DNA from: Candidatus Bathyarchaeia archaeon | GTDB taxonomy: Archaea; Asgardarchaeota; Heimdallarchaeia; JABLTI01 | Reading direction: 5' to 3' | NCBI GenBank assembly: GCA_035528035.1 | Contig: DATKZI010000037.1 | Location: 81,819 to 113,818, forward strand | DNA length: 32,000 nt | In this document: positions 1 to 32,000 of the stretch, in pieces | Numbering within the stretch: position 1 is the stretch's first letter | How the letters are laid out: each line of letters begins with the position of its first letter | Notes under the pieces: generated by a model | Databases searched by the model: none | The model's input: only the letters and a program-made list of their open reading frames with translations | What the model was told of the DNA's origin: nothing | Program-made: the position numbers and the translations under genes

Positions 1-207
1 TATCCTATGAACTCATGAAGATTAAAGATACAATAATTTAATTTTTTCCTCTTCTAATTTAAACAATTCTAATAAAAATAAAAGGACTGTAGAAAAAATA
101 TATAAGCTCATTTTTATTTGAAACCTAAGCTAGGATTACATTTAATTAATTAAAATACATTAGTATTTTGGTACAAGCAATATATTATAATAATTGGTCT
201 GATTAAT

Positions 208-1089
208 ATGCCTACAAAAGAAGTTGATAAAAGTAATTTAAAAGAATCAGTAGAAGCTATCAAAAAGAAGTTCGGAATTGTCGGTCGAACAAATGAATTA
301 ATGAAAGCTTTAGCTGCAAAAGCCGCAAAAAAACATATTTTACTTGAAGGTCCTGTAGGAGTCGGTAAAACTGCTATGGCTCATTCATTGGCAGCCTATC
401 TTAATACAGAATTTGTTCGATTTGATGGAGATGAGCGATATCATCCAGATAAACTTGTAGGCCATTTTGATCCCCCTGTAGTTCTGGAAAAAGGATATTC
501 GTATGAATCCTTTGTTTCTGGTCCTTTAATTAGAGCTATGCAAGAAGGAGCAATACTTTTTGCTAATGAAATAAATCGTTGTCCCGAATCCACTCAGAAT
601 GTCTTGCTTTCAGCAATGGATGAAGGTCGTATTGTTATTCCTAAATTGGGGGAAGTATATGCTAAAGAAGGATTTTTCATTATTGCTACACAAAATCCTG
701 TAGAATTTATCGCAACAACTCCACTTGGTGAAGCTATTAAAGATAGATTTGTTTGGATTCGATTAGACTATCAAACCGAAGAAGAAGAGAAACAAATTGT
801 CGCTGCTAATGTTAAAGATGCTAACAAAGACATCATTGATTATTCTGTTTTAATTGTTCGTGAATCACGCGCAAATGTCAAATTACGACGAGGAGCGAGC
901 ATTAGAGGATCTATTGACCTAGCTTCAATTATAAATGAATTTGATGAACGTACTATAAATACTTGGATTGACATTAGTATAATGGCTTTGGCAACAAAAA
1001 TTGAGCTTGAAGATGGTGTAGAAGAAAAAATAGAATTAGTTATTGAGGAATTAGTGAGAAAAGTAATTGGTAAGTTTTTTCGGGCCTAG
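208..1089 (+). CDS. MoxR-family AAA+ ATPase
   Basis: Walker A GPVGVGKT (aa 48-55). Walker B region ILFANEINR. Sensor-1 IIATQNP, followed by the MoxR-typical GEAIKDRF. Sensor-2-like RRGASIRG. ATG start at 208. An AT-rich TATA-like tatattataa lies at 181-190, about 20 nt upstream, so the mRNA may be leaderless. Confidence 0.85.
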   Translation: MPTKEVDKSNLKESVEAIKKKFGIVGRTNELMKALAAKAAKKHILLEGPVGVGKTAMAHSLAAYLNTEFVRFDGDERYHPDKLVGHFDPPVVLEKGYSYESFVSGPLIRAMQEGAILFANEINRCPESTQNVLLSAMDEGRIVIPKLGEVYAKEGFFIIATQNPVEFIATTPLGEAIKDRFVWIRLDYQTEEEEKQIVAANVKDANKDIIDYSVLIVRESRANVKLRRGASIRGSIDLASIINEFDERTINTWIDISIMALATKIELEDGVEEKIELVIEELVRKVIGKFFRA

Positions 1090-2155
1090 CGAAATAGATA
1101 TGCCTAAAGGTCCAGGACAAATTCCTCCACAATTTGGAAGGATGACACCTGAGAGACTTGTTCAAGCAGAAATAGTTTCTGGTACGCGTGGCTCTCGAGA
1201 ATACAACCAAATGACCAAGGGAATGTCTTTTCCTCAAATTAAAAAAATGACTGAATTAGCTATTGAATATGATAATATGGATGCTCTTAGGGGAATTGCT
1301 AAAAGCAATCAATATGCAGTGGCAGAAGCTTTGCAATCGAATGAAGGTGTCAGAATGATTGAGCGTCGAGCAACTCGAGGCGAAGGTAGTGCTCCAGAAT
1401 TATTCTTTATGCTGAGAAGCAATTTAAATCCCTCATATCGGCAAATATATCGACGTTTAGCAAGAATATCTGTGCTTAAATCCTCATACAGAGTTGTTGG
1501 TAGAGGTTTAAAAGGTGATATGCAAATCAGAACAGAATATGAACCAGGTATGAGCGATTTTGATATGGATGAATTAATAGAGAAATATCTTTTGAATCGC
1601 TATATTCAATATGAGGATATTGTAGCAATTGAACGTCGTAGTAGAGAAAACATAGGCGTTCTAATGTTTGATACATCTGGTTCTCTTTATGGTGAAAAAT
1701 TTAGAAATGCTGCTATGGCTGTAGCTATTCTATCCTATCATCTAGCGAAAGAAAAGTATGCTGTAATTTTATTTAATACTCAAGCAACTGTCATCAAACA
1801 TATGGATGAAAAAGTAAAAATTGATGACCTAATTGATCGCGTTTTGGAAAGTGAATCAGCTGGGTATACAAATATCTCTGATGCTTTGAAAAAGGGTTTG
1901 GGAGAATTAAATAAAGAAAAACAAACTGAGAAGTTTGGTGTTGTCATAACAGACGGATGTTTTAATCGTGGAGATGATCCTCGAGCATTAGCTAAAAATT
2001 ACTTCAATTTACACGTTTTAGGACTGCCAACGGAAAAAGAATGGGGTGAATTAGTATGTAGAGATTTAGCAAGAATGGGTAAAGGACGATATATGGCAGT
2101 TAAAAGCATGGATCAAATACCAAGAATTTTAATGAAAGTCCTACGTAAGAAATAG
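1067..2155 (+). CDS. von Willebrand factor A (VWA) domain protein, CoxE-like partner of the MoxR ATPase
   Basis: Complete MIDAS: DTSGS (aa 202-206), a downstream Thr (GYTNISDA) and Asp (VVITDG). About 190 aa of non-VWA N-terminal sequence. The track start is TTG at 1067, overlapping the MoxR gene by 23 nt in another frame. The in-frame ATG at 1100, 10 nt after the MoxR stop, is an equally plausible start. Confidence 0.8.
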   Translation: MVSFFGPSEIDMPKGPGQIPPQFGRMTPERLVQAEIVSGTRGSREYNQMTKGMSFPQIKKMTELAIEYDNMDALRGIAKSNQYAVAEALQSNEGVRMIERRATRGEGSAPELFFMLRSNLNPSYRQIYRRLARISVLKSSYRVVGRGLKGDMQIRTEYEPGMSDFDMDELIEKYLLNRYIQYEDIVAIERRSRENIGVLMFDTSGSLYGEKFRNAAMAVAILSYHLAKEKYAVILFNTQATVIKHMDEKVKIDDLIDRVLESESAGYTNISDALKKGLGELNKEKQTEKFGVVITDGCFNRGDDPRALAKNYFNLHVLGLPTEKEWGELVCRDLARMGKGRYMAVKSMDQIPRILMKVLRKK

Positions 2156-2222
2156 AAAATAATTATTAATCTCTTATAGAATAAATGAGAAAAATAAGAA
2201 GAAAAGAAGGAAATTATAAGAA

Positions 2223-2582
2223 TTATAAATTGAACATAGAACTATAGTCTTCTTCTTCTTCAGCTTTTTGGGGTTTCTTCTTTCGTGCATAAGCAGCGAT
2301 AAGTTCGGGATGATTTCCTTGGACATGAGCTCGCCAATCTTTAATCATTCTTCCACAATACCCACAAATACTAAGTGCTTCTTTTTCCTCTCTTTTAGCC
2401 AAGTATTCAGCATATTTGGCATGTTTCCTTTTCATATGCTCATCGACATCATCAACTAAGCATTGACAAATTTTACAAAATTTTAAACCCTGTCTTTTGT
2501 TTTGGATAATGGTAGATTTTGCGCACAAATTGAAATCCTCGGCATTATTTTGCAACATAAGCTTACTTTTAAGTTTATTCAA
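2223..2582 (-). CDS. small protein with two C2H2-type zinc-knuckle units and an acidic C-terminal tail
   Basis: Two units share the same spacing: C36-x2-C39-x9-H49-x4-H54 and C73-x2-C76-x9-H86-x4-H91. Lys/Arg-rich linkers. C-terminal EEEEDYSSMFNL. The track start at 2582 is TTG. The first ATG is codon 9 (nt 2558), so the true start is uncertain. Confidence 0.55.
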   Translation of the reverse strand: MNKLKSKLMLQNNAEDFNLCAKSTIIQNKRQGLKFCKICQCLVDDVDEHMKRKHAKYAEYLAKREEKEALSICGYCGRMIKDWRAHVQGNHPELIAAYARKKKPQKAEEEEDYSSMFNL

Positions 2583-2808
2583 AGAAGTAAAACGCTACAA
2601 CTTTTGTTTTACATTAAAAAAGAGACGGTCATTACTTAAAAATATTGCCCGTGTGTTAACATTTTTCATTGTATGTTGAACATTTGTAAGATTTCATCAT
2701 AATTAAGTGTCACTATGTTAGTTATTTTAACTATGTAATATCTAATTAGTACCCTTTGCTTATAAAAATGGTCAAAAATTAATGATTTTTTTAAATATTT
2801 TTTTGTCA

Positions 2809-2826
2809 AAAATAGCTAGCTATTTT
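2809..2826. promoter_or_regulatory. 18-bp perfect palindrome in a divergent promoter region
   Basis: aaaatagctagctatttt is its own reverse complement. It lies in the 407-bp intergenic region between the zinc-finger gene and the dmrX-like gene. Flanking direct repeat gtcaaaaat at 2771-2779 and 2805-2813. Confidence 0.2.
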
Positions 2827-2989
2827 ATTAAATTTTAATTTTGCTATATTTTTTTAAATGAAAGAAATTTAGTTTTTTTTTGAAAGGAAAAAACAAAGAA
2901 TAACCTTTTTTAAGATGTAAGTTAAGAAAAGATTAAAATTCTACTATATAAAACGTAAAATTGTTTAACGTAGGAGTTTCCAGAAACTA

Positions 2990-3898
2990 ATGACTATTAG
3001 AATAGCCTGGGGATTTACAGGCGCTGGCTGTTGGTTGCCAGAAAGTTATGAAATTTTGGGTCGTCTATTAAGGAATTCAGAAATAGAAATTGACTTATTT
3101 TATAGTGAAGCGGGTAGAGAAGTTTCCCAATGTTATGGTGTATTTAATACTCCTGTACCGCAAAAAATTCCTTTCATTGATAAAGTTCGAGAAATCCCCA
3201 ATTTTAATCAGGACATCTTTAAACCTAACTTTATAGAAAAATATCAATGGTTGGGGGTAAATGAAGATACATCAGCTACAGAGTATTTTGAGAATATTGA
3301 TCAAAGAAATAAAGATGATGATGAAGAAAAGAATTTTGATTTTGATGAAACATTTAATGACGTCATCTTTGAAATAGATGAGGGGGCTAGTTTTCCAACT
3401 AGTGCGACTGCTTCTATTGGTAAATATGATTATGTTATCATCAGTCCTGCAACTGGAAATACTATTGCTAAGCTTAATGTGGGAATAGCTGATAATTTGA
3501 TTACAAACCTAGTTATCATGGCTAATAAAAGCAAAAAAACACAAGTACTTATTACTCCAACGGATTACGAAATAGGCGATGTTAAAAGCTATTTACCAAT
3601 AATACTTCATCCTGATACCTGTCGAAAATGTAATGAATGCTCTGCGCTTTGGGCATGTAAACCTGGAGCCATTCGAAGAAAAAGAGGAAAAGTAAAGCTA
3701 AATCGATTAAAATGTATAGGATGCCTTGATTGTGTAAAATTCTGCCGATTTACAGTTATATCTTTTCTTGAAGAAACAACCATAACGGTTCAAGAAAGAG
3801 AAGCTAAAGCAGTTGCTAATTTAATGAAACAAGAAGGCTTTAAGATATTTCGTACTCCAGAAGATATTTATGATTATTTGATGAAAGACATTAAGTAA
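2990..3898 (+). CDS. dmrX: flavoprotein fused to a 2x[4Fe-4S] ferredoxin domain (DmrX-like, putative dihydromethanopterin reductase)
   Basis: Flavoprotein-family signatures IAWGFTGAG (N-terminus) and ISPATGNTIAKLNVGIADNLITN. C-terminal Cys clusters CRKCNECSALWACKP and CIGCLDCVKFC. SD-like taggag at 2971-2976. Lies immediately upstream of a dihydropteroate-synthase-related gene. Confidence 0.55.
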   Translation: MTIRIAWGFTGAGCWLPESYEILGRLLRNSEIEIDLFYSEAGREVSQCYGVFNTPVPQKIPFIDKVREIPNFNQDIFKPNFIEKYQWLGVNEDTSATEYFENIDQRNKDDDEEKNFDFDETFNDVIFEIDEGASFPTSATASIGKYDYVIISPATGNTIAKLNVGIADNLITNLVIMANKSKKTQVLITPTDYEIGDVKSYLPIILHPDTCRKCNECSALWACKPGAIRRKRGKVKLNRLKCIGCLDCVKFCRFTVISFLEETTITVQEREAKAVANLMKQEGFKIFRTPEDIYDYLMKDIK

Positions 3899-3973
3899 AC
3901 TTTTTTACAAAAAGAATACATTTGAACTCATAAGGTAATATAATGTTTATTTCTAGACGAGAGTGTAATCCTT

Positions 3974-5590
3974 ATGAATGAATCCTACAAATCTGAAAAG
4001 AAGAAGATATTATTAGTCACAGGGCATTCAGCTGAGCTTTTGGTAAGAAAATACGCTCCTAAGGATGTTGATATAATAGTAATGCCAGTTGATGTTGCTG
4101 CTTTTATTACAAAAAATATGATTATAAAAAACATTTCAAAAAAGATTGCTCAAAAATATGATTTAATTATGGTACCTGGTCTAGTACAAGATGATTTGAC
4201 TGAGCTAACAGATATTCTCGGAATACTTGTAGTAAAAGGTCCTAAATACGCCAGTGATATAAAAATCGTTCTTACAGAAATAGACCCATTTATTTTATCA
4301 CCAATTCATGCAGCGGATAAATTTCTAAAAAAACAAAAATTAGCTTTATCAGAAAAAATCCTTTATGATGGATACACAAAACCATTGGATGAGAAAAATG
4401 AATTTTGTATTGGCTCAAAGAAAAAATTCCCTATAGGTTTAACAAGACCACCTCTTGTAATGGCAGAAATTGTTGATGCGCCAAAATTAACCTTAGAAAA
4501 AGTGCTTGAACGAGCTCATTATTACTTAGATAATGGAGCGGATATTTTAGATATTGGCGCGGTAGCAAATTATCCCAATCCTGATCAAATTAAAAAAATA
4601 TTTCAGCAATTGAGACCATTACAAGAGAAAACGGATTTTGCTATTAGTATTGATACATTAAATGTAGAGGAAATTCGCGCAGCAATAAAGTCTGGTGTTG
4701 ATATTATTTTAAGTATTGATCATAGTAATGTAGATGAGCTAAAAGATGAAATTCCTATAGATACTGGTATTGTTTATGTACCTACTAATGTGGTAAAAGG
4801 GATCTTGCCAAATAATACAAAGGAGAGAATTGAATCACTTTTAAATCTTAAAAATAAATTAAATGAAGTTGGTCTAAACAAATTAATTGCTGATCCAATA
4901 ATTGAAATGCCCATTTATCCTGGATTTACTCAATCTTTATCACATTATATTGAATATCGGAAAGTTGATCCTAAAACTCCAATGATGACTTGTATAGGCA
5001 ATGTAACTGAATTTATAGCAGCAGATCCAATTGGGATAAATGCCCTTTTCGGTTGTATGGCTGTTGAATTAGGAATACAACTTCTTCTTGTCACAGATGT
5101 TAGTGTAAAATGTCGTGGTGGAATCAAAGAAGTTGTTACTGCTAGAAATATGGCTTATGTAGCTCAACAAACTAATAAACCACCTAAAGATCAAGGAATT
5201 AATTTATTGATGGCTAAAAGTAGAACAGCTGTCGATCTTGATATTATTGAATTAACTGAAATTGAAACAATAGAGCTGGAATTAGCTGATAAAGATTTAT
5301 TATATAATCTAAATTACGAATTCGATCCAAAAGGCAGTTTTACAATTTGGACAGATTATCATAAACAAAAAATTTTCGTTTCACATTTAGCTTATAAATC
5401 AAATAAAGCAGATTTATTATTGATTTCTTCAAAAGCTAAACCTATTTTTGATGAAATTATAAAACGAAATCTCATTTCAAATATTGGTCATGCTTATTAC
5501 TTGGGTCGAGAACTAGAGAGAGCTGAAATTTGTTTATATCTCGGAAAAACATACATGCAAAATGAACAATCATTTAAGAATACTGAATAA
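3974..5590 (+). CDS. dihydropteroate synthase-related (pterin-binding) protein, archaeal long form (MJ0301/TIGR00284-like)
   Basis: Central pterin-binding-domain-like segment (YYLDNGADILDIGAVANYPNP ... ISIDT ... ILSIDH). N-terminal KKILLVTGHSAELLVRK. About 500-aa architecture with extra N- and C-terminal domains, as in the archaeal DHPS-related family. Family assignment is from memory of the architecture, not from a search. Confidence 0.65.
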   Translation: MNESYKSEKKKILLVTGHSAELLVRKYAPKDVDIIVMPVDVAAFITKNMIIKNISKKIAQKYDLIMVPGLVQDDLTELTDILGILVVKGPKYASDIKIVLTEIDPFILSPIHAADKFLKKQKLALSEKILYDGYTKPLDEKNEFCIGSKKKFPIGLTRPPLVMAEIVDAPKLTLEKVLERAHYYLDNGADILDIGAVANYPNPDQIKKIFQQLRPLQEKTDFAISIDTLNVEEIRAAIKSGVDIILSIDHSNVDELKDEIPIDTGIVYVPTNVVKGILPNNTKERIESLLNLKNKLNEVGLNKLIADPIIEMPIYPGFTQSLSHYIEYRKVDPKTPMMTCIGNVTEFIAADPIGINALFGCMAVELGIQLLLVTDVSVKCRGGIKEVVTARNMAYVAQQTNKPPKDQGINLLMAKSRTAVDLDIIELTEIETIELELADKDLLYNLNYEFDPKGSFTIWTDYHKQKIFVSHLAYKSNKADLLLISSKAKPIFDEIIKRNLISNIGHAYYLGRELERAEICLYLGKTYMQNEQSFKNTE

Positions 5591-5755
5591 AATCTAGCAA
5601 TCTTTTTGTAGTGAAATAATTTCATTTGTGTTAGTAACAAATAATAACGTAAAGTTTTAAGAGAATAAAAATATTTGAAATATGGATAAATTCTTAATAT
5701 CAAAGAAAAAAAGAAACGAGGATAATCTACAAGACTGATATTAGAGGTTGATGTC

Positions 5756-6145
5756 ATGAATATTGATAAAAACGCAAGATATATGAAATCCCATGAATGG
5801 GCAAAGAAAGAAGACGATTTATTTGTAATTGGTATTACCGATTATGCTCAAAGTCTATTGAAAGATATCGTTTATGTTGAACTTCCAACAGAAGGAACTA
5901 CTTTTCAAAGAGGTGATAAAGCAGCTGATATCGAATCAGTAAAAGCTGTTGAAGAATTAAAATCACCGTTATCAGGGGAAGTAGTAGAAGTCAATACTGT
6001 TTTAGAAGATTCAGCTGAATCAATCAATGAAGACCCCTACGGGAATGGTTGGTTTATAAAAATAAAACCATCAAATCCTTCTGAATTTAATGAGATGCTC
6101 ACTCCAGAAGCATATGAAAAATATCTTGAGACAATCGAACATTAA
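5756..6145 (+). CDS. gcvH: glycine cleavage system H protein
   Basis: 129 aa. Lipoyl-lysine motif ESVKAVEEL. Typical N-terminus YMKSHEWA. C-terminal DPYGNGWF. SD-like agaggt at 5743-5748. Confidence 0.92.
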   Translation: MNIDKNARYMKSHEWAKKEDDLFVIGITDYAQSLLKDIVYVELPTEGTTFQRGDKAADIESVKAVEELKSPLSGEVVEVNTVLEDSAESINEDPYGNGWFIKIKPSNPSEFNEMLTPEAYEKYLETIEH

Positions 6146-6168
6146 GGAAATGGAGAACTGATCTTTTC

Positions 6169-7551
6169 ATGAATACTACTAAGGAAGGATCAGCAAAGGA
6201 TATTCAAAAAGAAATGGAATCGTATTTGGAAATCAACAATGTTGATGAATTATTTGCTGATATACCAGACTCCATTCGCTTGAAAAAACCTCTAAAAATA
6301 GCTGGACCTTTATCAGAAAGAGATCTTTCACTTTATATAGATGAAGTTCTTTCCATGAATAAACCGGTAATTTCTTTTCTCGGTGGTGGAGCGCAAAATC
6401 ACTATATCCCTGCACTTGTCCAAGAAGTAATAACAAAACCTGAACTATTAAACGCTTATACTCCTTATCAACCTGAAGTTGCTCAAGGAATGTTACAAGG
6501 GTTATTTGAGTATCAAAGTTTGATTAGTGAAATCACAGGAATGAATGTGACAAATGCAAGTATGTATGATTGGGCTACTTCTATTGCTGAAGCATTATTA
6601 ATGTCCGTTAGACTTTCCACTAAAAGAAAAAAAGTACTAATTACTTCAAGTATTCATCCAGATAGACTTGCAGTAGTCGAAAATTATTTAGCTGGTCCAA
6701 AAATCAATTATGAATTAGTTGAATATGATGCTAAAACAGGGGAATTGAATCTTGCTGATCTAAAAGAAAAACTAACTGAAGAAATAGCAGCATTTTATTT
6801 TGAGAATCCTAATAGTTATGGTGTAATAGAAAGCCAAGCTGAAGATATAACTAAATTAGTCCATGCTGTAAATGCTTTTGTAATTGTAGGAGTTGATCCT
6901 ATTTCACTTGGCATACTTAAAGCACCGGCAGATTATGGTGCTGATATAGTCGTAGGTGAAGGACAAGGTTTAGGAAATAGCTTATCATTTGGTGGCCCTC
7001 ATTTTGGGTTCTTTTCAATTAAATATGATAAAAAGATTATTCGACAAATGCCTGGAAGGTTAGTAGGTTTAACAAAAACATATGATGGAAACCAAAGAGC
7101 ATTTGTTCTAACCTTATCCACTCGAGAACAACACATTCGAAGACAAGATGCTACAAGCAATATTTGTTCTAATCAATCAATACTTGCATATGGTGCTGGT
7201 GTTTATCTATCTCTACTCGGACCGGATGGTTTGAAGAAGACAGCTGAATATTGTTTACAAGCAGCTCATTATTTAGCTACAGAAATTAACAATTTAAAGC
7301 ATTTTGAGGCGCCTATTTTTTCCGGAGCTCATTATAATGAATTTGTTGTTAGAGTAACAAAAGGAACAATGGCTGAAGTTGAGAATAAATTAATCCAACA
7401 GGGATTAGTAGGTGGGTATACACTTGAGAAGTGCCATCCTGAATTGGGTGAAGTAGCAATCTTTTGTGTAACAGAAATGCATACCATGAATTCCATTAAC
7501 AAATTACTTACTGTTCTAATAGAAATGGACAAAGAGCTTGGAGGAAGATAA
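6169..7551 (+). CDS. gcvPA: glycine dehydrogenase (decarboxylating) subunit 1
   Basis: 460 aa. Conserved YTPYQPEVAQG and QREQHIRR-type segment (STREQHIRRQDATSNICSNQ). Lies between gcvH and gcvPB. Confidence 0.9.
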   Translation: MNTTKEGSAKDIQKEMESYLEINNVDELFADIPDSIRLKKPLKIAGPLSERDLSLYIDEVLSMNKPVISFLGGGAQNHYIPALVQEVITKPELLNAYTPYQPEVAQGMLQGLFEYQSLISEITGMNVTNASMYDWATSIAEALLMSVRLSTKRKKVLITSSIHPDRLAVVENYLAGPKINYELVEYDAKTGELNLADLKEKLTEEIAAFYFENPNSYGVIESQAEDITKLVHAVNAFVIVGVDPISLGILKAPADYGADIVVGEGQGLGNSLSFGGPHFGFFSIKYDKKIIRQMPGRLVGLTKTYDGNQRAFVLTLSTREQHIRRQDATSNICSNQSILAYGAGVYLSLLGPDGLKKTAEYCLQAAHYLATEINNLKHFEAPIFSGAHYNEFVVRVTKGTMAEVENKLIQQGLVGGYTLEKCHPELGEVAIFCVTEMHTMNSINKLLTVLIEMDKELGGR

Positions 7552-9094
7552 AGTGACAGACAAAAAACCATATAATCAAGCTTACTATCCTGAACCTTTA
7601 GTTTTTGAATTAGAAGAAACAAAATATCACAAATATTCTGCTCCTCAATTACCAGAAGAAATAGCAAAGAAAGTAAAAGACCCACAAAAGTTAATACCAA
7701 AAACTATGATTCGAACAGAACCTCCAAATCTTCCGAAATTAGCTGAATTCCAATTAGCACGACATTACTTACATTTAGCTCAAATGAATTTCTCGGTTGA
7801 CACTGGTTTTTATCCACTTGGAAGTTGCACGATGAAATATAATCCTAAAATAAACGATTTCATAACAATGGATCGTCGTGTAACAATGATTCATCCATTC
7901 CAACCTGCCAGAACAGTTCAAGGAAACATCCGTATTCTTTACGAAATTGAGCAAATGCTTAATGAAGTAGCAGGAATGGAAAGAACTACACTACAACCAT
8001 CAGCGGGAGCTCATGGTGAACTTACTGGGATTATGATTATTCGTGCATACCACTACGATCATGGTGAAGGTGAACAAAGAACTGAAGTTATTGTACCTGA
8101 TAGTTCACATGGAACAAATCCTGCAACTGTTGCAATGGCTGGATATAAGACCATAGTAATTAAATCAAAACCAAATGGTTTAGTAGATTTAGAAGCATTA
8201 AAAGCAGTAATTTCTGAAAAGACCGCTGCATTGATGTTAACTAATCCAAATACTTTAGGTCTATTTGAACAAGAAATATGTGAAATCGCAAAAATTGTTC
8301 ACGAAGTAGGTGGATTGTTATATTACGATGGAGCCAATTTTAATGCTATAATGGGTAAATGTCGACCAGGTGATATGGGATTTGATGCGATTCATTTCAA
8401 TCTACATAAAACATTTGCTACCCCACATGGAGGTGGTGGTCCGGGTGCAGGACCTGTGGGAGTTGTCAAAAAATTAGTTCCATATTTACCAAAACCAATG
8501 CCCGAATATGATAAAGCTTCTGGACAATATTACTTGAATTTCGATATGCCAAAGTCTATGGGTAAAATCAAAGGATTCTGGGGTAATTTTGGTGTGATAT
8601 TGCGTGCCTATGCTTATATACTATCATTAGGACCTAATGGCTTAAAAGAAGCATCAGAACAAGCAGTGCTTAACTCAAATTATCTGAAGAAGAAACTAAT
8701 GAAATTGGGTGGTTGGACTTTACCCTTTTCTCCTAATACACCAAGAAAACATGAATTTGTTCTTGAAGGTGAAACACTAAAAGAAGAAACAGGTGTAAGT
8801 ACAATGGATGTAGCAAAACGATTGCTTGATTTGGGCTACCACGCACCAACAGTTTATTTCCCATTAATTGTTCATGAAGCGCTAATGATAGAACCAACTG
8901 AAACAGAAAGTAAGAATACTTTAGATACTTTTGCTGAAACGATGGAACAAATCTTACGCGAATGTCGAGAAGATCCTGAAATACTTCACAATGCTCCACA
9001 ACATACTGCAGTAACTCGAGTTGATGAAGTTACAGCAGCTAAAGAACCAATATTATCATGGCAAATGTATAAGGAAAGGTTATCTCAAGAATAA
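7538..9094 (+). CDS. gcvPB: glycine dehydrogenase (decarboxylating) subunit 2
   Basis: PLP-lysine motif HFNLHKTF, then GGGGPG. The track start is TTG at 7538. GTG at 7553 is more likely: it has a strong SD ggagga at 7539-7544 and lies 1 nt after the gcvPA stop (7549-7551), which suggests translational coupling. Confidence 0.9.
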   Translation: MEEDKVTDKKPYNQAYYPEPLVFELEETKYHKYSAPQLPEEIAKKVKDPQKLIPKTMIRTEPPNLPKLAEFQLARHYLHLAQMNFSVDTGFYPLGSCTMKYNPKINDFITMDRRVTMIHPFQPARTVQGNIRILYEIEQMLNEVAGMERTTLQPSAGAHGELTGIMIIRAYHYDHGEGEQRTEVIVPDSSHGTNPATVAMAGYKTIVIKSKPNGLVDLEALKAVISEKTAALMLTNPNTLGLFEQEICEIAKIVHEVGGLLYYDGANFNAIMGKCRPGDMGFDAIHFNLHKTFATPHGGGGPGAGPVGVVKKLVPYLPKPMPEYDKASGQYYLNFDMPKSMGKIKGFWGNFGVILRAYAYILSLGPNGLKEASEQAVLNSNYLKKKLMKLGGWTLPFSPNTPRKHEFVLEGETLKEETGVSTMDVAKRLLDLGYHAPTVYFPLIVHEALMIEPTETESKNTLDTFAETMEQILRECREDPEILHNAPQHTAVTRVDEVTAAKEPILSWQMYKERLSQE

Positions 9095-9106
9095 CCCTCA
9101 TCCTTC

Positions 9107-9114
9107 TTTTTTTT
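9107..9114 (+). terminator. oligo-T tract downstream of gcvPB
   Basis: T8 run 13 nt after the gcvPB stop. Archaeal termination typically occurs at oligo-T. The run overlaps the stop codon of the convergent minus-strand gene. Confidence 0.4.
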
Positions 9115-10291
9115 ATTCCTCAATTCTCATAAGAATATCTTCGTGATAGCTAGTTATAACACGAATAAATCCTATTAATTCTTTATCTAATTTTAAATCG
9201 CCTGTATCAACTCTAAGTTTTTCAGTCTTTTCAAGTTTAGAAACAGTTGCAATAAGGATGATATTTTTTGTTCCTATCTTACGTATAACTATTGGTGAAA
9301 ATTGCTGATTTCCTCGACCAAAAATGAATCCTTGATTACCAATTACAGTTACTATTATTTTCGCTTTAGTGTATTTATCAAGTAAATCTAATATTCTTGA
9401 TTCGTTTAAATCCATTGCAATGATTTGTCGATTATAGATAGCATCAACCCCAAGAAGGGTTTTATCTAGTTTCATATAATCAGCAACTGCTTTACAAGTA
9501 GACCCGGAACCAAGTAAATATAGCGTTTCTCGATTCATATCTTCAGAAATCCTTTGAGCAATATACATTTGATCATGCTTTTCATCAAAGGTTGAGGGAG
9601 AAGCTATTTTGCCTCCTTGAAAAGCTGCTTTTAGGTAGGGAATAATTACCATGCCTTTTAATTCTGCACTTAATCTACCAGCACGAAAAGCTTCCTCATC
9701 TATATCCATTACTTCAGAATGTGTAAGATTTAATTGCCCTTCATTGAATTGTTTAAAAATCATTCCAGCAATTTCTGGGTTTAAAGCAAAACAAGCACTG
9801 TGCATTTTCACTCCACTAGGAACAGCTAAAAGAGGTATTTTATCCTGTATAGCTTCATACATATCACAAGCGGTACCATCCCCTCCCACAAATACTATTA
9901 ATTTCACCCCTCTTTCTAACATCTCTTTTGCAGCTTTTTTTGTATCTTCTCTAGTTGGTCTATTCTCGGTAAAATTACTTAGAACCTCATAATCGAAACC
10001 CATCTCTTGTAAAATATTCTCACCCATTTCATCTTTATAACAAAGAAATTTGATTTCATTTTTTTTATCACTAATAGTTGTTAAAAAGCGTCGAGCTCTT
10101 TCATTTGAGATTTGTTTACCTTCCCCATTTTCAATTTTAATCCAAATCTGATCAGCATCATCACTCCCTTTGAGACCTATACGACCTCCCACACCTGCAA
10201 TTGGATTTATTATTAAACCATAAAGTAATTTCTCAGAGTTTTTCATTTGTCCCGTAATTTTCATTTGAGTTGCTGTCATCAGTGTTTCCAA
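9113..10291 (-). CDS. ATP-NAD kinase / diacylglycerol-kinase-fold family protein (COG3199-like)
   Basis: GGDGT motif (IVFVGGDGT). N-terminal INPIAGVGGR. About 390 aa. The track start is TTG at 10291 and the first ATG is at 10279. Confidence 0.6.
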   Translation of the reverse strand: METLMTATQMKITGQMKNSEKLLYGLIINPIAGVGGRIGLKGSDDADQIWIKIENGEGKQISNERARRFLTTISDKKNEIKFLCYKDEMGENILQEMGFDYEVLSNFTENRPTREDTKKAAKEMLERGVKLIVFVGGDGTACDMYEAIQDKIPLLAVPSGVKMHSACFALNPEIAGMIFKQFNEGQLNLTHSEVMDIDEEAFRAGRLSAELKGMVIIPYLKAAFQGGKIASPSTFDEKHDQMYIAQRISEDMNRETLYLLGSGSTCKAVADYMKLDKTLLGVDAIYNRQIIAMDLNESRILDLLDKYTKAKIIVTVIGNQGFIFGRGNQQFSPIVIRKIGTKNIILIATVSKLEKTEKLRVDTGDLKLDKELIGFIRVITSYHEDILMRIEE

Positions 10292-10463
10292 ACCAATTAT
10301 TTTTTGTTTGTTTTTTTATTAAAAAATAAATCCCTAAATTGTAAATTTATTGTTTCATAAAATAATGTTATTTGTAAAAAATCTATTGTAAGAATGAATC
10401 AATCATTCTTTATATTTTATTTTAATAACAAAAAAACTAATATCTTTACAATAACCTATCATT

Positions 10464-12536
10464 ATGAAAACAGATTTCGTGATAGAAATGAATTATCCTG
10501 AAACTAAAAGGGAGGAAATTAGTGAAGTACTCCATGGTATAACTGTGCATGATCCGTACAGATGGCTAGAGAAATTTGATGACTCTGAAGTTCAAAATTG
10601 GTTGAACAAAGAGCATGAGTATTATCATAAAACTATGAACCAGATACCTAATTATAAAAAGTCAAAGAATCGAATCAAAGAATTTCTATCTTTAGGATTT
10701 ATAGGGGTGCCCGAAAAGAAAGACAATCTAATTTTCTATCAAAAACAAAAAACTGAAAATCAGCCAATTTTGTATGTGCAAGATGAACTCACAAAGGTAA
10801 CAAAAGAATTAGTAAATCCAAATAAATTGGCAAAAGAAAACCCTGTAGCATTAGATTGGTTTTATATATCACCTAAAGCAAAATACCTAGTTTATGGTTT
10901 ATCAGAAAGTGGTGATGAGTGGAGTCTTTTACACATAAAAGATATCAAAACAGGAGAAATTTTAACAGATAAAATTCCGAGAACAAGATACTGCAGTCTA
11001 GCTTGGTTAGATGATGAGAGTGGTTTTTATTATACTCGATATGTATTACCAGGAACCGTTCCTGAAGGACAAGAAAATTACATCAAACATATATACTATC
11101 ATAAAATAGGTACTGATTGGAAAGAAGATTCAATTATTTTTGGCGAAGGAAAGGATCCAACTTTTCACTATTCAGTTAATATTTCTGATGATCAAAGATA
11201 TCTTATAATTAACATAATGAAATATACGAAGAACGATCTCTACCTTCTTGATCTTCAGGAAAACAATAAACTAATAGAAATAACAGCTAATGAGGATTAT
11301 TTATTCAATGCTTTAATAAAAGATGGATTTTTATGGATTTTAACTAATAAAAATCATCCAAGATGGATTGTTTATAAAACTGAAGTGGACAAACCTTCAT
11401 TTGAAAATTGGGAAGAAGTAATTAAAGAATCAAATGACATTATTAGCCAAGTATTGATTGCTAAAGAAAAAATTTTCATTAAAATTATGAGAAATGCTTC
11501 CGACCATATAATTGTTTTTACTAAAGATGGAGAAAAAATCAAGGAATTAGATTTACTTCTATATAGTACTATAACTGAAATGGATACAGCTGCAAGAATA
11601 AATGTAGTAAAAGAAAATGAATTCTTTATTGGTTTGAGATCATTCCTAGAACCCAATATAATTTATAGATATGAAATAAATAATGATAAATTAACAATTT
11701 TTGAAAAGATTAAATCCCCTATCAAACCAGAGAATTTTGAAATCAAACAAGTTTGGTATGAATCAAAAGATGGTACAAAAGTATCATTATTTTTAGCTCA
11801 TAAAAAAGGATTAAAATTGGATGGAAATAATCCTACATTGCTTTGTGGATATGGTGGATTTAATATATCAGTGAAACCACCTTATCTCAAAAATTCCCGA
11901 TTTTTCTGGTTAGAAAATGGTGGAGTAATAGCTATTGCTAACTTGAGGGGTGGGTCAGAATATGGTGAAAATTGGCATCAAGATGGGATGCTCGGAAAGA
12001 AGCAGAATGTTTATGATGATTTTATCTATGCGGGAAAATGGTTGATAGAAAACAAATATGCTTCAAACAAAACCCTTAGTATCTATGGTAGAAGCAATGG
12101 TGGTTTACTAACAGGAGCAGCAGTTACACAAGCTCCAGAAATGTTTGGAGCAGTATATATTGGGGTACCATTATTAGATATGATACGATATCATCTTTTC
12201 AAGATAGCACGATACTGGATTCCCGAATATGGTTCATCTGAAAATCCCGAACAAATCGGGTTTATCTATAACTATTCACCATATCATAATGTAAAGAAAG
12301 GGATTAAATATCCACCAACTATCTTGGTTACAGCTGCATCTGATTCGCGAGTAGATGCAAATCATGCAATGAAAATGACTGCTCAAATGCAATGGGCTAA
12401 CGAATCAAAAGAACCAATAATACTTTTTGTAGAAAGGAAAGCAGGTCATGGTGTAGGGAAACCATTAGACCAACTAGTGGAAACAGAAACTGATCTTTAC
12501 ACTTTTCTAGGCTGGAAAACAGGTTTAAAGATGTAG
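10464..12536 (+). CDS. prolyl oligopeptidase (S9A serine peptidase)
   Basis: N-terminal HDPYRWLE. Long propeller region. C-terminal alpha/beta-hydrolase with nucleophile elbow GRSNGGLL, Asp in ASDSRVD and His in RKAGHGVG. Confidence 0.9.
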   Translation: MKTDFVIEMNYPETKREEISEVLHGITVHDPYRWLEKFDDSEVQNWLNKEHEYYHKTMNQIPNYKKSKNRIKEFLSLGFIGVPEKKDNLIFYQKQKTENQPILYVQDELTKVTKELVNPNKLAKENPVALDWFYISPKAKYLVYGLSESGDEWSLLHIKDIKTGEILTDKIPRTRYCSLAWLDDESGFYYTRYVLPGTVPEGQENYIKHIYYHKIGTDWKEDSIIFGEGKDPTFHYSVNISDDQRYLIINIMKYTKNDLYLLDLQENNKLIEITANEDYLFNALIKDGFLWILTNKNHPRWIVYKTEVDKPSFENWEEVIKESNDIISQVLIAKEKIFIKIMRNASDHIIVFTKDGEKIKELDLLLYSTITEMDTAARINVVKENEFFIGLRSFLEPNIIYRYEINNDKLTIFEKIKSPIKPENFEIKQVWYESKDGTKVSLFLAHKKGLKLDGNNPTLLCGYGGFNISVKPPYLKNSRFFWLENGGVIAIANLRGGSEYGENWHQDGMLGKKQNVYDDFIYAGKWLIENKYASNKTLSIYGRSNGGLLTGAAVTQAPEMFGAVYIGVPLLDMIRYHLFKIARYWIPEYGSSENPEQIGFIYNYSPYHNVKKGIKYPPTILVTAASDSRVDANHAMKMTAQMQWANESKEPIILFVERKAGHGVGKPLDQLVETETDLYTFLGWKTGLKM

Positions 12537-12578
12537 AACATCTTTCCTTTTTCCATTAAAACCCCATGAGGTAGAAAA

Positions 12579-13073
12579 ATGATAATAGAGATAGTGAAAG
12601 GAGACATAACAGAAATTACTGTGGATGCAATCGTTAATGCTGCAAACAATGAACTTTGGATGGGTGCAGGAGTAGCTGGCGCGATTAAAAGAAAAGGTGG
12701 TAAAATAATAGAAGAGGAAGCATTAGTAAAAGGTCCAATACAACATGGTGGAGCAGTGGAAACAACAGCGGGAGAATTAAAAGCTAAATATGTTATTCAT
12801 GCAGCAGCTATGAGAAGTGATGGGTATATTGATGAAAATTCATTGAAGTCAAGTGTTTTTAATAGCTTAAAACTAGCTGATGAATTAAAATTAAGAACAA
12901 TTGCCTTTCCTGCTTTGGGAACTGGTGTTGCAGGATATCCTGCTAAATTATGTGCTAAACAGATGATCGATACAATAAAGAATTTTCAACCTAAGATGCT
13001 TGAAAAAGTTGTACTAGTTTTATTTAGTGATGAAATATATCAAATTTTCAAAATTAAATTAGAACAGAAGTAA
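12579..13073 (+). CDS. macro domain protein (MacroD-type ADP-ribose binding/hydrolase)
   Basis: GDITEITVDAIVNAANNELWMGAGVAGAIKRKGG and FPALGTGVAGYP motifs. SD-like gaggt at 12568-12572. Lies 42 nt downstream of the peptidase gene. Confidence 0.85.
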   Translation: MIIEIVKGDITEITVDAIVNAANNELWMGAGVAGAIKRKGGKIIEEEALVKGPIQHGGAVETTAGELKAKYVIHAAAMRSDGYIDENSLKSSVFNSLKLADELKLRTIAFPALGTGVAGYPAKLCAKQMIDTIKNFQPKMLEKVVLVLFSDEIYQIFKIKLEQK

Positions 13074-13088
13074 AACAGAAAGAAAAAA

Positions 13089-13105
13089 GAGGATATATTA
13101 TCCTC
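13089..13105. terminator. perfect hairpin between convergent genes (macro-domain gene and surface-protein gene)
   Basis: gaggata-tat-tatcctc: 7-bp stem and 3-nt loop, centred in the 39-nt gap between the two stop codons. Confidence 0.4.
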
Positions 13106-13112
13106 ATTAAAT

Positions 13113-15791
13113 TTAGGATTCGTCATCTTTTGAACTAGATGAATCATCTTCTTCTTCTTGTTTCTTATTATTTTCTTCAAGGGCTTTCCGTGCTTGAAGT
13201 TTTATTTCTTCTCGTTTAGCATCTTCTTCAACAATTTCCATTTCACGATTTACAAGAATTTCTAATATTTGATCTGAGTACTTGCCACATTGATCGATTA
13301 TTCGTTCAGCATCTAAAGTATCTGTATAAAATGCTTCTTCATTTCCTTTGATTATCGGTAAAACGGTAGCTGTCCATATTGCTTTAGCTTCTCCATAAAG
13401 TGATTGAGAATCTGCTGCAAATTCAGTAAGACCTTCTCGAGATGCAGTATTAATAGTATATTGAGTCATCTTATTTTTTAAAATATCATATAGTTGTTGT
13501 CGATAATTCTCTAATGCAGTAATAGCATTTTTCAAGGCATCTCTTTTCTTTTCCAATTGATCTGGTTTTTCAGGTTCTGGCTTTTCTGGGATTTTTTCAT
13601 CAACCTTATCTGATCCTCCTTTTTCACCTAGAACCATCTTTTTTGTTTCGATTAGATCTGATTGTTGAATCGTTTGCTTTTTCTTTATGATTGCATCTAT
13701 ATTATATCGTTCGTCTTTAAGAGAGCTACTTTTACTGGATTTGGTTTTATCAACTAACTCTATTTCAGTGCGTTCGAGCTCCTTGCGTTTGTTAGGATCT
13801 TCTGGTCGGAAACCTCTCACGATTAAAAGAGTGATAAGTAGAAAGAATAAAACTGTTCCAAAACCACTTAACAAACCTATTATTAAATTCCTATAGTCTT
13901 TCGGTACTACTGTAACTGGGAAATCTAAAGCATCAAGAGGGTTAGTGCCATGATAATACTCATAACCATCAGAAAAATTATCGCCATCAGTATCCCAGTC
14001 TGAAGCATTTGTAAGAATTCTGGATTCTTCTTCAGTAGTTAATAAATCATTGTCTATATCATCTGTAATATTATCTTTAGTAAGAGGATCAAGAACACTA
14101 TATATTTCGTATCCATCTGAAAGTGTGTCTTGGTCGCTATCAATACTTAGGGGATTGGTATGATAATCATTTACCTCTTGTCCATCAGTTAAAGAATCAT
14201 GATCAGTATCTGCTATATAGGGATTGGTTCCAGCATTAAACTCTTGCAAATTAGACAATCCATCTGAATCCAAATCATAGCTGGCATCAATAGCATTATT
14301 AGGATTGAGCCCATAAAAAATTTCAAAATTGTCAGGCATCAAATCAGAATCGCTATCAGATGAAATCGGATTTGTTTCATAAATTAGTATTTCATCAGAA
14401 TCAGTTAGTGTATCACCATCTGTATCTTGATTGTAGGGATTAGTAAAATAGGTATTTATTTCATCAAAATCTGATAAACCATCTTGGTCAGAATCAATTA
14501 TTTCGTATCCCAAATATACCTCTTTTTTATCATCAAAATATTGAGTATAAGAAATATATATTGTACCATAATTATCAGCAGCAATTGCAGGATCAAAAGC
14601 ATCCACCAAACCTGAGCTTACAAGCTGTGAGTTTTCCCAGCTAGTGGAGCTGCTAAATCTTTGTCGTAAATAGATATTTGTTTTTCCAGCAGAAAATCGC
14701 TCAAAAACTAAGAAAGTATTACCAAAGGTATCTGAAATAATATCATAATCACCATTTGGTGCAAGATAAGTGCTTATAGTAGATGGTGATGACCAACCAC
14801 TTTCAATAGATTTAGCAATTGCTTTTGAATAATAGAGATTGGTTGAAGTTCCATCATCTTTGAAAATTAAATGAAGATTTTTAGATTCTCTTTCATAGGT
14901 AATTCTAGGATTAATTGGATTATATGCAACAGTGGTTATTTTTTCCTCTGCAATCCAAGAATTTCCACTTTCTTTATAGGAATAATATAACTCATAATCG
15001 TTTGTACGGTTATCAGTCCAGATTAGGTGTAAAGTACTATTTTCATCAATAGTTAAAGCAGGTGGAGAATTTCCTACAGCTGATGCACCGTTGGTAATTC
15101 TAGTAAATGGTGTATCCCAAGAACCAACATTTGGATCAAAGAAGCTATAATATAAGTCACCATTTGGGTTATCTGATTTATCTATATGAACGAGATGAAC
15201 TATACCATTTTTGTCTGTTATACAAACAGGACCAGTGCTATTTCCACTATTTAATAATAAACTAGATTTAGGTTGAATGGTATTTTCATTAAGAAAAGTC
15301 ACTTCACTCAATTCATAATTATCTGTTAAATATTCCTCAAAAACAAAATGAATAGTTTCATCATCATCTGGTGCAGCAGAATAACCTCTAAGGACTGTAC
15401 CATCAATTGCTTCCACTTGTAGAATGTTTGATGACCATGAATTAGTTTTTGAACCATAACTATAATACAAAGTACTTACTGCACTTGGGGTATAGGGTTG
15501 AAATTGATCTATCCAAGAAAGATAGATATTACCCGTTTCATTATTATATACTAAATTGGTTTGAGTTGAATTCCATCCTGTTGAAGAAACTCTCTCGAGA
15601 GATTCAAACTCAAATACTTGAGGTACGAATTTAATATTATTATTAAAATCAGTAAAGCTGCACGTTTGATAAGTTGAAGAATTACTATTAAGTATAGGAA
15701 TAATTGAGAAAATAATTAGAATAAAAATTAATCCAACAATTCTCTTACTATTAAACTGAGATAGTTTGAAATTACTTATATGTGTCATCAA
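13113..15791 (-). CDS. type-I membrane surface protein: propeller-like ectodomain + 8 TSP3-like repeats + TM + 234-aa cytoplasmic domain
   Basis: N-terminal hydrophobic signal/anchor (aa 17-34). Seven units of about 50 aa (aa 87-430) with the recurring pattern h-H-[LIF]-[IV]-[WFH]-x-D ... LYYS ... (S/G)-W-(S/D/E). Eight units of DxDxDxLxDxxE...NP (aa 433-623). TM NLIIGLLSGFGTVLFFLLITLLIV (aa 635-658) followed by RGFR. K/E-rich helical C-terminal region ending EEEDDSSSSKDDES. The likely true start is ATG at 15788; the track uses TTG at 15791. Confidence 0.8.
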   Translation of the reverse strand: MMTHISNFKLSQFNSKRIVGLIFILIIFSIIPILNSNSSTYQTCSFTDFNNNIKFVPQVFEFESLERVSSTGWNSTQTNLVYNNETGNIYLSWIDQFQPYTPSAVSTLYYSYGSKTNSWSSNILQVEAIDGTVLRGYSAAPDDDETIHFVFEEYLTDNYELSEVTFLNENTIQPKSSLLLNSGNSTGPVCITDKNGIVHLVHIDKSDNPNGDLYYSFFDPNVGSWDTPFTRITNGASAVGNSPPALTIDENSTLHLIWTDNRTNDYELYYSYKESGNSWIAEEKITTVAYNPINPRITYERESKNLHLIFKDDGTSTNLYYSKAIAKSIESGWSSPSTISTYLAPNGDYDIISDTFGNTFLVFERFSAGKTNIYLRQRFSSSTSWENSQLVSSGLVDAFDPAIAADNYGTIYISYTQYFDDKKEVYLGYEIIDSDQDGLSDFDEINTYFTNPYNQDTDGDTLTDSDEILIYETNPISSDSDSDLMPDNFEIFYGLNPNNAIDASYDLDSDGLSNLQEFNAGTNPYIADTDHDSLTDGQEVNDYHTNPLSIDSDQDTLSDGYEIYSVLDPLTKDNITDDIDNDLLTTEEESRILTNASDWDTDGDNFSDGYEYYHGTNPLDALDFPVTVVPKDYRNLIIGLLSGFGTVLFFLLITLLIVRGFRPEDPNKRKELERTEIELVDKTKSSKSSSLKDERYNIDAIIKKKQTIQQSDLIETKKMVLGEKGGSDKVDEKIPEKPEPEKPDQLEKKRDALKNAITALENYRQQLYDILKNKMTQYTINTASREGLTEFAADSQSLYGEAKAIWTATVLPIIKGNEEAFYTDTLDAERIIDQCGKYSDQILEILVNREMEIVEEDAKREEIKLQARKALEENNKKQEEEDDSSSSKDDES
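13923..14495 (-). repeat. array of 8 thrombospondin-type-3-like acidic Ca-binding repeats (coding, in frame)
   Basis: Examples: DSDQDGLSDFDEINTYFTNP, DTDGDTLTDSDEILIYETNP, DLDSDGLSNLQEFNAGTNP, DTDHDSLTDGQEVNDYHTNP, DTDGDNFSDGYEYYHGTNP. Period is 22-27 aa. Confidence 0.8.
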
Positions 15792-16019
15792 TCTAAAACA
15801 TCCTACATATACAATATAATTTGTTTAAGGTAGAAAAAAAGCTTTTTATAGTGAACATTCTTCAAGAACAAAAGTTTTTATCAATAATTCTAGCTCGATA
15901 TTAAACGTTATGATGAAACAGCGAAGTTAGGAAAAACTTATTAAAACATTTCCAATCGACAAATCAATAGATTGATTTAAAAGACAAATTAATTGTGATA
16001 GAAGAAAAGGTGCTTCAAA

Positions 16020-16511
16020 ATGGCCGATCAAGAAATTAAATGCCTCATAGAAGGCGGGAAAGCAAGCCCTGCACCACCTTTAGGTCCAGCTCTAGGCCCG
16101 ACAGGTGTTAACATTGGTTTGGTTATTCAAAAATTGAACCAAGAAACGTCTGGATTTGCAGGGATGAAAGTTCCAGTAACAATTATTATTCATCAAGATA
16201 GAACATTTGATCTTAAAGTAGGAATACCAACTACAGCAGGTTTAATCCTAAAGGAAGCAGGTTTAAAAATCGGTGGTAAAGGTTCAACCGAAGAAGTTCC
16301 AGAAGAGCCTTTTGTCGGAAATATTACCATGGATCAAATATTAAAGATTGCAGATATAAAGCGATCAGGAAGTTTTGCTTCTTCAACTAAAACCCTTGTA
16401 AAAGAGATTTTAGGAACAATGCTAAGTTGTAAGGTAACCTGTGATGGTAAAAATCCTCGTGATGTTCAAAAAGAAGTCGATAAAGGTGTCTATGACAGTA
16501 AATTCAAGTAA
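16020..16511 (+). CDS. rpl11: 50S ribosomal protein uL11
   Basis: GGKASPAPPLGPALGPTGVNI motif, 163 aa. SD-like aaggtg at 16008-16013. Confidence 0.95.
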   Translation: MADQEIKCLIEGGKASPAPPLGPALGPTGVNIGLVIQKLNQETSGFAGMKVPVTIIIHQDRTFDLKVGIPTTAGLILKEAGLKIGGKGSTEEVPEEPFVGNITMDQILKIADIKRSGSFASSTKTLVKEILGTMLSCKVTCDGKNPRDVQKEVDKGVYDSKFK

Positions 16512-16705
16512 TTAAAGGATTTACTGACACAACCCAAACTTTTATTTTTCCATTCATTTTTGAAGAACCTAGTGCATGCAAGTGTTGCATGTCGAGTGAA
16601 AAAAATGTGAATAAAACCATCTAGGAATAAGTCTTAATAATAGCAAACATCTTGGTTGGTTTTCAAGTTTCAATATAAGTTAAATTCATTTGAAACTAGT
16701 AAGAG

Positions 16706-18841
16706 GTGTTGAAAATTAAAAAATATCCCGGCTTGAAATACTTATTCAAGCCACAGAGTATCGCAGTAATCGGTGCTTCAAAAAAACCTGGCAAAATTGG
16801 CTATGAAATAATGGATAACATAATATCCTATGGATTTAAAGGAGAACTCTATCCCATCAATCTCAGTGAAACAGAAATCCTTGGTAAAAAGGTTTACAAA
16901 ACAATAACCGAAGTTCCAGGAGAAATTGATTTCGCAGTTATTTCTGTACCAGCAAAATTCGTTCCTGAAGTTATGGAAGAATGTGGTCAGAAAGGCGTCA
17001 AAAGCGCTGCTGTAATTACTAGTGGCTTCGGAGAAGTTGGTGATTTTGAAACTGAAGAAAAATTAGTGGAGATAGCTGAAAAATACAATATGCCTTTTAT
17101 AGGACCAAATATTTTCGGAATATATTATGCTCCTACAAATCTAAATGCTTCTTTTGGTCCAGCGGATGTTAAACCAGGAAAATTAGCTTTTATTACACAA
17201 AGTGGAGCACTTGGTATTGCATTGATGGGTTGGACAATTACTAATAAGATCGGCTTATCATCAATAATTAGTGTTGGAAATAAGGCTCAAATAGGTGAAA
17301 GCGAACTACTTGAAAATTACCTCGAAAATGATCCAAACACTAAAGCGATTTTATTATATGTTGAAGGACTACATGATGGCAAAGCATCTATGGACATTTT
17401 CAAAAAAGTTGGCTTAAAGAAACCAATAATAGCTCTTAAATCTGGTCGTTCTGTTCGAGGGGCAGTTGCAGCAGCGAGTCACACAGGTAGCTTAGCAGGT
17501 TCAGATAAAGTATATTCAGCTGCTTTCAAACAAAGTGGTGTTCTAAGAGCTATAGATGCTTCTGAAGCTTTTGATTGGGCAAGATGTATTACAAATAATC
17601 CACGACCAAAAGGTCCTAACGCTCTTATCATAACAAATGGTGGTGGTGTGGGTGTTATGGCAACAGATGCTTGCGAGGATTACAATCTTGAATTATATAA
17701 TGATCAAGAGAAACTCAAAGAATTATTCTTCAAACCAGATATAATGCCATCTTATGGCTCTACCAAGAATCCTGTAGATATTACAGGTGGTGGTGGTGAA
17801 TTAGCTTACAAGAAAGCTATTGAAGCTGCTTTTGAAGCTGAAGAAATTGATTCCATTATAGTTCTTTATTGTCAAACTGCTACCACAAATCCTGATCTTC
17901 TAGCTGATTATATTATAGAAGTCGATAATAAATACAATAACAAGAAACCTTTTGTTGTTGCTAGCATTGGTGGCGAAGCTGTAGAAGAAATGGTTGATAA
18001 ATTAAATGAGCATGAAATCCCCACATACGATCTACCTGAAAAAGCTATTTCATCATTAAGTGCTTTATATCGCTGGTCTAATTTTGTTTCACGATATGAA
18101 AAAATAGGAAAATCTAAACCACTAAAATTACCATTAGAACAAATAAATGCTATAATTGCTCAAGTAAGAAAAGAGGGTAGAGTTCAAATGCTCGAGCATG
18201 AAGCAAAAGAGGTATTCAAATTATGCAATTTAGATGTTCCAGCATTTGGTTTAGCTAAAACGAAGAATGAAGCGATTCAACATGCAAAGAATGTTGGTTT
18301 TCCAGTTGTCATGAAAATTGTTTCTGAGGATATCATTCATAAAAGTGATGCTGGTGGTGTAGTAGTTAGCATTAAAGATACTAAAGAAGTAGAAGAAGCA
18401 TTTGATAAGATAATGAAGAATGCTAAAGCTTACAAATCTGATGCAAATATCAGAGGAATTTTAGTATCAAACATGGCTCCAAAAGCTACAGAAGTCATCA
18501 TCGGTGTAACAAAAGATCCTACTTTTGGTCCTACAGTAATGTTTGGATTGGGTGGTATCTATGTTGAAATACTCAAAGATGTAGTTTTCAGAGTTGCCCC
18601 ATTCCCTCTTGAAGATGCTCAAGATATGATTGATAGCATTAAAACTAGAGATATGCTTTATGGTGTAAGAGGACAAAAACCAGCAGATATTGAAGGATTG
18701 AAGAATGCCATTTATGTTATTAGCGAATTAGTTTCACAAATTGATGATATTAAGGAATTAGACATCAATCCATTATTTGCCATGGAAGACAAAGCTTGTG
18801 TTGTTGATGCAAGGATAACCTTAACAAGTAAAAAAGAGTGA
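16706..18841 (+). CDS. acd: acetyl-CoA synthetase (ADP-forming), fused alpha-beta form
   Basis: N-terminal CoA-binding segment PQSIAVIGAS. Phospho-histidine loop AAASHTGSLAGS. C-terminal ATP-grasp segment (VVMKIVSEDIIHKSDAGGV). The start codon is GTG at 16706 or TTG at 16709, overlapping or just after agaggtg. Confidence 0.85.
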   Translation: MLKIKKYPGLKYLFKPQSIAVIGASKKPGKIGYEIMDNIISYGFKGELYPINLSETEILGKKVYKTITEVPGEIDFAVISVPAKFVPEVMEECGQKGVKSAAVITSGFGEVGDFETEEKLVEIAEKYNMPFIGPNIFGIYYAPTNLNASFGPADVKPGKLAFITQSGALGIALMGWTITNKIGLSSIISVGNKAQIGESELLENYLENDPNTKAILLYVEGLHDGKASMDIFKKVGLKKPIIALKSGRSVRGAVAAASHTGSLAGSDKVYSAAFKQSGVLRAIDASEAFDWARCITNNPRPKGPNALIITNGGGVGVMATDACEDYNLELYNDQEKLKELFFKPDIMPSYGSTKNPVDITGGGGELAYKKAIEAAFEAEEIDSIIVLYCQTATTNPDLLADYIIEVDNKYNNKKPFVVASIGGEAVEEMVDKLNEHEIPTYDLPEKAISSLSALYRWSNFVSRYEKIGKSKPLKLPLEQINAIIAQVRKEGRVQMLEHEAKEVFKLCNLDVPAFGLAKTKNEAIQHAKNVGFPVVMKIVSEDIIHKSDAGGVVVSIKDTKEVEEAFDKIMKNAKAYKSDANIRGILVSNMAPKATEVIIGVTKDPTFGPTVMFGLGGIYVEILKDVVFRVAPFPLEDAQDMIDSIKTRDMLYGVRGQKPADIEGLKNAIYVISELVSQIDDIKELDINPLFAMEDKACVVDARITLTSKKE

Positions 18842-18877
18842 ATTCATTAGCACAATTCACTCCTTTTAATTTTTTTT
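18838..18877 (+). terminator. hairpin plus T7 tract at the end of acd
   Basis: gtgaatt (18838-18844) pairs with aattcac (18854-18860) around a 9-nt loop. The stem includes the TGA stop. It is followed by tccttttaattttttt, with T7 at 18871-18877. Confidence 0.5.
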
Positions 18878-18987
18878 CAAGGAAATAAATATTAAATCAT
18901 TTTAATTTTATCTCATTCATCTTAGATAAATTAAAAAATAGAGAAAATACAAGTCATCTTGGTAGATAGGTCAACAAGAAAGCACAG

Positions 18988-20178
18988 GTGAACAAAATTT
19001 CCTATAGTTTCTCTTATCATAATGGTCTTCAATTTAATTTTTCTAACAATAAAAAACTGCTTATAGATGGAAGCACAACAAAAATTTCTCCTAAAACAAC
19101 ATCCATTGTTAGTCATGCTCATTCTGATCATTTTTCTGTAATGAATTCAAATATTCCTACTTATGCAACACAAGAAACAATTGATTTGTATTTATGTCAA
19201 AAAACAGGTAATACTAGAGGAATATTTCATCCAATGAGATTTAATGAAAAGTTTGAGCTAGAAACTGATTTTGATGACCTTGAAGTAACTTTAGTATCTT
19301 CTGGTCATATATTAGGTTCTGCTTCAATTTTATTGGAATTAGCAGGGAAAAAAATCCTGTTTTCAAGTGATATTGGTGGAAAAGGATTATTAACTATTAA
19401 AGAACCATTAGCAAAACCCGAAGTTGATACGTTAATAGTTGAAGCAACATTTGGCTCACCTGAAATAAGTTTTCAACCTAGGGAAGAAATTTCTATGGAT
19501 ATTTTAAAATGGGCTGCTAATGCAATCAAAGAAAAAAGAAATGTTGTTATTTCTGCTGGAAGAATAGGTTCTGCTCAAGAGCTCATTAAACTTTTTAATG
19601 ATTTCACTAATTTACGAGTAATTACTCATGGAGATGTTTCTCCTCCATCTGAGGTATACAAAAAACATGATATAAATTTGGAATTCAAGGATTCAAAATC
19701 TGATGAAGGACGAGAAATTGTGAAAAGTGGAGAAGCAGTAATCATTCAATCTCGAGAAAGAAAAATTGTTCCTTATTTTTTGAGTGAACATATAAAATAC
19801 CGTAGTGCAATTGTTACTGGAATGGCTTCAAGGTTTAGCTATAAGGACTTTGATGCATCTTTCCCATTATCCTCACATGCAAGTTTCGATGAACTATTGG
19901 ACTATATTAGTAAAGTAACACCTAAAAAGGTCTTTACACTTTATGGTTTTGAAAAGAAATTAGCTAAAGCGATAAGTAATGAATTGCAAATACCTGCGAT
20001 ACCATTAAAAGATAAAAGTCTTGAAGAAGGATTAGAAAATCTGGTAGAAATACCTCATTTGAAGAAAACACAAAACATTAATCTTTTAACTGAAAAACCA
20101 TTATTACCCGAAGAACAACAAAAGAAACCTAGTCTTCAAAAAGATAAAACGCTAGATGATTTTTTTAGAAAGAGATAA
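18988..20178 (+). CDS. metallo-beta-lactamase fold, beta-CASP family nuclease
   Basis: MBL motifs LLIDGS, SHAHSDH (HxHxDH), SGHILGSA and FSSDIG. Then VEATFG and the beta-CASP insert (VVISAGRIGSAQELIKLF). Motif B is LSSHAS. The motif C position reads TLYGF, with Tyr where RNA-acting members have His. A low-complexity K/E/Q/P tail ends in KTLDDFFRKR. GTG start. Confidence 0.75.
   Translation: MNKISYSFSYHNGLQFNFSNNKKLLIDGSTTKISPKTTSIVSHAHSDHFSVMNSNIPTYATQETIDLYLCQKTGNTRGIFHPMRFNEKFELETDFDDLEVTLVSSGHILGSASILLELAGKKILFSSDIGGKGLLTIKEPLAKPEVDTLIVEATFGSPEISFQPREEISMDILKWAANAIKEKRNVVISAGRIGSAQELIKLFNDFTNLRVITHGDVSPPSEVYKKHDINLEFKDSKSDEGREIVKSGEAVIIQSRERKIVPYFLSEHIKYRSAIVTGMASRFSYKDFDASFPLSSHASFDELLDYISKVTPKKVFTLYGFEKKLAKAISNELQIPAIPLKDKSLEEGLENLVEIPHLKKTQNINLLTEKPLLPEEQQKKPSLQKDKTLDDFFRKR
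20137..20166 (+). other. PIP-box-like C-terminal motif (QKDKTLDDFF) in the beta-CASP nuclease
   Basis: L-x-x-F-F lies 3 residues from the C-terminus and follows a roughly 55-aa low-complexity linker. This matches the hydrophobic core of the PCNA-interacting peptide consensus Qxx[LIM]xx[FY][FY]. The Gln is at -5 rather than -3. Confidence 0.4.
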
Positions 20179-20197
20179 TTCATCGATGTGAAATATT

Positions 20198-20614
20198 GTG
20201 TCAAATTGTTTTGAGTTCGATCTACTTGCTATACAGCCAAGTCAACTATATATTAGTAAGAAAAAACTTGCAGCTGTTCAAGAAAAAATCAATCCTAAAA
20301 ATATTAATTCAATAGGGATTATTCCAATAAAGAAATTGGATGATGATATAATTTTTAGTGATGGTCATACTCGAGCATTTGCTGCATATTTAGCTGGTTA
20401 TAGAACAATCTTATGTGAAATGGAAACTGAAGAATTAGATTGGGAAATGTATAAGGAATGTGTCAAATGGTGTAAGGAGGAAAGAATTTTCTCTATAGCT
20501 GATTTTAAAACTCGTATTATTAGTCATCAAGATTATGAACAATTATGGTATAAACGATGTGAAATAATGCAAAATGAAATAATTGCTAAACGAGAAAAAT
20601 TGAAAGAAAAATAA
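20198..20614 (+). CDS. small ParB/sulfiredoxin-fold (ParB N-terminal-like) protein
   Basis: IQPSQLYISKKKL ... IIPIKKLDDDIIFSDGHTRAFAAYLAGY resembles the ParB-like nuclease/Srx signature (DGHHR..A....G). 138 aa. GTG start 19 nt after the nuclease stop, same strand. Confidence 0.5.
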   Translation: MSNCFEFDLLAIQPSQLYISKKKLAAVQEKINPKNINSIGIIPIKKLDDDIIFSDGHTRAFAAYLAGYRTILCEMETEELDWEMYKECVKWCKEERIFSIADFKTRIISHQDYEQLWYKRCEIMQNEIIAKREKLKEK

Positions 20615-20641
20615 TAACATACCAATAATTAGTTCCAAAAA

Positions 20642-21505
20642 TTATTTCTCTTTTGTTATATTGTCATATTTTATGTCTCTGGCTTTTACAACTTCTACAT
20701 CTCTAGTAGAACAACCATCTTCAATAATTTTAATCAAATCAGCGTTTAAACTATTACGATCAATTATAGCCCATTTTACTTTCTCAACTGTTTTATCGAT
20801 CATTTGTTCAACAATATTTATTGTTAGATTATTTTTATGATATTTAGGTAAAATATGACTGATAGCTACCGGTGTAAGATCCATGATTTCATTGAATCGC
20901 GTAGTATAATGACCCCCACCAAAACAAATACTAGGAATGATTTCTGGATTTTCTTTCTGTAAACATATATCCATAATTGTTTTAGCAACAGCCAATAATG
21001 CATTTGTGTTTTGATATTCTATTTCGGTACTTCCAACTTCAATATAAATTAAAGGCGTTTTCATACTTGTAGGACCATGATGAGTTGCCTCAACAGTTAC
21101 ATCAAAATCAGGTAATTCTAACTCATTCTGATATACTTTCAAATGTAAATAAGATTCTCTTATCGCACGACAAGAACCATATGCTAGTTCAAAGGGGTTT
21201 CCACCATGGCTATTATCAGCTCCTAAATTGCCTGTTACATGAGTTAAAAGACTTGGTTTATTAGCTTCACTTTTATGACGAGAACCAAATAATAATAGAT
21301 CAGCATTTAATTGGTCACAATGATCTGACTCAATAACATCTTTTCCTGAAAAAACTAATCTTATATTTTTATGTTTTAGAATAGGTGTTCCATCAAATAA
21401 TTCACCGGTCTCTTCCCAAACCCATCCTTGCAATAAAGTTTCCCTAATATTTCTACCACAAATATTTTGCTTTGTTGTAATTATTACTGGATTCTTAAGA
21501 TTCAA
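20642..21505 (-). CDS. dtdA: D-aminoacyl-tRNA deacylase, archaeal type (DTD2)
   Basis: FGSRHKSEANKPSLLTHVTGNLG, VEATHHGPT, IEVGSTE, FGGGHY and SHILPKY all match the DTD2 family as remembered from the Pyrococcus enzyme. TTG start in the track. Confidence 0.9.
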   Translation of the reverse strand: MNLKNPVIITTKQNICGRNIRETLLQGWVWEETGELFDGTPILKHKNIRLVFSGKDVIESDHCDQLNADLLLFGSRHKSEANKPSLLTHVTGNLGADNSHGGNPFELAYGSCRAIRESYLHLKVYQNELELPDFDVTVEATHHGPTSMKTPLIYIEVGSTEIEYQNTNALLAVAKTIMDICLQKENPEIIPSICFGGGHYTTRFNEIMDLTPVAISHILPKYHKNNLTINIVEQMIDKTVEKVKWAIIDRNSLNADLIKIIEDGCSTRDVEVVKARDIKYDNITKEK

Positions 21506-21601
21506 AAGTGGATCACCAAAGAATAACTATCTCAATTAAGCTCAAACAAATTACATGATAGATTTAATCTTAAAATTATTCATTGTAACTTAAAAGAAAA
21601 T

Positions 21602-21641
21602 AAAAAAAAATTAAAATTAGTGGGCTAAAAAGCACCACTAA
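21602..21641 (-). terminator. hairpin plus T9 tract downstream of argF
   Basis: 10-bp stem with one bulge: ttagtgggct (21617-21626), loop aaaa, agc-a-ccactaa (21631-21641). It starts 6 nt after the argF stop. On the minus strand it is followed by ttttaattttttttt (A9 at 21602-21610 on the plus strand). Confidence 0.55.
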
Positions 21642-21646
21642 AAAAT

Positions 21647-22588
21647 TCAGTCACCCATAAGGGCTAACATGACTGCTTTTTGTGCATGTTTTCGATTTTC
21701 AGCTTCATCAAAAACAACACTCTGTTTGCTATCAATTACATCATCAGTAACTTCATATCCTCTATGAGCTGGTAAGCAGTGGAGAAAGATAGCATCAGCT
21801 TTTGCATGTCCCATAAGTTTCTTATCAACACTAAAATCTTTGAAAGCCTTTAATCGTATTTCTTTCTGAGTCTCATCACCCATAGATATCCAAGTATCTG
21901 TATAAACTACATCAGCATTCTTTACTCCTGAAGGAATATCGCTGGTAATCTCTAATTTAGTTCCATGCTTTTTGGCAAGTTCTTGTACTTTTGTTGTAAT
22001 TTCTTTATTTGGTCGATAAATATCTGGGCAGACTACTGAAACATCCATACCCATTTTCGTACAACCGATCATTAAAGAATGGCAAACATTATTACCATCA
22101 CCAACGTAAACAAGTTTCAAACCTTTTAGTTTGCCTTTGTGCTCGCGAATAGTTTGAAGATCTGCTAGAATTTGACAAGGATGATAAAGGTTGCACAAAC
22201 CATTAATAACTGGTATAGTCGAAAATTCAGCGAGAGAGGTAAGAGTTTCGTGCTTATACACTCTAGCCATTATTCCTCCTAAATAGCGAGAAAGGACCTG
22301 AGCAGTATCAGCTGGGGTTTCCCCTGTACCCACAAGTTGGGTATCACGAAAGCTAAGGAAAAGTGGTTGTCCACCTAATTCCCAAATTCCAGTTTCAAAA
22401 GAAACTCTTGTACGGGTAGATGTTTTCTCAAACATCATTCCTAAACTCTTCTTGAGAGGCTTACGATCTGGATGTCCACCATATTTCTTGTACTCTTCTT
22501 TTAATTCATCTGCAAGATCCAGAAGATAAAGAATTTCTTCTGCAGTAAAATCTAGAAGAGTAAGTAAATGACGGCCTTTTAAGTTCAT
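21647..22588 (-). CDS. argF: ornithine carbamoyltransferase
   Basis: STRTRVSFE (carbamoyl-phosphate site), HPCQ, DTWISMG (ornithine site) and HCLPAHRG. ATG start with SD gagga 6-10 nt upstream. Confidence 0.9.
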   Translation of the reverse strand: MNLKGRHLLTLLDFTAEEILYLLDLADELKEEYKKYGGHPDRKPLKKSLGMMFEKTSTRTRVSFETGIWELGGQPLFLSFRDTQLVGTGETPADTAQVLSRYLGGIMARVYKHETLTSLAEFSTIPVINGLCNLYHPCQILADLQTIREHKGKLKGLKLVYVGDGNNVCHSLMIGCTKMGMDVSVVCPDIYRPNKEITTKVQELAKKHGTKLEITSDIPSGVKNADVVYTDTWISMGDETQKEIRLKAFKDFSVDKKLMGHAKADAIFLHCLPAHRGYEVTDDVIDSKQSVVFDEAENRKHAQKAVMLALMGD

Positions 22589-22958
22589 TATTTATTCCTC
22601 GTATCATTTTAGTTTCTAAACATAGCAAATAAATTATTGACACAATTCATTCACTAGTTTTTGAATTCTTTTCACTTGGGCCGACCGAGGAAAAGATAAA
22701 CTCGGGTTCATTTTTGTCAATGATAAGCTCTTTAATAAAATGTTCGTTTTAACCTAAAAATGGATTTTAACTATTTTTTGCTTCTCTTATTGTTTTTAGA
22801 GGTTAAACCAAACTCACAGAATAAATTAAATGTGTTTTCAAGGAAAAATTTTTAAGATATTATTCTCATAAATATTAGAAAGGGCTAATCCAAAGATTCT
22901 AAAATAAATAAACAATAACATATATCACTTAGGAAGAAATAACATAGGTAGACAAACT

Positions 22959-25900
22959 ATGAACATTAAAAGGAACCTAATACTAAATCTGAGTGTTTTA
23001 TTCATCTGTAGTATACTATTAAATATTTATATTTCTTATAATCAAATATCAGCTAATTCCAATTTACCAATTCAAAGTGACATTTATTCGACTAACGATA
23101 CAATAGATGATAAAACCATATTCAATATAAACCAACAGATTGATGGTTCCTACACGGAAGGATATACAACTAATTATGAAGATATAGGAAATTATGGTTT
23201 TGAAGCACCTGTACTCATCAAAGAAAGTCAACCTACATTAGATGCAAAAATAGCAGTAGATGGAAGTAATAATGCTCATATATTTTGGGTAGGAAAAACG
23301 GGGGATTATTGGATACTCTATCATGTAATGAGATTTTTTGAAAATGGTTCATGGAGTACCATTGATAACTTTGGAAAAACAGATAAAATTTTTAGCGGGG
23401 TACTTGATGTAGAAACAGACTTCTTGGGTAGAATTCACTTAGTTTGGCTTCTTAATAGTAATATATACTATATGTTGTATGATAATATATCTAAAACTTG
23501 GTCTAACAAAGTAATAGTCGGGTCTGGTTCAGATTTAGATCTCTCTGTAAATGAAAATGGTTTGCCAAGAATTAGTTTTATTAAAACTTTAGAATCATAC
23601 TACTATGTTTATAGATATGCAAGATTGAAAGATGATTTAGTAAATTGGGAAACAACTGATATTCCTATAGGAATTAGTACTTATGATACGAGGGCTAGAA
23701 ATTCAGCACTTTTAGTAACAGATGAAAACGGAAAAGAATGTACTTATTTCTTCTTTGGGATGACATTTCGTTCAGGTTCATATTCTCATACAGCCTATTA
23801 TGTTCGATATGCTATATCTTTGAAAGAAACTTATAATAGTCCTTTTACTATTAATAATAATTTTATTCAATATAATATCCCTTATGCTTTTAATGTCTTG
23901 CCAAAACCACAAATACTTGGATCAAATGATGACAATCTTCACTTATTTTATATTTTACCAGGAGATTCAGATACATTATATTTGACATATCAAAGAAGAA
24001 ATTCTGATAAAGAGTGGGAACCAGGGGAAACATTATCAGATAAAATTGCTTTGAATTGTGATACTGTGTCTGCTATAGATAATGCTACAGGAAAATTGAT
24101 CTATATGTGGACTCATACAACCTATATAACTGAAACAAAAGCAGCATTGTATCTGAAGACTTTTTCACCGGTAACAGAAACTTGGTCAGATGATATATTA
24201 TTTTTAAATAATTATAATTATACCCAATACCCCGATTTTGATCTTGATAATTATGGTAATATGCATATGATTTGGTTTGATCAAAAAGACGATACCAAAA
24301 GATTGTACTATAAAATGGGTTGGATAGACTCAGATGAAGATGGATTGTATGATTTTGAAGAAAGAGATATTTATGGAACTGATCCTTATAATTCCGATTG
24401 TGATGGTGATCAATTTTTAGATGGAGAAGAAATAGCTCTTGGATTTGATCCCTTTAATCCTGATGAAGATTCAGATGGTATGGGAGATGGTTTTGAGTAT
24501 CATTATGGATTAGATCCATATACAAATGATTCCTATGATGATCTAGATAATGATTTACTTCTTAACATCGAAGAATATTACGCTAATTCATTTCCAAATA
24601 ACAATGATTCAGATGATGATTTAGTATCAGATTATTTAGAGGTGAAAATTTATTATTCTGATCCAAGAGACACAGACTCAGATGACGATGATATTAATGA
24701 TGGAATAGAGATTCTTATTCTGAGCTCAAACCCCAATTCAAATGATTCTGATAATGATACAATGACTGATTGGTATGAATGGGAATATGGATTAAATATC
24801 AATGTTAATGATACACTTGAAGATCCAGATTTAGATGGACTGATCAATCTTCTGGAATTTGAAAATGATCTTGAACCAGATAATCCCGATTATGAAGGGG
24901 ACGGCCTAAATGACTATGAGGAAGTAGTAATTTGGTTCACTAATCCAAAGAAGTATGATACAGACAAAGATGGTCTATGGGATGGTCGTGATGAAGTGTA
25001 TAATTATGGTACCAACCCATTAAAACCTGATACAGATGATGATTTAATAAATGATAAAACCGAAATAGAAAAAGGGTTCGATCCATTAAACAATGATACA
25101 GATTATGATTCACTACCTGATGGTTACGAATGGATATTTCATTTAGACCCATTGGATCCCTCAGATGGTTTATTAGATAATGACCACGATGGACTAAATA
25201 ATTACGAAGAATTTTTATTATGGACAAATCCATTTTTGGTTGATTCCGATGGAGATAGATTTACTGATTTAGAGGAATTATCTTTAGGTTGTGATCCTGC
25301 AAAGTGGGATACAGACGGTGAAGGTATTGATGACTATAATGAGATTGTTGTACTTAAGACTAACGTTACGAATCCTGATACTGATTACGATTTGTTAAAT
25401 GATTATCTCGAGGTTCATAAATACAATTCAAACCCTCTCGTTCAAGACACAGATGGTGACGGTATTACTGATGGAATAGAAGTTTATACTTATGGAACAC
25501 ATCCAAGCTATCGTGATTCAGATCATGACGGTATAGATGATGATGTAGAGCTTTTTATATTTGGTTCTTCTCCAATCTTAGTGGATACAGATTTTGACGG
25601 CATGGATGATTATTTTGAATGGCTCTATGATCTTAATCCTGTAGTTGATGATTCTTATTTAGATGCCGATTCTGACGGTATTAGTAATGGCGAAGAATTT
25701 CTGTATAATGCAAATCCATTAATTAGTGATACTGATCAAGATGGTTTAACCGATTTTGAAGAAATAGCTATTTATTTTACCAAACCTAACTTGAAAGACA
25801 CAGATCAAGACGGGCTCACTGATTTTGATGAAATCGCAGTTTATCATACTGTCCCACTTGATTTAGACACCGATGATGATCGTATTTCTGATGGAGAGGA

Positions 25901-26231
25901 AATAGCACTTGGTACTAATCCTTTATCAAGCGATACAGATATGGATGGTATTTCTGATGCTGATGAGCTATCTGATGGTACCGATCCATTAGATGCCTCA
26001 GATAACAAGAAATTTGCTCGTCGTAATAATATCCTAATATCCTTTAGTTTAATCATTGCAGGGGTACTTGTCTACTATTTCAGTCCAATATTAATCTCAA
26101 AATTACGTCGTGAAGAAGAAATCAATTGGATTCGTGAAGGTATCAAGAAGCGCAATGCTAAAAGTAATAGATTTGTCTCTAATAATTTAACTGTTGATTC
26201 AACAGATACTGTTAATAAATCTGAAATCTAA
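22959..26231 (+). CDS. type-I membrane surface protein, paralogue of 13113-15791: propeller-like ectodomain + 24 TSP3-like repeats + TM + 44-aa tail
   Basis: N-terminal signal/anchor (aa 6-27). Seven units (aa 104-455) with the same h-H-h-h-W ... YY ... W-S pattern, e.g. AHIFWVGK, RIHLVWLL, NLHLFYIL, KLIYMWTH, NMHMIWFD. 24 DxDxDG-type repeats (aa 457-1015). TM ILISFSLIIAGVLVYYFSPILI followed by SKLRREEE. Confidence 0.8.
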   Translation: MNIKRNLILNLSVLFICSILLNIYISYNQISANSNLPIQSDIYSTNDTIDDKTIFNINQQIDGSYTEGYTTNYEDIGNYGFEAPVLIKESQPTLDAKIAVDGSNNAHIFWVGKTGDYWILYHVMRFFENGSWSTIDNFGKTDKIFSGVLDVETDFLGRIHLVWLLNSNIYYMLYDNISKTWSNKVIVGSGSDLDLSVNENGLPRISFIKTLESYYYVYRYARLKDDLVNWETTDIPIGISTYDTRARNSALLVTDENGKECTYFFFGMTFRSGSYSHTAYYVRYAISLKETYNSPFTINNNFIQYNIPYAFNVLPKPQILGSNDDNLHLFYILPGDSDTLYLTYQRRNSDKEWEPGETLSDKIALNCDTVSAIDNATGKLIYMWTHTTYITETKAALYLKTFSPVTETWSDDILFLNNYNYTQYPDFDLDNYGNMHMIWFDQKDDTKRLYYKMGWIDSDEDGLYDFEERDIYGTDPYNSDCDGDQFLDGEEIALGFDPFNPDEDSDGMGDGFEYHYGLDPYTNDSYDDLDNDLLLNIEEYYANSFPNNNDSDDDLVSDYLEVKIYYSDPRDTDSDDDDINDGIEILILSSNPNSNDSDNDTMTDWYEWEYGLNINVNDTLEDPDLDGLINLLEFENDLEPDNPDYEGDGLNDYEEVVIWFTNPKKYDTDKDGLWDGRDEVYNYGTNPLKPDTDDDLINDKTEIEKGFDPLNNDTDYDSLPDGYEWIFHLDPLDPSDGLLDNDHDGLNNYEEFLLWTNPFLVDSDGDRFTDLEELSLGCDPAKWDTDGEGIDDYNEIVVLKTNVTNPDTDYDLLNDYLEVHKYNSNPLVQDTDGDGITDGIEVYTYGTHPSYRDSDHDGIDDDVELFIFGSSPILVDTDFDGMDDYFEWLYDLNPVVDDSYLDADSDGISNGEEFLYNANPLISDTDQDGLTDFEEIAIYFTKPNLKDTDQDGLTDFDEIAVYHTVPLDLDTDDDRISDGEEIALGTNPLSSDTDMDGISDADELSDGTDPLDASDNKKFARRNNILISFSLIIAGVLVYYFSPILISKLRREEEINWIREGIKKRNAKSNRFVSNNLTVDSTDTVNKSEI
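24327..26003 (+). repeat. array of 24 thrombospondin-type-3-like acidic Ca-binding repeats (coding, in frame)
   Basis: Examples: DSDEDGLYDFEE, DTDKDGLWDGRDE, DSDGDRFTDLEE, DTDGDGITDGIE, DSDHDGIDDDVE, DTDQDGLTDFEE, DTDQDGLTDFDE, DTDMDGISDADE. Each is followed by a hydrophobic/aromatic stretch and (T/S)NP or DP. Period is 21-27 aa. Confidence 0.85.
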
Positions 26232-26318
26232 AGTGATTTTCACTTTATTTCATTTATTTTCTATTTTAATTAAAAAAAGTTTATTATTTACACTCGTAAT
26301 TTGAATACTTATTGCTAA

Positions 26319-26513
26319 TCACTTTTTAGAATCCCTTAAGAGTTTCCCATTTGAGCCAATATTTTCAGGTTCATTTTCATGTATTATAACTATTATATGT
26401 GCAAAATCATCTGGATAACCATAGGCTTCTTTTAATGCTTTATCCATCAATTCAACTAATTTTCTTTTTTGTTCAATATTTCTTTTCGGTCCTTCAATCG
26501 TAATTAATGGCAT
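26319..26513 (-). CDS. 4-oxalocrotonate tautomerase family protein
   Basis: 64 aa. N-terminal MPLITIEG, giving the catalytic Pro1 after Met removal. Length is typical of the family. Confidence 0.75.
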   Translation of the reverse strand: MPLITIEGPKRNIEQKRKLVELMDKALKEAYGYPDDFAHIIVIIHENEPENIGSNGKLLRDSKK

Positions 26514-26564
26514 TAATTATTCTTCTCCTCTTAGTACCTTCGATTAATATGTAATCCTTGATTT

Positions 26565-27107
26565 TTATGCTTTCTCTACAGCTTTTTTCTTTTCTAATTT
26601 GTATAATCTATAAATTAGTTGAATCTGACCAAGATGGATTATTTCATGCTCAAGAATATGGTATAGAATCCACTCTATGGTATATTTTTCATCATCAGAT
26701 TCAATAATCTTCTCAAGTTCATTATCAGTCATTTTTATTAGTCTATTGTGTACTTCTGTTCGTACTAAATTCAATCGATCTAAATAGACTATTATATCAT
26801 TGTTTTGTATTTGAGGAATATTTACTTCTGGTCGTAAAGAGAAAGCGTATTTCCATCCATCAAAATCCATTTCTTTACCATCTATATCCATAAAAATCCA
26901 TGACCATTCAACAGCAGCAATATGAAGTAATAATGTTCCAATAGTCTCAATCTGTTTCTTATTTGGTGAAAAATCTAATTCATCAATCGATAATTTACTT
27001 ACAAATCGCACAAGTTTTTCTCTAATTTTTTCCATTTGAGCAAACCATTGAGCTATTTTTGGTTGGAGAATATTATCCCGAGTGAGCTCTTCTAGTTCTT
27101 TATCCAA
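26565..27107 (-). CDS. DinB-superfamily (DinB_2-like) four-helix-bundle protein
   Basis: His-rich helices LLLHIAAVEW and ILYHILEHEIIHLGQI. 180 aa. The track start is TTG and the first ATG is codon 25, so the start is uncertain. Confidence 0.55.
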   Translation of the reverse strand: MDKELEELTRDNILQPKIAQWFAQMEKIREKLVRFVSKLSIDELDFSPNKKQIETIGTLLLHIAAVEWSWIFMDIDGKEMDFDGWKYAFSLRPEVNIPQIQNNDIIVYLDRLNLVRTEVHNRLIKMTDNELEKIIESDDEKYTIEWILYHILEHEIIHLGQIQLIYRLYKLEKKKAVEKA

Positions 27108-27162
27108 ATTTAATCACAAATAAACAATCTAAAAAGAATAAAAAAAGTATTCTCTTTAGAAA

Positions 27163-28089
27163 TTACTTTTCTGGAATAATTGAATCGGCGAACCATGCAG
27201 AATCGAATGGGATAAAGTCTGAATATTTTTGACCAATACCAATGAAAATTATTGGCGCTTTAGTCGCATATACAACAGAGAGGGCAGCACCACCTTTTGG
27301 GTCAGCATCTACTTTAGTAAGTATACTAGCATCAATCCCAACTATTCTATCATATTCCTCTGCTTGTAAAGCTGCATCATTACCGGTTAAAGCATCTGCT
27401 ACAAAAATATTCAAATCAGGTTCAGCTATACGGACAATTTTCTGTAGCTCTCTCATTAGATTCTTATTTGTTTGCAGTCTGCCTGCAGTATCAGCAATAA
27501 CTACATCAATTCCTTTTGCACGTGCGTGTTGAATTGTATCAAAAATTACTGCAGCAGGATCTGATCCATAGGTTTGCTTTATAATTCTTACACCTAATTT
27601 TTCACAATGTTTACTGATTTGGTCTATTGCTCCTGCTCGAAAAGTATCTCCAGCACCAATTACCACAGAATATTTATTATTTATTAGAAATTGAGTTAAT
27701 TTAGCAATAGAAGTGGTTTTTCCTGAACCATTTGGACCAAAAATTGCAAGTACGGTTGGTTCACCATTTTTCTTATTTTCGGCTATTATTTTTAGTATGT
27801 CGATTTTTTCTCTCGGTGATTCAAGAATATCAATAATTGATTTTCTTAATGCCTCATAGGTTATTTTTTTTCTAGAAACAAGTCTTCCAACTTTGGTATT
27901 TATTAGTGCATTTTCAACATCTTTAGTGATCTTTTCAGCAATAGGTACTGCAACATTGTTACCTATTAGGGCTAATTGAAGTTCGTATAAAGGCTTTTCT
28001 AAATTCTGAGGAGTAAGATCTTTTTGAGTGATTTTTTCAACTATAGAATCTATGCCAATTTTTAATTTCTTAAACATGGTATTTAACAC
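27163..28089 (-). CDS. ftsY: signal recognition particle receptor FtsY
   Basis: SRP-GTPase motifs GPNGSGKTTS, DTAGR, TKVD and GIGQ. The track start is GTG at 28089. ATG at 28077 (MFKKLK...) is more likely. Confidence 0.9.
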   Translation of the reverse strand: MLNTMFKKLKIGIDSIVEKITQKDLTPQNLEKPLYELQLALIGNNVAVPIAEKITKDVENALINTKVGRLVSRKKITYEALRKSIIDILESPREKIDILKIIAENKKNGEPTVLAIFGPNGSGKTTSIAKLTQFLINNKYSVVIGAGDTFRAGAIDQISKHCEKLGVRIIKQTYGSDPAAVIFDTIQHARAKGIDVVIADTAGRLQTNKNLMRELQKIVRIAEPDLNIFVADALTGNDAALQAEEYDRIVGIDASILTKVDADPKGGAALSVVYATKAPIIFIGIGQKYSDFIPFDSAWFADSIIPEK

Positions 28090-28193
28090 TCATTTCTAGT
28101 TATCGAATAATTAGCACTTTCGTAATTATATATTTATCATAATGAAATCAAATTAATTGATAATAGAAAATTAATGAGTTAAAAAGACTGCCT

Positions 28194-28658
28194 TTAACTC
28201 ACTAAGCTTGGATCATAAGTTGGTTTTGATGGACCTTGTAATTGTTGATAAATTGCTTGAGCTTTTTGTTCCATGATATTAATTTGATTAATAATTTGAT
28301 CTAGTTGATCTGCTAAAGCTAATCGTTCTTTTTCAACTTCATCCATCCGTCTATCAACTTCTTTAATCGCATCATCAAGTGATTTCTCAACGATAACACC
28401 TGAACCAACATTGTAGAAGACTTTGTCGGTTTGTATGGGCTTAGCTCGAAGCATAATACCTGAACCTAATTGGATTAAAGTTTCCTCAGGATTTGTCTCT
28501 TCTTTTAGTCCAGATAAAGTTGCTTTTGATCTACTTAAGTCGATGAGATAATTTTGTAAAGTTTCAATTTGTACTTGAAGTTGTTTACCATAATCATCGA
28601 ATCTTTGTAATTCATTTGTAATTGACTGGAATTCTCTTCGTAATTCATCTTCGCTCAT
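28194..28658 (-). CDS. pfdA: prefoldin alpha subunit
   Basis: 154 aa. N- and C-terminal coiled coils flank a double beta-hairpin segment (IQLGSGIMLRAKP...VFYNVGSGVIVEKSLDDAI). Sits in the conserved position between LX and FtsY. Confidence 0.85.
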   Translation of the reverse strand: MSEDELRREFQSITNELQRFDDYGKQLQVQIETLQNYLIDLSRSKATLSGLKEETNPEETLIQLGSGIMLRAKPIQTDKVFYNVGSGVIVEKSLDDAIKEVDRRMDEVEKERLALADQLDQIINQINIMEQKAQAIYQQLQGPSKPTYDPSLVS

Positions 28659-28721
28659 AATTTACACCACTTTAAATAAAAAGGGTAGTCAAGTAGTTTC
28701 AATGACTTTTCTTTTTACAAT

Positions 28722-28985
28722 TTATTGATGAATTTTTATATTTTCATCGGAAGCTATTTCTTTTAGAATTGGATTTTTTAATTCAGAATCACTAATCTCT
28801 TTTATTTTAATTACTTCTAAATGTTGACGATCTATACGGTGCTTACTACCAATTCTTGAATAAGCTTGTTCTAAGGCATCTTTCTCTGAAACAGCTCTAA
28901 CATCAACTTCGTGTTTTTCTTTTCTAGTTAGTGGTTTTTTTTCGAATGTTATTCTATAATTCTTTACTTGCACTTCTTTTGGCAT
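28722..28985 (-). CDS. rplX: 50S ribosomal protein LX (L18Ae/eL20 family)
   Basis: 87 aa. Segment AVSEKDALEQAYSRIGSKHRI. Sits in the conserved position between aIF6 and prefoldin alpha. Confidence 0.7.
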   Translation of the reverse strand: MPKEVQVKNYRITFEKKPLTRKEKHEVDVRAVSEKDALEQAYSRIGSKHRIDRQHLEVIKIKEISDSELKNPILKEIASDENIKIHQ

Positions 28986-29063
28986 TTTTATCCAACTCTC
29001 TATTAACTATTTGAACAAATTTATAATGGGTTTTTATTATTTTTGTATATAATGTTAATTAAG

Positions 29064-29744
29064 CTACATTCCCCGTAATGTTTGATAAATTCTTTGAAGT
29101 TCAGGTCCTGTAGTATCTTTGCCAGTTATTGCTCCTATTGAATTTGCAAAACATCCTATGCTTACATAAGGAACACCACGATTTATTGTGCCAACATTCA
29201 CTGGAACACCTAAACGTTCGCTAATCCATGTCATTTCCATTTCTGTAGTTAAAGGATGTACAAGAACACCCTTGTTAGTAGCTAATGCATGTGATCCTAC
29301 TAGAGGTGATTTTATAATATTTCCTCGCTCAACTTCTACATCCAAAGTATCTCGAATGATATCAATTGCTTCTGGCTCCATTTTCTCATGAACAATTGCA
29401 CCATGATCGTTGAGAAGAATACTATTACCTAAGCAAGTAATTTTACTTTCAATAATACCAATGTTTATTGAGCCATCAAAAACTTCCTTAATTTTATTAT
29501 ATTCTCTTGGAGAAATTATATGAGGTAGAACAATTCCTTTGGAATTTGCTGCTGCAAGAATACCTACAAGTGTTGAATCGCCAATATCAAGTCTAGTAAT
29601 TGGTACTTCTAAAGCTTTAGCTATCGCTTCTTCAGCTTTTTTCGTCCAAGTTTTTGATATTATGGCAAATTTATCTGTGGTTAAACCAAAGGCTCCTAAA
29701 GATGATAGGCCATTCACAGATGTTCTGATAATATTCATTTTCAT
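29064..29744 (-). CDS. eif6: translation initiation factor 6 (aIF6)
   Basis: 226 aa. Pentein-type internal repeats (SSLGAFGLTTDKFAI, STLVGILAAANSKGIVLP, LGNSILLNDHGAIV, PLVGSHALATNKGVLV, VSIGCFANSIGAI). ATG at 29744 or 29738. Confidence 0.9.
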   Translation of the reverse strand: MKMNIIRTSVNGLSSLGAFGLTTDKFAIISKTWTKKAEEAIAKALEVPITRLDIGDSTLVGILAAANSKGIVLPHIISPREYNKIKEVFDGSINIGIIESKITCLGNSILLNDHGAIVHEKMEPEAIDIIRDTLDVEVERGNIIKSPLVGSHALATNKGVLVHPLTTEMEMTWISERLGVPVNVGTINRGVPYVSIGCFANSIGAITGKDTTGPELQRIYQTLRGM

Positions 29745-29893
29745 TCAACCTATAGTAGAGATATACTTTAATTACTGAAACGCCTCGAACTAGAATTAAC
29801 TATATAAATCATTTCGCAAGAATGAGTATTGTTGAAAAATCATTTTGTTATGGATAGTGAATATTTTAAAGCGTAAAATAATTATAAGTAATT

Positions 29894-30826
29894 ATGGTGA
29901 AATTTAAGGTAGTATCAATATCTCATTCCATTGATCCAGACGGTATTGGTTCACAGGCAATTATTTTTAGATATTTCAGAGAGTTAGGTATTGAACCTGT
30001 GGGATTTCTTGCAGATTATAACAATTTTGCAGATGTATTAGAAGATGCTATAAAAGAAAATCCTACTGTTTTAATTGTTAGTGATTTAGGATTAAATAGC
30101 AAAGTAATTCAAGCTATCATTGAACCGATGAAAAATCTTCAAGCAAGAAAAATTTGGATTGATCATCATAATGCTCCTACAGAATTAAAAGAGCTTATAA
30201 TAGAAATGACTGATGAATTCATACATGATACTACTATATGTGCAGCAGAATTAACACAGAAACGATTTATGCCTGAGGATAATATCTCAAAGAAGATTGC
30301 TCAAATAGGTCATAATGGTGATTTTGATATCAAAGATCGTTTAACAACTATCTTCTATACTTTGATAGACTATTATCGATTTTCTACAAAGGACCTTATT
30401 AGGATTCGTGAAATGCTAGTTAAAGGTGATTTTGATAATAAAGAAATCTTTGAAGAATATTTAGCCGCCTATAAAGTCTTTGAAGCTGAACGAGATCGCA
30501 TACGTAAAGAATTGAAATCCATCATTATAGATAACAAAACCATAGCAATTGCTTATTCTAGTTTATTACCTCGAGGAAAGATAACAAAATTCCTTTCAGA
30601 AATCAGTGAAGATGATATATTATTAGCAATAGATACTACTAATTTTAGAATTGGTTTACGAAGCGAAAAATACGATGTTGCTGCAGTCGCAGCAAAATTT
30701 GGTGGAGGAGGGCATAAACATCGTTCTGGGTTCACATTTAAAGATGCTTTAACAACTGATAATGAATTGTCTGATGATTTTGTTGAGCTACTTAAAGAAG
30801 CCTTAACAGAAACAGATTCATTGTAA
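29894..30826 (+). CDS. DHH/DHHA1 family phosphoesterase (NrnA-like)
   Basis: DHH motifs HSIDPDGIGS, VSDLG and IDHHN, plus the DHHA1 motif FGGGGHKHRSGF. 310 aa. Confidence 0.8.
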   Translation: MVKFKVVSISHSIDPDGIGSQAIIFRYFRELGIEPVGFLADYNNFADVLEDAIKENPTVLIVSDLGLNSKVIQAIIEPMKNLQARKIWIDHHNAPTELKELIIEMTDEFIHDTTICAAELTQKRFMPEDNISKKIAQIGHNGDFDIKDRLTTIFYTLIDYYRFSTKDLIRIREMLVKGDFDNKEIFEEYLAAYKVFEAERDRIRKELKSIIIDNKTIAIAYSSLLPRGKITKFLSEISEDDILLAIDTTNFRIGLRSEKYDVAAVAAKFGGGGHKHRSGFTFKDALTTDNELSDDFVELLKEALTETDSL

Positions 30827-30881
30827 GTGGATTTCTGGGAGTAATGTTATTTAAGAAGAAAATTAGTTTACATACTTAAGT

Positions 30882-31985
30882 TTGGAAATGATTACGATGC
30901 TAAAAGAACGTCAAAAAAGATTACAGGAATTAATAGTTGAATCAAAAGCTGATTGCTTATTATTATTCCCTGGAGTAGATTTGTTTTATGCAACGGGATT
31001 GAATATTCACCAAAGTGAAAGATTAACACTCTCACTTCTCCCCAAAGAAGGGGAACCAATTTTCATTTGTCCAAGTTTTGAAAAAAGTCGTATGAAAAAA
31101 GGTCTTCAAAGAGGAGAAATTGAAACATGGGAAGAGGATGAAGATCCATTTGAATTATTGGGTTCAATCATAAAGGATCGTGAATTGGATAAGAAAAAAA
31201 TTGCATTAGATAATAAACTATGGTTTGAATGGTTTCTTAAAATTAAAGAACAATTACCAAAAGCTAATTTTGTTGGGTCAACAGATATAGTGACAGCTGC
31301 TCGTTTAATTAAATCAGAAAAAGAAATAGATTTAATGAAAAAAGCAACTCAAATTGCTTCAGAAGCAATAATTCAATCTTTTAAACAGGTAAAACCGGGT
31401 ATGACTGAGACAGAAGTGTCAAATATTGTTAAAGAAGAGCTAGCTAAAGAAGGCACACCTGCATTTAGTTTAGTACAATCAGGTCCCAATTCAGCATTAC
31501 CTCATGGAACACCTACAGGGAGAACTATAGAGAAAAACGATGTACTACTTATTGATGCTGGACCTGTATATCAAGGCTATTATGGTGATGTAACCATAAC
31601 ATCAGTAATAGGTGAACCAAGTGCTAAATTCTTGAAAATTTACGATATTGTTTATGGTGCTAATAGAGCTGCCTTTGAAACATCCAAAGAAGGAGAAATA
31701 GCTGAAAATGTCGACAAAGCTGCTCGAGATTATATTACTAAAACAGGTTATGGAAAATTCTTCACACATAGATTAGGGCATGGAATTGGTATTGAAGGAC
31801 ATGAACCACCATATATGGTAACTGGAAATAAATTAGTTTTGAAAAATGGTATGTGTCACACAATTGAACCAGGACTCTATTTTGAAAGAGAATTTGGTGT
31901 ACGTGTAGAAGATGATGTTGTAGTAAGAAAAGATTCTTGTGAATTCCTCTATGAATCTCCAAGAAAGATCTGGGAAATGATCTAA
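30882..31985 (+). CDS. M24B family Xaa-Pro peptidase
   Basis: Creatinase-like N-domain followed by a pita-bread domain with metal ligands in LIDAGPVYQGYYGDVT, HRLGHGIGIEGHEPP, EPGLY and VRVEDD. The track start is TTG at 30882. ATG at 30888 or 30897 is more likely. Confidence 0.85.
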   Translation: MEMITMLKERQKRLQELIVESKADCLLLFPGVDLFYATGLNIHQSERLTLSLLPKEGEPIFICPSFEKSRMKKGLQRGEIETWEEDEDPFELLGSIIKDRELDKKKIALDNKLWFEWFLKIKEQLPKANFVGSTDIVTAARLIKSEKEIDLMKKATQIASEAIIQSFKQVKPGMTETEVSNIVKEELAKEGTPAFSLVQSGPNSALPHGTPTGRTIEKNDVLLIDAGPVYQGYYGDVTITSVIGEPSAKFLKIYDIVYGANRAAFETSKEGEIAENVDKAARDYITKTGYGKFFTHRLGHGIGIEGHEPPYMVTGNKLVLKNGMCHTIEPGLYFEREFGVRVEDDVVVRKDSCEFLYESPRKIWEMI

Positions 31986-32000
31986 TATATGAAAATGAGA

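Follow-up and report, generated by a model that had tools for sequence, protein, structure and literature searches.

The gene, its neighbourhood and a head-less variant

The window analysed here, a 32,000-nucleotide stretch of DNA from a Heimdall-group Asgard archaeon, carries an open reading frame at 13113..15791 (-) of 892 codons including the stop, with TTG at 15791 as codon 1 and ATG at 15788 as codon 2. Its length in DNA of 32% G+C and the retrieval of about 33 full-length orthologues with 37–75% identity rule out a chance reading frame. As a 100% identical database protein (P0001) comprises 891 aa, translation probably starts at the ATG at 15788; of the 892-aa protein claimed in an earlier note on this DNA, the reading frame stands, while the length is better given as 891 aa. 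The intergenic region that separates it from the divergently oriented L11 gene (15792..16019, strand ".") is presumed to hold the promoter and leader; within it, TGTAGGATGTTT at 15796–15807 precedes the ATG by 9–20 nt and recurs unchanged in locus L015.

The family was found to be limited to MAGs labelled Heimdallarchaeota, with one copy per genome, and most Asgard lineages are without it. Database names of its members are restricted to 'hypothetical' or 'BNR-4 repeat-containing', and descriptions of the architecture or of its cytoplasmic domain were not found in the literature. Comparison of 13 loci revealed the same block of 11 housekeeping genes in 13/13, in which the gene is always located between the L11 gene and a macro-domain gene. 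It diverges faster (38–54% identity) than its neighbours (44–94%; named housekeeping genes 57–94%); surface proteins evolve fast. The neighbouring genes are housekeeping genes that point to no partner, and signalling genes were not found nearby in any of the 13 loci.

Two related species-level genomes harbour a head-less form at the same syntenic site, recovered on 6 contigs, in which an intact in-frame ORF encodes a signal peptide, four TSP3 repeats, the transmembrane (TM) helix and the cytoplasmic helix bundle, with the promoter region kept. With 73 substitutions between them, the two head-less genes give a dN/dS value of 0.44, no more than a moderate one. In every other complete orthologue retrieved the propeller is whole, with 46% mean identity and many invariant residues, which led to the conclusion that most lineages maintain the head by selection. 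The core module consists of stalk, TM helix and bundle, with a head that can be lost, and the head-less variant indicates that the function of this module can proceed without a propeller, which weakens a strict model in which the head senses and the tail transmits.

Predicted architecture of the protein

At the N-terminus, aa 1–35 (15687..15791 (-)) combine a basic n-region (K9, K16, R17) with a hydrophobic segment of about 19 residues identified by hydropathy, and AF2 placed a helix at 12–34 with low to medium pLDDT. Pairwise identity among orthologues is only 18% here, as expected of a signal sequence, and the segment is predicted to act as a Sec signal peptide or an N-terminal anchor. The following linker (aa 36–67, 15591..15686 (-)) is likewise poorly conserved (19% pairwise identity); pLDDT is below 50 at aa 32–63, and strands modelled at 60 and 66–67 suggest that short strands at about aa 60–67 close blade 7.

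The seven-unit, propeller-like head proposed earlier was recovered by structure prediction, which gives seven blades for aa about 60–432. AF2, cross-matches of blade profiles, Foldseek and BNR_4 together support a propeller at aa 68–432 (14496..15590 (-)), with blades at approximately 68–131, 132–180, 181–232, 233–285, 286–341, 342–391 and 392–432. The blades are related in sequence, each is four-stranded with a pLDDT of 85–94, and they share the motif h-H-L-h-W-x-D in strand B, L-Y-Y in strand C and, in the C–D hairpin, what is left of an Asp-box with W at its end. The degenerate Asp-box described previously is therefore present as a remnant, but the strict form [ST]xDxGxx[WFY] occurs in 0/30 heads; the FRIP motif ([FYWL]RIP) is also found in 0/30. 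Foldseek matched the head to sialidase-clan propellers with E down to 9e-13, and the best superposition was obtained with 5muk (TM 0.65, rmsd 5.5 Å), followed by 5mvh, 5mum and 7esk, seven-bladed propellers of PL42 (ex-GH145), all four with TM 0.59–0.65 and about 12–15% sequence identity; seven-bladed PL24 lyases were likewise among the best superpositions. Pfam BNR_4 (PF15892) matched 18/30 orthologues at E<=0.01 (best 1.3e-9), and among 10 orthologues scored individually the gathering score of 27.3 bits was passed by P0015 (30.3), P0023 (28.2) and P0031 (38.3), while the query protein itself gave no BNR_4 match at E<=1. Free-standing BNR_4/BNR_2 propellers were matched at 1e-19 to 1e-26, and weak profile matches were obtained to 5mvh, 4irt and 5mum. 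The head is thus strongly predicted to be a sialidase/BNR-clan propeller whose closest relatives are the BNR_4 family, represented by the carbohydrate lyases of PL42/ex-GH145 and PL24.

Invariant His and Asp residues are found in blades 2–4 (H148, H199, H255, D204, D260) and, as they occupy equivalent positions of the repeated strand motif, their role appears to be structural. In a 100-residue profile alignment to 5mvh/4irt, the column facing the Arg of the BACCELL_00856 'YRSG' motif, which we take by inference to equal the neutraliser Arg166 of FoRham1, varies between I, R, C and L. Since conservation is spread over the propeller faces (0.61 vs 0.55) and is not focused on one of them, a binding pocket could not be pinpointed.

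The last blade is followed by the stalk, for which the eight TSP3-like repeats of the original reading hold: aa 433–625 (13917..14495 (-)) comprise eight TSP3_bac repeats of 22–27 aa each, identified by Pfam, ligand spacing and AF2, with DxDxD beginning at aa 433, 456, 479, 506, 528, 551, 578 and 598/600. Pfam TSP3_bac (PF18884) scored 44.4 bits in the query against a cut-off of 25 and matched 30/30 orthologues. All eight tandem repeats have an EF-hand-like spacing of ligands at positions 1, 3, 5, 9 and 12 (DxDxDxxxDxxE); among 30 orthologues these Asp/Glu columns vary little or not at all, with position 9 occupied by N514 in repeat 4 and T586 in repeat 7, and AF2 modelled the stalk with pLDDT >90 and a short helix beginning at position 9 of each repeat. 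Profile matches of the stalk include the Ca-binding region of Bap (7c7r, 1e-5), and weak ones were obtained to lanmodulin and to an EF-hand protein. Based on ligand spacing and these matches, the stalk is presumed to be stiffened by Ca2+ bound at eight predicted sites.

A single TM helix follows at aa 634–659 (13815..13892 (-)), as judged by hydropathy and an AF2 helix at 634–660, with RGFR next and 234 residues after the helix, in agreement with the positive-inside assignment made earlier. One TM helix with a basic juxtamembrane motif fixes the orientation, and averaged over the family the net flank charge is -3 before the helix, as expected outside, and +4 after it, as expected inside. From these flank charges and the basic, hydrophobic N-terminus, a type-I topology (N-out, C-in) with the C-terminal part inside is strongly predicted, which agrees with the cytoplasmic placement of this domain in the earlier note. 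Its view of the ectodomain as rich in sequons was not borne out, as the density is 1.51 per 100 aa against 1.76 expected from composition; positions N74, N184 and N251 are kept in 23–27/30 members.

The cytoplasmic part of 234 aa comprises, in order, a conserved basic motif next to the membrane, a linker predicted to be disordered and a three-helix bundle, so that the large cytoplasmic region proposed previously is present, although the folded domain accounts for only about 130 of these residues. The juxtamembrane motif (A/V)R(Q/G)FRP..(5)..KRKELER.E at aa 660–683 (13743..13814 (-)) has 52% pairwise identity, invariant F661, P663 and L672 and a helix at 666–681 (AF2); in 5 orthologues, Pfam 'Protocadherin' matched sub-threshold over TM helix and juxtamembrane motif. 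The charged linker at aa 684–741 (13569..13742 (-); pLDDT 29–50, 20–33% identity) begins with a weakly conserved helix at 691–711, continues as a disordered Pro/Glu/Lys stretch and varies in length, with about 60–80 aa of flexible sequence and large insertions in P0029, P0030 and P0032. The bundle at aa 742–870 (13182..13568 (-)), with helices at 743–774, 785–814 and from 822 onward, carries the core motif TASRE.LTEFA.DSQ.LY.EAK.IW...ILPLIKG.E and 14 invariant columns, including the charged or polar residues E786, E790, Q796, E801, E818 and E829; modelled alone, it reached a pLDDT of 95.6 and a pTM of 0.84 (AF2). The end of its long charged third helix and an acidic Ser/Asp/Glu tail make up aa 871–892 (13116..13181 (-)), of which aa 876–892 share 21% identity. 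With 54% pairwise identity, compared to 46% for the propeller, the bundle is, together with the juxtamembrane motif, the best-conserved non-repeat part of the protein. An exhaustive profile search of 1.84e9 representatives recovered it from no more than 14 genuine clusters, all of this family. No PDB fold was matched at E<=1e-3 by Foldseek, a consistent Pfam match was not found, and a kinase, cyclase, HAMP, phosphatase or other signalling domain was absent from the tail according to Pfam.

Comparison with known systems

FoRham1, a member of PL42, is a BNR_4 protein with a seven-bladed, carbohydrate-binding propeller whose anterior pocket holds the catalytic residues His85, His105, Tyr150 and Arg166 (PMC8377490). 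The propellers of PL42 (ex-GH145), PL24 and PL25 (FoRham1 7ESK, BT3686 5MUK, BACCELL_00856 5MVH, LOR_107 6BYX) share with the query seven four-stranded blades and the blade motif hHLxW, h-x-Y-x-x-S and G-x-T/S-W, whereas these enzymes are soluble proteins or lipoproteins that measure about 400 aa and lack a stalk, a TM helix and a tail. GH33 sialidases and classical BNR proteins belong to the same clan, gave the lowest Foldseek E values (2w38 at 9e-13, 7lbu, Neu2) and correspond to the Asp-box remnant in the C–D hairpin; a GH33 sialidase was nevertheless rejected owing to six blades versus seven in the model, an rmsd of 7–16 Å and FRIP or strict SxDxGxTW in 0/30 members.

The tandem, extracellular and presumably Ca2+-dependent DxDxDGxxDxxE...NP repeats are shared with TSP3_bac proteins, Myxococcus CglD/MtsD and region B of staphylococcal Bap (7C7R). 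In NCBIfam, the nearest TSP3 models describe two myxobacterial adhesion proteins, CglD and MtsD, a relation at repeat level only (CglD at 39 bits against an NCBIfam cut-off of 400), and CglD, MtsD and Bap differ in being outer-membrane lipoproteins or wall-anchored, without TM helix and cytoplasmic domain. Eukaryotic thrombospondin/COMP, in which type-3 repeats (PF02412) lead into a lectin-like C-terminal domain (TSP_C), was dismissed, as only the bacterial TSP3 model matches, TSP_C is absent and thrombospondin chains are missing among PDB profile matches at E<=10. Further TSP3-stalked surface proteins (P0034–P0058, P0077, P0111), of which the source-named ones are mostly from Asgard archaea, have a signal peptide, a variable head, a TSP3 array and a TM helix about 25–30 aa past the last repeat, and the heads of P0055, P0058, P0067 and P0074 carry the blade repeat of the query. 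A second TSP3-stalked gene is located in the window at 22959–26231. Among the matches listed, the tails of these proteins mostly extend 0–50 aa past the TM helix, which upholds the claim that a long cytoplasmic tail is unusual, and the few long ones (P0034, P0047, P0077, P0100, P0111) are unrelated to the three-helix bundle. Archaeosortase substrates carry a sorting motif and then a TM helix no further than about 10 residues from the C-terminus; such a substrate (PGF-CTERM and the like) could be discarded because the TM helix is followed by 233 residues with a folded domain and an NCBIfam CTERM model is absent.

The resemblance to integrin alpha or sortilin suggested before holds for the layout and fails for homology. 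The ten-bladed propeller of sortilin is accompanied by a 10CC module, and its short tail carries sorting motifs; Vps10 proteins share the type-I layout, in which an Asp-box-type propeller is linked through one TM helix to a tail in the cytoplasm, but here seven blades run into TSP3 repeats, Pfam gave no Vps10 or Sortilin match in the query and 30 orthologues, and profile matches to sortilin were likewise not found. Integrin alpha also has a seven-bladed head associated with Ca2+ sites, and its only TM helix borders on a basic juxtamembrane motif as well; in the query, however, the predicted Ca2+ sites lie in the stalk and not in the blades, thigh or calf domains and a beta subunit are missing, the blade motif is of BNR_4 type and FG-GAP was matched neither in the query nor in 30 orthologues (Pfam). 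The bundle resembles generic three-helix bundles in helix number, lengths, up-down-up topology and TM (about 0.45–0.58) and differs from them by an rmsd of mostly 4–13 Å in the named families and by the absence of a Pfam sequence signal. Its best PDB matches are the MIC60 bundle 9QWR (E 0.08), syntaxin Habc (Sso1/Sso2), a spectrin repeat and a BAG domain; as the fold is generic, these matches do not indicate a partner. Syntaxins are tail-anchored, with the order Habc bundle, SNARE motif and anchor, while the query TM helix lies N-terminal to the bundle; together with a Foldseek E of 0.25 or worse and no Syntaxin/SNARE among the Pfam families listed, this argues against a syntaxin Habc/SNARE relationship. 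With uninformative names and a bundle restricted to so few clusters, the architecture is no common annotated family, and taken as a whole the earlier observation on 13113–15791 is confirmed and its interpretation supported, except as regards richness in sequons and a signalling role.

Possible roles and significance

We tentatively consider the protein a lineage-specific type-I surface protein that works not as a freely acting enzyme but as a transmembrane tether resembling adhesion receptors, a reading to which we give somewhat less than an even chance, and its likeliest role is that of a glycan-binding or adhesive head tethered to a cytoplasmic partner. The ectodomain would be exported via the Sec-type N-terminus, and its head may recognise carbohydrates or glycoconjugates, whether these belong to particles, to partner cells or to the envelope of the cell itself. 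Loaded with Ca2+, the stalk would keep the head off the membrane, and the bundle would dock the molecule to a conserved intracellular partner, be it the cytoskeleton, membrane-shaping machinery or a scaffold. A more specific version, in which the bundle is an Asgard-specific docking domain that physically links a head for glycan binding or adhesion with the actin cytoskeleton of the archaeon or with membrane-remodelling machinery, as an independently evolved counterpart of eukaryotic adhesion receptors, seems to us decidedly improbable.

As the closest solved structures are enzymes (sialidases, 5muk, 5mvh, 5mum, 7esk, 6byx), the protein could instead be a carbohydrate-active enzyme that is anchored in the membrane and processes polysaccharides outside, at the cell surface, either as a lyase of the PL42/PL24 kind or as a sialidase-like hydrolase, with stalk and TM helix as anchor only and the cytoplasmic part used for sorting or turnover. 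BNR_4 as the sole family-level sequence signal, the weak profile matches to 5mvh, 4irt and 5mum, the invariant residues H148, H199, H255, D204 and D260, and the peptidase-family matches, chitodextrinase name and caspase-family name among the other TSP3-stalked proteins listed are consistent with this. We nevertheless regard an enzyme as unlikely, because the invariant His/Asp residues occupy equivalent repeat positions that point to a structural role, FRIP and the strict Asp-box are found in 0/30 members, and the column facing the 'YRSG' Arg varies in the one alignable stretch; the gene moreover resides in a fixed housekeeping block and not in a polysaccharide-utilisation locus, the bundle is more conserved than the head, and the head-less form persists. 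Conservation of bundle and juxtamembrane motif and the in-frame variant, which keeps promoter region, signal peptide, TM helix and bundle in two species, would also suit a cytoplasm-centred scaffold built on a family-unique, strictly single-copy bundle, in which juxtamembrane motif and bundle organise the inner membrane face and the ectodomain is an accessory that can be changed or lost. Retention of the full propeller at 46% mean identity in the other complete orthologues retrieved, and the only moderate dN/dS of 0.44 from 73 substitutions, make such a scaffold quite unlikely.

Very low probabilities are assigned to two further roles. A stalked canopy or coat of an archaeon without a classical S-layer, spaced or anchored by the cytoplasmic domain, would be compatible with a single-copy gene fixed in the housekeeping block of the clade, the modelled head-on-stalk shape, further TSP3-stalked proteins in the same genome (e.g. 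22959–26231) and the sequons N74, N184 and N251 kept in 23–27/30 members, but the family is missing from most Asgard lineages, and where the head is lost such a coat would be left incomplete. A ligand-gated signalling receptor would gather its bundles and recruit a signalling protein when ligand or Ca2+ causes the ectodomains to cluster, in line with the receptor-like layout, the flexible linker to a conserved interaction-type domain and the acidic Ser-rich tail; a tail devoid of kinase, cyclase, HAMP, phosphatase or other signalling domains, the lack of signalling genes near the 13 loci and the existence of the head-less variant argue against it.

No known prokaryotes are more closely related to eukaryotes than the Heimdall-group Asgard archaea, and to our knowledge little is known about how their cells contact particles or partner cells. 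The family described here is a concrete single-copy candidate for such contact in one Heimdall-group clade, as it pairs a recognisable binding-type head outside with a strongly conserved, family-specific domain inside, and the natural head-less variant provides a ready-made comparison. In addition, a general Asgard display scheme of variable head, TSP3 stalk and TM helix has been documented and structurally described. If the protein were only an anchored enzyme, it would be an ordinary, though unannotated, surface protein, whereas the docking-domain reading, if true, would allow a possible part in contacts with syntrophic partners. Should the bundle have a defined partner, the family would offer a tractable example of transmembrane coupling in Heimdall-group archaea.

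Gene model and the propeller head

Window positions 13113-15791 (-) hold an open reading frame of 892 codons, in which TTG is codon 1 and ATG (15788) codon 2. As the identical database protein P0001 (100% identity to the product) comprises 891 aa, translation most likely starts from ATG 15788. A database search returned ~33 full-length orthologues (846-961 aa, at least 89% query coverage, 37-75% identity), 30 of which could be aligned end to end with a mean column identity of 48%. Together with the 892 codons, these orthologues establish the gene as real. The observation made in the earlier note is confirmed. In the window, which has a G+C content of ~32%, the 12-nt element TGTAGGATGTTT occupies 15796-15807 (-), 9-20 nt before the start codon. 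Locus L015 carries it unchanged (~4924-4935), though the cytoplasmic regions of the two products are only ~52% identical as protein, and it may represent a ribosome-binding or leader element.

AlphaFold2 modelling on the 30-sequence alignment predicted a head (aa 70-430, pLDDT 85-94) with A-B-C-D strands in seven groups, the last of which (blade 7) is apparently closed by short strands from the N-terminal side (aa 60-67). A Foldseek search of this model against the PDB yielded 534 matches at E ≤ 1e-3. Six-bladed sialidases gave the lowest E-values (2w38 at 9e-13), yet with rmsd values of 7-16 Å, while the best superpositions were obtained with seven-bladed propellers, namely BT3686 (5muk; TM 0.65, rmsd 5.5 Å), 5mvh, 5mum, FoRham1 (7esk) and the PL24 enzyme LOR_107 (6byx). 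The seven-unit propeller first read from the translation is thus borne out both by the modelled blades and by their closest structural counterparts.

Profile comparisons pointed in a similar direction: Pfam BNR_4 was matched by 18 of the 30 orthologues (best 1.3e-9), with the gathering score passed by three of ten scored individually, and BNR_2 was matched by two orthologues. By itself, the query sequence did not reach significance for BNR_4, and a phmmer search with it against the PDB gave chance matches only, to protein disulfide isomerase. Searching with the head only retrieved free-standing propellers of ~385 aa annotated as BNR_4/BNR_2 (1e-19 to 1e-26), and the family profile aligned weakly with 5mvh and 4irt across two blades sharing the motif hHLxW ... 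YxxS ... GxTW. FoRham1 is described in PMC8377490 as a seven-bladed BNR_4 member with an anterior-face active site. Neither a strict SxDxGxx[WFY] Asp-box nor a FRIP motif was present in any of the 30 heads, and the degenerate Asp-box of the earlier reading is a remnant only. Therefore, the head belongs to the sialidase/BNR clan as a divergent member whose closest family is BNR_4, and an assignment as GH33 sialidase was ruled out.

The earlier note saw many N-x-S/T sequons in the ectodomain as fitting a glycosylated surface protein; an enrichment in sequons is not supported, as their overall density is not raised. Three sequons (aa 74, 184 and 251; window ~15037-15572) are nevertheless kept in 23-27 of the 30 orthologues. 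Two lie where blades 1 and 3 begin, the third in the loop leading into strand B of blade 4, and they could be glycosylation sites or simply parts of structural motifs.

Stalk, membrane helix and cytoplasmic bundle

The head is followed by eight TSP3 repeats starting at aa 433, 456, 479, 506, 528, 551, 578 and 598/600, the number originally proposed, and the stalk scored 44.4 bits against Pfam TSP3_bac (cut-off 25). Across the 30 sequences, positions 1, 3, 5, 9 and 12 of the repeat hold acidic residues with little or no variation, a spacing that equals that of EF-hand loops. In the stalk model (pLDDT >90), each repeat enters a short helix at its position 9, and the family profile matched the Ca-binding region of Bap (7c7r) at 1e-5 as well as, weakly, lanmodulin and an EF-hand protein. 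We infer that the stalk binds Ca2+ and is rod-shaped.

The N-terminus of the product combines a basic n-region with a hydrophobic stretch of ~19 residues and shows 18% identity among orthologues; signal sequences are typically poorly conserved. A second hydrophobic segment (aa 634-659) is predicted to be helical, and the family mean net charge of −3.0 over the 15 preceding and +4 over the 15 following residues therefore places the ectodomain outside and aa 660-892 inside, in agreement with the topology proposed before. Sub-threshold matches to Pfam Protocadherin (PF08374) were observed over the helix and the basic juxtamembrane region (aa ~620-730; equivalent to window ~13600-13930) in five of the 30 orthologues, including P0004, P0015, P0017 and P0027 (17-23.4 bits, cut-off 26.3; best 6.9e-5), and were treated as probably compositional.

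Although 234 residues do lie inside, as the earlier note had described, they form four parts rather than one large domain: a basic, conserved juxtamembrane motif, (A/V)R(Q/G)FRP..(5)..KRKELER.E (52% identity), a poorly conserved linker of variable length (pLDDT 29-50), a three-helix bundle (aa ~742-870) and a C-terminal acidic tail. Modelled alone with AlphaFold2, the bundle reached a pLDDT of 95.6 and a pTM of 0.84. Fourteen of its columns are invariant, among them several with charged or polar residues, and its pairwise identity exceeds that of the propeller (54% vs 46%). An exhaustive search of all 1.84 billion representatives with the bundle profile returned 15 proteins, 14 of which belong to the present family. 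The sole exception, the bacterial protein P0128, was discarded as spurious, since its 11 matches fell on an ~80-residue tandem repeat and covered 36 profile positions. No consistent Pfam family was found among the 30 bundle sequences, which gave scattered matches only, including DUF6746 in seven of them at 0.011 or worse. In a Foldseek search, no PDB entry passed E ≤ 1e-3; the top-ranking ones were generic bundles such as MIC60, syntaxin Habc, spectrin and BAG.

Syntenic block and head-less variant

Scanning a single genome for each species identified 11 loci, with one copy per genome and all in MAGs labelled Heimdallarchaeota or Promethearchaeati. In 13 of 13 loci (L001-L013), an 11-gene block (window ~7538-22588) retains order and orientation: OTCase, D-Tyr-tRNA deacylase (DTD), two unknown genes, ADP-forming acyl-CoA synthetase, L11, the target gene, macro domain, prolyl oligopeptidase, NAD kinase and GcvP. 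Across these loci the target gene changes far more rapidly than the genes around it (38-54% vs 44-94% identity; 57-94% for the named housekeeping genes). The product is thus a fast-evolving surface protein inherited vertically inside a single Heimdall-group clade. Functional inference from operon context fails, because every neighbour is a housekeeping gene.

NCBI labels the source MAG of P0001 'Candidatus Bathyarchaeia archaeon', and the named orthologue sources and syntenic loci are, without exception, labelled Heimdallarchaeota, Thorarchaeota, Promethearchaeati or Asgard group. Since the housekeeping neighbours share 57-94% identity with their counterparts in Heimdall MAGs, the former label looks wrong. 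Elsewhere in the window, two adjacent genes at 18988-20178 (+) and 20198-20614 (+), encoding 396 aa and 138 aa, had no Pfam match at 1e-4, and one orthologue gave a faint RMMBL match. Both genes are conserved and keep their place in 10 of the 13 loci; the remaining three contigs end before reaching it. A MoxR-type AAA+ ATPase gene followed by an overlapping VWA-domain protein gene lies at 208-2155 (+); it is a common, chaperone-like pair, unrelated to the propeller-stalk gene.

Two closely related Heimdall species carry a 445-aa gene at the same syntenic site, isolate 12F4_9 (L003/L015; L015:4953-6290 (+), this form being present on six contigs) and CSMAG_1263 (L008:3026-4363 (+)). This variant retains, in frame, the upstream TGTAGGATGTTT, start, signal peptide, four TSP3 repeats, TM helix, juxtamembrane motif and bundle, and lacks the propeller and the other four repeats. 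No propeller remnant could be recognised in the spacer ahead of the gene, which measures 486 bp when the 429-aa form is called and 438 bp from the extended start. The two copies share 94.5% nucleotide identity with a dN/dS of 0.44 (27 synonymous and 46 non-synonymous differences), and we therefore concluded that stalk, TM helix and bundle can persist without the head.

Interpretation and related surface proteins

The structural interpretation given at the outset is supported, and the best-supported, albeit tentative, functional reading is an adhesion-receptor-like tether with a carbohydrate-recognising head, a Ca2+-stiffened stalk and a bundle that would couple them across the membrane to a putative cytoplasmic partner. 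The earlier-noted resemblance to integrin-alpha and sortilin holds as a likeness of layout only, as their defining features fail when tested in the present family. Conservation of the present propeller is not concentrated on one face (0.61 vs 0.55) and gives no pointer to a pocket. Alternatively, though with lower probability than the tether, the protein may be a membrane-anchored lyase or hydrolase. The head-less variant speaks in favour of a cytoplasm-centred scaffold, which we consider slightly less probable still. A component of the surface coat and a signalling receptor are less supported, and both seem improbable next to the tether.

Literature searches on Asgard/Heimdall surface proteins and on TSP3 repeats brought up no description of the present family, and the propeller-stalk-bundle family is undescribed. 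Many Asgard proteins are displayed in this way with different heads (DUF2341, SBBP, beta-helix, peptidases, caspase). Among the matches listed, the TM helix of TSP3-stalked proteins typically follows 25-30 aa past the last repeat and the tail mostly comprises 0-50 aa, whereas a conserved cytoplasmic bundle is the mark of the present family; its TM/juxtamembrane and bundle profiles matched no other TSP3 protein among 120 listed. The window itself encodes a second such protein at 22959-26231 (+), of 1090 aa, with a signal-like N-terminus, a beta-rich head bearing similar H-x-x-W / Y-Y / W motifs, ~24 TSP3 repeats, a TM helix (aa ~1025-1047) and a tail of only ~45 aa; the family head, juxtamembrane and bundle profiles gave no match in it.

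Long cytoplasmic tails of 116-293 aa were found in P0077, P0100, P0111, P0034 and P0047, several from Asgard archaea. Hydrophobic and basic residues abound in that of P0077 (Heimdall), while that of P0111 bears two CxxC pairs resembling a zinc ribbon. These tails are unrelated to the present bundle (hhalign probability 0.1 for P0077 and P0100), and combining one outside scaffold with differing inside domains may be a more general feature of Asgard archaea.

Follow-up and report, generated by a model that had tools for sequence, protein, structure and literature searches.

Two distantly related genes for predicted propeller-headed, TSP3-stalked surface proteins that flank a conserved housekeeping block in archaeal DNA

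The stretch of DNA analysed here (32,000 nucleotides of one strand, hereafter the window) carries two genes, A and B, whose predicted products follow a similar plan: a hydrophobic N-terminus, a head of repeated units, a tandem array of Asp-rich units and a transmembrane (TM) anchor. The initial annotation regarded them as collinear paralogues that differ through an expansion of the array in gene A and through the lengths of their tails, and it raised the possibility that the two arrays might mediate inversion of the DNA between them. The question raised by the locus is how the two genes are related, whether the repeat number of their arrays is variable, and what proteins of this construction might do for the cell.

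Gene A and the two stalks

Gene A (22959..26231, plus strand), as defined from its ORF and translation, encodes a type I membrane surface protein of 1090 amino acids (aa), a member of what is here called family A. Its modules follow one another in the order signal or anchor, all-beta head of seven units, array of 24 D-x-D-x-D units of the TSP3 type, TM helix and basic tail of 44 aa. The N-terminal signal peptide or signal anchor occupies aa 1-33 (22959..23057, plus strand) and has a hydrophobic core at aa 5-27, marked both by a hydropathy peak of 2.36 and by an AF2 helix over the same residues. The C-terminal TM helix, at aa 1023-1049 (26025..26105, plus strand; hydropathy 2.01), lies inside a longer AF2 helix (1015-1076); three residues of this region (I1027, Y1039 and P1043) are invariant in an alignment of 11 orthologues. 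The short basic cytoplasmic tail (26106..26228, plus strand; family alignment columns 1170-1200) carries the motif E..W[IV][RK][EQ]GI..R..KS (seven of the 11 sequences in the alignment) and has no Pfam match, even at E <= 10. NCBIfam and Pfam likewise give no sorting-signal model (PGF-CTERM or similar) at the C-terminus, and assignment to the archaeal S-layer proteins or archaeosortase (PGF-CTERM) substrates was rejected, the protein ending instead as a TM helix plus tail. N-glycosylation sequons are not enriched relative to shuffled sequences, which speaks neither for nor against a surface location. The AF2 model of the gene A product has a pTM of 0.51, so that the overall shape it gives to the array is unreliable.

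An identical copy of the protein is called on eight public contigs, and nine full-length orthologues with 42-70% identity are found in Asgard MAGs, mostly labelled Heimdallarchaeota; every member of the family is annotated as hypothetical. Gene A combines the traits by which membership was defined, namely a collinear full-length match, 24 units and a C-terminal TM helix, and further members (P0263, P0273, P0268, P0004 and P0007) were picked up with an HMM of the head. A word-indexed homology search with the head alone gave no matches, and exhaustive phmmer was needed; the full-length search recovered the family by way of the array. A scan of genome contigs returned mostly generic TSP3 patterns, adding only two more full-length relatives (L007 and L008), and for that reason gives no census of the family. 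Literature searches on PF18884, and on TSP3 in Asgard archaea, turned up no account of this family.

The array of gene A (aa 457-1015; 24327..26003, plus strand) consists of exactly 24 bacterial-type TSP3 units, delineated by a unit list and by PF18884, that start between aa 457 and aa 992 with a period of 22-27 aa. Asp and Glu make up 30% of its 559 residues, 2 are Cys, and AF2 places one short helix in each unit (pLDDT about 85-89). The array of gene B (aa 432-623; 13920..14495, minus strand) comprises 8 units in the corresponding list, starting between about aa 433 and aa 600, and contains no Cys. The 22-residue Pfam model TSP3_bac (PF18884) scores 47.6 bits against gene A and 44.4 bits against gene B (gathering cutoff 25), and every one of the 11 A-family and 29 B-family members exceeds the threshold. 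In almost all units the acidic ligand positions D1, D3, D5, D9 and E12 show no variation among orthologues (11 in family A), and the units presumably bind Ca2+.

The unit counts of 24 and 8 in the initial annotation proved exact, but the recent or variable array that its word "expanded" suggests is not borne out: 15 of 16 family A proteins have 24 units, with an array span constant to ~30 residues, and 28 of 29 family B proteins have 8, with a span of 164-171 aa that is constant to a few residues. Each unit is conserved by position within its orthologous group, and at the DNA level Tandem Repeats Finder detects a tandem array in neither gene; the units of both are old and have diverged in nucleotide sequence. 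The fixed counts and the position-wise conservation rule out a recent or variable expansion, so that "expanded" describes an ancient and frozen difference between the two groups. Among family A orthologues the stalk retains 55-77% identity, as against 22-64% for the head (22-35% among most orthologues). For a tandem array to have a frozen copy number and to be conserved more strongly than the globular head it bears is the reverse of what is usual for repeat-rich surface proteins, and the freezing of both stalk lengths across the lineage suggests that the height of the head above the membrane is the selected property.

Gene B and its kinship with gene A

Gene B lies on the minus strand (13113..15788) and its ORF encodes a distant paralogue of the same architecture, 891 aa in length; its orthologues (family B) number more than 28 and range in length over 827-961 aa. 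A TTG start gives 13113-15791 and 892 aa; the public calls begin one codon later, at the ATG at 15788. A hydrophobic segment at aa 13-40 opens the protein, and hydropathy and AF2 place a TM helix at aa 633-659 (13812..13892, minus strand; hydrophobic segment aa 634-663), beyond which extends a cytoplasmic tail of about 230 aa. Within this tail, AF2 and the orthologue alignment delimit a conserved helical domain of ~145 aa at aa 742-885 (13134..13565, minus strand), with helices at 742-773, 776-781, 784-813 and 821-885 (block pLDDT mostly 74-91) and with residues that are invariant across orthologues; its identity of 36-79% compares with 18-35% for the preceding linker, which AF2 models with low confidence. 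The tail has no Pfam match even at E <= 10 and the helical domain no sequence match in the PDB, where the B-family profile finds one weak sequence match, in the TSP3 region only (7c7r, E 8.5e-6). The conservation of this domain suggests that the gene B protein may couple the outside of the cell to its inside.

Much of the original description of the pair stands. The coordinates place the two genes in divergent orientation 7168 bp apart, and every module of the 1090-aa gene A product has a homologous counterpart, in the same order, in gene B. The unit HMM counts seven head units in each, the junctions read as described (YYKMGW running into IDSDEDG in gene A, YLGYE into IIDSDQDG in gene B), and in both proteins a TM helix is followed by a tail, short in gene A and long in gene B. 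The similarity also extends beyond the acidic repeats, since the heads alone align in hhalign with a probability of 98-99% (E 9e-15 to 5e-21), as against E 0.48 for reversed or column-shuffled controls. Identity between the heads is nevertheless only about 21%, a pairwise BLAST of the heads aligns only the final three blades, at E 1e-4, and the profile of either head gives bacterial BNR-type repeat proteins 200-350 bits as against 0-63 bits for the other family. Judged from these alignments, the heads are homologous but distant, and the two genes are paralogues in a distant sense only.

Families A and B form separate orthologous groups in Asgard MAGs, mainly those labelled Heimdallarchaeota, and at least five genomes have both on one contig. 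The maintenance of both forms side by side in many genomes makes the proposed functional diversification by stalk and tail plausible, with the amendment that the tails differ by more than length, gene B having the helical domain. The DNA between the genes is a conserved housekeeping block (16020..22588, delimited with Pfam) that encodes L11, ACD (the ADP-forming acetyl-CoA synthetase), proteins of 396 and 138 aa of unknown kind, DtdA and an Asp/Orn carbamoyltransferase. Scans of the window with Rfam and for tRNAs were negative. The order and orientation of the block are the same in contigs L001-L003 and L087-L089, and in L004 for the stretch covered. The whole syntenic arrangement of gene A, block and gene B is kept in L001-L003 and its A-proximal part in L004, where the gene A proteins are 70% (L001), 48% (L002), 45% (L003) and 48% (L004) identical to that of the window.

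Propeller heads and rival readings of the locus

The head of gene A (aa 74-456; 23178..24326, plus strand) is identified by the unit HMM, AF2 and Foldseek as a seven-bladed beta-propeller of the BNR/sialidase-like fold, with blades starting at aa 94, 146, 192, 247, 312, 365 and 421. The AF2 model is all-beta over aa 74-456 (block pLDDT mostly 70-90), and its best Foldseek matches are the Photorhabdus lectins PHL/PLL (6rgr, 5mxe and 5c9o; E 8e-12 to 9e-11, TMt 0.6), followed by the rhamnose-glucuronate lyase 7esk and sialidases (E 8e-12 to 1e-7 over the whole set, TMt ~0.6). No Pfam family matches this head, and none of the A-family members reaches BNR_2 or BNR_4. The head of gene B (aa 63-430; 14499..15602, minus strand) is a seven-bladed, BNR_4-like propeller according to AF2 (all-beta) and Foldseek, which matches it to 7esk, 5muk and 5mvh (TMt 0.61-0.66) and to sialidases. 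The Pfam model BNR_4 (PF15892) is reached by 17 of 29 B-family members at E <= 0.01 (best E 1.3e-9), the copy in the window giving no match, and BNR_2 by 2 of the 29.

In alignments of 11 A and 29 B sequences neither head has an invariant Arg, Glu or Lys, and there is no invariant His, Arg or Tyr beyond the repeated blade motif; the invariant residues of both families are solely the structural D/H/W/Y/G of that motif. The sialidase Arg triad is therefore absent, and the pattern is suggestive of a non-catalytic head, whose most likely role is to bind a glycan or protein ligand and not to cleave it. GH33 sialidases are six-bladed propellers with an Arg triad, a nucleophile Tyr/Glu pair, an acid/base Asp and canonical Asp-boxes, and the BNR_4, GH145 and PL42 propellers are seven-bladed. 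Placement in GH33 was rejected in spite of the similar fold, given the seven blades counted and the lack of an invariant Arg or Glu in either head.

A reading in which both proteins are surface-tethered carbohydrate-active enzymes (sialidase-, GH145- or PL42-like hydrolases or lyases of extracellular glycans), with the TSP3 array as a mere linker, could draw on the lyase 7esk, the glycoside hydrolases 5muk and 5mvh, the many GH33 sialidases and the PL24 lyases among the best structural matches, on the BNR_4 matches of family B, and on relatives named "exo-alpha-sialidase" or "BNR-4 repeat-containing protein". These names come from annotation and not from experiment, however, and the top structural matches of the gene A head are non-enzymatic lectins. 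The rapid divergence of that head beside a conserved stalk would be unusual for an enzyme core, and together with the lack of an invariant Arg, Glu or Lys in either head it makes such an activity unlikely.

The origin of the pair invites a similar weighing. Many Asgard proteins place other heads (DUF2341, beta-helix, caspase, SBBP, LVIVD) on TSP3 arrays, generic bacterial repeat proteins are nearer to each of the present heads than the other head is, and the best hhalign register is off by one blade, all of which might be expected if a BNR-type propeller had been joined to a TSP3-TM module twice, by domain shuffling, the two genes then not being paralogues over their whole length. Yet a single collinear BLASTP alignment (gene A 326-585 with gene B 305-563, E 2e-31) takes in the final three blades, crosses the junction and continues over the first five to six TSP3 units, the unit grammar opens alike in both (T T M N), units B1, B3 and B8 correspond to A1, A3 and A24, and the two genes flank one conserved block in several genomes; we regard independent assembly as very unlikely. 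The prospects are slimmer still for the suggestion that the inverted arrays act as recombination substrates that flip the 7-kb block. The similar stretches of DNA do exist in inverted orientation (33 nt with 4 mismatches, at 14458-14489 as the reverse complement and from 25734), but both encode the peptide motif DQDGL[ST]DF[DE]EI, and it is this shared coding that accounts for the similarity of the arrays, whose longest exact word in common is 14 nt and whose best DNA alignment covers 114 nt at 74.6%. All eight contigs with the identical gene A protein have one and the same arrangement, as do L001-L003 in full and L004 in its A-proximal part. The short shared words and the invariant gene order and orientation rule the inversion out for practical purposes.

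Known relatives and a possible role at the cell surface

The family is a new one built from known and widespread parts: a BNR-type propeller, bacterial TSP3 repeats and a TM anchor. Bacterial TSP3 proteins (PF18884) such as CglD and MtsD of Myxococcus resemble gene A in their ~23-aa acidic D-x-D-x-D-G...D..E units, long tandem arrays and location at the cell surface. Membership of gene A in either group is ruled out on score (NCBIfam NF033765 and NF047639), the CglD model giving 88.4 bits against a cutoff of 400 and the MtsD model 72.4 against 800, with matches in the TSP3 region only. These models are named for a lipoprotein and a cell-cell cohesion protein, unlike gene A; the unit numbers frozen at 24 and 8 also set the present families apart, and neither a BNR propeller at the N-terminus nor a TM anchor at the C-terminus is known to us from CglD or MtsD. 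With the type 3 repeats of eukaryotic thrombospondins (TSP/COMP) gene A shares a tandem, extracellular, Asp-rich motif of the calcium-binding type, a relation at the level of the motif only: the eukaryotic model has no match in gene A at E <= 1 (TSP3_bac being the sole Pfam match), and gene A lacks the L-lectin C-terminal domain. Eukaryotic type 3 repeats have conserved cysteine pairs, which are absent here, given the 2 Cys of the gene A array and the lack of any in that of gene B.

The BNR_4, GH145 and PL42 propellers and the GH33 sialidases have in common with both heads the beta-propeller fold (Foldseek TMt 0.55-0.66, E 1e-10 to 1e-12) and a blade of the recurring form 'x-H-h-h-W ... Y-Y ... 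W-S', but the window's two heads reach no BNR Pfam model and have no conserved Arg triad or polar constellation, and the canonical S-x-D-x-G-x-T-W Asp-box appears, on reading the sequences, to be reduced to 'x-W-S/E'. The PHL/PLL lectins are non-enzymatic, sugar-binding propellers, and differ from the gene A head in their sequence (10-14% identity) and in being soluble, with neither stalk nor anchor. The alpha integrins and Vps10-sortilin receptors offer a working analogy only; the points of resemblance would be the type I topology, the propeller at the distal end, the length of the stalk, the dependence on calcium, the lone TM helix and the short, basic, motif-bearing tail. Gene A has no FG-GAP or VPS10 Pfam match, its stalk is made of TSP3 units and not of Ig-like domains, and we know of no beta-subunit partner for it.

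We think it probable that gene A encodes a conserved surface protein of Asgard archaea (Heimdall group) that holds a non-catalytic binding head at a fixed distance from the membrane. Its N-terminal signal or anchor would direct it through the Sec pathway, and the C-terminal TM helix and short basic tail would fix it in the membrane. The strongly acidic 24-unit stalk would then hold the head off the membrane, each unit chelating Ca2+ through its D-x-D-x-D...D..E residues and the Ca2+-loaded whole forming a stiff spacer of calcium-dependent length, while the propeller would bind its glycan or protein ligand without cleavage. The gene B protein, an anciently diverged relative, would follow the same plan on a stalk one third as long, possibly with coupling from outside to inside.

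Cultured Asgard archaea have no S-layer; they show either a proteinaceous layer of amorphous appearance or a single membrane from which complex proteins protrude at the surface, and such proteins have been proposed as mediators of contacts between cells that bear on how eukaryotes arose (bioRxiv 10.1101/2025.11.06.686947; PMC9834061). Circumstantial considerations make A and B candidate parts of the non-crystalline protein coat that cryo-ET shows on these cells. The cultured species may not carry families A and B. A bolder proposal, which we hold to be decidedly unlikely, is that the 24 and 8 units, in their 3:1 ratio, serve as calcium-dependent rulers that set two tiers of heads above the single membrane of Heimdall-group cells, in a coat scaffold replacing the S-layer, with gene B as a transmembrane receptor. 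Were it true, the helical domain of gene B would relay to the cell interior what happens at its surface, for instance when a partner cell or a polymer is touched, in what would amount to integrin-like adhesion and coupling in the closest archaeal relatives of eukaryotes. The locus in any case supplies two conserved, syntenic and easily recognised candidates for the coat, from which two fixed, calcium-dependent head heights are predicted, and gene B adds a conserved cytoplasmic domain without a recognised relative.

Layout and predicted structure of the two proteins

The two genes are divergent and 7168 bp apart: gene A, at 22959-26231 on the plus strand, encodes 1090 aa, and gene B, at 13113-15791 on the minus strand, encodes 892 aa from a TTG start (public gene calls use an ATG one codon later, at 15788, giving 891 aa). 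Each product has an N-terminal hydrophobic segment and a single C-terminal transmembrane (TM) segment in hydropathy profiles, with a tail beyond the latter of 44 aa in A versus ~230 aa in B. Parsed by regular expression and by hand, the D-x-D-x-D units number exactly 24 in A (aa 457-1015, with a period of 22-27 aa) and 8 in B (aa 433-623), and the Pfam model for the bacterial TSP3 repeat, PF18884, exceeds its gathering score in both. The N-terminal regions each contain seven blade-like units of the pattern "G-x-h-H-h-h-W ... h-Y-Y ... W-S". The initial annotation had described both proteins in this way and was right in every particular, from the ORFs, units and blades to the segments and tails; the junction strings and two DNA strings that it quoted are found in the sequence. 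In protein A, a type I membrane protein, the propeller head is external and is followed by a long acidic TSP3 array, one TM helix and a basic tail that is short; B, distantly related and syntenic, has a stalk one third as long and a conserved domain on the cytoplasmic side.

AF2 models based on orthologue alignments have a mean pLDDT of 79 for A and for B. In A, a helix (5-27) and a low-confidence linker are followed by an all-beta region (74-456), 24 short helices, one per TSP3 unit (pLDDT ~85-89), and a long helix (1015-1076) that includes the TM segment. In B, an all-beta region (63-430), short helices along the eight-unit array and a TM helix (633-659) are followed by a low-confidence stretch (680-741) and a block of long helices (742-885, pLDDT mostly 74-91). 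This block, encoded at 13134-13565 on the minus strand after a poorly conserved linker, carries the motif TASRE.LTEFA.DSQ.LY.EAK.IW..T.LP.IKG...DTLEAE.IID.C, is 36-79% identical over more than 28 orthologues and has no sequence match in Pfam or the PDB.

The A head is a propeller of the BNR/sialidase-fold superfamily. Its top Foldseek matches in the PDB are the PHL/PLL propeller lectins (E 8e-12, TMt 0.6), followed by the rhamnose-glucuronate lyase 7esk, sialidases and PL24 lyases; those of the B head are 7esk, the glycoside hydrolases 5muk/5mvh (TMt up to 0.66) and sialidases. No Pfam propeller model matches any A-family member. BNR_4 matches 17 of the 29 B-family members, and B may belong to it. 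The invariant head residues in both families are repeated structural D/H/W/Y/G positions, with no invariant Arg, Glu or Lys in either head in the orthologue alignments (A1 and A2 for families A and B, respectively); the sialidase Arg triad is therefore absent, and A is ruled out as a GH33 sialidase.

Asp and Glu make up 30% of the array of A, Lys and Arg are nearly absent from it, and the cysteine pattern found in eukaryotic type 3 repeats is missing; A falls within the bacterial TSP3 repeat family (PF18884) and outside the eukaryotic TSP type 3 family. Nor is it an equivalog of CglD (88 against a cutoff of 400 bits) or MtsD (72 against 800 bits), and no archaeosortase-type sorting signal was found in it. 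A literature search found no published description of the A family, all members of which are annotated as hypothetical, and it is a new family made of familiar parts.

Homology of A and B and the constancy of their repeat arrays

BLASTP of the full proteins gives a single collinear alignment (A 326-585 with B 305-563, E 2e-31) that takes in the final three blades, crosses the junction and continues through the first five to six TSP3 units, and the heads alone give a weak match (E 1e-4, 25% identity across ~125 aa). The A head scores 24.0 bits against an HMM of the seven B blades (best of 400 shuffles, 14.2), and the B head 20.0 bits against one of the A blades (best of 400 shuffles, 11.3). Comparison of head-only orthologue profiles by hhalign gives a probability of 99.4% and E values of 5.5e-21 (global) and 9e-15 (local), against ~0.48 for each of the reversed and column-shuffled controls; significance extends to several shifted registers, which is to be expected of a propeller, and the best is offset by one blade, skipping the aberrant fourth blade of A. 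Since the heads are homologous, the similarity of A and B is not confined to their acidic repeats. The paralogy proposed initially holds as homology but not as a close relationship: the heads are ~21% identical, and each head HMM scores merely 0-63 bits on the other family, while both score 200-350 bits on generic bacterial proteins of idealised "GNVHVVW-D-RDGN-EIYY" repeats.

Both arrays follow one grammar: "M-N" pairs (D.D.D.M.D..E...GL.P...D..., then D.D.DGL.N..E) break up runs of plain "T" units (D.D.D...D..E....[TS].P...). Both start T-T-M-N, and units B1, B3 and B8 correspond to A1, A3 and A24. With this shared grammar and matching end units, the arrays have a common origin. In alignment A1 (11 sequences) all 24 units align position by position, with D1, D3, D5, D9 and E12 invariant in almost all units and many unit-specific residues kept, and the 8 units of B are likewise aligned and conserved by position in A2. 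When chains of units are counted, 15 of 16 family A proteins have 24 (the sixteenth has 23 and one double-length gap) and 28 of 29 family B proteins have 8 (the other has one doubtful additional match upstream), within a span that is constant at 164-171 aa. Repeat number is thus fixed among related genomes. An array "expanded to 24" is apt as a description of the difference between A and B, which may have arisen by gain or by loss of units, and nothing points to an ongoing expansion. That difference is older than the split of the sampled lineages, since which it has stayed fixed. Identity within family A is 55-77% for the stalk and 22-64% for the head; within family B it is 33-74% (head), 50-79% (stalk), 36-79% (cytoplasmic domain) and 18-35% (the linker preceding that domain).

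Units 21 and 22 of A (25734-25844, plus strand), DTDQDGLTDFEEIAIYFTKPNLK and DTDQDGLTDFDEIAVYHTVPLDL, are adjacent and unusually similar; because both occur in all orthologues, the duplication behind them is old. At the DNA level, B unit 1 is matched best by unit 21 (114 nt, 74.6%). Between TSP3 units, the orthologues P0153, P0154, P0155 and P0002, and at another site P0014, have an additional 14 aa (A1 columns 765-785 and 525-540) that follow the pattern 'G.Y.P.NP.ANATGY.FT'; this insert is a recurring mini-motif with an N-x-T sequon, and it is missing from the A protein of the window.

Orthologous groups and gene order

A word-indexed search with the A head alone gave no matches, and exhaustive phmmer gave 405, a few of them collinear over the full domain. 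Full-length A recovered itself and nine full-length orthologues (42-70% identity, 1049-1138 aa), the head HMM recognised five further members (P0263, P0273, P0268, P0004 and P0007), and the B search returned more than 28 orthologues of 827-961 aa. A and B are two separate, old orthologous groups, which share one contig in at least five genomes. On three related contigs (L001-L003) the order is Macro, B (minus), L11, ADP-forming acetyl-CoA synthetase (ACD), two unknown genes, DtdA (minus), carbamoyltransferase (minus), A (plus), (DinB), FtsY, prefoldin, L18Ae and eIF6, in like orientation. The A copies of these contigs are 70%, 48% and 45% identical to that of the window; the copy on a fourth, L004, is 48% identical, and there the stretch from ACD to A is in common and the downstream flank different. 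In place of the flank, L004 has a type I CRISPR-Cas cluster (Cas6, Cas3, Cas5, Cas7/DevR, Cas8-like), and its otherwise conserved block contains an inserted gene for an S8 peptidase of 1500 aa that carries a CARDB domain (L004 2930-7432). More distant members of family A (P0013, 42%) are encoded elsewhere than beside the L11-ACD block, immediately 3' of a gene for a 920-aa FtsX-domain protein. On two contigs the end of such a gene is overlapped by 4 nt by the start of the A-family gene (L005 1036-3798 and 3795-7007; L006 2263-5025 and 5022-8234), which suggests co-transcription with an ABC-type permease.

The inverted arrays had been thought capable of recombining and thereby inverting the 7-kb block between them. 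This proposal fails: the longest exact word common to the two genes is 14 nt, their best alignment covers 114 nt at 74.6%, as expected of two genes encoding one peptide motif, a single arrangement occurs on all eight metagenome contigs that carry called proteins identical to those of the window, and order and orientation are kept in L001-L003 and, over the part covered, in L004. Independent assembly of the two architectures by domain shuffling is possible, given that many Asgard proteins join other heads to TSP3 arrays, but it is disfavoured: the A/B alignment runs collinearly through the junction, and the end units match.

Proposed function and other genes of the window

The D-x-D-x-D...D..E units would bind Ca2+ and so stiffen the array into a spacer, and selection might act on how high the head stands above the membrane. 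The A head would bind a ligand rather than cleave it, since it has no conserved catalytic set, evolves fast by comparison with the slow stalk and has lectins as its top structural match; that A is instead a tethered glycan-active enzyme seems unlikely to us. The helical cytoplasmic domain of B may pass on information or anchorage. Integrin alpha and sortilin-type receptors combine a propeller head, a stalk, a TM segment and a short conserved tail, and their resemblance to A might serve as a working analogy. Cultured Asgard archaea are without an S-layer, and their surface bears an amorphous layer of protein or complex surface proteins that protrude from it (PMC9834061; bioRxiv 10.1101/2025.11.06.686947); on circumstantial grounds, it is plausible that A and B are components of such a layer. 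Four features go further than routine annotation would: copy numbers frozen at 24 and 8, a stalk better conserved than its head, the conserved synteny of the pair and a conserved B cytoplasmic domain without known relative. A two-tier ruler and receptor, if true in a cultured Heimdall-group archaeon, would be of considerably greater significance.

The window is archaeal DNA of low GC content (~32%) and encodes eIF-6, prefoldin alpha, archaeal D-aminoacyl-tRNA deacylase, L11, ADP-forming acetyl-CoA synthetase and an SRP54-type (FtsY-like) GTPase; the nearest public relatives of A and B are in MAGs labelled Candidatus Heimdallarchaeota or "Asgard group". At 208-2155 (plus strand) lies a classic MoxR-VWA pair, in which the gene for a MoxR-type AAA+ ATPase runs into the start of one for a VWA-domain protein. 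A flavoprotein/4Fe-4S gene and, after it, a gene for a 538-aa protein that combines DUF6513, a pterin-binding domain and DUF4346 (2990-5590, plus strand) are followed by the glycine-cleavage H, P1 and P2 genes (5756-9094), and the cluster may be connected to C1 or folate-like metabolism. Two adjacent plus-strand genes without firm family, for 396 aa (18988-20178) and 138 aa (20198-20614), keep their position between ACD and DtdA in L001-L004; the 396-aa product has a weak metallo-beta-lactamase/RMMBL signal (E 5e-4). Two minus-strand genes below the 100-aa limit of the ORF listing were placed by transfer of coordinates from another contig (L087): one for a 64-aa 4-oxalocrotonate tautomerase-family protein (26319-26513), just 3' of A, and L18Ae (28722-28985), between prefoldin and eIF6.
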